Assembly (NCBI GenBank): GCA_951812955.1
Contig: OX638340.1
Span: forward strand, 480,001-544,000
Direction of reading: 5' to 3'
DNA from: an uncultured Gemmatimonadota bacterium
GTDB lineage: Bacteria; JAAXHH01
Length of the DNA: 64,000 nt
Shown one piece after another: positions 1 to 64,000 of this stretch (within the stretch, counting starts at the first letter, position 1; each line of letters opens with the position of its first letter). Position numbers and translations under genes: made by a program. The notes beneath the pieces are model-generated. The model was not told where the DNA came from. It searched no databases and worked only from the letters and a program-made list of their open reading frames with translations.

Positions 1-1770
1 GACCACCATGCCTATGGGATGGAGCGGCCACCACGGCAGGAGAATCCTTCCGGCCAGGAGCACGAACATCATTACAACGCCGCTCCCGAAAAACAGTACT
101 TCGAGTTCATTGATCCGGGTCGCGTTGTTGACCCAGGTCACGATCAGATCGTAAAACTGGTTGCCCCGCGAGGTGCCCAGGTCGGTCCGCAGGCTCTGGG
201 CACCGTAAGTGTTTCCGGCGTAGATCAGATATCCGATGGAAGCCGTGGCACTCAGGCAGAACGCCGCGGCCACGCTGGCGAAGAGGTGCTTTGCGGAGGG
301 CTGCCGGCGGGAAACTCCATTCTCTGTTTTGTTAATGTACTGTGCCTGCATGCGCTGCCGCCACTGTGATTTGAGCCAGGCCACGTGGGATGTGCCAATC
401 ATGGTGAAGGTGCGCCAGTTGCGCGCGAACCCGTTGGCCATGCCCAGTGTCGTCAAATCGCCGTGGCTGATCTGGGACGAACCGACGATGGCGATGGAGA
501 ACTGGTGGCTGTTGATGGGCAGATCGAGCGTCACCACGCCCGTTTCGGCCACCACGCGCGCCATGGCGATATAGAAGATGAAGAGGAGCGTGATGAACAG
601 GGCCATGATCGGCAGGGACAGACCGGCGGCGTACAGCCAGCACACGATGAAGGACATGCCAAGCAGGAATCCGAAGACGGCGGTCCGATAGGAGAACAGC
701 TCTTCGGCGTCATCCAGCCGGCTGTTTCGGCCCAGCGCGTGCCGCCAGACTTCTTTCAGATGCCTACGGGCCATCCAGAGACCGAAGAGGACGAAGGTCA
801 CCAGCCCGGCGATCGACTGGATACCTGCCAGGCCCCCGTGGATGATGGTTCCGGAGGTGGAACCGATGCCGACCATGTTGAGCGTACCCTCCTGGAGCAC
901 GTAAAAGACCAGGAAGAACCACATGCTGAACAGGACGTCCCGGTTTACGAAGATCAGCAGGCAGAAGACGAAAACGTTCATCTGAAAGTTGAGCCCGGGA
1001 AAAGCGGGATCGAGGGTAAGAACCTGGGAATTCTCCGCCATGATTGGGAACGGGGGCCACGCACCCCAGAATGAGATGATGTTACAGATCATGAAAAGCG
1101 ACATGACCACCGCACCGGACAGGGTCCAGCGGCTGATGCCGTCTGACTTTCCTTCGCCCAGTGAGATCAGGTGCAGGCCCACTTCTCCCAGGGGAAACTG
1201 GAGGCGTTCGTGTTCGACCCACTGTTTCCTGAGCATTACTACAATGCACGCGCCGACAAAAAGCAGGACTAGAATGAAGGAACCCCACCAGAACAGAGGG
1301 GACAGCCAGGCGCCCCAGGGGATGGACTGGCCGGACTGAAGTCCTTCGTAGAACACCCTTACCGCTGCCCGGTCACTGAGGACCAGCCATTCTGGCAGAT
1401 AAGGAAAGAAGATGGATTCCCAGGCATTTTCCGGTGAAGCGAAGTAGAACGGCGCGGTGATCACGACGAGCAGGTACTTGGTCATGGCCTGGTCGGGCAC
1501 CGTGGAGGCGATCCAGCCCATGGCGAAGATGACGATCATTTCATAGAAAGAAAGGGCCCAGGCGGGACGTATCCGACCGATTAAAACGTTGGGCAGCAGT
1601 ACGCAGAACAGGAACGGGACGAGGAACACCGGTGGGAGATGGGTCGCTGCCGGTTCGATTCCGATCTGGTTGGCGGCGTATTCTCCCGTGAAACCGATGA
1701 ATATCGAAAGCGCGGCCCCGATGAGGACCGCGCGGAAGGATCGGATATACTGAAGTATAATCGTTGTCAT
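1..1770 (-). CDS. Large polytopic membrane protein of unknown function. The 3' end is cut by the window edge. Paralog of 28949..30931.
   Basis: The minus-strand frame is open from the ATG at 1768-1770 to the window edge. It is absent from the ORF track because its stop lies outside the window. No frame-0 minus-strand sub-ORFs are listed, which is consistent with one continuous ORF. Translated blocks match the 660-aa protein at 28949..30931: FVGACIVVMLRKQWVEHERL, FYFASPEN, ELFSYRTAVFG and MARVVAETG. The translation is very hydrophobic. Confidence 0.55.
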   Translation of the reverse strand, partial: MTTIILQYIRSFRAVLIGAALSIFIGFTGEYAANQIGIEPAATHLPPVFLVPFLFCVLLPNVLIGRIRPAWALSFYEMIVIFAMGWIASTVPDQAMTKYLLVVITAPFYFASPENAWESIFFPYLPEWLVLSDRAAVRVFYEGLQSGQSIPWGAWLSPLFWWGSFILVLLFVGACIVVMLRKQWVEHERLQFPLGEVGLHLISLGEGKSDGISRWTLSGAVVMSLFMICNIISFWGAWPPFPIMAENSQVLTLDPAFPGLNFQMNVFVFCLLIFVNRDVLFSMWFFLVFYVLQEGTLNMVGIGSTSGTIIHGGLAGIQSIAGLVTFVLFGLWMARRHLKEVWRHALGRNSRLDDAEELFSYRTAVFGFLLGMSFIVCWLYAAGLSLPIMALFITLLFIFYIAMARVVAETGVVTLDLPINSHQFSIAIVGSSQISHGDLTTLGMANGFARNWRTFTMIGTSHVAWLKSQWRQRMQAQYINKTENGVSRRQPSAKHLFASVAAAFCLSATASIGYLIYAGNTYGAQSLRTDLGTSRGNQFYDLIVTWVNNATRINELEVLFFGSGVVMMFVLLAGRILLPWWPLHPIGMVV

Positions 1771-1889
1771 TGGACGGCTAAGGGAACCGGATCATGTCCA
1801 TAGTACCTGGGCTGCGCGATCAGGACCACGCGGTCAGGTCCACGTGGTCAGATCCACACGGTCAATCGCAATCGGTCAGTTGCAGACAA

Positions 1890-3296
1890 TCAGGACCACA
1901 CGGTCAGCCCCATGACGAGATATACGACACCTGTGAGCACGGCGGCGATCATCGCATAAGGGATCTGCGTTCTGACGTGATCGATATGGTCGGATGCGGC
2001 GCCTGTCGAGGCGAGGATGGAGGTGTCAGAGAGCGGAGAGCAGTGATCGCCGAAGACCCCGCCGCCGGCCACGGCCGCTATGGTCGCGTATACGATGTCG
2101 GTCAATACGTCCCCCGAATATACCAGGGCCACGGGCACCGCGATCGGCAGCATGATGGCAAAGGTACCCCAGGAAGTTCCGGTGGAAAAGGCCATCACGG
2201 CCGCCAGCACGTAGGCGCACAAGGGGAGCATGGACGGGGTGAGGAAATCCCTCGAAATCGATACCATGTAGTCGGCCGTGCCCATGTCTTTGCTCAGCTG
2301 GTTGATGGTATAGGCGAAAGCCAGGATCATAATGGCCGGCATGATCCCCTTGATACCCGTCATCGCCGTGTCCATGATGTCGTTTAGCTGAATGCCCTGT
2401 ATACGAATCGAAATACCCAGGAAAATCACGACGGCGAGATAGGCTTCGAGCGTCTTCGCGGACCCGGTTAGAATGAACGAGCCCAGGACGATGACGATAA
2501 TCAGGATGACCGGCAGGATGAAGTTCAGGAACAGGCGCGGCTTGATTTCCGGGAACATCGGGGTCTCGGTCAGTTCCCGTCCGATGAGCGGTACCGCCCC
2601 GTCTCTGAGCACCTTGCCTTCCTTCAAAGCCCTGCGTTCCGCTTTCTTCATGGGACCGAATTCGGGGACCAGCCCGGCGGAGAACAGACCGACCAGAATT
2701 ACCGCCGCGAAGGCATAGATATTGTAGGGAATGGAATGTATGAAGGCGTTCAACGCATCGCCGGGATTGGCTATGGGGCCCATGCCGATGGTGAGTCCCG
2801 ATATGTAGATCGCCCATCCCGTGAAGGGCATGAGCACGATGACCGGGGCCGAGGTGGAGTCTGCGATATAGGCCAGCTTCTCCCTGGAAATCCGCGCCTT
2901 GTCGGCCAGGCTCCGCATCGTGGTCCCGACGAACAACGGGCTGAAGTAATCGCTGAAGAAGACGAACATGCCCAGCACCCACGTCCAGAGCTGCACGCCC
3001 TTGCGCGACAGCTGTCGGTACGCCACCCACTGGGTAAACGTCTGGATGGCGCCGGTTCGGATGAAAAAGGCGATCATGATCCCGATGCAGATCTCGAGAA
3101 GGAATACCCAGGAGAAACTGGTGTTTCCGATCGCGTTGATCATCAACTCGGAAAACCCCAGGGGACCCTGACCCGATATCAGGACGCCGACCAGGCAGGC
3201 CACCGCCAGGGAATACACGGCGTTCCGGGTCGTGAAGGCCAGCACGATGGCAAGGGCCGGTGGCACGATGGAGAGGATGCCGAGGTTTGTTTCCAT
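1890..3296 (-). CDS. NhaC-family Na+/H+ antiporter-like membrane transporter
   Basis: A 468-aa polytopic membrane protein. Its overall length, hydrophobicity pattern and conserved glycine-rich helices look like the NhaC family. Confidence 0.65.
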   Translation of the reverse strand: METNLGILSIVPPALAIVLAFTTRNAVYSLAVACLVGVLISGQGPLGFSELMINAIGNTSFSWVFLLEICIGIMIAFFIRTGAIQTFTQWVAYRQLSRKGVQLWTWVLGMFVFFSDYFSPLFVGTTMRSLADKARISREKLAYIADSTSAPVIVLMPFTGWAIYISGLTIGMGPIANPGDALNAFIHSIPYNIYAFAAVILVGLFSAGLVPEFGPMKKAERRALKEGKVLRDGAVPLIGRELTETPMFPEIKPRLFLNFILPVILIIVIVLGSFILTGSAKTLEAYLAVVIFLGISIRIQGIQLNDIMDTAMTGIKGIMPAIMILAFAYTINQLSKDMGTADYMVSISRDFLTPSMLPLCAYVLAAVMAFSTGTSWGTFAIMLPIAVPVALVYSGDVLTDIVYATIAAVAGGGVFGDHCSPLSDTSILASTGAASDHIDHVRTQIPYAMIAAVLTGVVYLVMGLTVWS

Positions 3297-3467
3297 GCTG
3301 GTTCCGGGAATCAGGTACTGGACAGGATTTCAACTAAGAAACATCTATCGGGTTCCTCAGGCAACAACCTATATTGTCGGGGACAATGAGAATCTGGCAC
3401 ACTGAGTTGAGATTTCTGCCATCTACCACGTTTTGATCGGCGAGAGCACCCCCGAGGCCCTGAATCC

Positions 3468-4265
3468 ATGGAACACCTCAGCTACATGCTGATCGATCCC
3501 CCAGCTCGATGGGGCGGGAGTATCGACGATACCTTCGGTTTCATAAGAAACAGCGGATATACCGGCGTGGAACTTAACCTCACACCGGAACTGGTGAGCC
3601 GGCTGGATGAAATCGAACGCGCTGCCCGCGGAAATCAACTGCGCGTTGTTTCCCTGCTCACGGGTGTGGCATACGAGGACGGGCTCTGTCTCAGCTCCCC
3701 AGATGAATCAATCCGCGAAATGACCGTCGCCCGTCTGGTGGAGAACCTGGAGACCGCGGAACGGTTCAACGCCATACTCGTGGTCGGATTGCTTCAGGGA
3801 CTGCGGTCCGATGAACCGGACCCGGATGTCGCCAACGAACGGATCGTCTCCTGCCTGCAGCTTGTTGGAAGGGAAGCGGAATCGAAAAGTATAGACATTG
3901 TGATCGAGCCGGTAAACCACCTTCAAGTGGGGTTCAATCACAGCGTGGGCGAGGTCCGTAAACTGATCCGCACCATCGGGTCGAGCGCTTTTCATCCCAT
4001 GGTCGATACGATTCACATGAATATCGAAGAGACCTCTCTCGTCAAGCCGATCCAAGACTGCGGCGCCAGTCTCAGGCACGTGCATCTCTGTGAAAGCCAC
4101 GGCGGCCTGCCGGGAACCGGCCGAATCGACTTCGCGGAAGTACTCCATGCCCTGAAAGGCATAAACTATCCGCATTTTGCATCGGTGAAGGTCTACCGAA
4201 AGGCCGGGTTGCGGGAAGCGGTGGAGCGGAGTATGGCTTACTTCAGGGGCTTGCGGTCGGGATAG
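3468..4265 (+). CDS. Sugar phosphate isomerase/epimerase (xylose-isomerase-like TIM barrel)
   Basis: A 265-aa protein with the AP-endonuclease-2/TIM-barrel signature. It has a conserved E in the IEP motif and an HxH.E...G..P.TG region. Confidence 0.7.
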   Translation: MEHLSYMLIDPPARWGGSIDDTFGFIRNSGYTGVELNLTPELVSRLDEIERAARGNQLRVVSLLTGVAYEDGLCLSSPDESIREMTVARLVENLETAERFNAILVVGLLQGLRSDEPDPDVANERIVSCLQLVGREAESKSIDIVIEPVNHLQVGFNHSVGEVRKLIRTIGSSAFHPMVDTIHMNIEETSLVKPIQDCGASLRHVHLCESHGGLPGTGRIDFAEVLHALKGINYPHFASVKVYRKAGLREAVERSMAYFRGLRSG

Positions 4266-4311
4266 GCTTGCTGCCAGTGGCTTGCGGTCGGGATAGGCTT
4301 GCTGCCGGTGA
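4246..4311. repeat. Tandem direct duplication, 2 x about 32 nt, that copies the 3' end and stop codon of the upstream gene
   Basis: ggcttgcggtcgggataggcttgctgccagtg is followed immediately by ggcttgcggtcgggataggcttgctgccggtg. The first copy encodes the C-terminal GLRSG plus the TAG of the 3468..4265 gene. A second, unrelated pair, gggccatttcggcttttgtgg and gggccattccggcttttgcgg, sits at about 4334-4396. Confidence 0.8.
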
Positions 4312-4369
4312 ATCGGGATAGGTGGGCCTCTCCGTAAGGGCCATTTCGGCTTTTGTGGATGACACGTCT

Positions 4370-5386
4370 TCAGGGCCATTCCGGCTTTTGCGGGTGGCCG
4401 GTGCGGATGGATGCCAACCCCGCTTCGCATACCGCCACGACGCGCGCGCCGATTCGTGCCGGGATCGGGTTTTCCATTTTTCCGTCGAGCGTGTCCAGGA
4501 AGTCCACGACGGACCGGCCCCAGCCATGGCCGCCCACGGCGGCATCGTCCGAGGCATTGGGTAGTACGATCGGTTCCTTCCCGCGGCGGTACAGCTTGCC
4601 ATTCCATAGCGTCCCCTCGGTGCCATAGACGGCCAGCATGCCGCCTCCCATGCCTTCCCCCGAGCAGCCGCTGGTGACGAAAACCTTTCCGAGCACCCCG
4701 TTCTCGAATTTCAGCATGACGATATAGCAGTCGTCCGAGGGAAACTCGGGCACGCTCAGTTTGCTGCTGTAGGCGAAGACCTCGCCGACGGGCGAATCGA
4801 CTGTGGACAGGATGTTGTCTATGGGATGGCAGCCGCCGCCCAGGAGTATGTTCTGCGGGTTATCCCGGTCGATCCGCCACGGCGTGTGGCCCCGCCCGCC
4901 CGGATGGTAGATAGACCACATGTCGTGGATATAGTCGCCCTGGACAAAAAACACGTCGCCGATCTCACCCGATCGGGCTGCCATGGACATTTCCCGCCAG
5001 GGGTACATGTACCGGATAGTATGATCCGTCATCACCGTCCGGCCCGTCCGGTCGGCGGCGTCGATGATGCGGTGTGCGTCGGCGACGGTCGTGGCCAACG
5101 GCTTCTCCACGAGGGCGTGGGCGCCGAGTTCCAGCGCCATGACGGTCTGATCGGCGTGCAGGTGGTCCGGTCCGGCCACGGCGACGATGTCCGGCCGTGT
5201 TCTAGAGATCAATGTCCGAAGGTCGTCACCGGTAGCGGCATCGCGATAGAGCGACCTGGCCGCTGCAAGTTTCGCCTCGATGGGGTCGAAGAGGGCGGTA
5301 ACTCGGGCGCGGCCGCTTTGCTCGGCCACGTGCGCCACGTATTTGCCGGCGCTGCCGCAACCGCTCAGAAGTAAGGAATAGGACAT
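4370..5386 (-). CDS. Gfo/Idh/MocA-family NAD(P)-dependent oxidoreductase
   Basis: A 338-aa protein with an N-terminal Rossmann region, then the EKP motif and C-terminal alpha/beta domain typical of Gfo/Idh/MocA dehydrogenases. Confidence 0.8.
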   Translation of the reverse strand: MSYSLLLSGCGSAGKYVAHVAEQSGRARVTALFDPIEAKLAAARSLYRDAATGDDLRTLISRTRPDIVAVAGPDHLHADQTVMALELGAHALVEKPLATTVADAHRIIDAADRTGRTVMTDHTIRYMYPWREMSMAARSGEIGDVFFVQGDYIHDMWSIYHPGGRGHTPWRIDRDNPQNILLGGGCHPIDNILSTVDSPVGEVFAYSSKLSVPEFPSDDCYIVMLKFENGVLGKVFVTSGCSGEGMGGGMLAVYGTEGTLWNGKLYRRGKEPIVLPNASDDAAVGGHGWGRSVVDFLDTLDGKMENPIPARIGARVVAVCEAGLASIRTGHPQKPEWP

Positions 5387-5413
5387 GTCAGTTATGGCCT
5401 CAACGAGCCGCGG

Positions 5414-6748
5414 TCACTTCATCTGCTCCAGCCTGGTCCGGTACTTGTCATACAGGTCGGTGTGCTTGCTGCTGATATCGACCGGCCGGCCCTGGATGAA
5501 GGCCCGTTCCACCTGGGTCATGATCTCGAGGGGGTCCCCGTCGGTCACGATCAGGGTGGCGTCCTTGCCCGTCTCCAGGGAACCGAGCCTGTCTTCCACC
5601 CCGAGGATACGCGCCGGATAGAGGGTGACGGATTTCAACGCCTCTTCCCTGGGCAGGCCGTAGGCCGCCGCGGTCGCGGCGTGGTAGGGCAGGTTCCGTA
5701 CGTTCGAACCGCCGCCGCCTTCGAGCCATACCCTGCGCTCGCCGATGCAGAAATCCAGGCCGGCTTCATAGAGTTTCAGGGCATTGGTGAACGGCGCGTC
5801 ATAGGCTTCCCAACGGCGAGCGGGCAGGTAATGCACGGCGCCGATGATCACAGGGATCGCGTTTTCCTTCAAGCGGTCCGCCACCCGCCATACGTCCGCC
5901 CCGCCGACCAGGACGATCTTGAGATCTTCGGCGAGGGCCCAGTCGATGGCGGCGTGGATCTGTTTTACTTCAGATGCGTGTACGAGAACGGGAAGTTCTT
6001 TCTTAAGCACCGGGATCATCGACTCCCAGCCGAGGTCGGAGGGATGAAACGGCCCGCCGGTGCGTTCGGCCTCCTTGGCGATCATGTATGCCCTGGCTTC
6101 GCGAAAGGCGTCGCGAAGTCTGGTAAGGGCTTCCCTGCGCGCTTCGACCTGCTTCTCCCGGCTGTCCGCACCGGGAAAATCGAATATGCGGTAGGATGGC
6201 CAGCGTACGTGAAGTCCCACCGTCGATTGCAGCGTCATTTCCTCAGTGGTCCAGCCATCCAGCGCGATAAGGCCGGAAAGCCCAGAGATCAGGCCGCCAC
6301 TGGGCATGGTCAGGGCGGTCAGTATCCCGTTCGCACGGGCAACAGGGAAGTACTCGCTGTCGGGATTCACGGCGGTAACCGCGCGGACGCTCGGGGTAAC
6401 GTCCCCGATTTCCACGTTGTCCTGGGTCGCCCGCACCGAGCTGATCTCGGTCAGTCCCAGGGTCGTCGGCGCGGCGATCAGCCCGGGATACACATGTTTC
6501 CCCGTAACGTCGATGACCAGCGTGTTTTCGGGCAGGGCCAGATCGGTCCCGATACCTGTTATAACGCCGGCATCAAAGAGCACCGTGGCGCCTTCGAGGA
6601 CAGCGCCGCTCACCGTATGCACGGTTCCGCCAGTCAGGGCGATGGGACGAGCCTGCGGCCCGGACGGTTTCTGCTTGGAAGCAGCCGCCTCGTGGACCAT
6701 GGGACCGGATGCGAGACCAGCAATCAACAATACAGCCATCGTTCGCAT
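5414..6748 (-). CDS. Secreted amidohydrolase-family protein lacking the N-terminal HxH metal motif
   Basis: It has amidohydrolase-fold hallmarks: PGLI near the N-terminus and a C-terminal G.LE.GKDA.L.V.DGDPL. Where HxH is expected the sequence reads PGLIAAPTTLG. The most probable start is the ATG at 6746-6748, giving MRTMAVLLIAGLASG, a signal-peptide-like N-terminus. The ORF track extends to 6892 through in-frame tandem repeats. Confidence 0.65.
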   Translation of the reverse strand: MRTMAVLLIAGLASGPMVHEAAASKQKPSGPQARPIALTGGTVHTVSGAVLEGATVLFDAGVITGIGTDLALPENTLVIDVTGKHVYPGLIAAPTTLGLTEISSVRATQDNVEIGDVTPSVRAVTAVNPDSEYFPVARANGILTALTMPSGGLISGLSGLIALDGWTTEEMTLQSTVGLHVRWPSYRIFDFPGADSREKQVEARREALTRLRDAFREARAYMIAKEAERTGGPFHPSDLGWESMIPVLKKELPVLVHASEVKQIHAAIDWALAEDLKIVLVGGADVWRVADRLKENAIPVIIGAVHYLPARRWEAYDAPFTNALKLYEAGLDFCIGERRVWLEGGGGSNVRNLPYHAATAAAYGLPREEALKSVTLYPARILGVEDRLGSLETGKDATLIVTDGDPLEIMTQVERAFIQGRPVDISSKHTDLYDKYRTRLEQMK

Positions 6749-6834
6749 CCAACAAGCGCCTGCGAGTACAGCCATTGTCCGCCTCCAACAAGCGCCTGCG
6801 AGTACAGCCATCGTTCGATTCCAACAGGCGCTGG
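6732..6834. repeat. In-frame 36-nt tandem repeat, about 2.9 copies, spanning the start codon region of the 5414..6748 gene
   Basis: The three units are acagccatcgttcgcatccaacaagcgcctgcgagt, acagccattgtccgcctccaacaagcgcctgcgagt and acagccatcgttcgattccaacaggcgctgg. Each carries an in-frame ATG on the minus strand. In the extended ORF the repeat shows up as the peptide TMAVLAGACW(R/M)R repeated. Confidence 0.85.
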
Positions 6835-6900
6835 AAGACTTCGCCGAACGCCGCGTCCCCTGGATTGTCCGGGGCAATATCACCATCTCCAACCTCCATT

Positions 6901-6940
6901 CGCCGGGAAACCGGCCTGTCCGCCGGGAAACCGGCCTGTC
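6901..6940. repeat. Perfect tandem 20-mer x2 in the intergenic region between the two amidohydrolase genes
   Basis: cgccgggaaaccggcctgtc repeated twice back to back. Confidence 0.9.
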
Positions 6941-6945
6941 CGGTC

Positions 6946-9936
6946 CTACGCCTCCGGCGACGCTTCCCCGGTCTCGGACGAACCTTCGTCCGCATCGGGC
7001 GACTTGAGCAGTTTCTGAATCAGTCTCGTTCTTTCTTCTTCCACTTCTTTCCTCATCTGCCTGTCTTCATCGATATCGAAGTATCTTCTTCCGTCGATCC
7101 AGGTCTGTTCGCATTTCGTATACGTGGACAGGGGATGGCCGTTCCAGATCACAAAATCGGCGTCCTTGCCCGGCTCGAGCGATCCGACCCAGGGATCGAT
7201 GGCCAGTTGCTTCGCCGCGTTGAGCGTGACGAACTTCAGGGCTTCTACCTCGTCGACCCCGCCGTATTTCACCGCCTTTGCCGCCTCGGTGTTCAGTCGC
7301 CGGGCGAGTTCATCGCTGTCGGAGTTGAAGGTGACCAGTACGCCCGCGTCGTGCATCAAGGCCCCGTTGTAGGGAATGGCGTCGTAGGCTTCCACCTTGA
7401 ACGCCCACCAGTCGCTGAAGGCAGAAGCACCCGCGCCGTGGGCGGCCAGTTCGGGTGCGACCTTGTACCCCTCCAGCACGTGTTGAAAGGTGCCGATCGT
7501 AAAACCGAAATCTTCGGCCACCCGAAGGAGCATCAGGATCTCGTCCTGCCGATAGGAATGACAGTGGACGAGACGTTCGCCGGCCAGGATCTCCTGCAGT
7601 GTTTCCAGTTCGAGGTCGCGCCGGGGAGGGACGACGCCGGATTTATCTTCCAGAGCGTTGTACCGGTCCCACGACTGTTGATATTCCCGGGCCGCGCGGA
7701 AACGGTCGCGGATGATCTGTTCGACCCCCATGCGGGTCTGTGGATAGCGGTCGCTGAGAATGCGCCAGTTGCTGCGCTTGACGTTCTCGCCCAGGGCGAA
7801 CTTGATCCCCGCCTTGGCTTCGGAGAATTTGAGTTCCTCGGGGCCTGTACCCCATCTCAGCTTGATGACCTGGTTCTTGCCGCCAATCGGATTGGCCGAC
7901 CCGTGCAATACATTGGCCACGGTGAGACCGCCGGCCAGCTCTCGGTACATGGCGATATCGTAGCTGTCGATGACGTCTCCGATACCCACCTCGGCGGTCA
8001 CGGCCTGCGTGCCCTCGTTGATGCCCTCCATGATGGCCGTGTGCGAATGGGCGTCGATGATGCCGGGCGTGACGTGCTTGCCGGTACCGTCGATTTCTAC
8101 GGCATCCTCTGGCGCTTCGAGGTTCGTACCCACCTCGTCGATTTTCCCCGCGCGGATCAGCACGTCCGCGTTTTCCAGTTTGCCCCGCTCGTCCAGCGTC
8201 CACACCGTGGCGTTCCGCACGACGAAGTATTCCGGCTGCGCTGGCGCGCTTTCTCTACCGAAGGCTCCGGGTGGATACAGCGCCGGCGGTTCGTCTGCCG
8301 CGGCGGACTTCGGAATCTCCAGCGTTACCGCTTCATGCTCCGCGATGCGTTCCGCTGACCAGCTCACGCTTTCGCCGCCGGGGCGGACCCCCCGGCCCGA
8401 GATCCGGTCTCCCTGGACAGAACCCGAAAAACGCCAAACACCGGCTTCACCCAGCGCTTCATGCTCAATGCTGAATGCGATTCGGGTATCGTCCAGGTCC
8501 ATGCGGACCGTCTTGATCGTGGTACCGTCTTTGTCGATGGTGCCCTTCGGCGAACCCGCCGATCCTTCAATGGCCAGCGACAGGCTGTCTCCCTGCAGGA
8601 CGATCAGCCACGTCCCCCGTGGATCGACTACCGGGCGTGGGGTGACCACGTGACGGTTACCCGCGACCCACACATCCTGCACGCGCACGCCCTCAGCGAA
8701 CAGGGGGCCGTCGGTAATCGTCATGTTGGCCAGTTTCCCGGACTCCAGCGTACCGAGCTGGCGGCTAATGCCAAGCATGGATGCAGGGGTCGTAGTCAAC
8801 GAGGCCAGCGCGGCTTCATAATCCAGCCCGTGCTCGATCGCTTCCCGCACCCTTTCGTGAAAGTCGGCGCTTTTACCCAGCCTTGTACTGCTCAGCGCAA
8901 TGGGGATCCCGGCCCGGTGCAATTGGCCCGGATTCCCGGGCGCCAGGTCCCAGTGCCGCAGTTCTTCCAACGTGACGTCCACGGCGTCTTCCGGCGTGGA
9001 TACGGAGAGATCTTCCGACCGTGGAAAATCGAGCGGCAGGATGACCGGCGCGCCCACTTCGCGCACCGCGTCCAGCATGCGGTATTCATGGCCGCTGCCC
9101 CGGACGAGGAATCGAAGTCCGAATTCATCCGCCAGACTGGCGGCACGCAGAAAGGCGTGGTCGTCATCGACACTCATGAGAACGGCCTGGCCGCGGGCGA
9201 TCACCCCGTCCAGCGCCGCCAGCGCGTCATTGTCCTCCGGGCGTTCCTGCTGGGGATTCTCTGCGAAAGCCGCATGGGCGTCCCGGTACCATTGCGCGTC
9301 CAGGATCGTCTGCCGTATGAGGGCCGCGACGCCCATCATGGAGGCCGGATAGGTGCGGTTCCGGTTTCTCTTCATGCGCAGATGCTGGAACACATCGCGC
9401 TTCAGTATGTTCTCGTTGGGCGATCCGGAACCCAGGTTCACCACCGCGCTGCTGCCAGAGAAAACTCCCCGATCGGCTACGACCATGGCCGCCGCGAAAC
9501 CGGATTTACGCAGCCGGGCGAGTTCCTGCTCACTGACGCGGTATGCTTCGCCGGCGGCGCGTTCAGGACGGACACCGGGATTCCAGTGGGTCGATCCCGT
9601 GGACTTCTCCGCTTCCTCTTCCGGCAGGCCGGCCTGTGTGAACATCTCGATCAATCCGGGATAAATGGTCTTGCCGGAATAGTCCCACCGCTGGGCGTCC
9701 GGTGGAATGTCGACGGACGCTCCGGCTTCCACGATCAGCCCGTCCCGGACGATCACGACGCCCCTGTTGATCACGAGATCGGGCCGGACGTAAATCCGGG
9801 CGTCCTCCAGGGCGTGGACGCGTGAAGGATTCTCCCGCAGTCCCGTCTGCGGCGCCGTCTGCTGGGCTTCCGCGGCAAGGGTGACCGCCCCGGACAGCAG
9901 CATGGCCTGGATCATGATCCAACAGGTTTTCAGCAT
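6946..9936 (-). CDS. Large secreted two-domain amidohydrolase-family protein. The first domain lacks HxH; the second has it.
   Basis: Start chosen at the ATG at 9934-9936 (MLKTCWIMIQAMLLSGAVTLAAEA), which is signal-like and preceded by GGAGGAG. The first amidohydrolase-like domain has YPGLIEMFTQ with no HxH and a C-terminal GKLANMTITDGPL. The second domain has TPGIIDAHSHTAIMEG and a C-terminal GKDADFVIWNGHPL. Confidence 0.7.
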   Translation of the reverse strand: MLKTCWIMIQAMLLSGAVTLAAEAQQTAPQTGLRENPSRVHALEDARIYVRPDLVINRGVVIVRDGLIVEAGASVDIPPDAQRWDYSGKTIYPGLIEMFTQAGLPEEEAEKSTGSTHWNPGVRPERAAGEAYRVSEQELARLRKSGFAAAMVVADRGVFSGSSAVVNLGSGSPNENILKRDVFQHLRMKRNRNRTYPASMMGVAALIRQTILDAQWYRDAHAAFAENPQQERPEDNDALAALDGVIARGQAVLMSVDDDHAFLRAASLADEFGLRFLVRGSGHEYRMLDAVREVGAPVILPLDFPRSEDLSVSTPEDAVDVTLEELRHWDLAPGNPGQLHRAGIPIALSSTRLGKSADFHERVREAIEHGLDYEAALASLTTTPASMLGISRQLGTLESGKLANMTITDGPLFAEGVRVQDVWVAGNRHVVTPRPVVDPRGTWLIVLQGDSLSLAIEGSAGSPKGTIDKDGTTIKTVRMDLDDTRIAFSIEHEALGEAGVWRFSGSVQGDRISGRGVRPGGESVSWSAERIAEHEAVTLEIPKSAAADEPPALYPPGAFGRESAPAQPEYFVVRNATVWTLDERGKLENADVLIRAGKIDEVGTNLEAPEDAVEIDGTGKHVTPGIIDAHSHTAIMEGINEGTQAVTAEVGIGDVIDSYDIAMYRELAGGLTVANVLHGSANPIGGKNQVIKLRWGTGPEELKFSEAKAGIKFALGENVKRSNWRILSDRYPQTRMGVEQIIRDRFRAAREYQQSWDRYNALEDKSGVVPPRRDLELETLQEILAGERLVHCHSYRQDEILMLLRVAEDFGFTIGTFQHVLEGYKVAPELAAHGAGASAFSDWWAFKVEAYDAIPYNGALMHDAGVLVTFNSDSDELARRLNTEAAKAVKYGGVDEVEALKFVTLNAAKQLAIDPWVGSLEPGKDADFVIWNGHPLSTYTKCEQTWIDGRRYFDIDEDRQMRKEVEEERTRLIQKLLKSPDADEGSSETGEASPEA

Positions 9937-10008
9937 GATTCTCCTCCTGCAGAAAAGATTCAGATACTGATTAAAACCCAAAGCAGCACAATAACTTACT
10001 AACATTCA

Positions 10009-10548
10009 CTACATTAATTGTTCAATGACTTTGTCCAGTGCCTGGTCGATCTGGGCAGCGAGTGCTTTCCCGTCCAACCGGCCGATGGGATGATCGATCT
10101 CGACGATGGGATAGCCACCGTTTCCCAGTTGTTCGGCCATCACCCGTGCGGTGTGTGTGAAGTTGGACGTACAAAGCAGTGCGGCCGGTAGTCCAAGGTG
10201 CTCGAGCATGAGGACATCGTGCATGCTGCACGCGCTGCAGGACCCTCAGTCTCCGACTCCCACGAGTGCGAAATTGCAGCGCCTTACGATAAGATCGGTC
10301 ATCTCTTCTGACAGCACGCGACTTGCGCTTTCCTTGGTGTATTCAACCGAATCCACAGGATGGGCCAGGCGAATCGTTAACTGCTCGAAGAGGCCGCGCA
10401 GGATCACGTCGGAATTGGGCTTGCCGTTTCCCACCAGCGCGGCTGTGACATGCTGAACACCCAGGGGCCGCAGCGCCATGCGAAGGGTCGATGTGTCGGC
10501 CGAGGCCGTGGGATCAACGAGGGTTACCGACATTTTCACACGCTCCAT
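10009..10548 (-). CDS. UGSC-motif selenoprotein candidate. An in-frame TGA at 10246..10248 is read as selenocysteine. The ORF track splits it into 10246..10548 and 10009..10224.
   Basis: The upstream ORF ends ...RCNFALVGVGD-TGA. The same frame continues GSCSACSMHDVLMLEHLG... for 78 more codons to the stop at 10009. This yields a U-G-S-C redox-type motif. GC-rich palindromes lie directly 3' of the UGA: CUGCA-GCGCG-UGCAG and CGUGCA-GCA-UGCACG. Confidence 0.5.
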
Positions 10549-10583
10549 GTTTCCGCGGAAGGCGGGTATTCAGTACGTTCCGT

Positions 10584-11603
10584 TCATTGCCTGGTGGTGC
10601 AGGTTGAGATCCAGCGCGTAACCGGCCGCGACCCTACGCCTCTGCCCGAACCCAGCCACGGCGGAATGATGGCGGAATGTCCGCCGGCCGATCCTCCAGC
10701 GAACATGATCCATATGCCATCCCGGTCCGGCGTCAGCGTGACGGGTTCTTCGGGACCCAGGTCGTCGTGCCTGCCCGTTGCCTGGATTTCACGTCCCGTG
10801 GCCGCCGTGCGTTCAAAAAGCGCTTCACGGATCATTTCACGAGTCCACCCGGCCCGGCTGAATACCGATCGGTGTTCCGGGCAGATGATGAATACGATGG
10901 CTGCGCCGGCGTAGTTGGTCGTCCGGGCGACGCGCGCAAACGAGTCGATCAGGCCATCGGGCTGGTCGTTAACGTGGTCGGCTACGGAGTGGGGTGCTTC
11001 GGCGGCAAGGACCGTGACGGCGTTTTTGTCCGGGGAAACGCCCAGTTCTTCGCCCTGGGTCGGCCATCCGGCGCAACGGGCTTCCGGCAGACAGTACGCA
11101 ATGCGTCCGGCATGGGCTATCGTCGCCCGGTCCAGGTCACCCGGCACACTGCCGACACCGTTTCGTATGACCAGGTTCAAGGCACGCCCCAGCGTCAGAT
11201 TGGACCGGTTGCCCGCACCGAGCACGGCCGTTTCCGGATTGAAACGCAACGACTCCACAACGGGACCGTGGACGATCGCCAGGGGGGCGGCGCCGCCAGT
11301 GCTGGCCGACGGTCCGACGATATTGAACGCCGGGTCCAGGATGGCCTCGACCGTGGCAAGGACGACAGGGAACAGCGAATCAGTGCATCCCGCCATAACC
11401 GCGTTCGCCGCCACCAGTTCGGCTGAGATGGATCTGTTCCGCTCAGGCACCGTGCCGATTTCACGGTCCGGTTCGATGCCGTGCGCATCGAGCATCCGAT
11501 CAATGCGATCGCGGACGGGCGGCACCACGGGAAGGCCATCCGACCAGCCCCGGTCGAAGGCGTATTCTATGGCATCAATTTCGGATTCGACCTGGTGGGC
11601 CAT
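10584..11603 (-). CDS. Hypothetical protein, about 340 aa, Cys-containing, function unknown
   Basis: A long ORF. Its start is set at the ATG at 11601-11603 (MAHQVESEIDAIEYAF...), just after the upstream cytochrome gene stop. I recognise no family. It sits between the cytochrome c gene and the selenoprotein candidate on the same strand, with gaps of 8 and 35 nt. Confidence 0.45.
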   Translation of the reverse strand: MAHQVESEIDAIEYAFDRGWSDGLPVVPPVRDRIDRMLDAHGIEPDREIGTVPERNRSISAELVAANAVMAGCTDSLFPVVLATVEAILDPAFNIVGPSASTGGAAPLAIVHGPVVESLRFNPETAVLGAGNRSNLTLGRALNLVIRNGVGSVPGDLDRATIAHAGRIAYCLPEARCAGWPTQGEELGVSPDKNAVTVLAAEAPHSVADHVNDQPDGLIDSFARVARTTNYAGAAIVFIICPEHRSVFSRAGWTREMIREALFERTAATGREIQATGRHDDLGPEEPVTLTPDRDGIWIMFAGGSAGGHSAIIPPWLGSGRGVGSRPVTRWISTCTTRQ

Positions 11604-11611
11604 TAGCAGCG

Positions 11612-12004
11612 TTACCTGCCGTAGTAGTTTTCCAGATAGGTAAGAATGGTTTCTTCGGTTTTCGAATCGAATTTCTTCAATCCCTTTTCCGCCTGCATCC
11701 AACGGATAGCATCAAGCCACTCCGCGCGGTTCGCCCGATAGGAACGGATGATCTGGGTAGGATGGCATTGGGCGCATTCCCTTTCCACGACGGGGTAGCC
11801 GTCGCCCATGATCAGCCGGGTCCGGTGGTTCAGTTCCAGGCCCGTTCGCGGGTCGAACATCGTTACGGGCTTGGCCGCCTCGGCCCTGGCATTGGCCTGT
11901 GCGACTTTCGATCGCTCCGCTTCGTAGTAGATCAGACCGACTACCAGGACATCCAGGATGATGACGAAGGCAAACTGGCCAAGTACGCGCAGAAACGAAT
12001 TCAT
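11612..12004 (-). CDS. Membrane-anchored monoheme cytochrome c family protein
   Basis: A 130-aa protein with an N-terminal hydrophobic helix (FAFVIILDVLVVGLIYY) and a single CxxCH heme-binding motif (CAQCH). Confidence 0.55.
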   Translation of the reverse strand: MNSFLRVLGQFAFVIILDVLVVGLIYYEAERSKVAQANARAEAAKPVTMFDPRTGLELNHRTRLIMGDGYPVVERECAQCHPTQIIRSYRANRAEWLDAIRWMQAEKGLKKFDSKTEETILTYLENYYGR

Positions 12005-12052
12005 GGACCACTCCTGTGATTGTGCAGACAGGGATGTGCGGCTATACGGGTA

Positions 12053-14248
12053 CTAACGCGCTCTCGCGCCGATGGGGAGTCCGAACCCTATGTACCACGT
12101 TCGGCCCGCCGCCGGTTCGAAAAAGCGGTCTCCAAAGGCATTTGGGACGATGGAACCATTGTAACGGGTGTCGAACAGGTTGTTGACGCCCGCGAAGAGG
12201 ACGCCGCCGATCATGTCCCCATTATAGGTAATACCCGCACGTAAATCAAACAGCGCGTATCCCTCGTTGATGAAGTCCGATTTCGGCTTACTGCTTCCCG
12301 GTGCGGGACCGTTGAAGTCGTTGGCAAAGTACTCCGCGGTCCACTGCGCGTTCATTTCCACGAAGGCACCGCTGCAGGGGTGAGTGTATGTGATACCGGC
12401 GAACAGATGATGGGGTGGTACACCGGGCACTTCGTTGTCCGAAAGCTGGTACAGCCTGGTGTCACCTTCGACCTCCCGTTCGAGTTCAAAATCGCTGAAT
12501 TGGAACTGCATCCCCGTGTAGGCCAGCGCCATGTCGAGCGCGGGGAGTGGTGACCAGGTCAGCTTCAGTTCGATGCCCCGGTTCCGCGTCTGGCCGGCGT
12601 TCCTGAAGAAGATCTCGTCCGTCTCAGGATTGTCGATCTGGAAGGGCAAAAGCATGTTGCGGATCCCAAAGGCGAAAACGGCCGCGTCATAGGACAACCC
12701 GGCTTCCGGCAAAAATCCCTTCACACCTGCCTCGAATCCCCGCAGTTGTTCGGGTTCCAGGCCGGGATTGAATCCCCCGGCTTCCGTGGGCCGGTTGCTC
12801 AGTTCCGACGTGGTAGGGGTCTGGAAAGCCGTGGAAAAATTGCCGTAGAACGCCGTGAGGGGAGCCGGCCGGAATGCCACACCCAGCTGGGGACTGAACT
12901 GTGCCATGTTCCGTGTCCCAGAGTCGTCGGTCCGGTCGGAAAGATACCGGTCCGTCGCCTCGAACTTGAACCGGTCATAACGACCGCCGGCGGTTACGAT
13001 GATATCCGGCCACGGCGTCCATTCGAATTCCACGAAGGGTCCGATGCCGTCAACGTTTTCCTCCTGATCCAGCCTGAGATCCCCCAGCGAAAGTTCGTCG
13101 AATACGCGTCCGTCGTCCAGTGCGCCCACAAGGTCGCCGGGTATGCCCTCGTTCCCGTATTCAAGTCGTTCATCCCGCTGTATCTCCACGTCCATTCCCA
13201 AGGTCATTCTCAATCCGCCCGAACCGATTCCGGTCTGATGGCTGTAAACGCCCCGGGCTCCGGCGCCACGGCGGTCCAGGTCGATGACCCGTCCCGGGAT
13301 AGGGTTGAACAGCGAGCGCCCCATGCCGAACACCGTAATCTCTCCCTGCCTTCCTTCTGTTTCGTACCGCAAGGAAACGCCACCCTGGGCCTGCCTGACC
13401 CGCTTCGAAGCGCCCTGGCTCCGGACGAAGAACCTCGCGCCGGCGGGGTCCGTCTCGGCCGTGGCCTTGTCCAGCGAACTCGGATTGAACTGGTAAGGCG
13501 CGTTGAAGTAGTTGATGACGGTAGTCAGATGCCAGGTCTCGTTGATCGCACGTTTACCCACCACGTTGATCCCGGTCGACCGTGCGAAGGCGTGGTCGCG
13601 GTACCCATCGATCCATAACGTGTTGTAATTGACGAGAAACTGGTTGTCGCCGGCGCTGCCGGTTGCCTTGCCCTGTATACGCCGAAAACCGTGAGAGCCG
13701 GTGATGAAGCGCGGCGTGACTTGAAAAGGCCGGTCCGAAGCCTCCTCCGAGCGAATCTGGATGACCCCACCCGCCGCATTGCCGTAAAGCGATGAACTGG
13801 GTCCGCGAAGAACCTCGATCTGCCCTGCTGAAGTGAGGTCGAGGTTATTCAGCTGTGACTGGCCGTCGGCCATGGTCAGGGGAATGCCGTCCAGCACCAG
13901 TTTCACGCCACGGACGCCGAATGAAGCCCGGCTTCCCAGGCCCCGGATGCTGATCCGGTCGCCCTGGGACACGTTGTTGCGATTGTGCACGATAATGCCG
14001 GGCAGGCTGCGCACGCTCTCCTCCAGCGACAGCCCCGGTTCGGCAAGCTGAATCGCGTCCCGGTCCACCACGTCCACTGCGTAGGGTACGTCGAGCACGG
14101 GGCGGACGTACCTCGTGGCCCTCACCTCGACGGGCTGGAGGATGTAATCGACGGAAGCGTCGGTGGTATCCGGGTCGGACTGCTGCCAGGCGTTGGCGGG
14201 AAGCAGGTAGGACAGAATTACAAAACAAAAAGGAAGGAATGGTCTCAT
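12053..14248 (-). CDS. TonB-dependent outer-membrane receptor
   Basis: A 731-aa protein with a signal peptide, an N-terminal plug region with a TonB-box-like motif, beta-barrel repeats, and a C-terminal aromatic terminus ending in ...ARAR. Confidence 0.85.
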   Translation of the reverse strand: MRPFLPFCFVILSYLLPANAWQQSDPDTTDASVDYILQPVEVRATRYVRPVLDVPYAVDVVDRDAIQLAEPGLSLEESVRSLPGIIVHNRNNVSQGDRISIRGLGSRASFGVRGVKLVLDGIPLTMADGQSQLNNLDLTSAGQIEVLRGPSSSLYGNAAGGVIQIRSEEASDRPFQVTPRFITGSHGFRRIQGKATGSAGDNQFLVNYNTLWIDGYRDHAFARSTGINVVGKRAINETWHLTTVINYFNAPYQFNPSSLDKATAETDPAGARFFVRSQGASKRVRQAQGGVSLRYETEGRQGEITVFGMGRSLFNPIPGRVIDLDRRGAGARGVYSHQTGIGSGGLRMTLGMDVEIQRDERLEYGNEGIPGDLVGALDDGRVFDELSLGDLRLDQEENVDGIGPFVEFEWTPWPDIIVTAGGRYDRFKFEATDRYLSDRTDDSGTRNMAQFSPQLGVAFRPAPLTAFYGNFSTAFQTPTTSELSNRPTEAGGFNPGLEPEQLRGFEAGVKGFLPEAGLSYDAAVFAFGIRNMLLPFQIDNPETDEIFFRNAGQTRNRGIELKLTWSPLPALDMALAYTGMQFQFSDFELEREVEGDTRLYQLSDNEVPGVPPHHLFAGITYTHPCSGAFVEMNAQWTAEYFANDFNGPAPGSSKPKSDFINEGYALFDLRAGITYNGDMIGGVLFAGVNNLFDTRYNGSIVPNAFGDRFFEPAAGRTWYIGFGLPIGARAR

Positions 14249-14305
14249 CGTGTACCGAATCTATATGGCGGGGCGGACGCTGGGCCCGCCACGCTTTGTT
14301 CACCA

Positions 14306-14935
14306 CTAATCCAATGCACGAATTTTGACATTCTTGAAACGGATTTTGCCCTGGCCGAAGGCCTGCAGCACGACGACGCCGCTGTAATGGGAGGAATCCT
14401 GGATCTTAACGGCTTCTTCCCCGTTGAGCGTGACCGTGATGTCGCGTCCGTCGGCGGTGATGACCATGGTGTTCCACTGGCCTTCGGTTTTCGGTGGCGG
14501 TTCGTATATGGCCAGCGCCACGATGCTGCCCGTGGTATATCCCGAGCTATGGGTGTCTGCGATATTGATCTCGTAGAAAGAATACTGATTCACCCTCGCC
14601 CCGGTATCGCGCGGTCCCCGGACGAATACGCCGCTGTTATGTCCGGCGTCCTGGTTGAACTGCACACTCAGCTCGAAATCGGTGAATTCGTCGTAGGTAC
14701 CGATGTATCCGGGACCCCGGCCCGTTACTTCACCGGTGAGCATGCCGTCCTCCACCGTCCAGGTTGCCGTTCCGCCCCGGTGGGTCCATCCCAGGAGGGT
14801 ATTGCCGTCGAAAAGGAGCTTCCAGCCCGCCTCTTTCTCGGCGTCGGTCAGCATGTTGTCCTGCGCGGCGGCCGTGCCGTGTATACCGACAAGGATCATG
14901 ACGGCGGCCGCCACGCTCCACATGTAGCGTTTCAT
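14306..14935 (-). CDS. DUF1080 (3-keto-disaccharide hydrolase-like) domain protein, secreted
   Basis: A 209-aa protein with a signal peptide. It carries GWKLLFDGNTLLGW...DFELSVQF...GHNSGVF...G, which is characteristic of DUF1080 concanavalin-like proteins. Confidence 0.75.
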   Translation of the reverse strand: MKRYMWSVAAAVMILVGIHGTAAAQDNMLTDAEKEAGWKLLFDGNTLLGWTHRGGTATWTVEDGMLTGEVTGRGPGYIGTYDEFTDFELSVQFNQDAGHNSGVFVRGPRDTGARVNQYSFYEINIADTHSSGYTTGSIVALAIYEPPPKTEGQWNTMVITADGRDITVTLNGEEAVKIQDSSHYSGVVVLQAFGQGKIRFKNVKIRALD

Positions 14936-14983
14936 TGCGTATCTCCTCTGTTTTTCGTTTGCTCAGGCTCTCAGTCTTTCCGA

Positions 14984-17038
14984 CTATTCGCCTTCTTCTG
15001 CTTCGGGTTCTTCACCCAGTTTCAACGCGACCAGTTCGGCGGGATGGCCGCTGGCGCCTACGGTCATGATGATGTACTGCACGTCGTTATGCATATAGGT
15101 CATGGGCATGCCGCTCTGGGAGGCGGGCAGTTCGATTGAGGCAACGACCTCGCCCGTCGCCTTGTCGTAGGCATGGAAATACGGATCACCGCCGTAACCT
15201 TCACCGGCGAAGAGCAGCGTGCTCGTCACCAGGGAACCGATCCGGGTGGCCTTGCCGGTCTTCGGAAGATCGACACCGGCGAGCTCGGGCAGATCCTTGA
15301 TGGCCTGCGGCGTATCTCCGTTCGGCGCCATCCATACGTGGTCGCCCGAATTCATGTCGACCGCGGTGATGCGGCCCCAGGGCGGCTTGACCAGCGGAAT
15401 CTCTCCGAATACTCTCGGCGCACGCAGACCGGCCGAGAAGTAGTCCATGTCCGATTCTTCAGGATCCGGCGCACGTAACGCCAGTTTGGAAATGCTGGTG
15501 TTGGAGGGGATGAAGTTCACGCCGGAAACCGGATCCAGGCAGGTCATGTTCCAGTTGACCCCGCCATTGGCGCCCGGGATCTGAATCGTCCCGATCGTTC
15601 CATCCGGCGCCTCGGCAAGGGATGGAGGCTGGAAAAGCGGACCATACCGGTGATTCCCCATCAGGTTGATCGCTTCCTGGCGGACCGCAGGCGTGAAGTC
15701 GACCAGATCGTCCTGACTGATGCCCTGGTGTTCCCAGGGAGCCGGCTTGACAGGGATCGGCTGCGTGGGTGACGCCCGGTCGCCGGGCACGTCGCTCGCA
15801 GGAACGTCCGTCTCGGGCATATCCCAGATCGGTTCGCCGGTCACCCGGTCGAAGACATAGGAATACCCCTGCTTGGTGTTCTGGATAACGATCTTCCGAG
15901 CCTCGCCGTCGATCATTACGTCGGCCAGGATCGGCGCGGCGGGGTTGTCGTAATCCCAGATGTCATGGTGGACGATCTGGAAGTGCCAGATCTTCTCGCC
16001 GGTGTTGTAATCGACGGCCACCAGGCTGTTAGCGAACAGGTTGTCACCCAGGCGGTGTCCACCGTAATAGTCGTTCGTCGGCGCTTCGATGGGCAGATAC
16101 GCATAGCCCAGTTCCTCGTCGACTGAAATGGAGGTCCACACGCCGGCGTTCCCGGTATAGGACTTCGAATTCTGCTCCCAGGTTTCGGATCCTTCCTCGC
16201 CCTCCTCCGGTATGACCTTGAACTTCCAGACGATCGCGCCGGTTCGGGCGTCGTAGGCCACGACGTCACCAGGTGAATTGGTCATCGACCTTGGCCGGAA
16301 TCCCGCGGCGAGCGCGGGCGGAACGAGAACGAGATCCCCCACGACCGTCGCGGGAGACGTATTCGCCAGGTTGCCCACCGGGCTGACGTTTTCCGAATTT
16401 CGCCAGCCTTCCATCATGTCGACGACGCCGTTATTGCCGAAACCGGACACGGGGATCCCCGTATCAGCGTCTAGGGCTACCAGGTAGAATCCCCGGGTGA
16501 TCAGGATGACGCGGTTGTCGCCCTGGCCGTCGGTCCAGAAGGAGACGCCGCGGCCCGAATTGCGTCGGGGAGCCGAAGCCCAGCGTTCTTCGTCCTCGAC
16601 CGGCCGGTAGGTCCACATCGTCTCGCCCGTTTCAGGCTCGATGGCCATGGCACTGCGCCGCGTGCCCGCCGTGGAATACAGCATGCCGTCGACATAGATC
16701 GGCACAGGCTGCGCATAGAACTCGGGCCGGGGGCCGAAGTTGTCTTGTTTCCACGTCCAGGCGACCTCGAGACGGCCCACATTATCCGCGTTGACCTGAT
16801 CCAGCGGAGAATACCGCGTGTAGGCCAGGTCGCGACCGAGCATGCGCCATTCGCTGTCGGACTGCTCAACGGATATAATCCTGCCCGGCTGTCTCTCGAC
16901 CGCGGGTTCGCACGCTGAAACTACCAGGAACGCCAGAACCAGGCCAATCGCCGGGGGCGTCCATCGACACATACGGAAATATCGGATCATTACGCACTGC
17001 CTCCCATGATACAAATTAAATGATGCCGCGAATCGCAT
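14984..17038 (-). CDS. PQQ-dependent dehydrogenase (quinoprotein), secreted or lipoprotein
   Basis: A 684-aa protein with repeated W-containing beta-propeller motifs (AWTWKQD, WTY, WHFQ) typical of the PQQ quinoprotein dehydrogenase family. The N-terminus is signal- or lipobox-like (LVVSAC). Confidence 0.8.
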   Translation of the reverse strand: MRFAASFNLYHGRQCVMIRYFRMCRWTPPAIGLVLAFLVVSACEPAVERQPGRIISVEQSDSEWRMLGRDLAYTRYSPLDQVNADNVGRLEVAWTWKQDNFGPRPEFYAQPVPIYVDGMLYSTAGTRRSAMAIEPETGETMWTYRPVEDEERWASAPRRNSGRGVSFWTDGQGDNRVILITRGFYLVALDADTGIPVSGFGNNGVVDMMEGWRNSENVSPVGNLANTSPATVVGDLVLVPPALAAGFRPRSMTNSPGDVVAYDARTGAIVWKFKVIPEEGEEGSETWEQNSKSYTGNAGVWTSISVDEELGYAYLPIEAPTNDYYGGHRLGDNLFANSLVAVDYNTGEKIWHFQIVHHDIWDYDNPAAPILADVMIDGEARKIVIQNTKQGYSYVFDRVTGEPIWDMPETDVPASDVPGDRASPTQPIPVKPAPWEHQGISQDDLVDFTPAVRQEAINLMGNHRYGPLFQPPSLAEAPDGTIGTIQIPGANGGVNWNMTCLDPVSGVNFIPSNTSISKLALRAPDPEESDMDYFSAGLRAPRVFGEIPLVKPPWGRITAVDMNSGDHVWMAPNGDTPQAIKDLPELAGVDLPKTGKATRIGSLVTSTLLFAGEGYGGDPYFHAYDKATGEVVASIELPASQSGMPMTYMHNDVQYIIMTVGASGHPAELVALKLGEEPEAEEGE

Positions 17039-17246
17039 GGAAACCTGTCCGGATACGGGGATACCGGATCACACAGCAACAGGTCTGGCCTGCATGCCTT
17101 GGATTCCACGAATGCTCTGCAATTCAAACGCGATTTAACGCAAGTATCTCACCAATGTATTTGTCCGGATTACTGATGTAAAGCCCTTTGTGTCTGGTAC
17201 CGCCCGACGGCGCCGGTCTCGAAGGTGGTTTCACCGCGCAGGCGTC

Positions 17247-17855
17247 TCATCCCGGCAAAATGTAACTTTCCAATTCGTACTTGAGTCCATCGAGCGTCGC
17301 GTAATGATAACCGTGGATTCCGATTCCGGTTGCGGCGTCGACGTTTTCGATTTTGTCGTCGATGAACAGCGCCTCGCCCGGTTTGACACTTAAAAGATCT
17401 AACGCCGCATTGAATATCCCGGGATGAGGTTTGGCATGGCCGATCGAAGAGGAGTTGACTATGTGGTCGAATGTCCGGCTGATTCCCAGCCGCTTGAGAT
17501 CGGTTTCAAGCCGGGTCGTGGCATTCGTGACGAGCACCAGGCTCGCGCATTCGCGGCATTCCTGCAGAAGTTCCAGCACGTCGGTATCGATCTCGCCCGG
17601 CGAAAGAGACCACAATCGCACCGCTTCCGCCGCGTCTGCATCCGGAAAACGAAGCTGAAGACGTTCGGCAACCTCCGTCCTCCAGCTGGAATCCGAAATC
17701 CGGCCGGTGATGGCGCGTACCAGCAAGTCGGGTTCGAATGCAGTATTGGGAAGCGCGTCACGGGGAAGACCCGCGGCAGCTTCGGCCTGTTGAATGATCT
17801 CGGGGTCCCACTTGCGAACAACGCCGTCCAGATCTGTCAGAACCGCCTTGATCAT
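17247..17855 (-). CDS. HAD-superfamily hydrolase
   Basis: A 202-aa protein with the LTDLDGVV motif I, a conserved T/S motif II, and a C-terminal K...FIDD motif. Confidence 0.75.
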   Translation of the reverse strand: MIKAVLTDLDGVVRKWDPEIIQQAEAAAGLPRDALPNTAFEPDLLVRAITGRISDSSWRTEVAERLQLRFPDADAAEAVRLWSLSPGEIDTDVLELLQECRECASLVLVTNATTRLETDLKRLGISRTFDHIVNSSSIGHAKPHPGIFNAALDLLSVKPGEALFIDDKIENVDAATGIGIHGYHYATLDGLKYELESYILPG

Positions 17856-17858
17856 GGA

Positions 17859-19640
17859 TCAATATCTTCTCGGCCAGGGCATCTTGGGCGGACCGAAATC
17901 CGGCTCGCCCAGCAAGGGGGTCGACAGGCAGTAGAATCCGTGGTTGGCGAACAGCCAGACCAGGTTGCGGTCGTATTCCACATAGATGCCATGGGTCAGA
18001 TTGCCCAGTGCGTAGTCCGGGGTCCGGGATGGATCGAATTTCGGCACGAAGAAAGCGGTGATTTTCGGGTCGGAAAGGTCGGAGACATCGAAAACCTGAA
18101 CGCCGGCGTTGTAAAAGGCATAGAGAAGGATGTCTTCCTTGGGTGTACCGGGCTGGGTATAATAGCCGCTTCGTTTCGGACCGAAACTCCCGCGCCGCTG
18201 CACGAAATCCGTGAAGGGGGCGTCCGCGGGCGGTACCGGTCGGGGCAACGTGCCAAGCAGCCTGGGATTGGCGGGATCATTCACGTCGATCATGAAGATG
18301 TCTTTATACGGCTCCCAACCGTCCTCGTTCAGGGGATATCCGGAAAAATAGACCACACCGGTCTTTTCCATCTGCGTTACGTTGATGTAATCTCCCTCCG
18401 TGCCTGCTACGCTCGGGGGAAAGTTCAGGTGCCCCAGCGCCTTGATATCTGCCGGGTCCGATAGGTCCAGCGCGTAGAACCCGAGGCCGCCCATGGCGGC
18501 GTATCCGTACCTGCCGCCTTCTTCAACCGGTTTGGGCATGAAAATCGACATGCGGGCGCCGAACCAGGATGTCCGGTTGCCGGCGCGGGGATTGGCCCGG
18601 TAGGCGGCTTCATCTTCTGGATTCCCAAGTCTCTGGCCAGGTACGTTGAACTGGCTGATAAACACCGGATTGGCCGGGTCGGACATGTCCCAGGCCTGGT
18701 AGCCGGCCGAGTACAGGTCGCTCGGGTATTCGGTAAGCGCGTATTCCGCACTGGGCGCCGCGGCAACGAACATGTACTCGCCGCCGTGATAGGCGGGAAT
18801 ATCCCGAACGCCGGATCCCTGTTGCTGCCCGACAGGCGCATCGGGGTTTTCGTAGTCGGTGGTTCGCTCCGCCAGCAGCGTCCAGTCCGCCGGCAGGGGG
18901 CCGTTCATTTCATATACCTTGAATCCCTTGAGGTGATTGGCGTTTCGAATGGCTTCCACCTTGTCGGGTTCCGTGCGCTTGTCGTTGAGGACGCCGAAGC
19001 GGCGGATCTCGAAGGCCTGGACCATGACGTACTTGTCCAGGTCCTCGTTCCACTGGATGGACGCGGCGCCGAACATGTCGCCTTCGTCATAGGGGTTGAC
19101 CTCTTCGCCCGGTCCTTCCCCGGTCCAGGTGCTTCCCTTCTCGTGTACGACCTTCAAATCCTTCGGATCGGTGATATCATAGATTTTCAGGGCGCGGCGG
19201 ACGTACTGGTACATGTATCGTCGGCCGTCGAAATCGACGATGTTCTGCCAGGTATGGAACGGTTCGACCGTGATCGGGTAGTAGGCCTCGACGGTCATGT
19301 CCTTCGCGTACTCGTTCGTATCCCAGTAGTCTAGCTGGCCTTCAAATGGTTTGGATTCATGCTGATGGGGCGTGGCCGCCGGGTAGATGAATCGGCCGGT
19401 TTCCGGATCCATGCCGTAACCGGCGGGATCGGGTTCGGGTGGCGTACGGTCCTCCGCCAGCGCGTCGGCCCGGATGACGTATTCGTCGGTAACGGGCGGC
19501 GGTGCAGGCGTCTCACTGTCTGGGGAAGTACCGCAGGCCAGGGCCGCACTCAGGCAAATAACAATTCCAATGAGTGTAGTCTTGTCGCGTAAATGGCGAT
19601 GGTTCGATACATCAGCGTGGCGTTTTGGATTCATTAGCAT
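17859..19640 (-). CDS. Lipoprotein with LVIVD-type beta-propeller repeats, function unknown
   Basis: A 593-aa protein with a lipobox (LSAALACG). It has repeated D.SDPANP...G motifs, for example DLSDPADIKALG and DVNDPANPRLLG. Confidence 0.5.
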   Translation of the reverse strand: MLMNPKRHADVSNHRHLRDKTTLIGIVICLSAALACGTSPDSETPAPPPVTDEYVIRADALAEDRTPPEPDPAGYGMDPETGRFIYPAATPHQHESKPFEGQLDYWDTNEYAKDMTVEAYYPITVEPFHTWQNIVDFDGRRYMYQYVRRALKIYDITDPKDLKVVHEKGSTWTGEGPGEEVNPYDEGDMFGAASIQWNEDLDKYVMVQAFEIRRFGVLNDKRTEPDKVEAIRNANHLKGFKVYEMNGPLPADWTLLAERTTDYENPDAPVGQQQGSGVRDIPAYHGGEYMFVAAAPSAEYALTEYPSDLYSAGYQAWDMSDPANPVFISQFNVPGQRLGNPEDEAAYRANPRAGNRTSWFGARMSIFMPKPVEEGGRYGYAAMGGLGFYALDLSDPADIKALGHLNFPPSVAGTEGDYINVTQMEKTGVVYFSGYPLNEDGWEPYKDIFMIDVNDPANPRLLGTLPRPVPPADAPFTDFVQRRGSFGPKRSGYYTQPGTPKEDILLYAFYNAGVQVFDVSDLSDPKITAFFVPKFDPSRTPDYALGNLTHGIYVEYDRNLVWLFANHGFYCLSTPLLGEPDFGPPKMPWPRRY

Positions 19641-19662
19641 GGCTATCCTTCGATCACCCGGC

Positions 19663-20781
19663 TTAAGGTTTGGCTAACATGGGGGTAACAAGCTTTCCGA
19701 TGCCTTCGATCTCCATTTCTACCACGTCCCCCGGCTTGAGATACTCGGGCGGATTGCGGGCCCTTCCCACGCCGTCCGGCGTGCCCGTGGCAATCACGTC
19801 GCCCGGATAGAGGGTTTGCACAGAGGTCAGGTACCGGATCATGTGCGCCTCGTCGTAGATCATGTAGCTGGTATTGCTGTCCTGCTTGATCACGCCATTG
19901 ATCCAGGTCCTGATCTCGAGGTCATCATGCTGGATGAACTCTTTGGGCACGATGTACGGACCGAAAGGCGCGGCGCGGTCGCTGCTCTTGCTATTGAACC
20001 AGTTCGGCCCGGGGAACATCCGGTTTATCGGTTTCAGTCCGGAACCGCCCCGGCGGCTGACGTCGAACACGATGCTGTAGCCGAAGACGTAATCGTGGGC
20101 GTTCTCCAGGGTAAGGTCTAGGGCCGGCCTGCCGATGATAATGGCCAGTTCGGCTTCCCAGTCGATGTTGACGTCACTGGGGACGTAGTACGGTTCGCCC
20201 GGATCGATAATGGTTGAGCGGGGCGACTTGGCGAAGAAGTATGGTTCTTCCGCGTCCACGTCCACTTCCACGGCGGCGAATCCCGCGCCACCGATGGCCG
20301 AATCCTCCATCTCGTCCGCATGGGCCCGGTAGTTGGCCGCCGCCGCAAGCAGGTTGTAGGGGTACTTGATCGGGGCCTTGATGGACACGTCGTCCGGGTC
20401 GAAGACGAAGGGCAGGTTCCCGCCCGCCAACCGGTTCTCCGTTCCCATGTAGTTTGCGATCATGTACATACGGTTGGATACGCCGTCGTACTGCTCGATC
20501 AACGCCCGCATTTCCTTTGGAATGGAGACGATGGAAAGCCCGAGCTGCCGGGTGACATAGGCATTCGCCTCGTGCAGGTCCATCAGCTTTTCCTGGTCCG
20601 CCTGGTCCGCCTGGACGAGCATGCCGATACGGATGGCCCCCGTGGCCTCGAAGGTGGCGAGCTTGAAGGGCGTGTCTGGCTGGTCGGATACCTGGGACCG
20701 GGCTGTGCCAGGGAAAGACAGCAGGAGCATGCTGACTAAGTATACGGTAACGACCGCCAGTAGCCTCATCTGCTTCGACAT
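19663..20781 (-). CDS. Fumarylacetoacetate hydrolase (FAH) family protein, with a signal peptide
   Basis: A 372-aa protein with a FAH-fold signature (D.EAELAIIIG...P.G.G) and metal-binding acidic residues. The N-terminus is signal-peptide-like. Confidence 0.8.
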   Translation of the reverse strand: MSKQMRLLAVVTVYLVSMLLLSFPGTARSQVSDQPDTPFKLATFEATGAIRIGMLVQADQADQEKLMDLHEANAYVTRQLGLSIVSIPKEMRALIEQYDGVSNRMYMIANYMGTENRLAGGNLPFVFDPDDVSIKAPIKYPYNLLAAAANYRAHADEMEDSAIGGAGFAAVEVDVDAEEPYFFAKSPRSTIIDPGEPYYVPSDVNIDWEAELAIIIGRPALDLTLENAHDYVFGYSIVFDVSRRGGSGLKPINRMFPGPNWFNSKSSDRAAPFGPYIVPKEFIQHDDLEIRTWINGVIKQDSNTSYMIYDEAHMIRYLTSVQTLYPGDVIATGTPDGVGRARNPPEYLKPGDVVEMEIEGIGKLVTPMLAKP

Positions 20782-20976
20782 ATGTAGCTTCTCCTGGATA
20801 ATGGGTCCAACCGGCGCGCATGTATTCAGCCGCAGGGCGGATCAGTACACCGGTTGGCCGTGTTGCGTTTTTGGCGGTATGCCGGACTTCCAGGCCAGGA
20901 TTTTGCGGAGAACAACCGGGCTCAGAAGCAGTGAGGAAGGATGAAAAACAAGTCGTAAGAATCTGGAAATATCGGA

Positions 20977-21051
20977 TCGGGGCGGGGAGATTTGAACTCC
21001 CGACCTCCTGCTCCCGAAGCAGGCGCGCTGACCGGGCTGCGCTACGCCCCG
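20977..21051 (-). tRNA. tRNA-Pro (anticodon CGG)
   Basis: The minus-strand reverse complement CGGGGCGTAGCGCAGCCCGGTCAGCGCGCCTGCTTCGGGAGCAGGAGGTCGGGAGTTCAAATCTCCCCGCCCCGA folds as a cloverleaf. The anticodon loop is UUCGGGA, there is a GTTCAAATC T-arm, and there is no encoded CCA. Confidence 0.8.
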
Positions 21052-21099
21052 ATATGTGTACAAACAGGAGCAAGGACCCGGCGGGCTGCCTTGCCGAAA

Positions 21100-21173
21100 T
21101 CGGGGCGACTGGATTTGAACCAGCGACCACCAGCCCCCCATGCTGGTGCGCTACCTGACTGCGCTACGCCCCG
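21100..21173 (-). tRNA. tRNA-Pro (anticodon GGG)
   Basis: The reverse complement is CGGGGCGTAGCGCAGTCAGGTAGCGCACCAGCATGGGGGGCTGGTGGTCGCTGGTTCAAATCCAGTCGCCCCGA. The anticodon loop is AUGGGGG. Confidence 0.75.
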
Positions 21174-21252
21174 AAACTTCGGCGTGTAATTTACGGAGGC
21201 AGGGGGTTTCAGGCAAGGGAATTTTTCGGTGTCAGATCGTGGTCCGGCGTGG

Positions 21253-22209
21253 TCACATACGGCCGCGTGCCTGTTCGACAAACCATAGGTGGTCGGCGCG
21301 GATCAGGGATTCGTCCCGTTCGGCAGTGGCGAGAAAACCGAGTTTGTTCACGACGCGCAGAGCGGTGTACAGGTCCCACCACGGCAGGCAGCCGAAGTCC
21401 ACCCGATTCACGGATTCGTAGTACCGGGTGAAGGCGTCCATTATGTCTGGTCCGTAGAGCATCAGGATCTCGAACCGGGCATTCGACACGTCGTAGAGGG
21501 GATCCCCCAGGCGCGTGTCTTCCCAGTCGATGACCGCAGTGAGCCGGCCATCCCGCCAGAGCGTATTCCCCGGCCAGTAGTCTCCGTGCAGGACGACCGG
21601 AGTGTTATTCAAGGACAACGGCCAGCGTGGATTAAGCAGATCCAGCAAAGTACGTTCATCGGCCGAGACCAGGGCAGGATCACTTTTTCTACAAAACGCT
21701 TCGGTACAGTCATCCTCCAGCTTCAGCAGGAAATCGAGATCCCGTCCGGCCAGATCCATCTGGTGGACCTTGGCCAGTTCGCCCGCCATCTGCATCACGT
21801 AGTCCGTGGGATCATCGGGTTTCAGGTCGGTAACGCCTTCCATGTATTCCACGACGAGGGACGGCGTAGAGAACAATGGGTCGTTCGAGTCCAGGTAAAC
21901 CGGATTGGGCGTGGCCAGGCCTGCCGCGTGCGTTAACTGAAGGACCCGGAACTCGTCCGCGGCCACGTTCGGGTTCTGCTGAAGGTCGACCTCGCCGTGC
22001 AGACGGTGAATGAGTTTCCTCATCGTACCATCCGATAACTCGATTTCCAGGACGGTCACGTCGGCCGAATAACCACCGGGCAGGCTGAGATGGCGCTTCA
22101 GCCTGGCGTGCGGATTGAATCTGTGGACCAGTTTCTCGAACCGACTGGATTCGTCTACAGTTGCCATGTGTCTCAAGTACAGTTGGTTTCCCGACCAAGC
22201 CCGGACCAT
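21253..22209 (-). CDS. Phosphotransferase-family (APH-like) kinase
   Basis: It carries VLHGDYWPGN (catalytic HGD..N) and DWEDTRLGDP (the DxD metal-binding motif) of the aminoglycoside/choline kinase fold. The likely start is the internal MATVDES. Confidence 0.7.
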   Translation of the reverse strand: MVRAWSGNQLYLRHMATVDESSRFEKLVHRFNPHARLKRHLSLPGGYSADVTVLEIELSDGTMRKLIHRLHGEVDLQQNPNVAADEFRVLQLTHAAGLATPNPVYLDSNDPLFSTPSLVVEYMEGVTDLKPDDPTDYVMQMAGELAKVHQMDLAGRDLDFLLKLEDDCTEAFCRKSDPALVSADERTLLDLLNPRWPLSLNNTPVVLHGDYWPGNTLWRDGRLTAVIDWEDTRLGDPLYDVSNARFEILMLYGPDIMDAFTRYYESVNRVDFGCLPWWDLYTALRVVNKLGFLATAERDESLIRADHLWFVEQARGRM

Positions 22210-22300
22210 ACCGGACTAAACCGACCGATCCGGCCCAAACCGACCGATCCGGCCCAAACCGACCTATTCTGACCCAACCAGACCGATCTGGACCGGACAT
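22196..22300. repeat. Degenerate tandem 19-20-nt repeats in an intergenic region
   Basis: aaaccgaccgatccggccc appears twice exactly. It is flanked by diverged copies: aagcccggaccataccggact, aaaccgacctattctgaccc and aaccagaccgatctggacc. Confidence 0.75.
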
Positions 22301-22320
22301 TCCAGTTCGCCGAAGGATGC

Positions 22321-23769
22321 CTATTCACCCGGGTAGTCGATCGCCCACCTACCCTCGAGATTTCCGCTGCCGCTCGTTCTGCTCCAGAGGGAAACCACGT
22401 CGGCCGGTGCGTTGTTTTCCGCAAGATGAGCAAGAAACAGTGCGTGCAGGTCATCCAGTGTGTCCACGTTGTCGTCGGCGATATTGTTTTGGGTCAGGCG
22501 GTCATTCGAAAGGTCGTAGAGCTCAGGCCTGCCGTCGGCTCCGACCGGTGCGTAACCCCAACGATCCGTAACGAGGAATGGCGTCGTGGCCCGTCGGGGC
22601 AGGCCGTCACCCGGCATCGCGATGTGGCATCCGCTGACTGCGTAGTCGCGATGGGTCGGCCGGCCATCCAGCACGGCGGGGGCGAAGGAGGCTCCATCGA
22701 AAGGCTTCGGTGGTTCGACCGTGACGGCGGCCAGGTCGCAGAGACTCGGGAACAGGTCGATTGTCTGTGCGATCAGGGGCAGCCGCGTACCTCGGGGTAC
22801 CGCGCCTCCGGCCAGCATCAGCATGACGTGGCCGATCTCCGGGTAGATGGGCCAGTACCTGCCGTCGTCCTCCTGAATGTTTGATTTCCCGGTCCGATCG
22901 TGTTCTCCGATGGACATGCCGTGGTCCGACATGACGGCCACGATGGTGTCATCCCACAGTTCGAGGTCGTCGATCTTCCGCAGGACCTGGCCGATGTGAC
23001 GGTCCACGAGTTCCGCTTCTGCCGCATAATGGGCCCACAGGTTGTGAAGTTCCTCCGGCGTATAGGCGGACGATGGGCCGTAGTTCGGATGCAGCATGGG
23101 CGGACCCGAATAGTCGGGATCGTAGCGTCGCACCAGGTATTCCGGCGGATCCCAGGGTTCGTGGGGATCGAAGAAATCCACCCACAGGAAAAACGGGTTG
23201 GATTCGGCGTTCTCCTCGAGCCAGCGGATTGCGGTCTGCGCCGTCCCGGCCGAGAAGACTTCGGATTCATATCGGTAGTACCGGTTGAGCCAGCGGTGCT
23301 GGTTGACGAGCGTATGCCCGCGAAACCTGGGGTTTATACGGGTTTTTTCGTCCCGGACGACGACATCGACGGGGTCGTTGAGGTGGAGCAGCGGTTTGTC
23401 GCCTTCCTGTCCACGATGCTGGTACGCCGCGTCGAAACCATCGGGGAAACGGGCCTTGAACAGGTGGGGACAGTCACAGATCAACTGCGTGGCGTATCCC
23501 TGTTCGCCAAGCATCCTGCCAGCGTGGTTGGGACCGCTCCGGTCGATGGCCTGCCATCCGTAGTGGGGCCATCCCGTAACGCCCGTCGCAAAATCGGTCC
23601 GGTGCGGGATTGTGGGGAAGCTGCCCATGTGGCACCGCGTGATCTCCGTGGCCCGTTCCGCTCCGAAGCGATCCAGCTCGGGCGTGCGAACGGGACGCTC
23701 CGCACGGCTTCCCAGGTTGTCGTGGCGAAAGGTATCCGTAATGAGTACGACGATGTTCTTCGGCATCAT
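22321..23769 (-). CDS. Sulfatase-fold (alkaline-phosphatase superfamily) hydrolase with Thr at the nucleophile position
   Basis: A 482-aa protein with an N-terminal metal-binding D (LITDTFRHD). Where the C/S-x-P-x-R formylglycine motif would be, the sequence reads F-P-T-I-P-H-R. The C-terminal region of the sulfatase fold is present. Confidence 0.65.
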   Translation of the reverse strand: MMPKNIVVLITDTFRHDNLGSRAERPVRTPELDRFGAERATEITRCHMGSFPTIPHRTDFATGVTGWPHYGWQAIDRSGPNHAGRMLGEQGYATQLICDCPHLFKARFPDGFDAAYQHRGQEGDKPLLHLNDPVDVVVRDEKTRINPRFRGHTLVNQHRWLNRYYRYESEVFSAGTAQTAIRWLEENAESNPFFLWVDFFDPHEPWDPPEYLVRRYDPDYSGPPMLHPNYGPSSAYTPEELHNLWAHYAAEAELVDRHIGQVLRKIDDLELWDDTIVAVMSDHGMSIGEHDRTGKSNIQEDDGRYWPIYPEIGHVMLMLAGGAVPRGTRLPLIAQTIDLFPSLCDLAAVTVEPPKPFDGASFAPAVLDGRPTHRDYAVSGCHIAMPGDGLPRRATTPFLVTDRWGYAPVGADGRPELYDLSNDRLTQNNIADDNVDTLDDLHALFLAHLAENNAPADVVSLWSRTSGSGNLEGRWAIDYPGE

Positions 23770-23864
23770 AGCCCTTTCGAGTCCTGAAGTTGTGGGACAT
23801 TATGGACGCGCAAATCTGTATACATTGAATCAGGCCACCGGGAAACCGCGGTGTTTCCCCGTGC

Positions 23865-24710
23865 TCAACCGGCGATTCGGCAGGCATCCAGGTATAGGTC
23901 CACCGACGCTTTCAGGGTCATCTCCCCGCGCATCACCTGATCTTCATAGGCTCGGTACCAGCCTGGAATCAGCGACCGGGCTTCGCGGAATTCGGCGAGG
24001 ATGAGCCGGGCGAAGTCACCGCTCTCCTCCAGGTACCCGGAATCGTCGAAACACGCGATCGCCCGGGCCCGGTCATAGTCGAGCCGTATGATCTCAGCCT
24101 TCCACGCTCCATCCTCTAATGTCATCTGGGCATAGGCCGCGCGGGGATCGCCGTCGAAAGGCGCGCCTACCGCGCCCACGTTGACGACCAGGGTGCCGTC
24201 CACGTAACGGATCAGGGGCCGGTGCGTGTGTCCCACCAACAGGACCTTCGGCGCGGGAGCGATTTTCTCGCGCAGCGATTCTTCTGTATCATCGGGGAAG
24301 ATGCCCTTGCGGTCTCCCAGCATGGACGCGTGTACCATCCGGATCTCGTTTCCCGATTCGTCTATCATGTCCCACTGGACGGGTAAGTCCTCGAGCGGTT
24401 CGACGAGGCCGTTCAACTGGTCGAATGTCCATTTCGCGTGGCGGGTTATCTCGTATTCCGGGCCGTGTTCGGCCAGGGTCCCCTCAACGTATTTCAGGAC
24501 GTATCTTTCGTGGTTGCCCCGTATGACCGCCCAGTTTTCGGCCCTGGCGCGTCCGAGTACGCTTTCGGTGCAGGCGCGCGGATTCGGGCCCCGGTTGATT
24601 ATGTCGCCCGCGACGAGTACGCGATCGGGGCGCCAGCGATCAATATGGGCGAGGACGGTTTCCAGCGCGTCCAGGTTGCTGTGCACGTCGGCGAATACGG
24701 CGATCTTCAT
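23865..24710 (-). CDS. Calcineurin-like metallophosphoesterase
   Basis: It carries DVHSN, GDIINRGP, GNHE and GHTH motifs. Its stop overlaps the start of the 24707..26938 gene (ATGA). Confidence 0.85.
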   Translation of the reverse strand: MKIAVFADVHSNLDALETVLAHIDRWRPDRVLVAGDIINRGPNPRACTESVLGRARAENWAVIRGNHERYVLKYVEGTLAEHGPEYEITRHAKWTFDQLNGLVEPLEDLPVQWDMIDESGNEIRMVHASMLGDRKGIFPDDTEESLREKIAPAPKVLLVGHTHRPLIRYVDGTLVVNVGAVGAPFDGDPRAAYAQMTLEDGAWKAEIIRLDYDRARAIACFDDSGYLEESGDFARLILAEFREARSLIPGWYRAYEDQVMRGEMTLKASVDLYLDACRIAG

Positions 24711-26938
24711 GGTGATTTGGGTTTGATTATTTGTTCAGTCGACAGGAATCGACGCAACACGTTGGCTACGATCCTGGATATGTCGTTGCCGCCCTCGTTG
24801 TAAAGCAGGCTGCCGCAGAAGGTAATGGATCCCGTAGAAAAGAGCTGGCTGCCTGTATCCGACTGCTGGTAAACCATGTCCGCCCGAACCAGTCTATCGA
24901 TCGGTTCTCCGGACCAGGTGGTGATGTGGGTAAGCAGTTCCTCCGGAACGGGAATGAAGGACTCGTGATGGTTTTCGGAACTTGCGATGACGCGCGTATT
25001 TTCGGGCGTTCCCAGCCGATGGTCGGCCCGGTCGAGTTCAAATCCGGCCGCCCCGTTGCCGCTGAAACCATAATCACCCACGGTTTCGCCCGTCACGCCC
25101 TCGAAGATCCACGCGGTCTCGGGGTTGGTGCGTGCGTCCGGGCTGATACGGTAGTACGATCCGTGAAAGTTGCCCTGTGCGGAAAACCCCACGGCCGCAA
25201 GCTGCTGCGGGGGACGGCCGTTCCTGCGCCAGAGTCCCCCGTAGCCGCCGTCGAAGGCGTGGTAGTACTCGCCAGGTTCCGCCGCCCAGGCCCGGATGCC
25301 GCCTTCATTGCGCCGGATTTCCAGCGTTCCATTGTCTTCCGGGTGGACGGCGATACGCCAGTAGAATCCGTTGCCGCCCAGGTACATGAAGTGGCCGCCC
25401 CGTTCCCGGTACTGTCGCAATGCGTCGAGCGTGCGGGGCGTATGGTATTCCGGATGTGAACCCGTGGTCACGGCGCTATATTCTTTGATCGCCTCGTAAC
25501 CGTCGTCGTGCAGTTCCTGGTCGGTGACGATGTCGAAGGGGATCCCCATCTTTTCGAGCCACGCGTACAGGTGGGTGTCCGCCTGCAGATGCCGCAGCCC
25601 CGAGCAGTCCCCTTCTGTGGCGCCGAAGGTGATGTAGCCCGGCCGTAGGGAGAAGAGAGGGCGCCTGTGACTGGCATGGCAGATGCCACTCCCGTCGGTG
25701 TGGAAATTGTAGGTTGAAAGCCCGTATTTCCGGTACACCGCGGGATTCCAGGGATAGGCGTTCCATGCGCTGATCCGGTCCAGCCAGGACGGCTCGAAGT
25801 TGGGGCGGGCGTGGTTGCCATAGATGGTATAGGTGAAAGTGGACGCCAGTACGCAGAGATCCGCTGTCGGTCTGCCTCTGGGCGGACAGACATAGAACGG
25901 CATCATGTCCTCGTGCTCACCGCAACGGATACGGGCCGCGTATAGTCCCGACTTCATGCCACTTGGAATCGTGAACGTGAAGTCGGTTTCCCAGCCGAAG
26001 TCGTAGATGTCGTCTTCGTGGAAGTGTATGGCGCCGTACTGGTCCGGCGCGTGCTTCCAGGACATCTCCTCACCGGTCCACGTCGAACCGGTCATGGCAC
26101 GGACAGGCATGTTGACCAGGCGGCCTTGCAGTGACAGGGGGCCGACGTCCACCACCCGGGTCGAACTCGTGTCCCGGGCGAAGTCCCACAGAGCCCAGGC
26201 GCCTCGATGGTCTTTGATGTCGTATTCGTGGTCGTCAGTCTCTTCCACCGGAACGTCTACGAGGGCCGGCGCTTCGATCTTTCCATTGAAATGGCCGCTA
26301 ACGGGATCGCCGTCTACGCCGCCGAATATGATCCGTGCCACGTCGTCGATAGAAACGGACCCGATGGCCGCGACCGTGAAATTGGCCGGTCCAGGCAGCG
26401 CGTCCAGCGCGCGGAATCCCACGCTCACCGTGCCGTTTCCGGCATCGTAACTGGCCCACACCCGGTACCATCGCCTGGCCTTGATCGGCTCGCTTCGGCA
26501 GGTGATGAGGCGCTCCTGGTTTGCCGATAATTGGACTGCAACGGTTAAAGCGGCGCGGTCCAGGCAAAGACTCAGCACCGGCTTCCGTTCGCTGTTGCCG
26601 CAACTTACGATGCCCTGGCGTACTTTTTGAGGGGTCGTCGGCCAGATGGTGGCGGAGATGGAAATGCCATAGTCAGATTGGAAGCGGCCGTCTAGCGGGA
26701 TGACGGCGTGGGAGCCCGGATCGAACGGTTGAGACCTGGAAGGGAATTCGCCGCCGAAGGAAAGGTCCACGTCCTTGATTTGCAGGCCAGGACCAGCCGG
26801 ATTGGGATCGGCGCAGATCACGCGGACGAGACTGGCGTGAAAGGGCTCCCGGGCTTCGCTGCTTACCTTGAAGGCGATTTCGTCGCCGGGCCGGCCGGAC
26901 AACCGGTCGGAGTAGCCCAGTAAAGGAATTTCGTTCAT
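24707..26938 (-). CDS. Large (743-aa) enzyme resembling the N,N-dimethylformamidase large-subunit family
   Basis: The size and overall sequence character match my recollection of DmfA2-like proteins, which are about 760 aa. There are no signal peptide motifs. The assignment is tentative. Confidence 0.4.
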   Translation of the reverse strand: MNEIPLLGYSDRLSGRPGDEIAFKVSSEAREPFHASLVRVICADPNPAGPGLQIKDVDLSFGGEFPSRSQPFDPGSHAVIPLDGRFQSDYGISISATIWPTTPQKVRQGIVSCGNSERKPVLSLCLDRAALTVAVQLSANQERLITCRSEPIKARRWYRVWASYDAGNGTVSVGFRALDALPGPANFTVAAIGSVSIDDVARIIFGGVDGDPVSGHFNGKIEAPALVDVPVEETDDHEYDIKDHRGAWALWDFARDTSSTRVVDVGPLSLQGRLVNMPVRAMTGSTWTGEEMSWKHAPDQYGAIHFHEDDIYDFGWETDFTFTIPSGMKSGLYAARIRCGEHEDMMPFYVCPPRGRPTADLCVLASTFTYTIYGNHARPNFEPSWLDRISAWNAYPWNPAVYRKYGLSTYNFHTDGSGICHASHRRPLFSLRPGYITFGATEGDCSGLRHLQADTHLYAWLEKMGIPFDIVTDQELHDDGYEAIKEYSAVTTGSHPEYHTPRTLDALRQYRERGGHFMYLGGNGFYWRIAVHPEDNGTLEIRRNEGGIRAWAAEPGEYYHAFDGGYGGLWRRNGRPPQQLAAVGFSAQGNFHGSYYRISPDARTNPETAWIFEGVTGETVGDYGFSGNGAAGFELDRADHRLGTPENTRVIASSENHHESFIPVPEELLTHITTWSGEPIDRLVRADMVYQQSDTGSQLFSTGSITFCGSLLYNEGGNDISRIVANVLRRFLSTEQIIKPKSP

Positions 26939-27750
26939 TAGCTACCCGGAAGTAGTTCGTCGTCCGGCCGCCGCTCGCGGTAGCCGCAGACCATCAGACC
27001 GGGCCGACCGAAGCTTTGGCCGTATTCCTGCCTGTTATCGGGATTCCGGTAGCCCATGCGAACGAGTCTCCGCGGCCGTTTCGTCTGGTTAATGTAGGAA
27101 CCGTGCACGGTATCGATGCAGAACAGGACCACGTCGCCTGCCCTGGCCGGAACGGGCACCGTGTCTGCCAGATTGTACTCGTTCGTGGGCAGGTGCGGCG
27201 CACAGGGTCCCTCTTCCGTTTCCGTGATGTGCTGGAGATGGCCGGATTTATGAGATCCCGCCAGGAAGCGGATTTCGCCGTTTTCGTGACAGGTATCGTC
27301 CAGGTGCACGAGGACGTCGATGTACCGGCCGTCGTGATGGCCGTAAAAAGGGTTGTCCTGGTGCAGGGGAAATGGATGGCCTGTCTGGGGCGGCTTGATA
27401 TGCAGCGTGGTGTGGTGCAGCTCCACGTTCGGACCCAGCAGCTGCGACAGGGCCTCGACCAGCCGGGGATTGGCTACCGCACGAGACCAGGCCTGGGAAT
27501 AGAAATGGAGGTCGTGCATGGCCGTAAGCTTAGACCTGGCCTCCGTTTCCGGATCCATATACGCCAGGCGCCAGGGACCGTTCCACCCCGGGCTCGTGAA
27601 AGCCCAATCCTCGACGAGCCGGTCCATTTGTGCTGAAAGTTCGGCCGTTTCTTCCGGCGTGAAGATCTCCGGGATGTGGAGAAACCCATTTTCATGGTAG
27701 AACGCGATCCGCTCGTCGCTCAGCACGGTTTGTTCCATGACCATGGTCAT
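26938..27750 (-). CDS. Phytanoyl-CoA dioxygenase (PhyH) family Fe(II)/2-oxoglutarate oxygenase
   Basis: It has HQD...H (PLHQDNPFYGHH ... H) metal-binding motifs and a PhyH-like length. Confidence 0.8.
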   Translation of the reverse strand: MTMVMEQTVLSDERIAFYHENGFLHIPEIFTPEETAELSAQMDRLVEDWAFTSPGWNGPWRLAYMDPETEARSKLTAMHDLHFYSQAWSRAVANPRLVEALSQLLGPNVELHHTTLHIKPPQTGHPFPLHQDNPFYGHHDGRYIDVLVHLDDTCHENGEIRFLAGSHKSGHLQHITETEEGPCAPHLPTNEYNLADTVPVPARAGDVVLFCIDTVHGSYINQTKRPRRLVRMGYRNPDNRQEYGQSFGRPGLMVCGYRERRPDDELLPGS

Positions 27751-27907
27751 TGCTGATTCTCCTTGTTGGGTTTGCGTGCGGGGAGTTTAAGGCGTTTCCT
27801 TCCCTTCGAATTTAGCAAGTCGGGCACCGGCAGGCAACACCATTTCAACGCGATGCGCAATCGGCTGGTTGGAATTCCTCACGTAGGCTGATCGCCTCAT
27901 CCAAAGA

Positions 27908-28888
27908 TCACGAACGGTACACTTCAGCCAGAAGTTCGTATGACCGCAACCGGGCTTTGAAATCATGGGTGATGGTGACGGCCATGATCTCTTCAGCGCC
28001 GAACTGGTCCGCAAGCCGGTCGATGGTGTCCCGGACCTGCTCCGGACTGCCCACGGCCGCGAGCCGGAACTTGTCGTCGAGGAATGCGCGTTCGGCTTCA
28101 CTGAACTGGTGCTTCTCGGCCTCCTCCACCGTGGGCACGACGTTGCTAGGCTTGCCCGATGCGAAACGGGCGAAGAGCAGATCGCGGCTCAGGGCGAGAC
28201 GTCGGGCTTCCGCCTCGGTGTCGGCGCAGATGACGTTGATCGCAATACAGGTCTTGGCCTGGGGCGACTGGGTGGACGGCTCGAAATATTGGCGATAGAA
28301 TTCCAGGATGCGCGGGTCGATGTTGCTGTTGATGAACAGGGCAAAATTGTAGGGGAGTCCCAGACGGGCCGCCAGCATGGCGCTATCGGGACTGGAACCG
28401 AGCATCCAGACCGGAGGCGGAGACAAGATGGGCGGTGTGACCCGCGGCTCGAAATCCTTGTCTTGCAGGATCTCCACGAGTTCAGCAACCAGATCGGGAA
28501 ACTGATCGAACCGGGGTCCGGCGCCGGGCGACAGCATCCGGGCGGTCTTCATGTCGCCGCCGGGCGCACGGCCGACCCCCAGGTCGACGCGGTCCGGGTA
28601 GAGATTCGTGAGCACGGAGAAGCTTTCGGCGACCTTGAAGGGACTGTAATAGGGCAGCATGACGCCGCCGGACCCGATCCGCATGCCTCCCGTGGCGGCT
28701 CCGATGGCCGCGAGCAACACTTCGGGCGAACTTCCGGCCAGGCAGTGGGCGTTGTGGTGCTCGGACACCCAGAAGCGCTTGTAACCCAGGCGTTCAGCCG
28801 TTCTGGCCAGGGTCAGGGTCTCCTGGAAGGCCTGCACCGCCGTGACGCCTTCCCGCACGGGGGACTGATCGAGTATGGACAGGTTCAT
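27908..28888 (-). CDS. LLM-class (luciferase-like) flavin-dependent oxidoreductase
   Basis: A 326-aa protein with an N-terminal FWVSEHH motif and the bacterial-luciferase TIM-barrel pattern. Confidence 0.8.
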   Translation of the reverse strand: MNLSILDQSPVREGVTAVQAFQETLTLARTAERLGYKRFWVSEHHNAHCLAGSSPEVLLAAIGAATGGMRIGSGGVMLPYYSPFKVAESFSVLTNLYPDRVDLGVGRAPGGDMKTARMLSPGAGPRFDQFPDLVAELVEILQDKDFEPRVTPPILSPPPVWMLGSSPDSAMLAARLGLPYNFALFINSNIDPRILEFYRQYFEPSTQSPQAKTCIAINVICADTEAEARRLALSRDLLFARFASGKPSNVVPTVEEAEKHQFSEAERAFLDDKFRLAAVGSPEQVRDTIDRLADQFGAEEIMAVTITHDFKARLRSYELLAEVYRS

Positions 28889-28948
28889 TAATCAGGATTC
28901 CTATTCGTTACCAGGTTCAATTTAAACGGTTAGGTCGGGATCGCCCGA

Positions 28949-30931
28949 CTACCAGCCGTCCACGATATGGCCCGCGCCCGGAAACCAGGCCGCGTCCACC
29001 AGAAAGGTCAGAAAGACGCCGAGGACATAGCCCGCGAGAATGCCAATAAACAGGGGTTGTGCCTTGCGGTACAGCGATACGCCGCCGAGACGCAGGATCA
29101 CCGTCTTGATCAGCCAGACGATCAGAATGGAAAAGAAAGCCATGTCGGCCGCGTAGGTGGTCACGATCCCGAATCCCACGGGATGGAGGGGCCAGAAATG
29201 CAGCCGGTGATGGGCCCAGATCAGGAATCCCGAGATCAAAATCCCGTTCAACACCATGGTCAGCTGAGGTTGTGTCATGGCCTGAGGATTGGTCAGGAAG
29301 GTCTCCAACTGGGCCCAGTATCCGCTCGCGCCGGACTGAAAACCGCCGGCCTGGAGCTGGGACGCGCCCATGTCATACCCCAGGTACAGCGTGTACACGA
29401 TGGCCGTCATGAATCCGATGAAGAGTGAAAGGGCAATGGCGCCGAAAACGCCCCGGCCCACGCCGCCCATGACGTCCCCCACCTTGGCGGCGTGCGCCAT
29501 CGAACACATCCCGAGCGTCCGCCAGTTGCGCGTAAAGGTCTGGCAGAGCCACATCCCCGTGATCGTGCGGGCATTGATGTGCTCCGACCCGACGAACCGG
29601 AACGTGATCTCGTTGGCGCTGTTGTACGGCAGGTCCAGGGACGCCAGGCCGGTCTCGGCCACTACGCGGGTCACGCCGATGTACAGAACCAGCAGCACGA
29701 ACATCATGAGCATCACGACCCAGAGCGTCATGCCCGCGCTCCACAGGAGGAAAACCATGTAAAGCGAACCGCCGGCGAAAGATAGGACGGCCGTGCGATA
29801 GGAAAAGAACTCCCGTGTATCATCGATTTCCGGCGCTTTGCCGAATGCCTTCCGAAACACGTCACGGATATGCCTGCGTGCCATCCACAGACCGAACAGC
29901 ACGAAAATGAAAAAGCCGGACAGATGTTGAAAGTGCATCATCTCGAGAGGACCGGGGACGCCGACCCGCGTCATCACGCCCTGTTGAACGATGCGGATGA
30001 GATAGAACAACCAGACGCTGAGCAGCACCTCCACCCTCGTGAAGTACGCCACCCCGATCAGCAGGAAATTCAGGCGGACCTGGATCGGGTGGAAGGCTTC
30101 ATACAGGGTCAGGGGAAAGGCGTGCCCCGCGCCGAAAGGGATGGCGGGGAACAGATCGAAGAAGCTGAACATATTCCAGGTCATGATAAACAGCGTGATG
30201 CCGAACCCCCACCAGAACAGGCGCACGCGGGCAATCCTCGGGAACAGGGCCGTTTCTTCGGCCCCGTCGACCAGCGTCAATGGCACCTGGGCTAGCGGGA
30301 AGGTCAGCCGTTCGTGTTCCACCCACTGCTTCCGCAGGATGACCATGATAGACGCGCCGACCAGGAAGAGGGCGATGTAGAATGTTATCCACCAGAACAT
30401 GGGCACCCACCAGATTTGCCATCGGATGGTTGTTCCCGAATACACGCCTTCATAGAATTGGTTCAGACCGCCCAGGTTGTCCCGCACGACCAGCCAGGAA
30501 GGAAGGTAGTCGAGGAAAAGTTCCGCCCAGCGGTTTTCGGGGTTGGCGTAGTAGAAAGGACCGCTGATGATCGAGACCGCGTAATTGCTGAAGGCCCATC
30601 CGGGGATGGCGGACGCCGTGAAGACCAGGAAGAAGATCACGATCAGCTCCTGCCGGCTGAATGGACGGCCGTAACCCGCCTTTTTCAATACCGGGTTGAC
30701 CAGGAGTACCATCAGCAGGAAGGGCAGCAGCGCGGCGACGGGCAGGTGGGTGACCGTGATGAAGGATCCGCGCGTGACGAATTCGGAGGAGAGCGACCAG
30801 AGCGTCAGTAGGACGGTGAAGACGCATCCTATGGCCACGGCCCGTAGGGTAAGGCCGGCGGAAACGGGTTGCTTTACAGGCGGAGGCACGGTGGCCTGTC
30901 GGCCGGTCTGGGGCGATGAGACAGTGGGCAT
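28949..30931 (-). CDS. Large polytopic membrane protein of unknown function, 660 aa. Paralog of 1..1770.
   Basis: At least 12 predicted TM segments. It shares conserved blocks with the partial gene at the window start. Confidence 0.6.
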   Translation of the reverse strand: MPTVSSPQTGRQATVPPPVKQPVSAGLTLRAVAIGCVFTVLLTLWSLSSEFVTRGSFITVTHLPVAALLPFLLMVLLVNPVLKKAGYGRPFSRQELIVIFFLVFTASAIPGWAFSNYAVSIISGPFYYANPENRWAELFLDYLPSWLVVRDNLGGLNQFYEGVYSGTTIRWQIWWVPMFWWITFYIALFLVGASIMVILRKQWVEHERLTFPLAQVPLTLVDGAEETALFPRIARVRLFWWGFGITLFIMTWNMFSFFDLFPAIPFGAGHAFPLTLYEAFHPIQVRLNFLLIGVAYFTRVEVLLSVWLFYLIRIVQQGVMTRVGVPGPLEMMHFQHLSGFFIFVLFGLWMARRHIRDVFRKAFGKAPEIDDTREFFSYRTAVLSFAGGSLYMVFLLWSAGMTLWVVMLMMFVLLVLYIGVTRVVAETGLASLDLPYNSANEITFRFVGSEHINARTITGMWLCQTFTRNWRTLGMCSMAHAAKVGDVMGGVGRGVFGAIALSLFIGFMTAIVYTLYLGYDMGASQLQAGGFQSGASGYWAQLETFLTNPQAMTQPQLTMVLNGILISGFLIWAHHRLHFWPLHPVGFGIVTTYAADMAFFSILIVWLIKTVILRLGGVSLYRKAQPLFIGILAGYVLGVFLTFLVDAAWFPGAGHIVDGW

Positions 30932-31050
30932 GATGTCAGTGGATTCCAGGAGAGGAGGGGGCTGGACTGCGTCCTACGTTACGCGTCAACTCTAGGCGTA
31001 CGTAAATCAACTGTACTATGTGTTCCCGGGCAGCTCAAGGACATAGGGAA

Positions 31051-31881
31051 TCAACGGTTCTCAACACAGTTCCTGAGCTTTTCCAGACCCTTTTGAGCCG
31101 TGGTTACCGGTCCTTCGGCCCAGTACGCCGGATTGAACAGTTCCAGTGAAAGCATGCCCCGGTAATCCTGCTGTTCCAGGCTGGCCACGATCTCGTCCCA
31201 GGGCGCTTCGCCGTCGCCCGGATAGACCCTGTGCTCGTCCTCGATATCCACGTGGGCGGGTACCGCTGGATAGTCGTTCACGTGGACCAGACCCAGCCGG
31301 CCGGGACCGAGGTAATCCATCCCCCGCTGGTGTCCGCTTCCCTTGTACATGTGGAAGATGTCGGTCAGTAGCCTGGCATCTCGCACGCCGCTTTCCGCGG
31401 CGACGAGAAGGGCTTCGCCGACCGTGCCCAGCGTGCGGGCTATTCCCCAGAATTCCAGCAGGGGTTTCGGGGAGAAATCCGAAACGGCATCCGAAAGTTC
31501 GGCAAATCTCCTGGCGACAGAAAACAGGTCGACCTCCCGGTCGTGGATCCCCTTCGGGGCCGTGGCTACATAGGGGCATTCCAGGTCCTGGGCCATCTTG
31601 AAGCACCGTCTCGCTTCTTCAAGCCCTCTGGCATGGCGGTCGGTTTCGGGAACCGCCCATTCGAAAAATGCGATCAGGTTCACGATACGGATCCCGCGGC
31701 TGTCCGCGCGTTCGCGAATCTGTTCCACCGTTCCGCCTTCTTCGACCCAGGCATCGATTTCCTCTGCCCAGGGTTCAATGCCGTCATACCCGGCATCGGC
31801 CGCGATATCCACGTATTCCAGTACGGAAACTCCGGGCGACCGGATCGTGCTGGTATTGAGGCAGTAGTCAAAACGTCCCAT
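31051..31881 (-). CDS. Sugar phosphate isomerase/epimerase (xylose-isomerase-like TIM barrel)
   Basis: A 276-aa protein with an AP-endo-2 TIM-barrel pattern (IEPW...E, HVNDY). It lies directly upstream of, and on the same strand as, the membrane protein. Confidence 0.75.
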   Translation of the reverse strand: MGRFDYCLNTSTIRSPGVSVLEYVDIAADAGYDGIEPWAEEIDAWVEEGGTVEQIRERADSRGIRIVNLIAFFEWAVPETDRHARGLEEARRCFKMAQDLECPYVATAPKGIHDREVDLFSVARRFAELSDAVSDFSPKPLLEFWGIARTLGTVGEALLVAAESGVRDARLLTDIFHMYKGSGHQRGMDYLGPGRLGLVHVNDYPAVPAHVDIEDEHRVYPGDGEAPWDEIVASLEQQDYRGMLSLELFNPAYWAEGPVTTAQKGLEKLRNCVENR

Positions 31882-32070
31882 TTGTCACATCCCTTCTGCT
31901 GGGCCGCCGTACCGCCCGTACAGGATCCGGACGGCGCGGTTGTATGGCCATTTTTAAGGCATGCTTCAAGAGTAATAACCAATCATAGATGGCTTTACAA
32001 AATTCTGTACTTTTTTAAACGGTTTCGCCTATATTGTAAACCGCTTAAAAGAAAAACGCCATCCATAGTG

Positions 32071-33009
32071 ATGTCAGGAGCGTACGTGCGGGACTTTTCA
32101 AGCTTCTCGAGATCAATTCTGCTCTTCTGTCTTCTCCTGATTCCCCAGGCTGTTTCGGGTCAGACGAGCGTGACGGACGTCACCGGGACCACGTTTACCG
32201 TGGGTAGCACCCCGCAGAGAATCGTGTCCTTAATCCCGAGTAACACCGAACTGCTTTTCGCTGTCGGGGCGGGAAGTTCGGTCGTCGGGGTGACGAATTA
32301 CTGCGACTATCCCCCCGAAGCTCGGAAAATCGAGAAAGTCGGCGACCTCACGGCCATGAGCCTGGAAAAAGTCGTCGCCCTCGACCCTGAACTGGTACTG
32401 GCCACGAAGGGAAACTCCAAGGAACTGGTATTCAGTCTGAGGGCGCTGGGTGTCCGGGTGTTCGTCCTCGACCCACAGACAATCGAGGAAGTACTCGATG
32501 CCATTGGCAAGGTGGGTGCGCTCACAGGGCGTTCCGAGGCTTCGCGCGCGCTTGTCGACAGCTATAGACAAAGACTGGCCCATGTCGCGGACCGGATTGA
32601 CGAGCTAACGGAAAGCGAACGTCCCACGGTATTCGTCGGCAGTCCGTTCAGGGACGAAAACTGGACGCCAGGTCCCGAAACGTATACCTCGGCGGTAATC
32701 CGCCGGGCCGGTGGCCGGAACATTGCCGACGACCTGGCGCCACGTACCTGGGCGGTTTACAACCTGGAGAACATCGTCTCGAAGGACCCGCAGGTCCTGC
32801 TGTCCACCCTGGGCGTGGGACAGGACCCCTCGGAAACGAGGACGAGGTTCCTTGAGCGGGCGAAGTCGCTCGAGGGCTGGCGCGATCTGGACGCCATTCG
32901 CAACGAACGCGTCGTGCTGATTCCAGAGAACTGGCTGCTTCGGCCGGCGCCCAGGCTCTTCCAGGCGATCGAAACGCTGGCGAGTGCCCTGCATCCGAAC
33001 CTGTTCTGA
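32071..33009 (+). CDS. Periplasmic binding protein, PF01497 (BtuF/FecB-like) class, ABC transporter substrate-binding
   Basis: The start is at the ATG at 32071 (MSGAYVRDFSSFSRSILLFCLLLIPQAVSG, a signal peptide). The motif RIVSLIPSNTELLFAVGAGSSVVGVT is typical of cobalamin/siderophore/heme binding proteins. The ORF track's 31543 start overlaps the upstream gene on the other strand. Confidence 0.75.
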   Translation: MSGAYVRDFSSFSRSILLFCLLLIPQAVSGQTSVTDVTGTTFTVGSTPQRIVSLIPSNTELLFAVGAGSSVVGVTNYCDYPPEARKIEKVGDLTAMSLEKVVALDPELVLATKGNSKELVFSLRALGVRVFVLDPQTIEEVLDAIGKVGALTGRSEASRALVDSYRQRLAHVADRIDELTESERPTVFVGSPFRDENWTPGPETYTSAVIRRAGGRNIADDLAPRTWAVYNLENIVSKDPQVLLSTLGVGQDPSETRTRFLERAKSLEGWRDLDAIRNERVVLIPENWLLRPAPRLFQAIETLASALHPNLF

Positions 33010-33060
33010 AGGCGTCCACGAGTAAACGCTAACGATACCTGATACACCTGGCGATCCTTT

Positions 33061-35253
33061 ATGCCTCTTCTAAGCAAAATACCTAACGAGCTGTACAGCC
33101 TGTTACGGACCAGATTCCCGGCAGACGCGGACAAGGCGGAGCTGATTTTCGCCTGCAGAACGGATCTGGCGCCGGACGGCCGCATCCAGGAATCGATGTT
33201 GCTGGTCACCCGGCGTCACCTGGCGGTAGCCACGCTGTCCGACGGGCAGTGGTCGCTGACGCACTCCTTGCCCCTGGTGGACATCACTGGGCTGAACGTC
33301 GAGCCGCTCGTCGGCGCGAGCGCGCTAATGGCCAAGGTGGACGGCAGGGAGATCAGGCTGCTCCGGTATTCCCATGCGGTGGCCCAGGACATGTCGGACG
33401 CTGTCGAGTCCCTGTTGCATCTGATCGGTCCCGATGGCAGTCCGGACCATACGGAGCCCGTTATAGAAGACCCGGTTCCGGACTGGTCGAGCCGCGAGGC
33501 TCACCTGCGCACGTTCCGGCGCCTGTGGGCATTCTGCCTGCCGCACTGGCGCACGCTGGTCATCGCCATGGCCGTCACCATCGTGGCATCGGCCATCGAC
33601 CTGTTGCCCCCGTACCTGACCATGATCCTCGTGGACCAGGTCCTGGTGGACATGAGCACCTACATGTATCTTCCGCTGATCGTCGCGCTGCTGGCGGTGT
33701 CCCGTATCGTCCATACCGGAGTGACCGTCGTGAGCGGCAGAATGCTGGCCGTGCTGGGTGACCGGCTGGCCTTCGACGCGCGGTCGGAGTTGCTGAACGT
33801 CCTGCAACTGCTGCCTCTCAAGTACTACGATATGCAGCAGACGGGCGGACTCATGGCCCGTATCGCACGGGACGCCAAGTCGATCCACTACTTCTGGATC
33901 GATTTCGCGCCGCAGGTGATCCAGCAGGGACTGCTGGTAATCGGCATGACCGCGGTGCTTTTCTACCTGAACTGGGAGCTGGCCTTCCTCGTCCTGATCC
34001 CCATTCCCGCCATCATCTTCGCATCGATACACATCAAGCGCTACCTGATGTGGTTTTACGGAAGGTCCTGGGACAGCTGGGCGACCTTTTTCGAACGGGT
34101 CAACGACGCGCTGGCCGGCATCCGGGTCGTGAAGATCTTCGCCCAGGAGAAACGGCAAAGCCGGGACATGCATCTCGAGAACGAGAAGGTGTTTACGGCC
34201 GAACGCAACATACACGTCCGATCACGCACGGTGCGCCCCCTCCTCGCCTTCATCGTGTCCGTGGGCGGGCTCCTCGTCTGGTGGTATGGCGGGAGACAGG
34301 TTCAATCGGCGGAAATGACCATCGGCATGCTGATGGCCTTCTTCCTCTACCTGAGCATGTTCTACAATCCCGTGCAGCAACTGACCAGCATGGCCGACTG
34401 GATTCCCGAGATGATGACGGCCATAACCCGCACCTTCGAGGTCATCGACAGTCCCATCGAGGACTATACGCCAGGCGAGACCGTCGACGTGCCCCGTTTC
34501 GAGGGACGCCTGGAGCTGCAGGACGTCAACTTCGGCTACGTGGCGCACCAGCCCGTGCTAAAAGGGATCAACCTGCACGTCGAACCGGGCGAGATGATCG
34601 GGCTCGTGGGACACTCGGGCGCGGGCAAGTCCACCCTCATCAAGCTGATGTGCCGCTTCTACGACGTCGATGGGGGCGGGATACTCATCGATGGGATCGA
34701 CGTTCGACGGATGGACCTGATGCAGCTGCGCAGCCAGATCGGGTACGTGGAGCAGGATCCCTTTCTGTTCTCCGGGTCCGTGACCGACAATATCCGCTTC
34801 GGCAACCGGGAAGCGTCCCGGGAGGAGATCATCGAGGCCGCCATCAACGCGAACGCCCACGAATTCATCGTCAAGCTGCCTGATGGTTACGATACGCCCG
34901 TAGGCGAACGGGGCGGCAGACTGTCCGGCGGTGAGCGTCAGCGCGTCGCGATCGCACGGGCCATCCTGCACGATCCGCGGATCCTGATTCTCGACGAACC
35001 TACGTCGGCCCTCGACCTGGAAACGGAGAAGAAGATCCAGGAAGCCCTGGGACGGCTCATGGAGGGCCGCACGACGCTCGCCATAGCCCACCGGCTGTCC
35101 ACCCTGAGAGACGCCGACCGGCTGCTCGTACTCAAGAACGGAGAGCCGGTGGAACTGGGTACCCACGAAGAGCTGCTGAACCGGCAAGGCGAGTACTACC
35201 GGCTGGTCCAGTTGCACACCAACGTCTCCAGCATCGTGGGCGTGGAGGGGTAA
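33061..35253 (+). CDS. ABC transporter fused permease/ATPase (type I exporter fold) with an extra N-terminal soluble domain of about 150 aa
   Basis: It has six-helix TMD and NBD motifs: Walker A GHSGAGKST, signature LSGGERQR, Walker B ILILDE and an H-loop. Residues 1 to about 150 precede the first TM helix and are hydrophilic. Confidence 0.85.
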   Translation: MPLLSKIPNELYSLLRTRFPADADKAELIFACRTDLAPDGRIQESMLLVTRRHLAVATLSDGQWSLTHSLPLVDITGLNVEPLVGASALMAKVDGREIRLLRYSHAVAQDMSDAVESLLHLIGPDGSPDHTEPVIEDPVPDWSSREAHLRTFRRLWAFCLPHWRTLVIAMAVTIVASAIDLLPPYLTMILVDQVLVDMSTYMYLPLIVALLAVSRIVHTGVTVVSGRMLAVLGDRLAFDARSELLNVLQLLPLKYYDMQQTGGLMARIARDAKSIHYFWIDFAPQVIQQGLLVIGMTAVLFYLNWELAFLVLIPIPAIIFASIHIKRYLMWFYGRSWDSWATFFERVNDALAGIRVVKIFAQEKRQSRDMHLENEKVFTAERNIHVRSRTVRPLLAFIVSVGGLLVWWYGGRQVQSAEMTIGMLMAFFLYLSMFYNPVQQLTSMADWIPEMMTAITRTFEVIDSPIEDYTPGETVDVPRFEGRLELQDVNFGYVAHQPVLKGINLHVEPGEMIGLVGHSGAGKSTLIKLMCRFYDVDGGGILIDGIDVRRMDLMQLRSQIGYVEQDPFLFSGSVTDNIRFGNREASREEIIEAAINANAHEFIVKLPDGYDTPVGERGGRLSGGERQRVAIARAILHDPRILILDEPTSALDLETEKKIQEALGRLMEGRTTLAIAHRLSTLRDADRLLVLKNGEPVELGTHEELLNRQGEYYRLVQLHTNVSSIVGVEG

Positions 35254-35256
35254 GCC

Positions 35257-35736
35257 TTGTCCTTTCTCGATCCGGCCGCCATACGCCTCGAACGGCGCGA
35301 AGAACAGCCGCCAACGTTGTCCATCGCGGGCGACCTGTTCTTCAACGTCAAAATCCGTCAGGCCTTTCCGCTCTCCTTCGAAAGCCGGTACATTACTTTC
35401 TTTGATCAGGAAGATGAATATCTGGGGATCGTGGCCGACCCGGAAGCCTGCGACGAGGATACCTGTCGGATTATCCGTGATGAAATCGAATGGCGCTATT
35501 TCCGGCCGAGGATAGAGCGCGTCCTGGAAATGGAAGGCCGGGGTGGCACGTCCATATTCTCGGTGGAGACGGACCGGGGCGCGGTAAAGATCCCGATGCG
35601 GGACCTCAGGGAAGGCATGATGGAGTTGTCGCCTGGCCGAATCCTGATCACGGACGAGCACGGCAACCGGTACGAGATCCCCGACCTCGACCGGCTGGAT
35701 CGACGGAGCCGCCGCCTGATCCGCCGCCTGATCTGA
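35257..35736 (+). CDS. DUF1854-like small cytoplasmic protein coupled to the ABC exporter gene
   Basis: A 159-aa protein whose start codon is 4 nt after the ABC gene stop. The family call is from memory of DUF1854 proteins, which follow ABC ATPase/permease genes. Confidence 0.45.
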   Translation: MSFLDPAAIRLERREEQPPTLSIAGDLFFNVKIRQAFPLSFESRYITFFDQEDEYLGIVADPEACDEDTCRIIRDEIEWRYFRPRIERVLEMEGRGGTSIFSVETDRGAVKIPMRDLREGMMELSPGRILITDEHGNRYEIPDLDRLDRRSRRLIRRLI

Positions 35737-35740
35737 CGAC

Positions 35741-36160
35741 TTAACCCATCAGAATCGGCACAATCTTCGCATAGGCCGTCTTGAACCCGAGCACGGCCAG
35801 GTAGATCCCAACGCCCAGCAGGACCATCAGAATGGTGCCGATCGCGACCAGGAGCGGTTTGCTGCTGGCGAACCGTAGCTTGAGCCGTTCCACCTTGGCG
35901 TAGATATCGGGGTACTTCTGTTCCAGGCGGGACAGTATGCGTCTGGCGAAGGCGTTGCGCGTGGACAGGATCGTCAGCCCGATGACGATGAACAGCACGC
36001 CCTGCAACAGGGGCAGGAGAAGGCCCAGGACCCCAAGGACGAGAAAGGTCCATCCGAGAACGGACTGGGCCATGCGAAAGAGTAGTTTCTGTTCTATCTG
36101 CTTGAATCCAATCTCTTGACGGTATATCCAGTCAGTTAACGGTACGCCCAGTCGCAGCAA
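35741..36160 (-). CDS. Small membrane protein, PGPGW/YbaN(DUF454)-like
   Basis: A 139-aa protein with two hydrophobic helices. The motif LGW..LVLGVLGLLLPLLQGVLFIVIGLTILS resembles the PGPGW-family pattern, with PLLQG in place of PGPGW. Confidence 0.45.
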   Translation of the reverse strand: MLRLGVPLTDWIYRQEIGFKQIEQKLLFRMAQSVLGWTFLVLGVLGLLLPLLQGVLFIVIGLTILSTRNAFARRILSRLEQKYPDIYAKVERLKLRFASSKPLLVAIGTILMVLLGVGIYLAVLGFKTAYAKIVPILMG

Positions 36161-36162
36161 GA

Positions 36163-36483
36163 TCAGTCAAGAAAAGCGAGGGCTTCCCGCATTTCTTCCA
36201 GGTCCTTGGCGTCGCCCTGGCGTTCCGCAACGACAATACCCCGTTCATAACATCTGCGGGCTTCTTCCTCCTGGTCCAGCTGTTCGTAAACTCGACCGGC
36301 CTGGTGATAGCCCACCGTATAGTCCGGCGACGCATCCATGAGCCGTTCCAGGATCCCCACCGCTTCTTCGAGCCGGTTCGAACTCACATATTCCAGCGCG
36401 ATCGCATACTGAATAAAGGGATCGCCGGGATCCTTCCGGGCGAGCAGTTCAAGCTGTTCGAGCCGTTCATTCATGCCGCACAT
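36163..36483 (-). CDS. Tetratricopeptide-repeat protein
   Basis: A 106-aa protein with TPR-like helical hairpins: AIALEY...EEAVGILERL and GYHQAGRVYEQLDQEEEARRCYERGI. Confidence 0.6.
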   Translation of the reverse strand: MCGMNERLEQLELLARKDPGDPFIQYAIALEYVSSNRLEEAVGILERLMDASPDYTVGYHQAGRVYEQLDQEEEARRCYERGIVVAERQGDAKDLEEMREALAFLD

Positions 36484-36499
36484 CCTGTATTAGCGCATC

Positions 36500-37270
36500 C
36501 TAAATCAGCGAACGGGACTGGCATCCGTCCACGTTGACACAGGCGCCCGTTACCCAACTCGCCCGGTCGGATGACAGGAAAACCACCACGTCCGCGATCT
36601 CTTCGGGCTTGCCGAATCGTCCGGCCGGGAGTTCCTGTTCCACGAACTTTCCAATCCCCTCGGGGTCCGCGTCCAGCCGTTTCTGCCAGTTTCCACCGGG
36701 GAATATCACCGAGCCCGGCGCCACCGTGTTCACGCGGATTCCTGTATTGGCCACTTCCTTGGCAAGCGTCTTTCCCATGGAGATCTCCGCGGCCTTGGTG
36801 GCGTTGTAGGTGGCGGGCCCGCCTGCTTCGCGGCCGAAGATCGAGGATATGGTGATGATCGATCCGCGCTCGCGGGTACGCATCGACGGGAGCACCGCCC
36901 GCGTCGCCCGTACGGCGGCGAACATGTTCAAGTTGAACACGTACAGCCATTCGTCATCGGAAACATCGTCGAAAGGGTTCCAGACGCTGCCGCCCACGTT
37001 GTTGACCAGGATATCGATGCGTCCCCAGCGGTCCAGGGTGGCTTTCACGATCCTGTCGATTCCTTCGGCCGTGGTCAGGTCCCCTGCCGTCGCCAGCGTT
37101 TCGACGCCCTTTTGTGCGACTTCCCGTTCGGTCTCAAGCAGCCGCTCTTCCCCCCTGGCGCTCAGGCTGACGTGGCATCCCTCGTCCGCGAAGCCCAGGG
37201 CGATCGATCGTCCGATGCCCCGGCTCGAGCCGGTTACCAGGGCGACTTTGTCCTTCAGACCCAGATCCAT
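36500..37270 (-). CDS. SDR-family oxidoreductase (FabG-like)
   Basis: It carries TGSSRGIG cofactor motif, NNVG, and the catalytic S...Y..AK triad. Confidence 0.85.
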   Translation of the reverse strand: MDLGLKDKVALVTGSSRGIGRSIALGFADEGCHVSLSARGEERLLETEREVAQKGVETLATAGDLTTAEGIDRIVKATLDRWGRIDILVNNVGGSVWNPFDDVSDDEWLYVFNLNMFAAVRATRAVLPSMRTRERGSIITISSIFGREAGGPATYNATKAAEISMGKTLAKEVANTGIRVNTVAPGSVIFPGGNWQKRLDADPEGIGKFVEQELPAGRFGKPEEIADVVVFLSSDRASWVTGACVNVDGCQSRSLI

Positions 37271-37327
37271 TGGAATCCCTTTCGTTAGTGTTCTTTTCGT
37301 TGGTGTCCCCTGGTCGGCAGCGTTTCC

Positions 37328-38353
37328 CTAGTCGACCGGTTCGAACAGTATCTTCATGCCTTCTTTGTTTAAAAGCCGACGGAACGCGTTCTCCCACTCG
37401 AATAAAGGAACCACGTCCGACACGATTGGTTCCAGTTCGATCCTGCGTTGGTCCAGCATTACCATGGTGCGGTCCCAAGCATCCAGGGACCCGGCGAAGG
37501 AGGTCCGTATATCAATTTCCTTCAGTTCCGCCGGAAAGAAATCAACCTCGAACGGGGCGCCATGCAGTCCGATCTGCATAATGGTGCCCTGTTTTCTCAC
37601 CAGTTCGATGGCTGATCGTGTGGCCGCCGCCGACCCTGAACATTCGTAAATCACGTCGGCGCCGTAACCCTGGGTTCGATCCCTGACGAGCCCGAGCAGG
37701 TCGACCTCGTCGATGTTGACGGTTTCGTCCGCCCAGCGCGCGCCGAGTTCGAGCCTCTCCCTATCTTCCGAAGTGCCGGTCAGGATGACGTACGCGCCTT
37801 CCGCTTTCGCCACCTGCGTCGTCAGCATGCCGATGGGACCCGGTCCCGTCACCACCGCCACGTCACCGGCGGCAACGGACGTGCGTATGGAGACGGCCTT
37901 GACGCAGCAGCACAAGGGTTCGCTCAACGCGCCGATGGTGAGGTCCAGATGTTCCGGAATCCTTCGCAACGCCCAGGCCGGCATGACCACGTACTTCGTA
38001 AATACACCATGCACACCGCTGCCGATGGACAGGCGGCTGTCGCACAGACTGTGCTGTCCCGCCGTACAATACCTGCACACGCCGCAGACTACGGTGGTCG
38101 GTATGCCGGTCACCGCGTCGCCCAGGCGGTATTCGTCCGTGTCCGCTACCTCGTCCACGATGCCGGAGAACTCGTGGCCCATGATCACGGGCGGATTGTA
38201 GGGGTATTCGTCCTTGTAAATGTGGATATCGGTGCCACAGATCCCAGCGGCCCGGATTTCCACCCGGACTTCTCCGGGCTTGAGCTCCGGAACCGGCAAC
38301 TCCCGGACTTCCATGTTGACCGGTCCGTGGTCGTATTTGACCAGTCCTTTCAT
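37328..38353 (-). CDS. Zinc-dependent medium-chain alcohol dehydrogenase (threonine/sorbitol dehydrogenase-like)
   Basis: The start is at the ATG at 38351-38353, which has an RBS. It carries GICGTDIH, GHEFSG, a structural Zn C-x2-C-x2-C-x7-C (CGVCRYCTAGQHSLC) and a GxGxxG Rossmann motif. Confidence 0.85.
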   Translation of the reverse strand: MKGLVKYDHGPVNMEVRELPVPELKPGEVRVEIRAAGICGTDIHIYKDEYPYNPPVIMGHEFSGIVDEVADTDEYRLGDAVTGIPTTVVCGVCRYCTAGQHSLCDSRLSIGSGVHGVFTKYVVMPAWALRRIPEHLDLTIGALSEPLCCCVKAVSIRTSVAAGDVAVVTGPGPIGMLTTQVAKAEGAYVILTGTSEDRERLELGARWADETVNIDEVDLLGLVRDRTQGYGADVIYECSGSAAATRSAIELVRKQGTIMQIGLHGAPFEVDFFPAELKEIDIRTSFAGSLDAWDRTMVMLDQRRIELEPIVSDVVPLFEWENAFRRLLNKEGMKILFEPVD

Positions 38354-38516
38354 CCTTCGGATCTCCGCTCCAGCGTTCGTCATCGACAAGGAAGGTTTGA
38401 ATATAGGGCGGCAGGTTTGGGATGACAAGATCAATCAAAGCCGGACTGCCGCAATAAGCCGTTGACAATCCGACAGGCGCATTCTTATGTTGAGCACGGA
38501 CCGGAATCAGGCTCCA

Positions 38517-38589
38517 GCCCCCGTAGCTCAGAGGATAGAGCAGCGGTTTCCTAAACCGTTGGTCGGGTGTTCGACTCACCCCGGGGGTA
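38517..38589 (+). tRNA. tRNA-Arg (anticodon CCU)
   Basis: GCCCCCGTAGCTCAGAGGATAGAGCAGCGGTTTCCTAAACCGTTGGTCGGGTGTTCGACTCACCCCGGGGGTA folds as a cloverleaf. The anticodon loop is UUCCUAA and there is a GTTCGACTC T-arm. The first acceptor pair is G1-U72, which is unusual, so the ends may be off by a base. Confidence 0.7.
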
Positions 38590-38646
38590 TTCCCGGTCCC
38601 CGCCTGTATCAACCTGATCCCGACGCACGCAACGCAGGAGGTCGTC

Positions 38647-39948
38647 ATGTCCGATCTGTCCCGGTACATCCACGAGACACCACTCATCGACACACACGAG
38701 CATCTAAGGTTTGAAGAGGATTGGGTCGCCCACGGACCGGACGTGCTGCAGGATCTCTTCGAGAACTATGTCCCGGCTGATCTCGTGGTCGCCGGCGCGT
38801 CACAGGAAGCGGTCGATGTCCTACTGGATCCCGGTAAGGGAGACGTGTCGGCGCGCTTCGAACCGATCCGGAATGCCTGGGAGGCCGTGAAGCACACGGG
38901 ATACGGCGAAGCGGTACGCATTCTTGCGGAAGACGTATACGGCATGGCTGAAATCACGATCGACGGGCTGGTCGCGGCGCAGGCCGAGAACGACAGGTTG
39001 CGGTCACCGGGCCAACGGTTAGCCCTGTTGCGGAACCGCGCGGGCCTGGACCACGTGCAGATCGACAACTTCGTCTGGGCCTGCGAGCCGGACGTTTCCG
39101 GACCGGAATTCTTCCTCTACGATCTTTCGTGGGTGGGATTCTGCAATGGCGAGGTGCCCGTGGAGAAAATCGCGGAGGAAACGGGGATTACCGTGGACAG
39201 CCTGGGCAGTCTGCGCGAAGCCATGGCCGCGCTCTTCGCGAAATTCGGTCCCCACGCCATCGCGGTCAAGGCGCAGCACGCCTATTCCAGGACGCTCCGG
39301 TGGGAGGAACGGAGCGACGAAGAAGCGGCACGGGCCCTGGAAATCGTCCTGAAGGACCCCGGCAACCCGCCGGAGGAAGCCGCGCTGTGCCTGGGAGACT
39401 GGGGTTGGGCGCGTGGCGTGGAACTTTCCATCGAACACAATCTCCCGTTCAAGATCCACACGGGCTACTACGCGGGACACAGCCGGATGCCGGTGGACCG
39501 CATCAAGAGCGGTAACCTCTGCGGATTGCTGGCCCGGTACCTCGATGCCCGGTTCGTGCTGATGCACATCGCCTATCCCTACAGCCACGAACTGATCGCC
39601 CTCGCCAAGCACTACCCGAACGTCTGGGTGGACCTCTGCTGGGCCTGGTCCATCGATCCGTACAGTTCCTGCGATTTCGTCCGCCGATTCATCCACGCCG
39701 TCCCGATCAACAAGCTCTTCGCCTTCGGCGGCGACACCGGTTGGCCCACCAGTGCCTACGCCTACGCCGTACAGGCCCGGAAATGGCTGGCCAGCGCTTT
39801 GGAAGCCGAGGTTAGCGACGGCCTCCTCACCGAGAAACAGGCGATGGACGTGGCGCTCCGGCTCATGCAGACCAACCAGCGGGACTGCTTCGATATCGAG
39901 GGAACTCGGGGGCAAATCGCGCGGACGATGGCATCCGCCACGACCTAA
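38647..39948 (+). CDS. Amidohydrolase-2 family (TIM-barrel metal-dependent hydrolase)
   Basis: A 433-aa protein with an N-terminal IDTHEHL (HxH) motif, a central H, and a C-terminal D of the amidohydrolase_2 fold. Confidence 0.7.
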   Translation: MSDLSRYIHETPLIDTHEHLRFEEDWVAHGPDVLQDLFENYVPADLVVAGASQEAVDVLLDPGKGDVSARFEPIRNAWEAVKHTGYGEAVRILAEDVYGMAEITIDGLVAAQAENDRLRSPGQRLALLRNRAGLDHVQIDNFVWACEPDVSGPEFFLYDLSWVGFCNGEVPVEKIAEETGITVDSLGSLREAMAALFAKFGPHAIAVKAQHAYSRTLRWEERSDEEAARALEIVLKDPGNPPEEAALCLGDWGWARGVELSIEHNLPFKIHTGYYAGHSRMPVDRIKSGNLCGLLARYLDARFVLMHIAYPYSHELIALAKHYPNVWVDLCWAWSIDPYSSCDFVRRFIHAVPINKLFAFGGDTGWPTSAYAYAVQARKWLASALEAEVSDGLLTEKQAMDVALRLMQTNQRDCFDIEGTRGQIARTMASATT

Positions 39949-40001
39949 AAACGGGTTGCGTCCAGGGCTATTGAAGCTTATATTGTCAGCGGATTTAACA
40001 G

Positions 40002-40074
40002 GCCACGATAGCTCAGCTGGTAGAGCAATTCATTCGTAATGAATAGGTCGTCGGTTCGAGTCCGACTCGTGGCT
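40002..40074 (+). tRNA. tRNA-Thr (anticodon CGU)
   Basis: GCCACGATAGCTCAGCTGGTAGAGCAATTCATTCGTAATGAATAGGTCGTCGGTTCGAGTCCGACTCGTGGCT has a perfect 7-bp acceptor stem, U8 A9, and a GTTCGAGTC T-arm. The anticodon loop is UUCGUAA. Confidence 0.8.
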
Positions 40075-40270
40075 TTCTTCCGCAGTCTGGTTCCCATAAA
40101 GATCACCTCGCATCATCCGTCTTCCCGGCAAAAAGACGTTCGAAGTCTTCGAACGATCCGCTCTGCCGTACCGGACGAGCCACAGTACCCGGTAAACAGA
40201 CTCCGTAAAACCTAACCAACCTCTTTCCTTCTTTCGTGAGAAGGATTTAGGGGTTTTCTCTATGCGGTAC

Positions 40271-41014
40271 CTACGATTTCTCTCTGTCCTGTTCGGCCCT
40301 GGCCTTTGACAGTGCCGACGCGATTATTCCCGATGGAATCGCAATGACACCTAATCCGATCATCAGGAGGATGAATGTGAAAATCCTTCCCCCTCCGGTC
40401 ACCGGATATGTATCGCCGTAACCCACGGTAGTCAATGTTACAACCGCCCACCACAGTCCATCCAGCACCGAACCGAATTTACCTGGCTGTACGGCGCTTT
40501 CAAAATACCAGATTCCCGCCGCCGCCAGGTAAATCAGTATCACGGACAGGACTGCGAACATTATGATTTCTTCCTTCACGATGACGACGGCTCGCTGTAA
40601 TCGATCTACCGCCTGGTTGTATCTGAACAGTCTGATAATCCTGAAGATACGCAATACACGAACGACGCGAAGTATTCGGCCGTCGACGTAACCAAAGCCG
40701 ATCAACATTAGGTAAAATGGCAGGATAGCTAACAGATCTATGATTCCATAGAAACTAAAAACATATTGCGTTCTGTTGTATGCAACAAAGCATCGCAAGC
40801 AGTATTCGAATGTGAATAACACGACGGTAATGGTTTCCACTAAATGGAGGAAAGACTGAGTCTGGCCGGTTATACCAGGGATTGTTCTTAACGTAAATGT
40901 GATCAGAGATAACAAGATCATGCCAAGTATGAAATCGTCAAACGTACGGCCCTGCCATGAGTCTCGACGTTCGACCACATGCCTGATTCGTTCAATGTAT
41001 GTTGTCTGGTTCAT
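40271..41014 (-). CDS. Voltage-gated potassium channel (6TM Kv-like)
   Basis: It has an S4 voltage sensor (RILRVVRVLRIFRIIRLFR), a pore helix, and the K+ selectivity filter TVGYGD. The gene is visibly lower in G+C than its surroundings. Confidence 0.85.
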   Translation of the reverse strand: MNQTTYIERIRHVVERRDSWQGRTFDDFILGMILLSLITFTLRTIPGITGQTQSFLHLVETITVVLFTFEYCLRCFVAYNRTQYVFSFYGIIDLLAILPFYLMLIGFGYVDGRILRVVRVLRIFRIIRLFRYNQAVDRLQRAVVIVKEEIIMFAVLSVILIYLAAAGIWYFESAVQPGKFGSVLDGLWWAVVTLTTVGYGDTYPVTGGGRIFTFILLMIGLGVIAIPSGIIASALSKARAEQDREKS

Positions 41015-41190
41015 GTCCTTCCCTCCAGGTCTGGATTCACGTCCAGGACAGTGTGAACGCGTTTCTCACCCTCGTCGATTACGAATATGTCCTTGTCTAT
41101 GAAGGTCGGTAACCGGTTAAGTGGCCGGGGCGACTGCTGCAGAGCGTGGATCGAACTTGGTGAAATCGATTGTTGCACTTGGGGTTACAA

Positions 41191-44100
41191 CTAACACTCA
41201 GCCACGGCTCGTGGATTCAACCCCTCCAACAACGTGTCGATCGTCTGACTGATGGCGGTCTCAGACTGCAAGGTCTCGACCGGAATCGACACGTGCAATC
41301 CTGCCTCGATCCTGTTTCGTAACTCCACGGCCATGAGGGAATCCACGCCCAGGCTGCGCCAGGTCTGCCCGGTCTCCACGCTCCCTGGGTCCACTTCCAA
41401 GATCCGGCTGATCGCATCGGTCACGAATTCCTCGATGTAGTCGCGCATTATGTCAGGGGATAGCGCGCTCAGATCGGCTTTCGATAGGGGTGGAATCGCC
41501 CGTGTCGCCTGCGCTCCGCGAACATCCGGTGGCAGGAACCGGGCAAGAAGCGTATCTGCTTTTGGCTCAGTCGTGGGGATTACGCCGACGCGGTGGACAT
41601 CGCGACGGAGTATTCGATCAAGCAGCGCGCCTGCCTCATCGGGCGGGATCGATCGCAGGCCCTGCCGCCTCATACGATCGACGGCTCGTTCGTCGGTCAT
41701 CATGCCCGTATCTTCCCAGGGCCCCCAGTTTACTGTCGTCACCGGCAGACCCTCCTGACTCCTGAGGTCCGCCAGGCCGTCGAGAAACGCGTTCGCAGCG
41801 GCGTAGGATGCCTGTCCGGCCGTACCGAGCAGGGAGGCCACCGACGAAAAGAGGACGAAGAGGTCCAGTTCGCGGTCGCGGGTAATCGCATGCAGGTTCC
41901 ACGCGCCGACCGTCTTGGGTTCGAGTACCCGGCGGAACCTTTCCGCATTCTGGGTGAGCAAAATGCCATCGTCCAGCACGCCGGCCCCGTGGAAGACGCC
42001 CCTGACCGGTCCGTGCTCGATTTCCAGGCCTGCCAAGAGACCTTCCATCGCATCACGCTCGGTCGCATCGGCCTGAACGTACTTCACTTTGCCGTTGGGA
42101 TCACTTTCCAGTGACGTATCCACATGATGTCTTCGCCCCGTCACGACGACCAGGCCGGCTCCCCGGTCGAGTAGCCAACCCGTCAGGAAGCGGCCGATCC
42201 CACCCGCGCCGCCCGTGACGAGGTAGGTTCCGCCCGGACGAATGATCGGATCATCTTCTCCCAGGGCAACAGGGACGGACGCACCGTCGTCTACGAGCAC
42301 CAGTTTGCCCATGTGCCGCGCCTGCGACATGAACCGGAAGGCATCCCGCGCCTCGGCAAGCGGGTATGCATGGTACGGCAGGGGACGTATGCTGCCATCC
42401 GCAGCCAAGTCGGCGATTTTCTGTAGCATGGCGCCCGCACGGTCCGGCTGTTCCTCGATGAACTGTGCAAGATCGATGGGATGATAGGATTTGTTGCGGT
42501 CGAACCGGTTGAGATCGATGAGTCCATGGTTCAGCACATCGGTTTTGCCGATCTCAATGAAACGTCCGTGGGGCGCAAGTACGGCCAGAGAAGCCATCAT
42601 GGCGGGACCAGACAGTGTGTTCAGGACGATATCCATTCCCTTCCCGTCCGTCTTCTCAATGATCTCTTCTGCGAAGTCCAGGGAACGGGAATCCATCACA
42701 TGCGAAACGCCTATTTCCCGCAGAAAGGCTCGTTTTTCATCAGATCCGGCCGTGGCAAACACCTCGGCCTCTGCCTGACGGGCGAGTTGAAGAGCGGCCA
42801 GCCCCACCCCTCCTGTCGCGTTGTGTACAAGAACGCGGTCGCCGGCGGATATTCCGCCACGTACCACGAGCCCGAGGTATGCCGTCAGGAAGGCCACGGG
42901 CAGCGTAGCGGCTTCTTCGATACCCAGGCTATCCGGCTTCCGGACGACCAGGGCGGCCTTCGCGGTCACGTAACCGGCCATGGCCATCGGCACCATGCCC
43001 ATGACCAAATCACCGACTTCCACAGAGTCAGTCCGGCTTCCGCGTGCAACCACCTCGCCGACGCATTCCCAACCGAAGGAAGGTGGACGCGGCAATGAGG
43101 CTCGCAGCATGCCGAGGGCGGTAAGTACGTCCCTGAAGTTCAGCGCGGTTGCCTGCATGCGGATGACGACCTCGTCCGGTGCTGGTTCACGCTCCCGCTC
43201 CGACACAAAGTGGAGATCGTCAATCGAACCGGGCGTCGACTGTGTAAGTCTGTAACTGGTATTAAAATATGAAGATGCGGAAACACGCTTCGCTTTGGTG
43301 TTTGACAGGTCTAACGGAACGAGACGACGGGTATACAGCTCGGTCTCCCGTACCGCGATCTCGCCGGTCAGTTTGTCCGCGGCCACGATACAGGCGAGAT
43401 GTTCCAAATCGATCTCGTCGGTTCCGGCTGGAAGGTCGATCATCGCACAGTTCAACTCGGGGTGCTCCTGCGCGGCGACCCGTCCGCATCCCCAGATCGT
43501 CCCGAGTTCCGGCTTCGACCGGTCGCCATCAACCACGGACTGGGCACCCGCCGTAATCAACCTCAGGCGGTACGACAGATCGGGACTGTCCAGCACCGCC
43601 CTGACCATTTCAAAGGATTCCAGCGCGGGGCCGGTATGTCGGTTCGACCGCCTGGCGCCTTTTCCAGTCCAGATTCCCACGACGCCGACCGGTTCCCCGG
43701 ATTCGGATCTCACTGAGCCCAGTCTGCCGGCGAGGGCGTCGGCCGGGCTTGCCTTGCACTCACTGGACGCATCGATGAATTCACTCTTCCCGCCGCGTCG
43801 AGCCAGGGCATTAGCCAGGCCGGTTCCGAGTCGCGGGTCCTCCGTAATCACGTACCAGTGCGATGTTGTGCCGGGTTCCACCTGGTCTTCCGGGATTGGC
43901 ATGGCCATCCAGGCTTCCCGGTAGATTCCCTGTGGGTTATCAAGGCCATGCCGGCCTGCGCCTGTCCTGAACAGACCCCCTCCTGCCCGGAACAGGGACA
44001 CGCCTTCCAGTTGTACCACAGGAAGGCCCTTGTCATCTACGAGGTACACATCGGCCAGCAGCCCACCGTCACTTGATTTCTCCCTCAGTCTGGCGTATGC

Positions 44101-47100
44101 AACCAGGACATCATGCTCGTCCGGAAGCTTCTGCAGCACAACGGTTTCCACGCTGACGGGCAGATGCGGATCGTCTTCAGGAACGAGCATCAGCAGGACC
44201 TGCAGACCGGCATCCAGAACACCGGGGTGCAGGCGGTAGGGATTCTGATCATCATCTCGTACGGCCAGGACGGCCAGGACTTCCCGTTCGGAGTACACAA
44301 GCTCGTCAATCTGGCGGAAGGACGGGCCGTATTGAAACCCCAGAGCTGCTGCGCGTTCGTAGAATCGACCGCTCGCGACCCGGCGGTCGCAACGGGATCT
44401 GACGGCTTCCAGTTCTACGCGTTCTGTTATCTCATCTACGCGGGTTCGTTCGGCTAGCATGTTTGACAGCCAGCTCGAACCAGTCTCCTGGGATTCCGGC
44501 CTGGAGGAAAGCGTATACCGGTTCTGCCTGCGTACAACCTGGACGAGATGTGCGCCGATATCTGGCAATAACAGGGGGTTCAGGAGTTCAAGGTCCCGAA
44601 ATGCGACTGGAGCATCCTCCTCGTCGAGGGTCTCGAAGAGCATTTCTATCTGCCCTGCGAGCGGCATGATCGATCGGTCCAGTACGGTGTGATCCGCCAG
44701 CATAGGATGGGAGTCCAGGCTAATCGGCCGTTCCCACACGAAGGTTTCGGGGTCCACGGACGATTCGATGCCGGTACCGATCAATGGGTGCGGGTACTGG
44801 CTTCGCGGGCCACCCGGTTGATTCGTCATCCCGTCCAACCAGAAACGTTCCTTCTGCCAGGGATAGGTCGGCAACGGAACAGGAGTTCTCGGTGGATCCA
44901 CCAGGTGTTGCCATCGTATATCGTGGCCGTGGACGTAACATTTCGCCATGGCTTCGAGCAGGACGTCCCAGGTTCCGCGGTCTCGTCGTAGCGAGGCAAC
45001 CGCGTGCCCCGTCCAATTCAGATGAGCCAGGTTTTCATATATGATCGTCGAAAGCACGGGATGAGGGCCGATCTGGACGAACAGCGCCTCTCCGCCATCT
45101 GGAATCGCTTCGAATGAACGGCTGAACAGGACGGGACTCCGGATATTTCGCCACCAGTGATCCGCGTCGAGGTCCATTCCTTCAACCCGCGTACCCGTGA
45201 CCGTCGAGAACAGAGGTACGTGGGATTTCGAGGGAGACAGTCCATTCAGGGACGCCAGGAAATCGTCGCGGATCCCGTCCATTTGCCTGCTGTGATAGGC
45301 GATATCCGTATGTAGTTTGCGGCAGAAAATCCGTCGTCCATCCAACTCCGCCTGTAACCGGTCGATAGCCGCGGTCTCCCCGGATATGGTCACGGAAACC
45401 GGACTGTTGACCGCAGCAACGGACAGGCTGTCTCCGAAGGGTTCTATGGCCTCTTCCGCCTCGTCCGGCGACAGGCCCACCGCAAGCATCTCGCCCCGTC
45501 CCTGCCACGCCTTCTGCAGCCTGCTGCGCTGGTATATGATGCGAACGCCCTCTTCCAGGGAAAGGGCGCCCGCGACACAGGCTCCGGTGATTTCCCCGAC
45601 GCTGTGGCCAATGACGAACCGCGGCTCAATACCAAAGGACCGCCATAGGGCCGCCAGGGCCCACTGCAGCGCCATGTTGGCGGGCTGAGCGATCTCGACG
45701 CCGGTGATGCGCTCCCCGGCTGCACCGCGCCACATCTCATCCTTAATGGAATTTCCCGCAGCTGCCGAGTACAGGCGGTCGAACTCGTCCAGGGCTTCGC
45801 TGAACGGGGGCGCCGAATTATAGAGCGCCCGCCCCATACCGAACCACTGCGGCCCCATGCCGGTGAAGACGAAGACGACAGGTGTGGGATGCGATCCGAC
45901 ACGTGCCGTCTCGAACCGATCTGGGATGCCGCCTGCACGAAACGTCTCAAGGCCCTGCGCCGCCCCCCCGGCCTCCTCGAACACCAGGCCAAGGCGGTGG
46001 TCCAGATGGGACCTGTACAGGGCGAGCGCGGCCGCCAGATCGTCGGGTGGCGTATCGGGTTGGCTTCGGAGCAGAGATACTGTATCCGACGCCTTTTGCT
46101 TCAGCGCGGCGGCGTTATGGGCGGACAGGACCAGGAGCCGGGTAGCGCGCTGATCGTCCGTACGGCACGGGTCGGACGTGCCGGGTGAACCGCCCGATTC
46201 GACTTCCGCCGGGCCAGGCGGGGATCCCAGCACCACGTGGGCGTTGGCACCGCCGAATCCGAAGGAATTAACCCCGGCGTAACAGGATACGGGGATGTTT
46301 TCCGGTTCGGTGACCACCTTTAGCCCGAGCGCTTCAAAGGGTATATCGGGGTTTGGCTGATCGAAATGCAGGGAGGGCGGCAGGACGCCATGTTTCAGGG
46401 ACAGCGCTGTTTTGATGAGTCCGGCGACGCCGGCCGCCGCCTCGGCATGGCCGATATTGGTCTTCACCGACCCGATCAGGCAACCGGTGGATCCCGTGGC
46501 ACGGCCGATGGCCATGGCTTCCACGGGGTCGCCAGTGGGCGTTCCCGTACCGTGAGCTTCTACGAAGGCCAGGCGTTGCGCGTCCACGCCACCGGCCCGG
46601 GCGGCCGACTCGATGACGGTTTGCTGAGCGTTCTGGTCAGGTACGGTAAGCCCGCGCCCTTCCTGGCCACGCCCGTCCTGGTTTATCGCGGAGCCGAGAA
46701 TGACCGCGTAGATCGGATCGTCGTCCTCCACCGCGTCGGACAGGCGTTTCAGCACGACGATTCCCGCGCCGTCGCTCCGTCCGTACCCGCTCGCCCCCTG
46801 GTCGAAGGCCCTGCAGCGCCCATCCGGCGACAACATTTGCGCCTGTTGAAAGCCGCGCGTCGTCTGCGGAGTCAGGAGGAGATTCGCGCCACCGGCAAGT
46901 GCGGCCGAACAGATACCGGCCTGTATATCCCTGCAGGCCAGGTGAACGGCGGTCAGCGAAGAAGAACAGGCCGTATCCACCGCGATACTCGGGCCCTTCA
47001 GATCCAGGAAGTAGGAGATCCGGTTCGCCGCGATACTCAGCGTGCCACCCGTATTGGTGTGCATGCCGACGGCTGACGGCGCCGCGTACCGCTGCAGGTC

Positions 47101-47478
47101 CCAGTATTCGTCCAGGAAGATCCCCATGTACACGCCAACGGGCCGGCCTTCAAGCTTCGCCGGCGGAATCTGCGCGTCTTCCAGCGCTTCCCAGGCAAGT
47201 TCGAGCAGGACGCGCTGCTGGGGATCGATGTGGCGGGCTTCCCGTGGCGAGATATTGAAAAACGCTGCGTCGAATCGGTCGATCTCGTCGACGAACCCGC
47301 CATGGGCGGGATAGTCTTTATGGCCCGTCCACGGTTCCCACAGCGATTTGCGCTCATCCGGCACGGCGCGTATGGCGTCACCGCCGTTCAGGACGAATTC
47401 CCAGAAAGATCGGGGCGAAGATATCTCCCCGGGAAAACGGCAGGCGATACCTGTTATGGCAATGGGTTCACCGGACAT
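41191..47478 (-). CDS. Type I polyketide synthase, single fully reducing module KS-AT-DH-ER-KR-ACP (FAS-like)
   Basis: A 2095-aa protein. The KS active site is DTACSSSL. The AT motif is GHSVGE. The DH motif is HxxxDxxxxP (HPMLADHTVLDRSIMP). The ER NADPH motif is HNATGGVG. The KR motif is TGGAGGIG. The ACP motif is LGVDSLMAVELRN. Confidence 0.9.
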   Translation of the reverse strand: MSGEPIAITGIACRFPGEISSPRSFWEFVLNGGDAIRAVPDERKSLWEPWTGHKDYPAHGGFVDEIDRFDAAFFNISPREARHIDPQQRVLLELAWEALEDAQIPPAKLEGRPVGVYMGIFLDEYWDLQRYAAPSAVGMHTNTGGTLSIAANRISYFLDLKGPSIAVDTACSSSLTAVHLACRDIQAGICSAALAGGANLLLTPQTTRGFQQAQMLSPDGRCRAFDQGASGYGRSDGAGIVVLKRLSDAVEDDDPIYAVILGSAINQDGRGQEGRGLTVPDQNAQQTVIESAARAGGVDAQRLAFVEAHGTGTPTGDPVEAMAIGRATGSTGCLIGSVKTNIGHAEAAAGVAGLIKTALSLKHGVLPPSLHFDQPNPDIPFEALGLKVVTEPENIPVSCYAGVNSFGFGGANAHVVLGSPPGPAEVESGGSPGTSDPCRTDDQRATRLLVLSAHNAAALKQKASDTVSLLRSQPDTPPDDLAAALALYRSHLDHRLGLVFEEAGGAAQGLETFRAGGIPDRFETARVGSHPTPVVFVFTGMGPQWFGMGRALYNSAPPFSEALDEFDRLYSAAAGNSIKDEMWRGAAGERITGVEIAQPANMALQWALAALWRSFGIEPRFVIGHSVGEITGACVAGALSLEEGVRIIYQRSRLQKAWQGRGEMLAVGLSPDEAEEAIEPFGDSLSVAAVNSPVSVTISGETAAIDRLQAELDGRRIFCRKLHTDIAYHSRQMDGIRDDFLASLNGLSPSKSHVPLFSTVTGTRVEGMDLDADHWWRNIRSPVLFSRSFEAIPDGGEALFVQIGPHPVLSTIIYENLAHLNWTGHAVASLRRDRGTWDVLLEAMAKCYVHGHDIRWQHLVDPPRTPVPLPTYPWQKERFWLDGMTNQPGGPRSQYPHPLIGTGIESSVDPETFVWERPISLDSHPMLADHTVLDRSIMPLAGQIEMLFETLDEEDAPVAFRDLELLNPLLLPDIGAHLVQVVRRQNRYTLSSRPESQETGSSWLSNMLAERTRVDEITERVELEAVRSRCDRRVASGRFYERAAALGFQYGPSFRQIDELVYSEREVLAVLAVRDDDQNPYRLHPGVLDAGLQVLLMLVPEDDPHLPVSVETVVLQKLPDEHDVLVAYARLREKSSDGGLLADVYLVDDKGLPVVQLEGVSLFRAGGGLFRTGAGRHGLDNPQGIYREAWMAMPIPEDQVEPGTTSHWYVITEDPRLGTGLANALARRGGKSEFIDASSECKASPADALAGRLGSVRSESGEPVGVVGIWTGKGARRSNRHTGPALESFEMVRAVLDSPDLSYRLRLITAGAQSVVDGDRSKPELGTIWGCGRVAAQEHPELNCAMIDLPAGTDEIDLEHLACIVAADKLTGEIAVRETELYTRRLVPLDLSNTKAKRVSASSYFNTSYRLTQSTPGSIDDLHFVSEREREPAPDEVVIRMQATALNFRDVLTALGMLRASLPRPPSFGWECVGEVVARGSRTDSVEVGDLVMGMVPMAMAGYVTAKAALVVRKPDSLGIEEAATLPVAFLTAYLGLVVRGGISAGDRVLVHNATGGVGLAALQLARQAEAEVFATAGSDEKRAFLREIGVSHVMDSRSLDFAEEIIEKTDGKGMDIVLNTLSGPAMMASLAVLAPHGRFIEIGKTDVLNHGLIDLNRFDRNKSYHPIDLAQFIEEQPDRAGAMLQKIADLAADGSIRPLPYHAYPLAEARDAFRFMSQARHMGKLVLVDDGASVPVALGEDDPIIRPGGTYLVTGGAGGIGRFLTGWLLDRGAGLVVVTGRRHHVDTSLESDPNGKVKYVQADATERDAMEGLLAGLEIEHGPVRGVFHGAGVLDDGILLTQNAERFRRVLEPKTVGAWNLHAITRDRELDLFVLFSSVASLLGTAGQASYAAANAFLDGLADLRSQEGLPVTTVNWGPWEDTGMMTDERAVDRMRRQGLRSIPPDEAGALLDRILRRDVHRVGVIPTTEPKADTLLARFLPPDVRGAQATRAIPPLSKADLSALSPDIMRDYIEEFVTDAISRILEVDPGSVETGQTWRSLGVDSLMAVELRNRIEAGLHVSIPVETLQSETAISQTIDTLLEGLNPRAVAEC

Positions 47479-48295
47479 GACTCAGGGGTCTTCGAAAGGT
47501 CCATTCGGCGTTTCCGTACCGGGTTCTGACCAGCTCCTCGGTCGCGTGCCGTTCTTCATCGTTCAGCACGTCCCTTCGTCCTTCGAGGTTGAAATGTTCC
47601 ATGAACGACCGGGAAAGGCCGTCGGCCCATTCCTCGAAAGTCGGTAGACCGGAAGTCAATTCAGAAACGGTTATGGTCCGCTGATCCAGCAACCGGGCGA
47701 TGGTCTCCCGGCGTTGCTGGTCCTGGGAAGGTATCAGCAAAGGCAGTCTTTTGTGTCCCGGTCCCAGCAGGACGGATCCGTGGTGCAATACCCGTCCACC
47801 CGACCGGCGCTGGGCGCTTCCAGCCAGTTTTCTGCCTCGCGCTGTAATCTCGTAACGTCCCGTGGCCGTGAAGCATACGTCGCTATTGCCTCCAATGCCA
47901 CAGCTTGCTTCCAGCGCCGGATCTGCCGGGATTCCGAAGTGCCGTAACGTCCTGGCCAGCGCTTCCCCGGCCCCGCGGAACATAGCGCCGGACAGGGTAT
48001 TCATTGCGGGATGGGATTCCGGAAACACCAGGCTGTACGTCAGTTCCTGGTCATGCAGCACCGTGCGCCCACCGGTGATCCGGCGGACCAGGTCGATGCC
48101 ATACCGGTCGCATCGGCCGGGGTCGACCTCGTCTTCCACGTCTTGTCCATATCCGACGGACACAGCCGGAGGATGCCATGTGTAGATGCGCAGCGTCATC
48201 ATCTTCGTGTCCCGCCGGCACGCGCCGAACAGCGCTTCATCGACGGCCATGTTGTAAGCGGCGGAACACCCGGGGGAGGTCAGTATGCGGATCAT
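47468..48295 (-). CDS. Lipoate/octanoyl-protein ligase family protein (BPL/LplA/LipB catalytic domain only)
   Basis: A 275-aa protein with the BPL_LPL catalytic domain pattern (RRITGGRTVLHD ... KLAGSAQRR). Its start overlaps rnc's stop by 4 nt and its stop overlaps the PKS start by 11 nt. Confidence 0.65.
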   Translation of the reverse strand: MIRILTSPGCSAAYNMAVDEALFGACRRDTKMMTLRIYTWHPPAVSVGYGQDVEDEVDPGRCDRYGIDLVRRITGGRTVLHDQELTYSLVFPESHPAMNTLSGAMFRGAGEALARTLRHFGIPADPALEASCGIGGNSDVCFTATGRYEITARGRKLAGSAQRRSGGRVLHHGSVLLGPGHKRLPLLIPSQDQQRRETIARLLDQRTITVSELTSGLPTFEEWADGLSRSFMEHFNLEGRRDVLNDEERHATEELVRTRYGNAEWTFRRPLSHVR

Positions 48296-49119
48296 GACCC
48301 TTCGCTGTCCCGGGCGGACTGCAACCGCTCTACTGCCTGCCGCGCCGCGTCCTGCTCCGCGTTCTTCTTGCTGGTTCCGGTGCCTTTGCTGACGGCGTTT
48401 CCGGCTACGAAGACCTCGATTGTAAAGACTTTCTCATGGTCGGGGCCGACGGCGGAATCGATGCGGTATTCCGGCTGCCCGATGCCTTCGCCCTGCGTAA
48501 ATTCCAGCAGCGCGCTCTTGTAGTTGCGCGAGTCATCGTCATCGGTGGGACGTTCATCGTTCAGTTCCTGCAGCAGGGTTCGATGCAGGAAGCGCCTGAC
48601 CGGCTGCAGCCCGCCGTCCAGGTATATGGCGCCGATGATGGATTCGTAGGCGTCAGACAGGATCGAGTGGCGAAAACGGCCGCCTGAACGCGCTTCGCTG
48701 GAACTCAGCAGCACGAAGCGCCCGAGTTTCATTTCCCGGGCCTGCCGGGCGAGCGCCTTGCGGTTAACCAGCGTGGAACGGAGCTGCGTCAACTGCCCCT
48801 CGCGGCACCTCGGGTACTTATCGTATATGAACTCGCCCACGACGAGATCCAGCACCGCGTCGCCCAGGAACTCCAGCCGTTCGTTGGAGTAAACTCCGGA
48901 CTGCTCCCGGGAATACACGTAGGAACGGTGTTTGAGGGCAGTTATCAGGTAATCGGGGTTCTTGAAACGGTAGTTGATATACTTCTGTACCTGGCGTGCG
49001 TTTTCCCGTTCGGCTGCGGTCCGGTTCACGGCGTTGCGGGATGCGCCGCGTTTCAGGCGGAAAAACAGGGTCGCGGCCACGCGCCGTAGTTTTTGCAGGA
49101 TAGGATGCCGTTTCGACAC
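48292..49119 (-). CDS. rnc: Ribonuclease III
   Basis: It has the RNase III signature ERLEFLGDAVL and a C-terminal dsRBD (GPDHEKVFTIEVFVAG...G.G.SKK.AEQ.AA). Confidence 0.9.
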   Translation of the reverse strand: MSKRHPILQKLRRVAATLFFRLKRGASRNAVNRTAAERENARQVQKYINYRFKNPDYLITALKHRSYVYSREQSGVYSNERLEFLGDAVLDLVVGEFIYDKYPRCREGQLTQLRSTLVNRKALARQAREMKLGRFVLLSSSEARSGGRFRHSILSDAYESIIGAIYLDGGLQPVRRFLHRTLLQELNDERPTDDDDSRNYKSALLEFTQGEGIGQPEYRIDSAVGPDHEKVFTIEVFVAGNAVSKGTGTSKKNAEQDAARQAVERLQSARDSEGS

Positions 49120-49158
49120 GGTAATCCCCGGAACACGTTCGAGGCGTTTCGGAGGACG

Positions 49159-50445
49159 TTACGCCGTGTACTTCTTTACCACGAGTGTTACGTTATGCCC
49201 ACCGAATCCGAATGAATTGGTCAAGGCCGCCCGTACTTCCCGTTCCCTGCCGGTGTTGGGAACGTAGTCCAGGTCGCAATCGGGATCGGGTACCTCGTAG
49301 TTGATGGTAGGATGGACGAAATCGCGGGCGACGGACAGTGTGGTCGCGATGAACTCTACTCCTCCTGAAGCTCCGAGCAGATGACCGACAAGTGACTTCG
49401 TGGAGCTGATGGCGAGACTTTTCGCGTGTTCACCAAAGACCTTTTTGATGGCCAGGGTTTCAATGCGATCGTTAAAGGGAGTGGACGTTCCGTGGGCGTT
49501 GATATAATCGATCCCGTCCGCGTCCAGCCCGGCGTTCTGCAATGCCAGTTTCATGGATCGCATAGCGCCTTCGCCGGATTCATGGGGCTGTGTGATATGA
49601 AAGGCATCCGCTGTCGCGGCGTAACCTGCCAGTTCGGCGTAGACAGTCGCATTGCGCCGCCGCGCGTGCGACAGGGTCTCGAGGACGACTATGCCCGCGC
49701 CTTCACCCAGGACGAATCCGTCCCTTTCGGCGTCGAAGGGCCGGCTGGCCCGCTCCGGTTCATCGTTGCGGAGTGAAAGGGCCCGCATATTGCTGAACCC
49801 GGCCACGGCCATGGGCGAAATGCTGGCTTCCGTGCCGCCGGTGATCATTACGTCGGCGTCCCCGTGCTGCAGGATCCGGAAGGCGTCGCCAATTCCGTGG
49901 GCGCCGCTGGAACAGGCCGATACCGTGGTGTAATTGGGTCCTTTCAAACCGTGTATCATCGAGATATAGCCGGGGGCCATGTCCGCGATCATCATCGGGA
50001 TGAAAAAGGGGCTCACGCGCCCCGGACCCTTGTTCACCAGGTTCGAATGCTGGTTCTCGAAGGTCCAAATGCCTCCGACGCCCGTACCCATGACCACCCC
50101 GATGCGTTCCCGGTCCTCTACATCGAGGTCCAACCCGGAGTCGTCGATCGCCATCTGCGCCGCAATGACCGCGTACTGGACGTTTTCGTCCATGCGCCGC
50201 ACTTCCTTCCGGTCGATGTAATCTGCCGCGTTGAAATCCTTCAACTCGGCGGCGATTTTCGCCGGAAAGGCGTCCACATCGAACTTGGTTATGGGCCCTA
50301 TGCCGCTTTGGCCGCTGCAAAGGGCATTCCAATAGGTATCGAGCCTGAGACCCACGGGGCTCAGGACGCCCATACCGGTGACGACTACGCGCTCGGCCAC
50401 GCCGATCCTCCCGAATTCAACCGGTCGCATTTCCAGGGACTGCAT
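49159..50445 (-). CDS. fabF: 3-oxoacyl-ACP synthase II
   Basis: It has the KAS II active-site region SACSSG and the C-terminal His-His and Lys of KS enzymes. The length is about 415 aa. The true start may be a few codons downstream of the listed ATG. Confidence 0.9.
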   Translation of the reverse strand: MQSLEMRPVEFGRIGVAERVVVTGMGVLSPVGLRLDTYWNALCSGQSGIGPITKFDVDAFPAKIAAELKDFNAADYIDRKEVRRMDENVQYAVIAAQMAIDDSGLDLDVEDRERIGVVMGTGVGGIWTFENQHSNLVNKGPGRVSPFFIPMMIADMAPGYISMIHGLKGPNYTTVSACSSGAHGIGDAFRILQHGDADVMITGGTEASISPMAVAGFSNMRALSLRNDEPERASRPFDAERDGFVLGEGAGIVVLETLSHARRRNATVYAELAGYAATADAFHITQPHESGEGAMRSMKLALQNAGLDADGIDYINAHGTSTPFNDRIETLAIKKVFGEHAKSLAISSTKSLVGHLLGASGGVEFIATTLSVARDFVHPTINYEVPDPDCDLDYVPNTGREREVRAALTNSFGFGGHNVTLVVKKYTA

Positions 50446-50473
50446 AGGAACAAGGACCGGGCCTTGAGATGAA

Positions 50474-50704
50474 TCAGCCGTCTACATTGGCCTGGAGATA
50501 CTTGATCGCGTCACTAACCGTGACGATCTTTTCGGCGTCCTCGTCGGGAATCTCGAGATCGAATTCCTCCTCGAGCGCCATGACGAGTTCGACCGTATCG
50601 AGCGAGTCGGCGCCCAGGTCGTCGGTAAACGAGGCATTGTCGGTAACCTGGTCACCGTCAACGCCAAGTTGCTCGGCGATGATCTCCTTTACGCGATCTT
50701 CCAT
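50474..50704 (-). CDS. acpP: Acyl carrier protein
   Basis: [15 protein letters not shown]...[20 protein letters not shown] carries the DSLD phosphopantetheine site. The start is at the ATG at 50702-50704, preceded by AGGAGG. Confidence 0.9.
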
Positions 50705-50789
50705 CTTCTTTCCTCCTGTCCGTATGAATTGTTGGCTTTCTTGACTACATGTTGAAATCAAATTCCCGCTTCAGTTGCGAATGATCTAT

Positions 50790-50861
50790 TTGTTTGCTCG
50801 ACTGTTTGCTCAATTGTGAGCTCGACGGTGAGCTCAATTGTCTGCTCAACTGTCTGCTCGT
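50790..50861. repeat. Six tandem 12-nt repeats in the fabG-acpP intergenic region
   Basis: The units are tgtttgctcgac, tgtttgctcaat, tgtgagctcgac, ggtgagctcaat, tgtctgctcaac and tgtctgctcgtt, contiguous, with a core TGnnnGCTCnac. Confidence 0.85.
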
Positions 50862-50887
50862 TCGGTTTGCTGTAGATTGTTTTGCAC

Positions 50888-51631
50888 CTACATCCCCATG
50901 CCGCCGTCGACACGCATTACCTGCCCCGTGATGAAGGCGGCGTCGTCGGACGCCAGGAACGTCGCGATGCCGGCCACGTCGTCGGGTTGCCCGGCCCGGG
51001 ATAACGGTGTGGCGTCCAGGAACGCGGCCCGCACCGTTTCGGGAAGCGACTCCGTCATGGCTGTTTCGATAAACCCCGGTGCGATCGCATTGACCGTGAT
51101 CCCCCGGCTTCCGACCTCCTTCGCCACCGACTTGGTGAATCCGATGATACCAGCCTTGGAGGCAGAATAGTTGGCCTGTCCCGCGTTACCCGTGAGGCCG
51201 ACGATCGAGGTCATATTGATGATCCTGCCGCTCCGCTGTCTCATCATTTGCCGGATGACCGCCTGGGTGCAAATGAACACGCCGCCCAGGTTGACGTGCA
51301 TGACTTCGTCCCAGTCGGCCTGTTTCATACGCATCAGCAGCGTGTCCCGGACCGTGGCCGCGTTGTTGACCAGTACGTCGATGGAACCGTAAGTCTCGAC
51401 CACGCCGTCGATCAGGTCTTTCACGCTGTCCCGGTCGTCTATGCGAACAGCCAGGCCTCGGGCTTCGCCACCTTGTTGCTTCAGCGCTTCGGCGGCTTCC
51501 TCGGCCTTGGTCCCGTCGCGGCTCGTAATGATTACCCGGGCGCCTTCTGCGGCGAACCGTTCGGCGACGGCGGAACCGATCCCCTGCGCTCCGCCCGTAA
51601 CGACGGCAACTTTGCCACTTACGCCGCGCAA
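50888..51631 (-). CDS. fabG: 3-oxoacyl-ACP reductase
   Basis: It has TGGAQGIG, NNAA, and a catalytic S...Y..SK. The length is 247 aa. Confidence 0.9.
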   Translation of the reverse strand: MRGVSGKVAVVTGGAQGIGSAVAERFAAEGARVIITSRDGTKAEEAAEALKQQGGEARGLAVRIDDRDSVKDLIDGVVETYGSIDVLVNNAATVRDTLLMRMKQADWDEVMHVNLGGVFICTQAVIRQMMRQRSGRIINMTSIVGLTGNAGQANYSASKAGIIGFTKSVAKEVGSRGITVNAIAPGFIETAMTESLPETVRAAFLDATPLSRAGQPDDVAGIATFLASDDAAFITGQVMRVDGGMGM

Positions 51632-51673
51632 ATCAGGAACTCCTGTGGATAACTGCAGTTTAGCGCTCTGTCA

Positions 51674-52633
51674 TTACCGTTCTACCGCGAGCTGACCGAG
51701 CGTTTCTACTGCTGAAGACACGTCCTCTAGCTTGTCCGCATTCAGGATATTGACGCCTCGGTGCATTCTTTTCATGAGACCCGATAGTACGTTGCCCGGT
51801 CCGGCTTCCACCACCGTGTCCACCCCCCGGTCGGTCAGGGTCTGCATCGATTCCGCCCAGCGAACCGGGCTGGTCAATTGCTCGATCAACAGGCGGCGAA
51901 TTTCATCGGGCTCCGACACGATCCGGGCAGTCACGTTCGCAACCACAGGCGTTTTCGCTCGGCAGATGGAGGCCTTTTCGATCGCCTCCGCAAGATCCCG
52001 CCGCGCGTATTCCATGAGTTCGGAATGAAAAGCACCGCTGACCTTGAGCGCAACGACCTTTTTGGCCCCCGCCGCGCGAGCGTTTTCCATGGCCCGTTCC
52101 ACGGCCGGTACGGCTCCGGCGATGACCGTCTGCTTCGGCGAGTTGTAGTTGGCGGATTGAACGGGTTCGCCTTCCTCACTCGCAGACCGGCAGACTTCAT
52201 CGACTTCCAGCGGTGAAAGACCGATCACGGCCGCCATGGTGCCCGGCCGTTTTTGCCCGGCCTCGTGCATCAATCTACTGCGCAGGTGAATCAGGCGCAC
52301 CGATTCCTCGAATGAGAGTGAACCCGCGGCGACCAGCGCCGCGTATTCTCCCACGCTGTGTCCGGCGACGTAATCCGGATGGATCCCGTGCTCGTTCAGC
52401 TGGGACGCCACCGCCACGCTGTGCACCAGAATGGCCAGTTGCGTGTAATTCGTTTGCTTCAGGGTTTCCGCAGGGCCGTCAAAGGAGACTCCGGCGATAT
52501 CGGCGCCGGTGATCTCACGGGCCTGCCGGTACAGCGTCTGAATCCGAGGATACCGGTCGTGCAGGTCCCGTCCCATGCCCACGTACTGGGAAGCCTGCCC
52601 CGGAAACAAGAATGCGATCCTGGCTTGGGTCAT
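51674..52633 (-). CDS. fabD: Malonyl-CoA:ACP transacylase
   Basis: It starts FLFPGQASQYVGMG and has the active-site motif GHSVGE. Confidence 0.9.
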   Translation of the reverse strand: MTQARIAFLFPGQASQYVGMGRDLHDRYPRIQTLYRQAREITGADIAGVSFDGPAETLKQTNYTQLAILVHSVAVASQLNEHGIHPDYVAGHSVGEYAALVAAGSLSFEESVRLIHLRSRLMHEAGQKRPGTMAAVIGLSPLEVDEVCRSASEEGEPVQSANYNSPKQTVIAGAVPAVERAMENARAAGAKKVVALKVSGAFHSELMEYARRDLAEAIEKASICRAKTPVVANVTARIVSEPDEIRRLLIEQLTSPVRWAESMQTLTDRGVDTVVEAGPGNVLSGLMKRMHRGVNILNADKLEDVSSAVETLGQLAVER

Positions 52634-52651
52634 GGATTGGCGGCGCCGAAC

Positions 52652-52834
52652 CTATATCGCTTCGACTTCCTGCACTTCCCTTCCCTGATAATATCCGCAA
52701 TGAGGACAAACACGGTGCGCGCGTTTCTTCTCTCCGCAATGCGAGCATTCCACCAGTGCCGGCATCGACAGTACCCAATGCGTACGTCGTTTACGACTCC
52801 GTGTCCGTGACTGGCGTCGCTTGGGCAGAGCCAT
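52652..52834 (-). CDS. rpmF: 50S ribosomal protein L32
   Basis: [20 protein letters not shown]...[20 protein letters not shown] is the L32 N-terminus plus a zinc ribbon. The start at 52832-52834 is preceded by AGGAGG. Confidence 0.85.
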
Positions 52835-52836
52835 TT

Positions 52837-53358
52837 CTATTCCTCCTTCAGCAACGTTTTCAGTGTGTGCCAGCGCGGGTCCTCTTGCCGCGTACCACAA
52901 TCGCAGGTGCCCTCGTTGAGGTTTCTGCCGCATTCGGCACAGAGGCCCTTGCAGTCATCGCTGCACAGGGGTTTCATCGGTAAGTTCAGGTTTACAAGTT
53001 CCGCGATGCGCCGGCGTAGATCAATCGTCTTCGCGCCGTAGTCCAGTATTTCCACATCGTCGGATTCGGTCAACTCCTCGCCCTCGGGTATGGCGCGGTC
53101 GGTCTTCTCGTAATAGGTCGCGATTTCGCCGCTGATATGTTCCTTCATGTCTTCAAGGCACCTGCCGCAGGAGAAGGCCAGATCGACACCTATGTCCGCC
53201 TGCAGCACCAGCGAATTCTCGGATACCGTGAGCGTGCCATCCACCTTAACGGGTGACGCGAATCGGCAGTCTTCGTCCGGTAGAAAGTCGGCGGCGGGCA
53301 TGTCTTCTATATGGATGGGATGTAGACCTTCGGACAGATGCTCGATCGCAATTTGCAT
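52837..53358 (-). CDS. yceD: YceD/DUF177 family protein
   Basis: A 173-aa acidic protein with a C-terminal CxxC...CxxC ([19 protein letters not shown]), immediately upstream of rpmF. Confidence 0.8.
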
Positions 53359-53460
53359 ATCGGCTGCTTGTTCAGTATCGCTCGATCAGACTTCACACGC
53401 GTATCCCGTACCACGATCCGGATGTTGCCAGGCTTTCCGTCAATTGCCCGGAAGCCATTA

Positions 53461-53490
53461 ATAATACGAGGGTTACCCCAGTCATGTCAA
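53461..53490 (-). promoter_or_regulatory. Candidate sigma-70-type promoter for the yceD-rpmF-fab operon
   Basis: On the minus strand there is TTGACA (53490..53485), an 18-nt spacer, then TATTAT (53466..53461), in the 148-bp gap between sucD and yceD. A near-inverted repeat, GGCTTTCCG-n9-CGGAAGCC, lies just downstream of the -10. Confidence 0.4.
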
Positions 53491-53506
53491 GAGGAAAATC
53501 CCCGGA

Positions 53507-54376
53507 TCAGGCGAGGGCGGAACCGACCAAATCGACCACGTCGGCCGATCGGTCGGCCACCGGAATTCCGGCGTCGTTCAGCGCGCGCACTTTCTCCTCG
53601 GCTCCTCCCGTTCCCCCAGATATGATCGCGCCGGCGTGCCCCATGCGTTTTCCGGGCGGGGCCGTGCGGCCCGCAATGAACCCAACCACTGGTTTATTCA
53701 TGTGCTGCCTGATGAATTCGGCCGCCCTTTCCTCGTCTGAGCCGCCGATTTCGCCAATCATGACTACAGCGTGGGTATCGGGGTCCGATTCGAAGGCCTC
53801 GAGGGCGTCGATGAAGCCGGTCCCGATGATCGGATCGCCGCCGATGCCCAGGCAGGTCGATTGACCTATGCCCGCGCTCGTCAACTGGTGAACGATTTCG
53901 TAGGTCAACGTGCCGCTTCGGGAAACCACGCCCACGTGGCCGGGTTGGTGAATGTGGCCGGGCATGATGCCCACCTTGGTGACTCCAGGTGTGATGGCGC
54001 CGGGACAGTTCGGTCCGAGCAGGCGTGCGTTGGATTGCTGCAGGACGGCGTATACACGGGCCATGTCAAGGGTCGGGATGCCTTCCGTGATGCATATCAC
54101 CAGGTCCATTTCGGCATCGACGGCTTCGTGGATCGCGTCGGCCGCGAACGCGGGACGGACGTAGATGATCGAGGTGTTGGCCCCGGTCGATTCGGCCGCT
54201 TCCGCCAGTGTATCGTAGACCGGTATGCCGTCCAGGTCCTGGCCGCCTTTTCCCGGTGTGACCCCGGCTACGATGTTCGTGCCGTATTCCACCATCTGGC
54301 GGGTGTGAAAAGAACCGTCCCGTCCGGTAATCCCCTGCACGACGACGCTGGTGTTTTCATTTACCAGTATACTCAT
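53507..54376 (-). CDS. sucD: Succinyl-CoA synthetase alpha subunit
   Basis: It has a CoA-binding N-terminus ([13 protein letters not shown]), the phospho-His loop (SRSGTLTYE) and a GHAGA motif. Confidence 0.9.
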
Positions 54377-55530
54377 CTTCCCGCCTCCCCCAGTTCAACG
54401 GCTTTCTGAACGGCTTCCGCCATCGTGTCTACGGCGACCAGTCCCACGGATTCGAGTATGCGCCGGCCCTCTGCTTCGTTCGTTCCGGTCAACCGGATGA
54501 CGATGGGCAGGGCGAGCGGACCGCCGGGTCCTTCGGCGATGCGGTTCAGGGCGGTCACGATGCCGTTGGCTACGTCGTCGCAGCGCGTGATGCCGCCGAA
54601 TATGTTGAAAAGCACGGCCTTCACCCGGTTGTCGGACGTGATGATGTTCATGGCGGTGACGACTTTGTCCGGGTTCGAACTGCCGCCGATGTCGAGAAAG
54701 TTGGCCGGCATGCCCCCGTAGAACTTCACCATGTCCATGGTCGCCATGGCCAGGCCCGCGCCGTTGACGATGCAACCGATGTCGCCGTCGAGTTTGACGA
54801 AGCTTAGATCGGCGTCACGCGCTTCGGCCTCGGTTGCCTCTTCGGAGTCGGGATCGCGCATGGCCTCAATTTCTTCGTGCCTGAACAGGGCGTTGTCGTC
54901 GATGTTCATCTTGCCGTCCAGGGCCCATAGTTTCCCATCCGGCGTCGTCACAAGCGGGTTGATTTCCGCCAGGGAAGCATCGCTTTCGATAAACACGTCG
55001 TAGAGCTGTGTGAGCATACGGGCGGCCTGCCTCGCCACGGCGGGATCGGCATAGAGTTTGTGGGCAAGGGATCGGGCCTGGTACGGCATGAGCCCCAGCA
55101 GGGGATCGACGGCCAGTTTGTGGATCTTCTCCGGTGTCTCGCGGGCGACTTCCTCGATATCGACGCCGCCCGCGGCGCTGACCATGAACACCGCCCGACG
55201 GGTCTGCCGGTCGAGGATGATGCCTACATAAGCTTCATGATCGATCTCCACGGCCTCGGCCACCAGCACCTGCCGGACCGTCAGTCCTTTGATGTCCATG
55301 CCCAGGATCTGATCCGCCTTTTCGAAGGCCTCTTCAGGCGTCGATGCCAGTTTAACGCCTCCCGCCTTACCCCGGCCGCCGACGTGCACCTGGGCCTTGA
55401 CGACTACCCGCACACCCAGATGCTCCGCGATACGCCTGGCATCTTCCGGCGTTCGAGCTACCTGTTCCCTGGGAATCGCCATCCCGTGCCGGGCGAATAT
55501 GTCCTTCGCCTGGAATTCGTGTATGTTCAA
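54373..55530 (-). CDS. sucC: Succinyl-CoA synthetase beta subunit
   Basis: It starts [12 protein letters not shown], has an ATP-grasp domain, and has a C-terminal CoA-ligase domain. It overlaps the sucD start by 4 nt. Confidence 0.9.
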
Positions 55531-55581
55531 TGCGTGCTCCTTCGGTATCGGATTTCTTCCGCTTCTATTAAGACTGCGCCG

Positions 55582-55657
55582 GCCCTTCCGTTCCGGCCGT
55601 CGCTCTTCCGTTCAGCTCTGCCCTTCCGTTCAGGTTTGCCTTTCCGTTCCGGCCGTC
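55582..55657. repeat. Four tandem 18-20-nt repeats immediately upstream of sucC
   Basis: The units are gcccttccgttccggccgtc, gctcttccgttcagctct, gcccttccgttcaggttt and gcctttccgttccggccgtc. Confidence 0.8.
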
Positions 55658-55670
55658 GTCCTACGCGTTT

Positions 55671-57209
55671 TCAAACCTGTCTGGCCACCAACCCGCCCAG
55701 GGTATCGAAACCAGGTTTCAGGGCCGGGTACAAGGACCTGAAAACTTCGTAGTATTCGTCGTACCGCGCCGAGGCTTCCCGTTCCGGCTCCGTCGCGGAA
55801 ACGATTGTGACTAGGTCGTCCGCGGCCTCCTCGACGGTGCCGTACACGCCAGTACCTACAGCGGCGAGGATCGCGGCACCGAAAGCAGGCCCTTCCTCGG
55901 CGTTCACGGTGACCACTTCGGCGCCGTAGATATCCGCCTGGATTTGCCGCCAGAGGCTGCTCCGCGCACCGCCTCCCGTGGACCGGACCTGTTCGACGGA
56001 CAGTCCCAGCGCACGCATGATTTCTATGGAATCCCGTAGGGCGAAGGTCACGCCTTCCATGACGGACCGGATCATGTGGGAACGGCCGTGCCGCCCGGTG
56101 ATGCCGATGAATGCGCCCCGCGCGTTGGCGTCCTTGTGTGGGGTGCGTTCGCCCATGAGATAGGGAAGAAACACCAGCCCCTCGCTGCCCACAGGCGCCC
56201 GGGCCGCCTGGGCAGTCATCAGTTCATAGGGATCGGTGTCCAGCATCCGTGCCGCGCTCATCTCGACTTCGCCCAGGGTGTTGCGCAGCCATTGGAAGGC
56301 GCCGCCTGCAAAGAGGGTAACGCCCATCAGGTACCACTTGTCCGGAACGCTGTGACAGAAGGTGTGGACGCGCAGTTCCGGATCCACATGGACTTCGTCG
56401 GTGTGGGCGAAGACCACGCCCGATGTTCCCAGACTGGAAAGGATCCGCCCGGGGCGCACGATCCCGGCTCCCACGGCGCCGCAGGTGTTGTCGGCCCCGC
56501 CGCCGACAACGGGCGTGCCGGGCCTGAGTCCCATTTCCTCGGCCACTTCTTCCGTCACGTGGCCGCATACGTCGATGGATTCGTAAGTGGGCGGCATGAA
56601 TTCCGCCGGAAGGCCGATGGCGTCCAGCATGGGAGCCGACCATCGCCTTTCGCGTACGTCGAACAGCAGCGTGCCCGCGGCGTCGGACACCTCCATGGCG
56701 AATTCGCCTGTCATCCGGAACCGAATGTAGTCCTTGGGCAGCAAGACGCGCCGGATCCGTTCGTATATCCGTGGCTCATGGTCGCGGACCCAGATCAGTT
56801 TGGGTGCGGTGAAGCCTTCGAGGGCGGGATTGGACACCCACCGCACCAGGTTTTCCTCGCCCGCCTTTTCCGTAATCCAGCGGCACTGTTCTGTGGTTCG
56901 CGTATCGCACCACAGGATGGACGGCCGGAGCACCTCGTTCCGCGCGTCGAGCAGCACCGAACTGTGCATCTGTCCCGACAGGCCGATTCCGACGATGGAG
57001 TCGGCGGGAACTCCGGCGGCGCCCATGGCTTCGCGCACCGTGTTCGAAGCCGCACGCCACCAGTCCGCCGGATCCTGTTCCGCCCAGTTCGGCCGGGGGG
57101 TGTGCAGGGGGATCTCTTCGAAGGCCCGGGCCGCCAGTTCGCCCCGTTCATCGACTATGATCGTCTTGATGCCCGAGGTACCGATATCGATGCCAATGAG
57201 GTGTCTCAT
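55671..57209 (-). CDS. xylB: Xylulokinase (FGGY carbohydrate kinase)
   Basis: It has the FGGY N-terminal motif GIDIGTSGIK, WVRDHEP, and the C-terminal motif YLMGERTPH. The length is 512 aa. Confidence 0.85.
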   Translation of the reverse strand: MRHLIGIDIGTSGIKTIIVDERGELAARAFEEIPLHTPRPNWAEQDPADWWRAASNTVREAMGAAGVPADSIVGIGLSGQMHSSVLLDARNEVLRPSILWCDTRTTEQCRWITEKAGEENLVRWVSNPALEGFTAPKLIWVRDHEPRIYERIRRVLLPKDYIRFRMTGEFAMEVSDAAGTLLFDVRERRWSAPMLDAIGLPAEFMPPTYESIDVCGHVTEEVAEEMGLRPGTPVVGGGADNTCGAVGAGIVRPGRILSSLGTSGVVFAHTDEVHVDPELRVHTFCHSVPDKWYLMGVTLFAGGAFQWLRNTLGEVEMSAARMLDTDPYELMTAQAARAPVGSEGLVFLPYLMGERTPHKDANARGAFIGITGRHGRSHMIRSVMEGVTFALRDSIEIMRALGLSVEQVRSTGGGARSSLWRQIQADIYGAEVVTVNAEEGPAFGAAILAAVGTGVYGTVEEAADDLVTIVSATEPEREASARYDEYYEVFRSLYPALKPGFDTLGGLVARQV

Positions 57210-57303
57210 ACACGAACCGTTGCCTGCCGGAGAAGTGTCTCACCGGCACAAAAAAACCTGCGCAAAATCGCAGGAACTTGATGGTTGGAGCTGGAAGCCG
57301 GGT

Positions 57304-58188
57304 TCAACTCATGTAAGCGTGCAGCCGGACACTGCGGGAGGTGTGGCGCAATCGCCGGATCGCCCGTTCCTTGATCTGGCGCACCCGCTCGCGGGTCAGG
57401 CCGAACTGCTTGCCGATCTCGTCCAGGGTCATCGGCTTATCCTTGTTGATCCCGAAATAGTAACGGATCACGGTAGCTTCGCGGTCCGTGAGGGTATTCA
57501 GAGCCCAGAACACTTCCTCCTTAAGCGATTTATCCATGACCTGCGTTTCCGGCGATTCGACGTTCGTATCTTCAATCACGTCGAGCAGGCGTCCCTCCTC
57601 TCCCGGTGAAAAAGGCGCGTCAAGCGACAGGTGCGGGCTGAACGTCCGCATGATGGCAACCACATCCTTGTGATCCAGCGATAACCTGTCTGCGATTTCG
57701 TGGGTCGTGGGCTCCCGGCCCAGTTCCTGTTTAAGACCGCGTACGACCTTGTTGACCCGCCGCAATTCTTCCGCCCGGTTCAACGGAAGACGGAATATCC
57801 TGGACTGTTCGGCCAGGGCCTGCATGATTGCCTGCCGCACCCACCAGACCGCGTAGGAAATGAACTTGAACCCCTTGTGCTCATCGTATCGCTGCGCGGC
57901 TTTGATCAATCCGATATTGCCCTCGTTAATCAGATCGGAAAGGGGCAGACCCTGGTTCTGGTACTGCCTCGCTACCACGACGACAAATCTAAGATTGGCC
58001 TGTATGAGCTTGTTTAGTGCGCCGCGCACCCCGTTTCGCGCGTCGCGCGCCAGGGTCATTTCCTCTTCCAGGTTCAGCACCGGTATGGTCCGGATTTCTT
58101 TCAGGTAGGTGTCGAGCGAACGGTCATCACCGGGATTCCGCGATCCAACCCGGGAAATGCGGACTTCCGTTTGGGCGGACTTGGGCAT
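57304..58188 (-). CDS. RNA polymerase sigma-70 factor, short RpoD/SigA-like form lacking region 1.1
   Basis: It has regions 1.2 through 4: DTYLKEIRTIPVL, the RpoD box LIQANLRFVVVVARQY, and region 4 HTH (LTDREATVIRYYFG...TLDEIG...TRERVRQI). The start is at the ATG at 58186-58188, which has GAGGAAG upstream. Confidence 0.85.
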   Translation of the reverse strand: MPKSAQTEVRISRVGSRNPGDDRSLDTYLKEIRTIPVLNLEEEMTLARDARNGVRGALNKLIQANLRFVVVVARQYQNQGLPLSDLINEGNIGLIKAAQRYDEHKGFKFISYAVWWVRQAIMQALAEQSRIFRLPLNRAEELRRVNKVVRGLKQELGREPTTHEIADRLSLDHKDVVAIMRTFSPHLSLDAPFSPGEEGRLLDVIEDTNVESPETQVMDKSLKEEVFWALNTLTDREATVIRYYFGINKDKPMTLDEIGKQFGLTRERVRQIKERAIRRLRHTSRSVRLHAYMS

Positions 58189-58324
58189 GGACTTCCTCGG
58201 GTACCGCATGCAGACCGTTTTAAGACAGTCGGTAACTGTCACGCCGAACCGATAGGGCACCGGTTGTTGCGAATATCGATCTGATTACGTAGAACCTGCT
58301 TTACGTGATTCCCAGTCTACCAGC

Positions 58325-58354
58325 ACTATAATGGCGTGCCGGAATGGGCGTCAA
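58325..58354 (-). promoter_or_regulatory. Candidate promoter for the sigma-factor gene
   Basis: On the minus strand there is TTGACG (58354..58349), an 18-nt spacer, then TATAGT (58330..58325). It is preceded by an A-rich tract (aaaaaaac). Confidence 0.35.
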
Positions 58355-58391
58355 GTTTTTTTAGGTTATATCGGCAGTTATTCATCCCCAC

Positions 58392-60119
58392 TCAGAAGAC
58401 CCGCTCTTCGACGTTGTTTCCAATATAGATGTCCATCATCGTGGTCCGGTTTCCCCAGAACAGATCCTGTCCCCAGGCATTGGGTTCGAGCCCCTTGAAC
58501 CAGGGCTTGCGCAGTTCCAGCACATGCGTGTGGTAGATGAACACGCCGCCGACGTCTTCCACGAGAATGCGCTCCGCCCTGGCGTAGTATGCCATGCGTT
58601 CAGCGTGGTCAAGCGTCGTGCCGCCTGCCCGGAGCAATCTGTCGAACTCGTCGTTCTTCCAGTCGTGCCTGCCATGGCCCACTGGCTGTGAATGCCATAC
58701 CTGGGAAAGCATGTTGTCCGGATCGGGATAGTCGTACTGGTAGGGAATCAGTCCGAAGGGGATCGTATACTGGTACATGTTATCCATGTAGAGGCCGATT
58801 TCCTGGTTACGGATGTCGACGCGCAAGCCCAGGGTTTCCTTCAGCATGCCCTGGATGGCCTGGGCAATGGACATCTGCGTGGGATCAGCCTGGCGTAGCC
58901 AGAATTCGATGGGCGGCAAGCCCCTGCCTTCCGGATAGCCGGCTTCCTCGAGCAGGCGCCGGGCCTCGGACGGATCGAAGCGCTGGACATCCTTCAGCTG
59001 GTCGCCCGTATAGCCTGGGAAATTAGGTGGGAGCATCGTATAGGCCGGGGTGCCGTGACCCTGCAGGATGACCCGGCAGATGGTCTCCCGGTCGATAGCG
59101 TGGCTGACGGCCCTCCGTATCCGCACGTCGTCGAAGGGCGGCACGGTTGTCCGGAAGAAGAGATACCAGGTCTGGAAGTGGGGATTGGAGGTCAGCTCGC
59201 GAGTCAAGTCCGGACTGTTTTCGATCTCGCCCAGGTACTGGGCAAATACGCCTTGCCGGTCGACCTCGTTGTTCTCGTAAGGAGCTATGCCCGGATGGGT
59301 GCCGGCGATGATGAACTTCAGCTTGATCTTTTCCAGGAATCCGGGGTAACGCCCGTTGTAGTAGGGGTTCAAGTCGTAGGAGATGTATCGGTCCGTGATC
59401 CATTCGTCCAGCTTGTAGCTGTAGTTGCTGACCATGTTGCCCGGCTCGGTCCAGCGGCGGCCGTGTTTCTCCACCTGCCAGGGGGGTACGGGCGCCGCGG
59501 AGTTGTAGGCCATGATGTGGGGGAGGTAGGGACAGGGCGCCTCGGCCTCGATCTCGAGGGTCAGATCGTCGATGGCGCGCACGCCTACCGAATCGGGGTC
59601 GCTGATATTGCCGTGATTGAAGTCCCGGGCGTTCTTGATATTGTAGAAGAGAAACGCGAAGACGTTGCCCTCGTCCGGATCCAGGAATCGCTTGAAGGTG
59701 TACTCGAAATCGTGGGCGGTAACCGCCCTGCCATCGCTCCAGCGCGCGCCTTCCCGGAGATGAAAGGTCCAGGTACGCCCGTCTTCGGACGGCTCCCAGC
59801 TGTCGGCGGCCCCGGGAATGAGGACGTCGTCGGCGTCGAACATGGTTAGCCGTTCAAACAGGTGGGGATCCGAGCCTTTGACACCGTAATTGTCCAGGCT
59901 CACGTCCAGGGTCTTGGGCTCTTCGATGAAATACATCAGGACCTGTTCGTGCAGGGGGGCGGCGTCCGGCGGCAGTTCTATACCCAGGCTGTTAATGACT
60001 GGACCGGCCGTGGGCTGGACCGCGTTATTCTCATCGCCGCCGCAACCGGTCAGGACGAGCAGAAGAATCAGGATGCAGCGGGATGTGCTGGCATGGTTAG
60101 GTAAGACATGGTAAGGCAT
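58392..60119 (-). CDS. ABC transporter substrate-binding lipoprotein, family 5 (oligopeptide/nickel-type)
   Basis: The start is at the ATG at 60117-60119, giving MPYHVLPNHASTSRCILILLLVLTGCGG with a lipobox. The SBP_bac_5 length and conserved W/Y-rich core are present. Confidence 0.8.
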   Translation of the reverse strand: MPYHVLPNHASTSRCILILLLVLTGCGGDENNAVQPTAGPVINSLGIELPPDAAPLHEQVLMYFIEEPKTLDVSLDNYGVKGSDPHLFERLTMFDADDVLIPGAADSWEPSEDGRTWTFHLREGARWSDGRAVTAHDFEYTFKRFLDPDEGNVFAFLFYNIKNARDFNHGNISDPDSVGVRAIDDLTLEIEAEAPCPYLPHIMAYNSAAPVPPWQVEKHGRRWTEPGNMVSNYSYKLDEWITDRYISYDLNPYYNGRYPGFLEKIKLKFIIAGTHPGIAPYENNEVDRQGVFAQYLGEIENSPDLTRELTSNPHFQTWYLFFRTTVPPFDDVRIRRAVSHAIDRETICRVILQGHGTPAYTMLPPNFPGYTGDQLKDVQRFDPSEARRLLEEAGYPEGRGLPPIEFWLRQADPTQMSIAQAIQGMLKETLGLRVDIRNQEIGLYMDNMYQYTIPFGLIPYQYDYPDPDNMLSQVWHSQPVGHGRHDWKNDEFDRLLRAGGTTLDHAERMAYYARAERILVEDVGGVFIYHTHVLELRKPWFKGLEPNAWGQDLFWGNRTTMMDIYIGNNVEERVF

Positions 60120-60310
60120 GGTACGCGCCACCTTCGAACGAGCGTCGGTCCGGGATCGGGCTGGCAATTCCAAAGTAGAACCATCCGCAAGCGACGAGGA
60201 AACAACGCCCGGCAAACTGGTGGGTATTCGGCTTTCGGGTGTTTTCTGTAAGATGGTCGCGGCTCGTACCGGGGTCAATAGAAAAGGGGACCGATTGCCG
60301 GGGTCGTTGC

Positions 60311-60339
60311 TTGACATCGGTACGCCGTGAGGATACGTT
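60311..60339 (+). promoter_or_regulatory. Candidate promoter upstream of the amino-acid permease gene
   Basis: TTGACA (60311-60316), a 17-nt spacer, then TACGTT (60334-60339). The tandem 20-mers at 60340-60379 follow immediately. Confidence 0.3.
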
Positions 60340-60379
60340 GGGTGCGACCCTTTATCCTCGGGTGCGACTCTTTATCTTC
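60340..60379. repeat. Tandem 20-mer x2 in the 5' leader of the amino-acid permease gene
   Basis: gggtgcgaccctttatcctc is followed by gggtgcgactctttatcttc. Confidence 0.85.
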
Positions 60380-60398
60380 AAATTCGGAAAGCCCATCC

Positions 60399-61739
60399 AT
60401 GCCTGATAATCCATCGGGACCGTCCCGTCCCACGCTGCGCAAGTCCCTTGGGCTTTTCGATGGAATCACTATCCTCGTGGGCATCACCATCGGGGCCGGC
60501 ATCTTCTCGGCGCCCCAGATTATCGCGGGCTTCACCGATTCATTCACCCCCATTCTCTGGCTCTGGATCGCGGGCGGCGCCTTCATTTTCATCGGTGGAC
60601 TCGTGTACGCGGAACTGGGCAGCCGGCTTCCGGAAACGGGTGGTGAATACATGTACATCAGCCGCGCCTTCGGCCCCTTCGCCGGGTTCATGTTCGGCTG
60701 GTCTCAGCTGTTTATCATACGCACCAGCCCCCTGGCCGGACTGGCGATCGTGACGGTCAACTACCTGACCTATTTCGTCGACCTGTCCCGGACCGAACAG
60801 ATCGCCGCCGCCCTGTTCATCATCCTGATGTTGGCCATCCTGAATTACGTCGGCGTGCAACGGGCGGGGTTCTACCAGCGGCTGACCACCGTGCTCAAGG
60901 TCGGCGGCCTGATGCTCCTGGTCGTGCTCGGATTCACCCTGGACTACGGTGGTGACAACCTGCTGGAGACCACCGCGGCGCCGACGGGAACGCTAGGGCC
61001 CGTAGGAAATATCATCGCGGCCGCGTTCATGGTCGTCTTCGCCTACATGGGCTTCGAACGGGTAGGCTACTCGGCTGGAGAGATGAAGGATCCCCGCCGT
61101 ACCATACCCCTGACCATGTTCCTTGGCATCTCGGCGATCATCGTGATCTACGTCCTGGCGAATCTCCTCTACCACCAGACGCTCGGCATGGAAGGCGTCC
61201 GTACGAGCAACATCGTGGCCTCGGACACGGCCGTCCTGCTGCTGGGCCCCCTCGGTGCGGGATTCATCGCCATCACCGTGATGATCTCCACGACCGGCAG
61301 CATGAACGGGACCTTCATGACCGCCACGCGGGTCTACTACGCCATGGCGCGGGATGGACTCTTCTTCAAGTGGCTGGACTACATCCATCCCGTGTACCGC
61401 ACGCCTTCGCGGGCCATCATTGCCCATGCCGTGTGGGGATCGGCCATCCTGCTGTTTCGTGGAACCTTCGAGACCATCATGGCAGGCATGGTCTTCGCGG
61501 TGCTCATCTTCTTCGGCGCCAATACCCTGGCCCTGTTCAAGCTGCGCCGCATGGGCGCAGGAGTCGACGGGGGCTACAGGGTGCCGCTGTATCCCTGGAC
61601 GCCGTCCCTCTTCCTGGCCGGGATCGTCGCACTGGTCGTCCTGCGGGCCACCTTCGAATGGTACAATTCGCTCATCGACCTCGCCTTCATCGTCACGGGA
61701 CTGCCGTTCTGGTTGATCTGGCGCAAGACGCGCAGTTAG
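60399..61739 (+). CDS. APC-superfamily amino acid permease
   Basis: The start is at 60399 (MPDNPSGPS). There are 12 TM segments. The N-terminal GAGIF motif and APC conserved glycine patterns are present. Confidence 0.85.
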   Translation: MPDNPSGPSRPTLRKSLGLFDGITILVGITIGAGIFSAPQIIAGFTDSFTPILWLWIAGGAFIFIGGLVYAELGSRLPETGGEYMYISRAFGPFAGFMFGWSQLFIIRTSPLAGLAIVTVNYLTYFVDLSRTEQIAAALFIILMLAILNYVGVQRAGFYQRLTTVLKVGGLMLLVVLGFTLDYGGDNLLETTAAPTGTLGPVGNIIAAAFMVVFAYMGFERVGYSAGEMKDPRRTIPLTMFLGISAIIVIYVLANLLYHQTLGMEGVRTSNIVASDTAVLLLGPLGAGFIAITVMISTTGSMNGTFMTATRVYYAMARDGLFFKWLDYIHPVYRTPSRAIIAHAVWGSAILLFRGTFETIMAGMVFAVLIFFGANTLALFKLRRMGAGVDGGYRVPLYPWTPSLFLAGIVALVVLRATFEWYNSLIDLAFIVTGLPFWLIWRKTRS

Positions 61740-61909
61740 GTCCGGCCTTCAAAACGAAGCCGGGTGAAAAGCATATACTTCCTCCGACGAATACGCCGCG
61801 ATCCCCGCCTCAATCATACTTAAAATCGAATATCGGGCTGAAAGAAACCGCGTTCATGCCGGCGACCGGGACGTCCTCCCAGGATTCCGTCTTCTTCATG
61901 TAACCGATA

Positions 61910-62674
61910 CTACCTCCCGATACGCCTCGATATGGAATCGACAAAATCCGCTAGATTGACCATGCAGTGTGCAACAATACCGGGACGGACGCTGCGCGAA
62001 TGGATCGTTGTGTAGATGAGCGGCAGGATACCCAACGTGCGGACCGGAATCATCCATGGGGCGTCAAAATGGTATATGGAGAAAAGTAAGCTGTGTATGG
62101 CGGGCTTCAGGCGGCCGAACTGGCCTGGCATTCTTGGGAGCAGATACCCGCGGAAATAAAGCTCTTCAGTTATGGGTACGAGCATGCCGGTGAGCACGAT
62201 ATTTGCTATCAGAACGATTCCTGTGACGTCCGAAATCCCTATCATCTGGTACTTAGCGAAGACGCTGAATCCTACTAGATTTTCAAGCCGGTGGGTGATC
62301 GGCTCAAACGCTACGAAGATAATTGCGGTTGGTACCAGGATCGTGGGAACCCAAATGAAATAGCGGAAACCGGAGACTGGCTGATTGTATACAACGATGC
62401 CTTCAAGCGACCACCCGGGGTTGTGCCGCTTCTTGGCCAGGTAGTAGAGGTAGCCCAGCTGCATGGGAATCAGCACGAATACGTTTGACAATACGCCGAT
62501 TAATAGCTCCGGCGGTAACGACGGGTTCCATAGCGTCGCAAATCCCAGCAAGGTCGCCGCTACGTTTGCGATGCCGGGAGCAAAATGGAGGAATAGACAC
62601 TTCCCGAGAGAATGAGGTTTAATAGCCGAACCGGTCGGACCTTCTTCGGTGCGGTTTGACGCAAGTGCATTCAT
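61910..62674 (-). CDS. CPBP-family (CAAX-like) intramembrane metalloprotease
   Basis: It has EELYFRG (motif 1), FxxxH (SIYHFD) and a C-terminal HxxxN (HCMVN) on a multi-TM scaffold. G+C is lower than in the flanking genes. Confidence 0.75.
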   Translation of the reverse strand: MNALASNRTEEGPTGSAIKPHSLGKCLFLHFAPGIANVAATLLGFATLWNPSLPPELLIGVLSNVFVLIPMQLGYLYYLAKKRHNPGWSLEGIVVYNQPVSGFRYFIWVPTILVPTAIIFVAFEPITHRLENLVGFSVFAKYQMIGISDVTGIVLIANIVLTGMLVPITEELYFRGYLLPRMPGQFGRLKPAIHSLLFSIYHFDAPWMIPVRTLGILPLIYTTIHSRSVRPGIVAHCMVNLADFVDSISRRIGR

Positions 62675-62873
62675 CCTGGATCTCCTCCAGTCTCATTCCC
62701 TTGAAGTGAGCAGGTATTTTCGCGATTATACGCTGTGACAACTTTCAAAGCCAGGATGAAAGTACCATCAGTTTTCCCTTTACTGATATGCATTCAGCGT
62801 GTATATTAAGCCGTCCAAATTAAGTGTATTCAATCATTAAACAATCGCCTCCCGTACAATTGCGAGACATCGG

Positions 62874-63866
62874 ATGAGCTACCAGCTAACGGATAGTTTC
62901 GGCCGAACGATCAACAACCTGCGGGTATCCGTAACGGATCAGTGCAATTTCCGCTGTATTTACTGCATGCCCGAAGTTGGGATGATCTTTCAGCCGCGGG
63001 AAGAGATCCTGACCTTCGAGGAGATCACCCGTTTCGTCGGGATCGTAACGGAACTCGGCATATCCAAGCTGCGGTTGACCGGCGGGGAGCCTACCGTTCG
63101 AAAGGATCTTCCGGTGCTGTTGCGCATGCTGGCGGCTGTCCCCGGCGTCCAGGACATGGCCATGACGACCAACGGGTTCCTGCTGAAGAAGATGTCGCGG
63201 GACATGTTCGAGGCGGGGTTGCCGCGGATCAACGTCAGCATGGATTCGCTGGACGAAGAGAAATTCAAGGAGATGACCCGCCGGGACGTCCTGCACAAGG
63301 TGCTGGATGGACTCGATGAGGCGACCCGGTATTTTCAGTTGCCGATCAAGATCAACGTGGTCGCCATGAAGGGATACACCGAAGACGAACTGCTGGATTT
63401 CGCGGAATTGGCGCGGACCGGCCCCTACCAGGTACGTTTCATCGAGTTCATGCCCCTCGACGCAGACCGGTCGTGGACCCGGGACCAGGTGCTGGACGGC
63501 GCTGAGATCATCGAACGGATCGGGGCGCGGTGGCCCCTGGACGCGGTGAAGCGTCCGGACCAGCGGGAGCCGGCCGACCTGTTCCAGTTCAGAGACGGCA
63601 AGGGCGAGATCGGTCTCATCGCATCGGTGAGCGAACCCTTTTGCAGCAGCTGCAACCGCATACGCATCACGGCGGACGGCAAGCTTCGGACCTGCCTGTT
63701 CTCGATTAATGAAACGGACATCAAGGCGTTGCTGCGAGGTGGCGCTTCCGATGGCGATATTGCCGAGACAGTCATCGAAGCGGTGCGCCACAAGGAGCCG
63801 GGGCATCACATCAACGAACCCGACTTCGTCCAGCCGGAACGGACCATGTCCTCCATCGGCGGATAG
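62874..63866 (+). CDS. moaA: GTP 3',8-cyclase (molybdenum cofactor biosynthesis protein A), radical SAM
   Basis: It has the N-terminal radical-SAM cluster CNFRCIYC and the C-terminal second cluster CSSCNRIRITADGKLRTC. The GGEPT motif is present. Confidence 0.9.
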   Translation: MSYQLTDSFGRTINNLRVSVTDQCNFRCIYCMPEVGMIFQPREEILTFEEITRFVGIVTELGISKLRLTGGEPTVRKDLPVLLRMLAAVPGVQDMAMTTNGFLLKKMSRDMFEAGLPRINVSMDSLDEEKFKEMTRRDVLHKVLDGLDEATRYFQLPIKINVVAMKGYTEDELLDFAELARTGPYQVRFIEFMPLDADRSWTRDQVLDGAEIIERIGARWPLDAVKRPDQREPADLFQFRDGKGEIGLIASVSEPFCSSCNRIRITADGKLRTCLFSINETDIKALLRGGASDGDIAETVIEAVRHKEPGHHINEPDFVQPERTMSSIGG

Positions 63867-64000
63867 CACGAAAGCAGTCATACAATACAAAAGTAGCGCC
63901 TGTGTGAAGGCCACTTTAACCGGATTGAACGAATTCAGAACCTGAGCGTATGTCAGAACCTGAATTGTCCGGGCGCACGAGCGTCTAACTCGGCGCCCGG

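What the first reader, a model, noticed from the sequence alone, without database searches (positions are those of the whole stretch)
28949..31881. Two paralogous 600-660-aa polytopic membrane proteins, one with a TIM-barrel isomerase partner
The 660-aa membrane protein at 28949..30931 and the partial gene at 1..1770 share long conserved blocks: FYYANPEN, RKQWVEHERLxFPL, FSYRTAV and RVVAETG. They are otherwise diverged, so this is an old duplication.

The 28949..30931 copy is co-directional with, and immediately downstream of, a xylose-isomerase-like TIM-barrel gene (31051..31881). Near the 1..1770 copy there is also such a gene (3468..4265), on the opposite strand and separated from it by an NhaC-like transporter.

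I could not place the membrane protein in a named family. Its size and conservation suggest a transporter, or a membrane-embedded enzyme, for the sugar-like substrate of the associated isomerases.
Basis: seen in the sequence. Interest (0 to 1): 0.5.

Follow-up and report, generated by a model that had tools for sequence, protein, structure and literature searches.

The report
Uncharacterised transporter family with OPT/Yellow-Stripe fold
The two membrane proteins are diverged copies from a large, unstudied bacterial family (Pfam DUF6785+DUF6784) whose predicted 3-D shape matches only the plant iron-chelate/oligopeptide transporter Yellow Stripe 1, so they are most likely nutrient importers, and in this branch of the family they sit next to sugar-modifying enzymes.

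Summary
28949..30931(-) (660 aa) and the edge-truncated 1..1770(-) (590 aa) are paralogs: 35% identity over 586 aa, E 2e-107. Both PF01261 TIM-barrel genes and the NhaC-like gene lie where stated.

The membrane protein does belong to a named family, but an uncharacterised one: Pfam DUF6785 + DUF6784. I found no paper on it. The family is large, with 7,074 representatives at 50% identity, and is multi-copy in Latescibacterota-type and sponge-symbiont MAGs.

The TIM-barrel link is real but local. Copy 1 also has a co-directional TIM partner, just beyond the window edge, and the pair persists at 58% identity. In 11 annotated homolog loci, PF01261 genes lie within three genes of a DUF6785 gene 7/68 times versus 0/87 further away (p=0.003). 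Across 42 dereplicated clusters only 4 show it (p=0.12). Other branches sit beside TPR, FG-GAP, M28-FtsX, GGT or Opp genes. The substrate is inferred (a sugar- or cyclitol-like, possibly sulfated, organic) and untested.

The parts
28949..30931 (-). Copy 2: complete 660-aa DUF6785 + DUF6784 polytopic membrane protein, with a predicted OPT/Yellow-Stripe fold.
1..1770 (-). Copy 1: the N-terminal 590 aa of a paralogous DUF6785/DUF6784 protein. Its C-terminus is cut off by the window edge.
   Evidence: Translation is open to the edge. PF20581 E 9e-100, plus the start of PF20580. 35% identical to copy 2. Full-length orthologs P0115 (86%) and L043 (81%). The P0115 model hits only HvYS1.
31051..31881 (-). 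TIM-barrel partner of copy 2 (PF01261, 276 aa, no signal peptide). It lies 119 nt upstream on the same strand.
   Evidence: Pfam E 4.6e-30. Best PDB sequence matches are IolI 1i60 (E 7e-10) and the N-domain of 5hmq. NCBIfam QuiC 53 bits, far below the cut-off of 1200. The gene is conserved upstream of copy-2 orthologs L001-L006, L019 and L026.
3468..4265 (+). Second PF01261 TIM-barrel gene (265 aa). It is transcribed divergently from the NhaC-copy 1 pair.
   Evidence: Pfam E 1.4e-29. PDB TM0416 E 1.5e-30. NCBIfam IolO 159 bits, below the cut-off of 300. It holds the same position in L043 and L089.
1890..3296 (-). NhaC-type membrane protein (PF03553, 468 aa) directly upstream of copy 1 on the same strand.
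   Evidence: Pfam E 6.7e-50. The order NhaC -> DUF6785 -> TIM is kept in L043 (gaps of 7 and 17 nt) and in L089, but is lost at 58% identity in L090.
4370..5386 (-). GFO/IDH/MocA oxidoreductase (338 aa) beside the copy-1 cluster.
   Evidence: Pfam PF01408, PF22725 and PF02894. It is a recurrent neighbour family, fam1.
27908..28888 (-). Luciferase-like (MsnO8-family) flavin oxidoreductase, 60 nt downstream of copy 2 on the same strand.
   Evidence: Pfam PF00296 E 1.4e-43. NCBIfam TIGR03558 373 bits, above the cut-off of 167.
26938..27750 (-). PhyH-family Fe/2-oxoglutarate dioxygenase in the same co-directional run.
   Evidence: Pfam PF05721 E 1.3e-31.
24707..26938 (-). 743-aa protein with a DMFA2_C-like domain, in the same run. 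Its stop overlaps the next gene's start.
   Evidence: Pfam PF20254 E 5.8e-89.
23865..24710 (-). Metallophosphoesterase in the same run.
   Evidence: Pfam PF12850 and PF00149.
22321..23769 (-). Sulfatase without a signal peptide, so probably cytoplasmic, in the same run.
   Evidence: Pfam PF00884 E 1e-23, with the domain starting at residue 4. N-terminus MMPKNIVVLITDTFRHD.
21253..22209 (-). APH-type kinase, the last gene of the run before two tRNA genes.
   Evidence: Pfam PF01636. tRNAs at 20977-21173(-).

Best explanation
Both genes encode inner-membrane secondary transporters of a large, sequence-orphan branch of the OPT/Yellow-Stripe fold superfamily. Pfam splits this single fold into two entries, DUF6785 and DUF6784.

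By analogy with HvYS1 (inferred, not shown), a core domain with helical hairpins would carry the substrate past a scaffold domain, driven by an ion gradient.

The family has radiated into many paralogs per genome, and each paralog is wired to a different catabolic gene set. The two window copies belong to a marine/sponge-symbiont clade. In that clade the co-directional neighbours are cytoplasmic enzymes:
- PF01261 TIM barrels of IolI-, IolE- and IolO-like types
- GFO/IDH/MocA and short-chain dehydrogenases
- sulfatases that lack signal peptides

The most likely job is therefore import of a sugar-, cyclitol- or glycoside-like organic solute, possibly sulfated, that these enzymes then process in the cytoplasm.

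What is shown: the paralogy, the family membership, the fold match and the neighbour statistics. What is inferred: transport itself, its direction, the coupling ion and the substrate class.
For: Fold:
- The copy-2 model has pLDDT 85.
- Foldseek against the PDB finds only 7wst/7wsr (HvYS1) at E<=1e-8, probability 1.0, TM 0.62-0.67 over the full length. The next hit has E 0.04 and TM 0.11.
- An independent model of the copy-1 ortholog P0115 (pLDDT 86) gives the same single hit.

Family:
- 7,074 representatives at E<=1e-3.
- At least 598 genomic loci, often several per genome and in tandem or convergent pairs.

Context:
- Genes 21253-31881 other than copy 2 lack signal peptides. Copy 2 is the only membrane protein in that run.
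- PF01261 genes lie within 3 genes of a DUF6785 gene 7/68 times against 0/87 further away, p=0.0026.
- Sulfatases: 4/68 against 0/87, p=0.035. The adjacent sulfatases lack signal peptides.
- The DUF6785->TIM pair persists at 58% identity while the upstream genes change.
- Closest relatives of copy 2 sit beside GH4, GH95 and apiosidase/cellulase-like glycosidases and a BNR protein.
Against: - No sequence similarity to OPT models: Pfam at E<=10 for 36 members, NCBIfam, and PDB sequence or profile search. Homology rests on predicted structures alone.
- No family member has been studied.
- The TIM link is absent from most of the family: 4/42 clusters, p=0.12.
- Other branches sit beside peptide-related genes: GGT, an M28-FtsX giant protein (including one fusion), and Opp SBP/permeases. 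The substrate class inferred here therefore cannot be generalised, and could be wrong for the window copies too.
- PF01261, GFO and sulfatase genes are abundant in these genomes.
- The look-up sample was small and was not chosen at random.
- Copy 1 shares its operon with a second membrane protein (NhaC-type), which could be the actual carrier.
Confidence: 0.7

Rival explanations
1. The proteins are ordinary OPT-type peptide or glutathione importers. The neighbouring sugar enzymes are incidental.
For: - The only structural relative belongs to the oligopeptide-transporter superfamily.
- Some family members sit directly beside gamma-glutamyltranspeptidase: 3 of 124 neighbours.
- Some sit beside a ~1,500-aa PA/M28-peptidase + MacB/FtsX protein (7 of 42 clusters), and one 2,120-aa protein fuses the two.
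- In L068 and L056 they are interleaved with OppA-type SBPs and OppB/C permeases.
- M55 and M3 peptidase genes lie near copy-1 orthologs.
Against: - The co-directional neighbours of both window copies, and of their closest relatives, are TIM-barrel, GFO, SDR, sulfatase and glycosidase genes rather than peptidases.
- The M55 and M3 genes are on the opposite strand.
- The peptide-type contexts belong to other subclades of the tree.
Confidence: 0.12
2. The protein is a membrane-embedded enzyme or another non-transport protein. Examples would be a glycosyl- or acyl-transferase acting on a sugar-like substrate.
For: - Many invariant polar and aromatic residues: R200, Q202, W203, R352, H354, E374, Y378, R379, D646 and H655.
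- No transport data exist.
Against: - The pattern of many paralogs, each in a different catabolic cluster, is what substrate-specific carriers typically show.
Confidence: 0.08
3. Copy 2 is a YSL-like importer of a metal-chelate (metallophore).
For: - HvYS1 carries Fe(III)-phytosiderophore.
- Copy 2's cluster is divergently adjacent to a Peripla_BP_2 binding protein (32059..33009) and a fused ABC transporter (33061..35253).
- A TonB-dependent receptor lies at 12053..14248.
Against: - Those genes are on the other strand or lie beyond two tRNA genes.
- No metallophore-biosynthesis or iron-related genes recur next to family members in 42 clusters or in 11 look-ups.
- Sequence identity to HvYS1 is 11-14%. 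Conservation of its binding residues was not assessed.
Confidence: 0.05

Closest known systems
Barley Yellow Stripe 1 (HvYS1; PDB 7wsr/7wst), OPT/YSL superfamily (TC 2.A.67, Pfam PF03169)
   Different: Only 11-14% identity, and no hit to OPT sequence models even at E<=10. The family is bacterial, in Latescibacterota-type lineages. Genomic contexts in this clade are carbohydrate and sulfatase enzymes rather than metal-chelate or peptide metabolism. Dimerisation, proton coupling and the binding-site residues of HvYS1 were not tested.
Pfam DUF6785 (PF20581) + DUF6784 (PF20580)
   Same: Both window proteins match far above the gathering scores. All 36 aligned homologs carry both domains.
   Different: These entries carry no functional information. 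The two entries together make up one continuous OPT-like fold and are not two independent domains.
Fungal and plant OPT (PT-clade) oligopeptide and glutathione transporters
   Same: They belong to the same superfamily as HvYS1 by classification (my own knowledge). Some DUF6785 subclades have peptide-type neighbours such as GGT, M28 and Opp genes.
   Different: No sequence match. No solved structure was available for comparison. The window copies lack peptide-type co-directional neighbours.
Inositol and keto-sugar catabolic TIM-barrel enzymes (IolI, IolE, IolO/TM0416, QuiC N-domain), for the partner genes
   Same: PF01261 membership. The best PDB or NCBIfam similarities are to these enzymes. 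A GFO/IDH/MocA (IolG-type family) gene lies nearby.
   Different: All scores are far below the equivalog cut-offs (53/1200, 159/300). The three partners are mutually unrelated beyond family level.

Membership tests
Pfam DUF6785 (PF20581) | HMM score above the gathering threshold (25 bits) | tested here: met
   Copy 2 scores 386.8 bits and copy 1 scores 335 bits.
Pfam DUF6784 (PF20580) | HMM score above the gathering threshold (26.4 bits) | tested here: met
   Copy 2 scores 71.6 bits. Copy 1 is cut by the window edge and reaches only 18.5 bits over the first 31 residues. All 34 full-length relatives in alignment A4, including the copy-1 ortholog P0115, carry precomputed PF20580 hits.
OPT superfamily (PF03169 / TIGR00728; TC 2.A.67) | Sequence match to the OPT family models | tested here: not met
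   No PF03169 hit at E<=10 in any of 36 members. No NCBIfam hit at E<=1e-3. No PDB sequence or profile hit to 7wsr at E<=10.
OPT superfamily (PF03169 / TIGR00728; TC 2.A.67) | YS1-type fold (core plus scaffold domains) | tested here: met
OPT superfamily (PF03169 / TIGR00728; TC 2.A.67) | Internal inverted repeats | tested here: inconclusive
   hhalign of the N-half against the C-half of alignment A1 finds nothing (E 0.08).
OPT superfamily (PF03169 / TIGR00728; TC 2.A.67) | Ion-coupled transport of peptides or metal chelates | not testable with these tools
   Requires uptake assays.
Xylose-isomerase-like TIM barrel (PF01261), partner genes | HMM score above the gathering threshold (31.1 bits) | tested here: met
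   105.6 and 104 bits. The off-window partner of copy-1 orthologs is annotated PF01261 in L089 and L090.
IolI / IolO / QuiC / IolE equivalogs, partner genes | NCBIfam equivalog score above the curated cut-off | tested here: not met
   QuiC 53.5 bits against a cut-off of 1200. IolO 158.9 bits against a cut-off of 300. The PDB similarities are weak.
   A TIM gene lies within 2 genes in 4 of 42 clusters dereplicated at 70% identity. Near 5/144 against far 2/219, p=0.12. Pfam census: 6 of 124 neighbours.
   Near 7/68 against far 0/87, p=0.0026. The copy-1 pair is kept at 86% and at 58% identity. The copy-2 pair is kept in 8 loci at 86-99% identity.

The most novel reading that the evidence does not exclude
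DUF6785/DUF6784 is an unrecognised third major clade of the OPT/Yellow-Stripe superfamily, and its substrates are not peptides or metal chelates. Its substrates would be carbohydrate-derived organics: glycosides, cyclitols and sulfated sugars or oligosaccharides. It would serve as a principal inner-membrane nutrient importer of Latescibacterota/PAUC34f-type bacteria, including sponge symbionts, feeding cytoplasmic sulfatases and GFO/TIM-barrel pathways. Tandem paralogs might form heterodimers, and some members might work with OppA-type binding proteins.
Probability: 0.3. Interest if true: 0.65.

Novelty: new variant of a known kind. Interest (0 to 1): 0.45.

Why it matters
The OPT/YSL superfamily has one solved structure, and (from my own knowledge) almost no characterised prokaryotic members. 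Here a family of more than 7,000 diverged sequence clusters is catalogued only as two DUFs, yet it can be assigned that fold with high confidence.

The genomic contexts suggest a substrate range beyond peptides and metal chelates. If confirmed, this would name the missing inner-membrane importer in many catabolic clusters of uncultivated Latescibacterota-type bacteria and sponge symbionts. It would also explain how substrates reach their signal-peptide-less sulfatases, and it would widen what the Yellow-Stripe fold is known to carry.

Tried and rejected
- **Sequence routes to a known family all failed.** NCBIfam gave no hit. PDB phmmer and a profile hmmsearch gave none at E<=10. Pfam at E<=10 on 36 members gave only the two DUFs plus noise.
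- **AFDB50 fold search.** The library was unavailable.
- **Internal-repeat detection.** hhalign of the two halves found nothing.
- **Kyte-Doolittle TM scan.** It found only about 10 strongly hydrophobic segments and was too crude for a topology or positive-inside call.
- **My first two gene callers were rejected.** Greedy longest-ORF and length-maximising DP dropped the TIM gene or picked spurious frames. I replaced them with a codon-usage log-odds DP.
- **A duplicated transporter-plus-TIM module was rejected.** The partners of the two copies show no pairwise similarity, E about 1.
- **PhyH as a specific partner was rejected.** It is abundant but not enriched near the gene (p=0.73).
- **Promoter/terminator and Rfam scans of the locus.** No regulatory element appeared beyond chance; only tRNAs were found.
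- **Literature search** for DUF6785, DUF6784, PF20581 and PF20580 returned 0 papers.
- **Profile-profile comparison with an OPT alignment was not possible.** No OPT sequence could be obtained.
Full report
**1. Observation**

The ORF 28949..30931(-) encodes 660 aa. Reading 1..1770(-) gives an uninterrupted 590-aa N-terminal fragment that leaves the window. The two align over 586 residues at 35% identity, E 2e-107. The blocks RKQWVEHERLxFPL, FSYRTAV and RVVAETG are exact in both copies. FYYANPEN is only approximate, since copy 1 reads FYFASPEN.

31051..31881(-) and 3468..4265(+) are both PF01261 xylose-isomerase-like TIM barrels, and 1890..3296(-) is an NhaC-type PF03553 protein.

**2. Family**

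The membrane protein is not unplaceable. Both copies match Pfam DUF6785 (387 and 335 bits). Copy 2 also matches DUF6784, while copy 1 is cut just as DUF6784 begins.

Nothing functional is attached to these entries:
- NCBIfam has no model for them.
- Source names are only 'hypothetical' or 'DUF6785 family protein'.
- A full-text search for the four identifiers found no paper.

The family is large. A profile search of 1.84 billion 50%-identity representatives returns 7,074 proteins at E<=1e-3 and 2,476 at E<=1e-30. Labelled hosts are Latescibacterota, sponge-derived MAGs labelled 'Gemmatimonadetes/Gemmatimonadota', Zixibacteria and a few Planctomycetota.

The window is 95.8% identical at DNA level to the whole 14.9-kb contig JAPOOT010000161.1 of the MAG APA_bin_41, whose name suggests a sponge origin. 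That MAG carries at least three further family loci: L011, L014 and L026. In the 81 records examined I found 107 family genes. They are often in tandem or convergent pairs: another DUF6785 gene lies within three genes in 16 of 42 clusters dereplicated at 70% identity.

**3. Fold**

An AlphaFold2 model of copy 2, built from 36 homologs, has pLDDT 85 and pTM 0.85 and is an all-helical polytopic protein.
- Foldseek against the PDB finds only the barley Yellow Stripe 1 transporter: 7wst_A E 1.6e-9 and 7wsr_A E 1.6e-8, probability 1.0, TM 0.62/0.67, full-length alignment. The next hit has E 0.04 and TM 0.11.
- A second model, of P0115 (86% identical to window copy 1), was built from a different alignment and has pLDDT 86 and pTM 0.88. 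It gives the same single significant hit.

At sequence level there is no link:
- No PF03169 hit at E<=10 in 36 members.
- No OPT NCBIfam hit.
- No PDB hit with either a sequence or a profile.

I therefore treat the family as a sequence-orphan branch with the OPT/YSL fold. It works like an OPT-fold carrier, but membership of the OPT family by its sequence definition was tested and not met. DUF6785 and DUF6784 together form one fold.

**4. Window context**

Two tRNA genes at 20977-21173(-) break the long minus-strand gene run. The upstream part, 21253..31881, contains in order:
- a TIM barrel
- copy 2
- an MsnO8-type luciferase-like oxidoreductase
- a PhyH dioxygenase
- a DMFA2_C-like protein
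- a metallophosphoesterase
- a sulfatase
- an APH-type kinase

None of the enzymes has a signal peptide, and the sulfatase domain starts at residue 4. Copy 2 is the only membrane protein in this run.

The run beyond the tRNAs, 12053..20781, encodes an FAA-hydrolase-family protein, a 593-aa lipoprotein-like unknown, a PQQ dehydrogenase, a DUF1080/3-keto-disaccharide hydrolase and a TonB-dependent receptor, all with N-terminal signal-peptide-like sequences, plus a HAD hydrolase without one.

Copy 1 follows the NhaC-type gene on the same strand. A TM0416/IolO-like TIM barrel and a GFO/IDH/MocA oxidoreductase lie beside them.

**5. Is the TIM-barrel partnership conserved?**

*Within orthogroups, yes.*
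- Eight loci with copy-2 orthologs (86-99% identity) keep the TIM gene directly upstream. These are close relatives, so this is weak evidence.
- Copy-1 orthologs (81-86%) show NhaC -> DUF6785 -> a third, different TIM barrel, with gaps of 7 and 17 nt in L043. So copy 1 also has a co-directional TIM partner, located just beyond the left edge of the window.
- At 58% identity (L090) the NhaC/GFO/TIM block upstream is gone, but the downstream TIM gene remains.
- A third group has sulfatase -> TIM -> SDR -> DUF6785, convergent with another DUF6785 gene.
- Further relatives have a PF01261 gene one or two genes away.

In the 11 Pfam-annotated look-ups, all seven PF01261 genes lie within three genes of a DUF6785 gene: 7/68 near against 0/87 further away, Fisher p=0.0026, or 0.007 after dropping one redundant locus. 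Sulfatases show 4/68 against 0/87 (p=0.035). PhyH is common but not enriched.

*Across the family, no.*
- Only 4 of 42 dereplicated clusters have a TIM gene within two genes: near 5/144 against far 2/219, p=0.12.
- A Pfam census of 124 flanking genes counts TPR proteins 11, PhyH 9, PF01261 6, FG-GAP 5, sulfatase 4, GGT 3 and GFO 3.
- The TIM partners of different paralogs are unrelated beyond family level, with BLASTP E about 1.
- The TIM-linked clusters are not sisters in a neighbour-joining tree.

The pairing therefore arose repeatedly and was not inherited as a duplicated module.

**6. Other branches**

In Latescibacterota proper, the genes sit in tight co-directional arrays with large TPR and FG-GAP/ASPIC proteins and with a heparinase II/III-like protein. 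They also sit with a ~1,500-aa protein that combines PA/M28-peptidase-like, MacB-PCD and FtsX domains. That protein is adjacent in 7 of 42 clusters, and one 2,120-aa database protein, P0199, fuses it to a complete DUF6785+DUF6784.

Three clusters have gamma-glutamyltranspeptidase directly upstream. In L068 and L056 the genes are interleaved with one to five OppA-type binding-protein genes and OppB/OppC permeases, with no ABC ATPase in view. These contexts fit peptide-like substrates for those paralogs.

The closest non-syntenic relatives of copy 2 (56-67% identity) instead neighbour GH4, GH95, an apiosidase/cellulase-like glycosidase, a BNR protein and MR_MLE enzymes.

**7. Mechanism proposed**

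Shown: the paralogy, membership of the two DUFs, a unique OPT/YSL-type predicted fold, multi-copy radiation, and clade-specific enrichment of cytoplasmic TIM-barrel and sulfatase genes next to the gene.

Inferred: the proteins are ion-coupled importers working as HvYS1 is proposed to work. Each paralog would serve the catabolic genes around it. The two window copies would take up sugar-, cyclitol- or glycoside-like, possibly sulfated, solutes for IolI/IolE/IolO-like TIM barrels, GFO/SDR dehydrogenases and signal-peptide-less sulfatases. The similarity of the partners to named Iol and QuiC enzymes is well below the curated cut-offs, so no specific substrate can be named.

Rivals:
- a canonical peptide or glutathione importer (0.12)
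- a membrane enzyme (0.08)
- a YSL-like metal-chelate importer (0.05), suggested by the divergent Peripla_BP_2/ABC pair at 32059..35253

**8. Novelty and score**

The family is catalogued but unstudied. I could not find the fold assignment to OPT/YSL in the searchable literature. I could not check Pfam clan or TCDB records, and anyone with AlphaFold models and Foldseek could obtain this assignment.

The interesting element is the combination of four things: an OPT-fold family with no OPT sequence signal, thousands of diverged members, heavy paralogy in uncultivated lineages, and carbohydrate/sulfatase rather than peptide or metal contexts in the clade of the window copies.

I rate it a new variant of a known kind, interest 0.45. 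It is a solid, testable lead and not a surprise in kind.

Noticed in passing
window 41191..47478 (-), with 47468..52633: A 2,095-aa single-module, fully reducing type I PKS (KS-AT-DH-ER-KR-ACP) sits inside a fatty-acid-synthesis-like cluster with a FabF-like KS, a FabD-like AT, RNase III and a lipoate-protein ligase. From memory it resembles the 'Sup'-type PKS of sponge symbionts; I did not test this.
   Followed up: no
P0199 (database protein, 2,120 aa); compare L079:5526-10004 plus 10028-11986: A PA/M28-peptidase-like + MacB_PCD + FtsX giant membrane protein is fused in frame to a complete DUF6785+DUF6784. The same two genes are adjacent and co-directional in 7 of 42 clusters. This could be a real Rosetta-stone link or a gene-call read-through.
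   Followed up: partly
L068:3243-13412 and L056:3-12771: The gene order is DUF6785 -> OppA-type SBP_bac_5 (one to five tandem copies) -> OppB-like -> OppC-like permease -> DUF6785 -> a protein with no Pfam hit (471 aa in L068). No ABC ATPase gene is in view. This raises the question of whether some family members work with binding proteins.
   Followed up: partly
e.g. L060:8029-10026 and 10034-12001; L035:7964-9919 and 10010-11965; L012, L015, L016 and L025 (convergent pairs): Family genes frequently occur as tandem pairs (gap as small as 7 nt) or convergent pairs of diverged paralogs. HvYS1 is a homodimer, so heterodimers are conceivable.
   Followed up: no
window 12053..20781 (-): Beyond two tRNA genes lies a run of mostly signal-peptide-bearing proteins: an FAA-hydrolase-family protein, a 593-aa lipoprotein-like protein with no Pfam or NCBIfam hit (17859..19640), a PQQ dehydrogenase, a DUF1080/3-keto-disaccharide hydrolase and a TonB-dependent receptor; a HAD hydrolase in the run has no signal peptide. 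Together with the cytoplasmic run 21253..31881 this looks like a compartment-ordered uptake and catabolism region.
   Followed up: partly
window 32059..35736 (+): A Peripla_BP_2 binding protein is followed by a 730-aa fused ABC (ABC_membrane + ABC_tran) with a ~160-aa N-terminal extension. The pair is divergent from the TIM/copy-2 cluster and is reminiscent of exporter-fold siderophore importers (from memory).
   Followed up: no
window 58392..60317 (-): An orphan 641-aa SBP_bac_5 (OppA-type) gene has no ABC permease next to it. An APC-family amino-acid permease is encoded divergently at 60477..61739.
   Followed up: no
window 22321..23769 (-), and the fam3 sulfatases in L009, L016, L018, L020, L022, L025 and L034: Sulfatases in and near DUF6785 clusters begin directly with the catalytic N-terminal motif and have no signal peptide. 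This implies cytoplasmic desulfation of imported substrates.
   Followed up: partly
window 6946..10005 (-) and 5414..6892 (-): There are two adjacent amidohydrolase-family genes, one unusually long (1,019 aa, with two Amidohydro_1 stretches). Both are conserved next to the copy-1 cluster in L043.
   Followed up: no

What the first reader, a model, noticed from the sequence alone, without database searches (positions are those of the whole stretch)
32071..35736. Siderophore/B12-class binding protein paired with an exporter-fold ABC protein bearing a novel N-terminal domain and a DUF1854-like partner
Three plus-strand genes are closely spaced, 52 nt and 4 nt apart. The first is a PF01497-type periplasmic binding protein. 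That class normally feeds type II ABC importers such as BtuCD or FepDGC. The second is a fused TMD-NBD ABC protein of the type I exporter fold. The third is a small DUF1854-like cytosolic protein.

Exporter-fold ABC proteins that import metal chelates are known, for example IrtAB and YbtPQ. Here the ABC protein carries a different hydrophilic N-terminal domain of about 150 aa (MPLLSKIPNELYSLL...LLRYSH). It has no obvious match to the IrtA siderophore-interaction domain.

The promoter region upstream of the binding protein gene is AT-rich. It contains a near-perfect inverted repeat, TTAAACGGTTT-n9-AAACCGCTTAA, at about 32015-32051. That could be an operator.

Together these suggest an uncharacterised exporter-fold uptake system for a metal-chelate or cofactor-like ligand.
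Basis: partly seen in the sequence, partly recalled or inferred. Interest (0 to 1): 0.6.

Follow-up and report, generated by a model that had tools for sequence, protein, structure and literature searches.

The report
BtuF-like binding protein wired to exporter-type ABC
A Gemmatimonadota-like bacterium has a conserved three-gene operon in which a vitamin-B12-type periplasmic binding protein sits next to an exporter-fold ABC transporter and its DUF1854 partner instead of its usual importer. This suggests, but does not prove, an unusual uptake system.

Summary
The three plus-strand genes are real. They are a secreted PF01497/BtuF-like binding protein (32071-33009), a 730-aa TMD-NBD ABC protein (33061-35253) and a true DUF1854 protein (35257-35736).

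The "novel" N-terminal domain is a divergent bacterial PH-like domain. It is not unique. It marks the whole family of DUF1854-partnered ABC exporters (at least 1,100 representative clusters, many phyla). That pair is already known from Price et al. and from NCBIfam, where it is named "cyanophycin metabolism-associated".

The new part is the binding protein. It precedes the ABC gene in all 16 related loci with enough sequence, plus the window, with ABC identity down to 65% and at least three different upstream contexts. None of 75 other DUF1854 loci has it. The binding protein's nearest outside relatives (33-42% identity) sit in ordinary SBP-FecCD-ATPase operons. No FecCD gene occurs in the window or in the clade's loci. 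So the type II translocator seems to have been swapped for a type IV one.

Import is plausible (precedents IrtAB/FecB, YbtPQ) but unproven. The SBP keeps both BtuC-docking glutamates, and the ABC loops offer no conserved basic partner. There is no B12 riboswitch. The inverted repeat is statistically real but not conserved. Verdict: partly supported, moderately interesting.

The parts
31994..32045 (+). Conserved promoter-like footprint upstream of the SBP gene. It contains TTTACA (31994-31999), GTAC (32007-32010), a T-run, and an invariant TATATT (32030-32035) followed by GTA.ACC.
   Evidence: An alignment of the upstream regions of 7 relatives has invariant columns clustered here. The simple sigma-70 scan found nothing, so the promoter assignment is inferred from conservation only.
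32013..32050 (.). Inverted repeat TTTTAAACGGTTT / AAACCGCTTAAAA. Arms are 13 nt, 12 of 13 complementary, with a 12-nt spacer that holds the TATATT element.
   Evidence: Found. It is rarer than chance (8 of 2000 shuffles). It is weakened in the nearest relative L009 (9-nt arms, 8 of 9) and absent from L001, L013, L003 and L091.
32071..33009 (+). Periplasmic class III (PF01497, BtuF-like) substrate-binding protein, 312 aa. It has an N-terminal Sec-type signal peptide (about residues 1-30, ...AVSG|QTS, read by eye). Glu99 and Glu233 align with the BtuF docking residues Glu72 and Glu202.
33061..33435 (+). Cytoplasmic PH-like N-terminal domain of the ABC protein (residues 1-125), followed by a low-confidence linker up to TM1.
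33556..34374 (+). Six-helix ABC_membrane transmembrane domain (residues 166-438) of type IV / ABCB exporter fold.
   Evidence: PF00664, E 1.8e-34. The closest solved chains are ABCB4/B11/B1, TM288, Sav1866, TmrAB and BmrA.
34558..35253 (+). Nucleotide-binding domain (residues 500-730) with intact Walker A (GHSGAGKS, 517), signature (LSGG, 621), Walker B plus catalytic Glu (ILILDE, 641) and H-loop (AHR, 676).
   Evidence: This is the only ABC NBD in the 64-kb window, so a homodimer is inferred.
35257..35736 (+). DUF1854 protein, 159 aa, with a TTG start 3 nt after the ABC stop. A GGAGGGG Shine-Dalgarno-like run lies inside the end of the ABC gene, which suggests translational coupling.

Best explanation
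This is a three-gene operon. A secreted BtuF-like class III binding protein has become the periplasmic partner of a homodimeric type IV (exporter-fold) ABC transporter from the PH-domain/DUF1854 family. The ABC+DUF1854 pair occupies the operon position where the SBP's closest relatives carry a FecCD permease and a separate ATPase.

The most likely working model is SBP-dependent uptake. The SBP captures a corrinoid-, tetrapyrrole- or metal-chelate-like ligand in the periplasm. It docks on the two-fold symmetric periplasmic face of the ABC homodimer and hands the ligand over for ATP-driven inward transport, as proposed for FecB with IrtAB. The cytoplasmic PH-like domain and DUF1854 are family-wide accessory modules (regulatory or coupling) and are not specific to import.

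Shown: the gene content, the folds, the conservation of the triplet, the clade restriction of the SBP, the absence of FecCD nearby, and the FecCD context of outgroup SBPs. Inferred: physical SBP-ABC interaction, direction of transport, and ligand class.
For: (1) The operon is isolated on the + strand and the ABC and DUF1854 genes look translationally coupled. No terminator-like site lies in either intergenic gap; the two plus-strand matches in the unit fall inside coding sequence.

(2) The SBP gene directly precedes the PH-ABC gene in all 16 related loci that have enough upstream sequence (L001-3, L005, L009-15, L024, L089-92), as well as in the window. ABC identity goes down to 65% and SBP identity down to 46%. 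Upstream neighbours differ: AP_endonuc_2 in the window, AhpC-TSA in L005, CrcB in L089 and L090. In L090 the gap is only 3 nt.

(3) None of 75 other DUF1854 loci has such an SBP.

(4) In a metagenome scan, the SBP's nearest relatives outside the clade (33-42% identity) lie in canonical operons. Of 51 loci with room, 30 have FecCD immediately downstream and 13 more have FecCD elsewhere in the locus. FecCD and ATPase identities were confirmed by Pfam.

(5) No FecCD permease and no second ABC ATPase occurs anywhere in the 64-kb window or in any clade locus (ORF annotation).

(6) The SBP is under constraint: 70-odd invariant columns across the clade, plus a signal peptide.

(7) The ABC protein shows clade-specific changes. 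The Zn-ribbon between the PH domain and TM1 is lost. Periplasmic loops are altered: K to E at position 306 and F to Q at position 415.

(8) Precedents exist for exporter-fold importers, and for a class III SBP proposed to dock on one (IrtAB/FecB, PMC10553834; YbtPQ and IrtAB papers listed).
Against: The rest of the family has no SBP. That covers at least 520 genomic loci and 1149 representative clusters. The only functional data for the family, cofitness with cphA-like genes, led to an export proposal.

By sequence the ABC core is an ordinary ABCB-type exporter. No IrtAB, YbtPQ or Rv1819c chain appears among the best 60 PDB matches.

The SBP keeps both glutamates that in BtuF pair with Arg56 of BtuC. 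The ABC periplasmic loops of the clade contain no conserved Arg or Lys to receive them.

There is no cobalamin riboswitch or other known cis-regulatory RNA upstream. There is no conserved palindromic operator, so nothing ties the operon to B12, iron or heme.

The BtuF B12-contact residues W66 and W85 are not conserved, although Y50 and W196 are.

All members are uncultured MAGs, so there are no experimental data.
Confidence: 0.45

Rival explanations
1. The ABC+DUF1854 pair is an exporter, like the rest of its family. The SBP is an 'orphan' class III binding protein that feeds a FecCD/BtuCD-type importer encoded elsewhere in the genome. Adjacency would then reflect shared ancestry or co-regulation, not a physical partnership.
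For: Both canonical permease-docking glutamates are invariant in the clade's SBPs, and the ABC loops lack a conserved basic partner. The family outside this clade never has an SBP and has been proposed to export. The ABC core resembles classical exporters. SBP-ABC spacing is variable (3 to about 130 nt). From general knowledge: orphan class III SBPs that share a distant translocator are common, for example FhuD1/FhuD2 in S. aureus.
Against: The SBP-ABC junction survives in at least three different upstream contexts and down to 46% SBP identity. In L090 the gap is 3 nt. The SBP sits exactly where its outgroup relatives carry FecCD-ATPase. No FecCD lies within the 64-kb window or within about 6-8 kb in any clade locus.
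Confidence: 0.25
2. The ABC protein exports a small cofactor- or chelate-like molecule. The SBP is its periplasmic acceptor or escort, or a ligand sensor that gates the pump. The SBP would then work with the ABC protein, but in the outward direction.
For: This reading shares the gene-linkage evidence of the best explanation. It is also compatible with the exporter-like core and the export proposal for the family. FecB of M. tuberculosis has been proposed to take part in siderophore export as well as import (PMC10553834).
Against: No characterised case is known to me of a class III SBP acting as the dedicated acceptor of a type IV exporter. The SBP's closest relatives are all in import operons. 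Nothing in the neighbourhood encodes synthesis of an exported chelator directly linked to the operon.
Confidence: 0.15
3. The association is incidental: three unrelated genes that merely look like an operon.
For: There are no transcript data. The 51-nt SBP-ABC gap could hold an internal start site.
Against: The ABC-DUF1854 pairing is near-universal. Of 75 other loci, 64 have an ABC directly upstream, and 60 of those carry the same N-domain. The SBP linkage is conserved across the clade.
Confidence: 0.05

Closest known systems
DUF1854-partnered ABC exporters. [quoted passage not shown] NCBIfam NF052233 and NF052234 are the 'cyanophycin metabolism-associated' ABC transporter and DUF1854 protein.
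   Same: The architecture is the same: an N-terminal PH-like domain, TMD and NBD, immediately followed by a DUF1854 gene.
   Different: Both window proteins score below the NCBIfam equivalog cutoffs (545.7 against 880, and 78.8 against 150). None of the roughly 45 window ORFs scanned against Pfam matches a cyanophycin synthetase-type family. The Zn-ribbon linker is lost. A BtuF-like SBP gene is added upstream, which no other family member examined has.
BtuF-BtuCD and other class III SBP / FecCD type II importers
   Same: The SBP is PF01497 and its best named PDB relative is BtuF. It has a signal peptide. Both lobe glutamates equivalent to BtuF E72 and E202 are present. Its nearest outgroup relatives lie in SBP-FecCD-ATPase operons.
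   Different: No FecCD permease or BtuD-like ATPase is nearby. It falls below the BtuF equivalog cutoff (118.8 against 234). B12-contact residues W66 and W85 are not conserved. There is no cobalamin riboswitch.
Exporter-fold (type IV) importers: IrtAB (with FecB proposed as its SBP), YbtPQ and Rv1819c. Streptomyces CdtABC may also belong here; its architecture is recalled from memory.
   Same: A type IV TMD-NBD protein is linked to uptake-type components. A class III SBP has been proposed to dock on such a transporter. These proteins also carry cytoplasmic accessory domains.
   Different: This ABC protein is a homodimer from a single gene, not a heterodimer. It has no FAD-binding SID domain; a PH-like domain plus a separate DUF1854 protein take its place. 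None of these importers ranks among its best 60 PDB sequence matches. Import has not been demonstrated here.

Membership tests
PF01497 / class III (cluster A) periplasmic binding proteins | Match to the Peripla_BP_2 profile above the gathering score | tested here: met
   112.2 bits against a cutoff of 27.5, covering profile positions 1-233 of 235.
PF01497 / class III (cluster A) periplasmic binding proteins | One conserved Glu on each lobe, used for docking on the permease (BtuF E72 and E202) | tested here: met
   Glu99 and Glu233 align with them and are invariant in 7 clade SBPs.
BtuF (vitamin B12 SBP, NF002894) | Equivalog score cutoff, B12-contact aromatic residues, and partnership with BtuCD | tested here: not met
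   118.8 bits, below the cutoff of 234. Y50 and W196 are kept, but W66 and W85 are replaced. No FecCD/BtuC or BtuD gene lies in the window.
Type IV (ABCB-like exporter-fold) ABC half-transporter | ABC_membrane six-helix TMD fused to an NBD with intact catalytic motifs | tested here: met
   PF00664 and PF00005. Walker A, signature, Walker B plus Glu and H-loop are all present. The nearest PDB chains are ABCB1/4/11, TM288 and Sav1866.
DUF1854 (PF08909) | Profile match above the gathering score, and a gene directly downstream of an ABC exporter | tested here: met
   113.9 bits against a cutoff of 26.8. The gap to the ABC stop is 3 nt.
NCBIfam NF052233 / NF052234 cyanophycin metabolism-associated ABC transporter and DUF1854 protein | Equivalog score cutoffs | tested here: not met
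   545.7 against 880, and 78.8 against 150.
NCBIfam NF052233 / NF052234 cyanophycin metabolism-associated ABC transporter and DUF1854 protein | Neighbouring cyanophycin synthetase-like (cphA/cphA') genes | tested here: not met
   None of the roughly 45 window ORFs scanned by Pfam is cphA-like. The only ATP-grasp protein is a succinyl-CoA ligase beta subunit at 54373-55530.
IrtAB / YbtPQ-type exporter-fold siderophore importers | Heterodimer of two TMD-NBD chains and, for IrtA, an FAD-binding siderophore-interaction domain | tested here: not met
   There is a single ABC gene. The N-domain is PH-like with no SID/FAD Pfam hit.
IrtAB / YbtPQ-type exporter-fold siderophore importers | Demonstrated inward transport and iron-responsive regulation | not testable with these tools
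   Needs transport assays and expression data. No recognisable regulatory element is conserved.
Bacterial PH domains (bPH_3, PF14470) | PH fold (seven-strand sandwich capped by a C-terminal helix) and a profile match | tested here: inconclusive
   The fold criterion is met. The window's own domain has no Pfam hit. 5 of 18 family members hit bPH_3 only weakly, best E 0.0021.

The most novel reading that the evidence does not exclude
A natural translocator swap. In one clade of sponge- and marine-associated Gemmatimonadota/Latescibacterota-labelled bacteria, a BtuF-family binding protein lost its FecCD-ATPase (type II) importer. It now delivers its ligand to a homodimeric type IV ABC transporter of the PH-domain/DUF1854 family. 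This would be the first SBP-dependent importer on that scaffold. It would also be a genetically clean case of a class III SBP serving an exporter-fold transporter.
Probability: 0.4. Interest if true: 0.7.

Novelty: new variant of a known kind. Interest (0 to 1): 0.5.

Why it matters
ABC transporter direction is usually read from the fold. Type I-III folds with SBPs are taken to import, and type IV folds to export. The few exporter-fold importers (IrtAB, YbtPQ, Rv1819c) overturned that rule, but how or whether SBPs serve them is still unsettled.

This operon gives a compact homodimeric system in which the SBP-to-type IV link is written into conserved gene order. The ancestral type II partner is visible in sister lineages. 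If the link is real, it offers a tractable model for SBP docking on a type IV transporter.

It would also give a first functional handle on the widespread but uncharacterised PH-domain/DUF1854 ABC family. If the SBP is merely an orphan, the finding reduces to an ordinary member of a known pair.

Tried and rejected
- Cobalamin riboswitch or any Rfam cis-regulatory RNA upstream of the SBP: none, either at gathering scores over the whole window or at E up to 5 over 31800-33150.
- Sigma-70 consensus scan: no hits in 31700-36300.
- Operator reading of the inverted repeat: rejected as unsupported, because the arms are not complementary in L001, L013, L003 or L091, while the TATATT in the spacer is invariant.
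- Sequence search of the PDB with DUF1854 and with the N-domain: nothing significant.
- Homology between the N-domain and DUF1854: hhalign probability 0.2%.
- Single-sequence word-indexed search with the N-domain: one hit only, which was misleading. The profile search showed a large family.
- First genome scan with the 28-sequence DUF1854 alignment: failed for lack of a conserved stretch. It was repeated with 9 sequences.
- Search for conserved Arg or Lys in the ABC periplasmic loops that could pair with the SBP glutamates: none found.
- Cross-phylum conserved neighbours of the ABC-DUF1854 pair that might reveal a substrate: mostly Poribacteria synteny; only DUF6785 recurs.
Full report
**Observation**

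The region holds three plus-strand ORFs:
- 32071-33009, 312 aa
- 33061-35253, 730 aa
- 35257-35736, 159 aa

They are separated by 51 nt and 3 nt. Minus-strand genes bracket the unit: an AP_endonuc_2 protein at 31051-31881 and a PGPGW membrane protein at 35741-36160.

Pfam assigns PF01497 to the first protein, PF00664+PF00005 to the second and PF08909 (DUF1854) to the third, all far above gathering scores. The DUF1854 TTG start follows the ABC stop by 3 nt, and a GGAGGGG run lies just upstream of it, which suggests translational coupling. No terminator-like site lies in either intergenic gap; the two plus-strand matches in the unit fall inside coding sequence.

The inverted repeat is real. Its arms are 13 nt, 12 of 13 complementary, with a 12-nt spacer. 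It is unlikely by chance: 8 of 2000 shuffles reach it, and the whole window holds only 2 such repeats.

**The binding protein**

By eye it starts with a Sec-type signal peptide (...LLFCLLLIPQAVSG|QTS).
- NCBIfam ranks an archaeal PGF-CTERM SBP model first and BtuF second, both below their cutoffs.
- The closest solved chains are 4m7o, named 'iron-binding protein', and E. coli BtuF at E about 3e-29.
- The alignment to BtuF shows that both lobe glutamates used for docking on BtuC (E72 and E202) are present. They are invariant in seven clade orthologues as Glu99 and Glu233.
- Of the B12-contact aromatic residues, Y50 and W196 are kept but W66 and W85 are not.

So the ligand class is open. It could be a corrinoid, a tetrapyrrole or a metal chelate.

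**The ABC protein**

The core is a standard type IV / ABCB exporter-fold half-transporter with intact catalytic motifs.
- Its best solved relatives are ABCB4/B11/B1, TM288, Sav1866, TmrAB and BmrA. No exporter-fold importer appears in the top 60.
- It is the only ABC NBD in the window, so a homodimer is inferred.

The N-terminal roughly 150 aa have no Pfam hit and no PDB sequence relative.
- An AlphaFold2 model built on 18 family members is confident over residues 30-120. It shows seven strands capped by a C-terminal helix.
- 5 of the 18 family members hit bPH_3 weakly.

The domain is therefore a divergent bacterial PH-like module, not an IrtA-type SID.

**The domain is a family trait**

- ABC proteins that precede DUF1854 genes in unrelated genomes share the N-domain at about 25% identity. 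The conserved motifs are D..PDG and LvG.sAL.
- A profile of the domain finds 1149 representative clusters (576 at E up to 1e-10). The match is always at the N-terminus, in proteins up to about 750-990 aa.
- A scan of species-representative genomes with one DUF1854 peptide pattern found at least 520 loci.
- Among 75 loci outside the window's clade, 64 have an ABC exporter directly upstream of DUF1854. 60 of those hit the N-domain profile; the other four are cut by contig ends. Eight loci, mostly Clostridia, have a second ABC gene downstream. These loci come from Poribacteria, Armatimonadota, Latescibacterota, Clostridia and others.
- Most family members carry a CxxC...CPxC zinc ribbon between the PH domain and TM1. 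The window's clade has lost it.

The ABC-DUF1854 pairing was already noted by Pfam curators and by Price et al. They found cofitness with cphA-like genes in two beta-proteobacteria and proposed export of an amino-acid polymer. NCBIfam now has 'cyanophycin metabolism-associated' models for both proteins, but the window proteins fall below both cutoffs. None of the window ORFs scanned against Pfam matches a cyanophycin synthetase-type family.

**DUF1854**

**What is new: the SBP linkage**

- The SBP gene directly precedes the PH-ABC gene in the window and in all 16 related loci with enough upstream sequence.
- These loci span ABC identities from 97% down to 65% and SBP identities down to 46%.
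- The upstream neighbours differ: AP_endonuc_2 in the window, AhpC-TSA in L005, CrcB in L089 and L090. In L090 the SBP-ABC gap is only 3 nt.
- None of the 75 other DUF1854 loci has such an SBP.

Seen from the SBP side, a metagenome scan with the clade's SBP alignment returned one more triplet locus (L092, 75% identity), one contig too short to judge (L093, 45%), and then a sharp change of context.
- SBPs of 33-42% identity sit in canonical operons. Of 51 loci with room downstream, 30 have a FecCD permease immediately downstream and 13 more have one elsewhere in the locus. A roughly 270-aa ATPase follows. The FecCD and ATPase identities were confirmed by Pfam.
- A FecCD profile built from these loci finds nothing in six-frame translations of the window, in any clade locus, or in any other DUF1854 locus.

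The simplest reading is that, in this clade, a type II translocator was replaced by the type IV PH-ABC/DUF1854 pair next to a retained SBP that is still under constraint.

**Mechanism and rivals**

I favour SBP-dependent uptake through the exporter-fold homodimer (confidence 0.45). Precedents are IrtAB, YbtPQ and Rv1819c, plus the proposal that the class III SBP FecB docks on IrtAB. Streptomyces CdtABC is a characterised siderophore importer. That it is of the exporter-like fused type is my recollection and was not checked.

Evidence against uptake:
- The family at large has no SBP and has been proposed to export.
- The ABC core looks like an ordinary exporter.
- The SBP glutamates have no conserved basic counterpart in the clade's periplasmic loops. 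Positions 306 and 415 became E and Q, and R412 is present in only 2 of 10 sequences.

The rivals are:
- an orphan SBP that serves a FecCD system elsewhere in the genome (0.25);
- an exporter whose SBP is a periplasmic acceptor or sensor (0.15);
- coincidence (0.05).

That is the cheapest decisive test.

**Regulation**

No cobalamin riboswitch or other Rfam element lies upstream. Phylogenetic footprinting of seven upstream regions shows a conserved block, GTACC.TTTT ... CTATATTGTA.ACC, with an invariant TATATT. This looks like a promoter core. An operator function is therefore unsupported, and nothing links the operon to iron, B12 or haem.

**Verdict**

The ABC-DUF1854 pair and its PH-like domain are a known, widespread kind. 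The conserved recruitment of a BtuF-family SBP in place of FecCD-ATPase is a new variant and worth an experiment. Interest is 0.5. The window most likely derives from an uncultured Gemmatimonadota-like bacterium. The nearest locus is MAG 'Gemmatimonadetes bacterium APA_bin_41', whose DUF1854 is 97% identical.

Noticed in passing
window 28949-30931 (-); L075 3110-5374; L068 1457-3700; L069 3-1763; L046, L037 and L039 locus edges: A large DUF6785/DUF6784 membrane protein lies two genes upstream of the SBP in the window. The same family recurs next to PH-ABC/DUF1854 pairs in other phyla. It is directly upstream on the same strand in two Armatimonadota/'Hebobacteria' loci, and within about 4-7 kb in several Poribacteria. 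This may be a functional link.
   Followed up: partly
L007, L008 and most non-clade ABC proteins (alignment A3, columns about 165-190): Family members outside the SBP-linked clade carry a CxxC...CPxC zinc-ribbon between the PH-like domain and TM1, with weak DZR and Zn_ribbon Pfam hits. The window's clade has replaced it with a PDWSSREAH segment.
   Followed up: partly
L038, L057, L062, L064, L071, L083 (Clostridia and Bacillota MAGs): In Firmicutes the arrangement is PH-ABC, then DUF1854, then a second ABC exporter. This suggests a heterodimeric transporter with DUF1854 encoded between its two halves.
   Followed up: no
L028/L036 (OY282374.1) and L039/L051 (OX638352.1); L017 2152-4383 and 5534-7819: Some Poribacteria genomes carry two separate PH-ABC/DUF1854 loci. 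One locus has two tandem PH-ABC genes before a single DUF1854 gene. The family therefore has paralogues within genomes.
   Followed up: no
L006, L016, L019, L023, L047, L061: Some DUF1854 genes, mostly from Armatimonadota and Chthonomonadaceae, stand alone with no ABC exporter within 8 kb.
   Followed up: no
window 12053-14248 (-) and 14984-17038 (-): A TonB-dependent receptor lies close to a PQQ-dependent dehydrogenase, separated from it by a 3-keto-disaccharide hydrolase gene, about 18 kb upstream of the operon. It confirms a diderm envelope. No link to the triplet was seen.
   Followed up: no
window 41191-47478 (-) and 49159-52633 (-): A 2095-aa ORF is syntenic with a multidomain PKS called in relatives. 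It is followed by LplA-like lipoate ligase, RNase III and FabF/FabG/FabD-like genes.
   Followed up: no
window 38517-38589, 40002-40074 (+); 20977-21051, 21100-21173 (-): Four tRNA genes are the only Rfam matches at gathering scores in the window.
   Followed up: no
window 31994-32003 and 32031-32040: A second, wider inverted repeat (TTTACAAAAT / ATATTGTAAA, 27 nt apart) brackets the conserved promoter-like block. It is partly kept in L009 and L011. Its meaning is unknown.
   Followed up: partly

What the first reader, a model, noticed from the sequence alone, without database searches (positions are those of the whole stretch)
41191..49119. FAS-like fully reducing type I PKS translationally coupled to an LplA/LipB-family ligase and rnc at the end of the FAS II operon
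The gene order on the minus strand is yceD, rpmF, fabD, fabG, acpP, fabF, rnc. This continues, without a break, into a 275-aa BPL/LPL-catalytic-domain protein and a 2095-aa single-module PKS with all six domains (KS-AT-DH-ER-KR-ACP).

The ligase start overlaps the rnc stop by 4 nt. The ligase stop overlaps the PKS start by 11 nt. That indicates one transcript and coupled translation.

A lipoate or octanoyl transferase-like enzyme normally takes acyl chains from ACP and places them on protein lysines. Its obligate coupling to a FAS-like megasynthase suggests a pathway where a PKS-made acyl chain is handed to a protein or another acceptor. It could also be an unusual lipid, such as long-chain or branched fatty acyl products, made alongside housekeeping FAS II. 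I know of no described system with this exact gene coupling.
Basis: partly seen in the sequence, partly recalled or inferred. Interest (0 to 1): 0.65.

Follow-up and report, generated by a model that had tools for sequence, protein, structure and literature searches.

The report
LipM gene coupled to FAS-like PKS
In one marine and sponge-associated lineage of Gemmatimonadota, a giant fatty-acid-synthase-like polyketide synthase gene sits directly behind a LipM-type lipoate-pathway octanoyltransferase gene at the end of the housekeeping fatty-acid operon; the layout is real and ancient, but the evidence favours co-expression over a new acyl hand-off pathway.

Summary
On the minus strand, yceD-rpmF-fabD-fabG-acpP-fabF-rnc runs into a 275-aa LplA-fold protein and a 2095-aa KS-AT-DH-ER-KR-ACP synthase, with 4-nt and 11-nt overlaps.

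The "ligase" is a LipM-type octanoyltransferase. It is single-domain and carries the Cys/Lys pair that aligns with positions 150/165 of the Bacillus yqhM (LipM) gene. Relatives in other phyla sit beside lipA or gcvH.

Its orthologue lies directly after rnc at the end of the FAS II operon in seven Gemmatimonadota and Latescibacterota genomes that have no PKS there.

Ligase and housekeeping trees agree, and PKS-bearing loci form one clade. That fits one ancient gain next to an ancestral rnc-lipM pair.

The reverse link is strict. All 17 distinct PKS orthologue loci (KS at least 57% identical) have the ligase immediately upstream, 14 of them with the same 11-nt overlap.

The PKS is colinear with mycobacterial mycocerosic acid synthase. 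It has malonyl-type AT motifs and no methyltransferase, loader or thioesterase, so a straight saturated acyl chain is predicted.

Most likely these are two independent known enzymes that are co-expressed. A catalytic link is not excluded (about 12%).

The parts
53461..53490 (-). sigma-70-like promoter candidate upstream of yceD (TTGACA-18-TATTAT, 11 of 12)
   Evidence: It is the only strong match on the minus strand between 41 and 54 kb. This is a consensus match only, and the total count of sites does not exceed the shuffles.
52837..53358 (-). yceD (DUF177), first gene of the string
   Evidence: Pfam PF02620, 101.5 bits. Syntenic in all related loci.
52652..52834 (-). rpmF (ribosomal protein L32), 60 aa
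   Evidence: The translation [20 protein letters not shown].... The orthologue in L001 is PF01783.
51674..52633 (-). fabD (malonyl-CoA:ACP transacylase)
   Evidence: PF00698, 142 bits.
50888..51631 (-). fabG (3-oxoacyl-ACP reductase)
   Evidence: PF13561 and PF00106.
50474..50707 (-). acpP (acyl carrier protein), 77 aa from the ATG
   Evidence: PF00550. Translation with a DSLD motif.
49159..50445 (-). fabF (KAS II). The ORF gives 428 aa; orthologues are 413 aa, so the true start is probably about 45 nt downstream.
   Evidence: PF00109 and PF02801.
48292..49119 (-). rnc (RNase III). Its stop overlaps the ligase start by 4 nt (ATGA, 48292-48295).
   Evidence: TIGR02191, 241 bits against a cutoff of 166. 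The junction was read.
47468..48295 (-). LipM-type octanoyltransferase: a single LplA-fold catalytic domain of 275 aa with catalytic Cys141 and Lys156
   Evidence: PF21948 over residues 12-231. It scores below every LplA-type ligase cutoff in NCBIfam. C141 and K156 are invariant and align with positions 150 and 165 of the Bacillus yqhM-locus gene. Orthologues sit after rnc with or without a PKS.
47468..47478 (-). 11-nt overlap of the ligase stop (TGA) and the PKS start (ATG)
   Evidence: Read. The same 11 nt are found in 19 of 22 rows (14 of 17 distinct loci), down to 45% ligase identity. The rest have 8 or 14 nt.
41191..47478 (-). Single-module, fully reducing type I PKS (MAS-like or FAS-like), 2095 aa. 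No loader, methyltransferase or thioesterase.
46219..47469 (-). KS domain (aa 4-420), with C171, H309 and H344
   Evidence: invariant in 10 orthologues.
44932..45876 (-). AT domain (aa 535-849), with GHSVG and IAYH motifs. Malonyl-type is predicted.
   Evidence: The alignment to DEBS ATs (GHSQG, YASH) is.
43987..44790 (-). DH domain (aa 897-1164), with H930 and D1089
42295..43242 (-). ER domain (aa 1413-1728), with HNATGGVG
41689..42231 (-). KR domain (aa 1750-1930), with GGAGGIG, LDD and Y1892
41215..41445 (-). ACP domain (aa 2012-2088), with the phosphopantetheine attachment site S2047. The protein ends 48 residues later.

Best explanation
Two known kinds of enzyme share one operon for historical and regulatory reasons. 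They are probably not one catalytic pathway.

(1) Ligase (inferred from sequence, shown by comparative data). The 275-aa protein is a LipM-type octanoyl-ACP:protein N-octanoyltransferase. It takes octanoyl from acyl-ACP onto its active-site Cys141 and passes it to the lipoyl-lysine of GcvH or E2 proteins. Its gene has sat just after fabF-rnc, next to the source of its substrate, since before Gemmatimonadota and Latescibacterota diverged.

(2) Gain of the PKS (shown by phylogeny). In the ancestor of one clade found in marine, sponge and other aquatic metagenome samples, a single-module, fully reducing, MAS-like type I PKS was inserted directly 3' of lipM. Its ATG lies inside the last codons of lipM. 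Both genes have been inherited vertically since then, and the junction has been frozen.

(3) PKS chemistry (inferred). The PKS acts iteratively on malonyl-CoA and builds a straight, saturated acyl chain on its own ACP. With no loader and no thioesterase, it is probably primed and unloaded by enzymes encoded elsewhere. The product most likely goes into a cell-envelope lipid, which would explain co-transcription with FAS II.

(4) Meaning of the overlap (inferred). It ensures that the PKS is translated with the fatty-acid operon. It does not imply that the octanoyltransferase handles the PKS product.
For: Identity of the ligase:
- It is a single LplA-fold domain with no accessory domain.
- Cys141 and Lys156 are invariant in 28 sequences. 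They align with positions 150 and 165 of the Bacillus spizizenii gene that lies beside gcvT-gcvPA-gcvPB, the yqhM (LipM) locus.
- Thermoplasma LplA has Ser at the Cys position.
- Homologues at 35-41% identity sit next to lipA (8 loci) or gcvH (3 loci) in other phyla.
- JGI names such homologues lipoyl(octanoyl) transferase.
- Published survey: 60% of Gemmatimonadota and 73% of Latescibacterota genomes carry LipM with LipA (PMC10332631, S4 Table).

Ancestral position:
- fabD-fabG-acpP-fabF-rnc-ligase occurs without a PKS in L003, L013, L033, L052, L065, L070 and L072.
- The ligase tree and the FabF+Rnc+FabG tree agree, and the PKS loci form one clade.
- There is no excess ligase divergence between the PKS and non-PKS groups (ratio 1.32). 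Only 11 clade-specific substitutions were found, none in the core motifs.

The PKS:
- It is colinear with M. tuberculosis MAS (9d2z, 952 bits, residues 5-2084 against 7-2101) and with the Pks2 model.
- All catalytic motifs are invariant in orthologues down to 43% identity.
- The AT has GHSVG and IAYH, against GHSQG and YASH in methylmalonyl-specific ATs.
- The GC content of the PKS region equals that of its surroundings.
- Downstream neighbours differ between loci, and none is a PKS tailoring gene.
Against: - The PKS orthogroup was never seen without the ligase (17 of 17 distinct loci).
- The 11-nt overlap is kept in 14 of 17 distinct loci, while the rnc-ligase spacing drifts from -4 to +202 nt. 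This is more constraint than simple adjacency needs.
- The PKS has no loading domain and no release domain. A relative, L096, does carry a TE, so some trans-acting acyltransferase is required.
- LipB is present in 83% of Gemmatimonadota genomes. The LipM-type enzyme may therefore not be the essential octanoyltransferase and could be free to take another role.
- Within the PKS clade the ligase diverges faster relative to housekeeping genes (ratio 1.88 against 1.37).
- The PKS clade also lacks the fabH or plsX gene that relatives carry between rpmF and fabD.
- No product, transcript or activity data exist.
Confidence: 0.55

Rival explanations
1. Catalytic partnership. The LipM-like enzyme serves the PKS in one of two ways. 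It could load a medium-chain starter (octanoyl from FAS II AcpP) onto the loader-less PKS. Or it could take the finished chain from the TE-less PKS ACP through its Cys thioester and pass it to a protein lysine or another amine.
For: - The PKS is always immediately downstream of the ligase, and the overlap is frozen at 11 nt in 14 of 17 distinct loci.
- The PKS lacks both a loader and a TE.
- LipM chemistry is acyl-ACP to a Cys thioester to an amine (established knowledge: Christensen and Cronan 2010).
- LipB is common in the phylum, so LipM may be spare.
- The ligase evolves faster in the PKS clade.
Against: - The same ligase gene sits in the same place in seven PKS-free genomes.
- There is no burst of change on the branch where the PKS arrived, and no change in the motifs around Cys141 and Lys156.
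- MAS, Pks2, SupA and SwfA also lack a TE and have no such partner.
- No fusion of an LplA domain with a PKS appears among the 120 best PKS homologues.
- No acceptor protein gene is nearby.
Confidence: 0.12
2. Hybrid initiation system. The PKS makes a short or medium acyl chain (for example C4-C8). This chain both primes FabF-driven FAS II elongation, replacing the FabH missing from the operon, and supplies octanoyl for LipM.
For: - fabH lies between rpmF and fabD in L013, L033, L065, L070 and L072. It is absent from every PKS-bearing locus and from the 64-kb window.
- lipM lies between FAS II and the PKS.
Against: - The rpmF-fabD slot is labile anyway. L003 has plsX there and no fabH, so relocation elsewhere in the genome is the simpler reading.
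- LipM works beside FAS II without any PKS in relatives.
- Chain length cannot be predicted from the sequence.
- Whole genomes were not available to check for fabH elsewhere.
Confidence: 0.06
3. The PKS is a specialised-metabolite synthase, for example a sponge-symbiosis factor. Its position after lipM is an accident of insertion with no link to lipid metabolism.
For: - The closest genome record is a MAG labelled APA_bin_41, and GCA_009840045.1 also carries the arrangement.
- Sponge-specific KS clades map largely to Gemmatimonadetes (PMC10308959).
- Monomodular Sup and Swf PKSs are typical of sponge symbionts (PMC3908369).
Against: - The orthogroup is also present in assemblies that are not from sponges, including a TARA Oceans scaffold and other JGI environmental metagenome contigs.
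- It has been kept, with every catalytic motif, over a divergence at which FabF is 75% and the ligase 45% identical. No losses were seen.
- It has no tailoring or export genes and is embedded in a core operon.
Confidence: 0.15
4. The 275-aa protein is an ATP-dependent lipoate-protein ligase (the large subunit of a split LplA-LplB) used for lipoate salvage, not an octanoyltransferase.
For: The best solved-structure match is the Thermoplasma acidophilum LplA large subunit (E 3.7e-22). The best NCBIfam hit is LplA_large.
Against: - The NCBIfam scores are far below the cutoffs (96 against 480, and 85 against 280).
- No lplB-like gene is adjacent.
- The Cys that forms the acyl-enzyme in LipM and LipL is invariant here and is Ser in Thermoplasma LplA.
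- The gene sits next to acpP and fabF, the source of acyl-ACP.
Confidence: 0.06

Closest known systems
Bacillus subtilis LipM (YqhM), octanoyl-ACP:GcvH octanoyltransferase
   Same: - A single LplA-fold domain of about 276 aa with no accessory domain.
- A Cys-Lys pair 15 residues apart (C150 and K165 in LipM; C141 and K156 here), in the shared motif (V/A)CF...YE(I/L)...G(R/K)K(L/V)AGSAQ.
- 34% identity over residues 3-269 to the B. spizizenii orthologue.
   Different: - Gene context: it follows fabF-rnc, not the gcv genes.
- It comes from a phylum where LipB usually co-occurs.
- LipL, a paralogue with the same Cys, was not compared directly.
- Activity is untested.
Mycobacterium tuberculosis mycocerosic acid synthase (MAS) and Pks2 (MAS-like iterative PKSs)
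   Same: - A KS-AT-DH-ER-KR-ACP single module of about 2100 aa, colinear end to end.
- No loading module and no thioesterase.
   Different: - The score is half the Pks2 equivalog cutoff (1156 against 2400).
- The AT motifs are malonyl-type (GHSVG, IAYH), not methylmalonyl-type, so no methyl branches are predicted.
- No FadD-type activating gene or Pap-type acyltransferase gene is nearby.
- It lies inside the FAS II operon.
SwfA and SupA, monomodular PKS/FAS of sponge symbionts (PMC3908369)
   Same: - A single fully reducing module with an unknown lipid-like product.
- Occurrence in sponge-associated bacteria.
- SwfA has the same domain order.
   Different: - SwfA has DPQ(I/V)R, HATGT, IAFH and GHSSGE motifs and is followed by swfB and swfC. 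Here the motifs are DPQQR, HGTGT, IAYH and GHSVG, and there is no swfB or swfC.
- SupA-type enzymes carry a methyltransferase domain, as in L105. This PKS has none.
FAS II-rnc gene linkage, as in B. subtilis fapR-plsX-fabD-fabG-acpA-rnc (recalled from my own knowledge, not tested here)
   Same: rnc follows the acyl carrier protein and fab genes in one string.
   Different: Here fabF lies between acpP and rnc, and lipM and the PKS follow rnc.

Membership tests
LipM-type octanoyltransferase | A single LplA/LipB-fold catalytic domain with no C-terminal accessory (LplB-like) domain | tested here: met
   PF21948 covers residues 12-231 of 275. The alignment to the 262-aa Thermoplasma LplA large subunit spans residues 4-267.
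LipM-type octanoyltransferase | An acyl-enzyme Cys and a conserved Lys 15 residues downstream (C150 and K165 of B. subtilis LipM; residue roles recalled from Christensen and Cronan 2010) | tested here: met
   C141 and K156 are invariant in 28 sequences, including three Bacillales homologues. Positions 150 and 165 were computed on the B. spizizenii protein. The same Cys number is reported for LipL, so this feature does not separate LipM from LipL.
LipM-type octanoyltransferase | Closer to characterised LipM than to ATP-dependent LplA ligases | tested here: met
   The Bacillus hit lies at the gcvT-gcvPA-gcvPB-yqhL-yqhM locus (34-37% identity). E. coli LplA scores E 2e-10 and Thermoplasma LplA E 3.7e-22. 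LplA models score below their cutoffs.
LipM-type octanoyltransferase | Distinct from the amidotransferase LipL | not tested
   No verified LipL sequence was available. Indirect support only: JGI names homologues lipoyl(octanoyl) transferase, and the gene is next to acpP and fabF.
LipM-type octanoyltransferase | Family members are genomically linked to lipoate assembly genes | tested here: met
   lipA is adjacent in L018, L032, L046, L049, L059, L075, L079 and L083. gcvH is adjacent in L069, L080 and L085. Neither gene is in this window.
LipM-type octanoyltransferase | Transfers octanoyl from octanoyl-ACP to GcvH without ATP | not testable with these tools
   This needs enzyme assays or complementation.
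LplA lipoate-protein ligase (NCBIfam TIGR00545, NF053750) | A score above the curated cutoff | tested here: not met
   85.3 against 280, and 96.1 against 480 bits.
MAS-like iterative PKS (Mas, Pks2) | A single KS-AT-DH-ER-KR-ACP module, colinear, with no TE | tested here: met
   (9d2z, residues 5-2084 against 7-2101).
MAS-like iterative PKS (Mas, Pks2) | Equivalog-level similarity (NF041183 cutoff 2400) | tested here: not met
   1155.6 bits.
MAS-like iterative PKS (Mas, Pks2) | A methylmalonyl-specific AT (GHSQG, YASH) | tested here: not met
   GHSVG and IAYH, invariant in 10 orthologues. Aligned against DEBS ATs.
MAS-like iterative PKS (Mas, Pks2) | Iterative elongation of a fatty-acyl primer | not testable with these tools
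   Inferred only, from the single module and the missing loader.
SwfA (sponge widespread FAS) | DPQ(I/V)R, HATGT, IAFH, GHSSGE and QCALVEL motifs, with swfB downstream | tested here: not met
   The motifs here are DPQQR, HGTGT, IAYH and GHSVGE. The downstream genes are an ion channel and an amidohydrolase. The criteria come from PMC3908369.
SupA (sponge ubiquitous PKS) | A C-methyltransferase domain between DH and ER | tested here: not met
   No methyltransferase hit. Compare L105, which has one.

The most novel reading that the evidence does not exclude
In this Gemmatimonadota clade, FAS II, the LipM-like acyltransferase and the TE-less, loader-less PKS form one integrated type I/type II system. 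The LipM-like enzyme moves a medium-chain acyl group between AcpP and the PKS. It acts either as a primer loader or as the release enzyme that N-acylates a protein or amine. Alternatively, the PKS supplies the short acyl-ACP that both LipM and FabF use, in place of the FabH missing from the operon.
Probability: 0.12. Interest if true: 0.75.

Novelty: new member of a known kind. Interest (0 to 1): 0.35.

Why it matters
- An uncharacterised, strictly conserved FAS-like megasynthase is wired into the core fatty-acid operon of a widespread marine and sponge-associated Gemmatimonadota clade. It probably makes a lineage-specific envelope lipid, which would be a possible biomarker and a target for lipidomics of uncultured bacteria.
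- The case is also a useful caution. Overlapping reading frames and perfect one-way co-occurrence look like a new pathway. Comparative genomics shows that the "ligase" was already there, doing a known job, before the PKS arrived.
- If the minority reading is right, this would be the first lipoate-family acyltransferase recruited to a polyketide or fatty-acid assembly line.

Tried and rejected
- SwfA or SupA membership: rejected on motifs, missing methyltransferase and neighbouring genes.
- Recent horizontal insertion of the PKS: rejected. The GC content matches the surroundings, and the PKS clade mirrors the housekeeping tree over deep divergence.
- plsX loss as a correlate of PKS gain: my first reading was wrong. 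Only L003 has plsX in the slot. The other PKS-free loci have fabH.
- Other lipoate genes in the window: none. tblastn found no lipA, lipB or gcvH, and Pfam annotation of about 40 of the 48 likely ORFs found no lipoate-pathway gene.
- The source record of the identical PKS protein P0121: not on record, and the cluster look-up gave no accession.
- Per-genome lipoate tables of PMC10332631: these genomes are not listed in the stored supplements.
- Literature searches for a ligase-PKS coupling, for a Gemmatimonadetes KS-AT-DH-ER-KR-ACP synthase, and for a lipM-fabF-rnc operon: nothing found.
- Terminator and promoter scan: the counts do not exceed the shuffles, so only the single 11-of-12 promoter-like site is mentioned.
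- Not run: structure prediction of the ligase, which would add little beyond Pfam and the PDB alignments. Also not run: a third large protein search for FabH or LipB, because the top-120 listing could not reach the PKS-clade genomes.


Full report
OBSERVATION

The ORF list shows three ORFs on the minus strand:
- a 2095-aa ORF at 41191-47478;
- a 275-aa ORF at 47468-48295;
- a 275-aa ORF at 48292-49119.

Pfam assigns the first to a complete single PKS module. Its domains, in residues, are KS 4-373, AT 535-849, DH 897-1164, ER 1434-1728, KR 1750-1923 and ACP 2018-2075. The second is a lipoyl protein ligase A/B catalytic domain (PF21948, residues 12-231). The third is RNase III, which passes the TIGR02191 cutoff. 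Upstream lie fabF, acpP, fabG and fabD, then rpmF and yceD.

I read both junctions directly. rnc ends and the ligase starts in tcATGAtc, a 4-nt overlap. The ligase ends and the PKS starts in cATGtccggTGA, an 11-nt overlap.

The best promoter-like site on this strand (TTGACA-18-TATTAT) lies just upstream of yceD at 53490-53461. That scan is only a consensus match. The window holds no lipA, lipB or gcvH.

ORGANISM

The best ligase homologues carry Gemmatimonadetes/Gemmatimonadota names. A genome record 99% identical over the ligase is "Gemmatimonadetes bacterium isolate APA_bin_41" (L006). The PKS is 100% identical to a protein found on a 3.8-Mb contig.

WHAT THE LIGASE IS

- It is a single-domain protein. 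It scores far below the curated cutoffs of all LplA-type ligase models (96 against 480, and 85 against 280 bits).
- Cys141 and Lys156 are invariant in an alignment of ten homologues down to 42% identity and in a 28-sequence alignment.
- In that 28-sequence alignment, Cys141 and Lys156 fall in the same columns as positions 150 and 165 of the Bacillus spizizenii protein. That protein is encoded beside ORFs with the sizes and order of gcvT, gcvPA, gcvPB and yqhL, which is the yqhM (LipM) locus.
- From established knowledge (Christensen and Cronan 2010), C150 of LipM carries the octanoyl thioester. The same residue number is reported as essential in the paralogue LipL. The Cys therefore marks a transferase, not a ligase, but it does not separate LipM from LipL.
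- Thermoplasma LplA, the best solved-structure match, has Ser at that position.
- Homologues at 35-41% identity in Desulfobacterales, Bacillales, Halanaerobiaceae and others lie next to lipA. In Methylomirabilota and one Latescibacterota genome they lie next to gcvH.
- A published census found LipM with LipA in 60% of Gemmatimonadota and 73% of Latescibacterota genomes. It found LipB with LipA in 83% and 32% respectively (PMC10332631, S4 Table).

I conclude that the protein is a LipM-type octanoyltransferase. The distinction from LipL was not tested directly.

IS THE LIGASE TIED TO THE PKS?

I scanned one genome per species with a ligase alignment and mapped the window's proteins onto the 80 loci returned, plus five fetched earlier.

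- Seven loci carry fabD-fabG-acpP-fabF-rnc-ligase with 6.8-10 kb of downstream sequence and no PKS. They are L003, L052 and L065 (labelled Gemmatimonadota) and L013, L033, L070 and L072 (labelled Latescibacterota). One search gives the gene list of L003.
- Nine distinct loci carry the PKS directly after the ligase.

A neighbour-joining tree of FabF+Rnc+FabG and a tree of the ligase have the same shape. In both, the PKS-bearing loci form one clade nested among PKS-free relatives. The simplest history is an ancestral rnc-lipM pair followed by one gain of the PKS.

IS THE PKS TIED TO THE LIGASE?

Yes, without exception in the sample.

- The PKS search shows a distinct orthogroup of 2068-2263-aa single-module proteins, down to 43% identity. 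Below that come only multimodular myxobacterial, mycobacterial and other PKSs at 32-38%.
- The gene neighbourhoods of three divergent members (48%, 43% and 55% identical) all read rnc-ligase-PKS.
- I ran a metagenome scan with an orthogroup-specific KS stretch and mapped the loci. Every locus with KS identity of 57% or more has the ligase directly upstream. Every locus at 55% or less is a different PKS with no ligase.
- Across 22 rows (16 distinct loci in that table; the P0223 contig makes 17), the ligase-stop/PKS-start overlap is 11 nt in 19 rows (14 of 17 distinct loci). It is 8 or 14 nt in the rest. The rnc-ligase spacing ranges from -4 to +202 nt.

The junction has therefore been frozen since the clade's ancestor. 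Part of this is mechanical. Two reading frames constrain the same 11 bases, and the conserved C-terminal His-Val of the ligase is the PKS start codon read in another frame.

DID THE LIGASE CHANGE WHEN THE PKS ARRIVED?

- Only 11 positions are fixed in the PKS clade and rare outside it. None lies in the RRxTGG, CF or GxKxxGSAQ motifs.
- Ligase divergence relative to housekeeping divergence is not raised between the two groups (ratio 1.32). It is higher within the PKS clade (1.88 against 1.37). At matched housekeeping identity of 0.69 and 0.63, ligase identity is 0.48 and 0.50.

This pattern looks more like a somewhat relaxed or faster-evolving gene than a one-off change of function. The pairs are not independent, so the signal is weak.

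THE PKS

- It is colinear, end to end, with M. tuberculosis mycocerosic acid synthase (9d2z, 952 bits) and with the Pks2 model at half its cutoff.
- All catalytic residues are invariant in ten orthologues.
- The AT motifs are GHSVG and IAYH. Aligned methylmalonyl-specific DEBS ATs have GHSQG and YASH. SwfA's IAFH was read as malonyl-specific by its authors.
- I therefore predict malonyl extender units and a straight, saturated chain. This is an inference.
- There is no methyltransferase, no loading domain and no thioesterase. Related monomodular enzymes in metagenomes do carry a methyltransferase (L105, Sup-like) or a thioesterase (L096).
- It is not SwfA. The DPQQR and HGTGT motifs are retained, and there is no swfB or swfC.
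- The genes downstream of the PKS differ between loci, and none is a tailoring gene.

INTERPRETATION

The most likely reading (about 0.55) is that a housekeeping LipM-type octanoyltransferase and a later-acquired FAS-like PKS share the fatty-acid operon because both belong to acyl-chain metabolism. The overlap would then serve co-expression.

What keeps a catalytic link alive (about 0.12, plus 0.06 for a FabH-replacing hybrid):
- the strict one-way co-occurrence;
- the frozen junction;
- the lack of loader and release domains;
- the frequent presence of LipB in the phylum;
- the empty rpmF-fabD slot in the PKS clade, discussed below.

That slot holds fabH in five PKS-free loci and plsX in one. 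Because it differs even among PKS-free genomes, relocation is the simpler explanation.

LITERATURE

Full-text searches found no description of a lipoate-family transferase coupled to a PKS, of this PKS orthogroup, or of a lipM-fabF-rnc operon. A KS survey noted that a sponge-specific KS clade maps largely to Gemmatimonadetes (PMC10308959). The library does not cover subscription journals.

VERDICT

Both proteins are new members of known kinds, in an unreported but probably non-mechanistic arrangement. Interest is moderate to low (0.35). The main open question is what the PKS makes.

Noticed in passing
window 52634-52651 (rpmF-fabD gap); L013 4877-5881; L072 4744-5739; L003 4408-5451: The slot between rpmF and fabD holds fabH in the PKS-free loci L013, L033, L065, L070 and L072, and plsX in L003. 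It is empty in every PKS-bearing locus. Neither gene is found anywhere in the 64-kb window.
   Followed up: partly
window 40271-41014 (-): A 247-aa voltage-gated ion-channel-like gene (Ion_trans, Ion_trans_2) sits between the PKS and the divergent Amidohydro_2 gene, in a local GC dip (0.543 against about 0.60). It is absent at this position in L001, L086 and L087, so it looks like a recent insertion.
   Followed up: partly
PMC10332631, S4 Table (not a window feature): In Gemmatimonadota, LipA+LipB is found in 82.7% of genomes and LipA+LipM in 60.3%. At least about 43% therefore carry both octanoyltransferases, although the paper calls such co-occurrence very rare overall. The role of the second enzyme is unexplained.
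   Followed up: no
L105 9671-17263; L096 9638-16675: Other monomodular, fully reducing PKSs came up in the metagenome scan. One is a 2530-aa KS-AT-DH-MT-ER-KR-ACP (Sup-like). The other is a 2345-aa KS-AT-DH-ER-KR-ACP-TE. Neither has a ligase upstream.
   Followed up: partly
ligase residues 26-27 (window about 48215-48220); P0020, P0036, L009: Some orthologues carry a variable Arg/Asp-rich low-complexity insertion of 10-25 residues (RRDA..., RRDVCRRDAGRTDAG...) after residue 26 of the ligase. The window protein has none.
   Followed up: no
L018, L032, L046, L049, L059, L075, L079, L083 (lipA); L069, L080, L085 (gcvH): LipM-like homologues of the window ligase lie directly beside lipA or gcvH in several other phyla. 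In L085 (Latescibacterota) the ligase is beside gcvH and not beside the FAS II genes.
   Followed up: partly
window 10584-11702 (-) and 17859-19640 (-): Two sizeable ORFs (372 and 593 aa, with high GC3) have no Pfam match at E 1e-5.
   Followed up: no
window 24707-30931 (-): A run of catabolic-looking genes (DMFA2_C formamidase-like, PhyH dioxygenase, luciferase-like monooxygenase, DUF6785/DUF6784 membrane protein) lies next to a Peripla_BP_2/ABC/DUF1854 transporter set. The transporter set, together with a neighbouring luciferase-like monooxygenase, PhyH or DUF6785/DUF6784 gene, recurs downstream of the PKS in L086 and L087.
   Followed up: no
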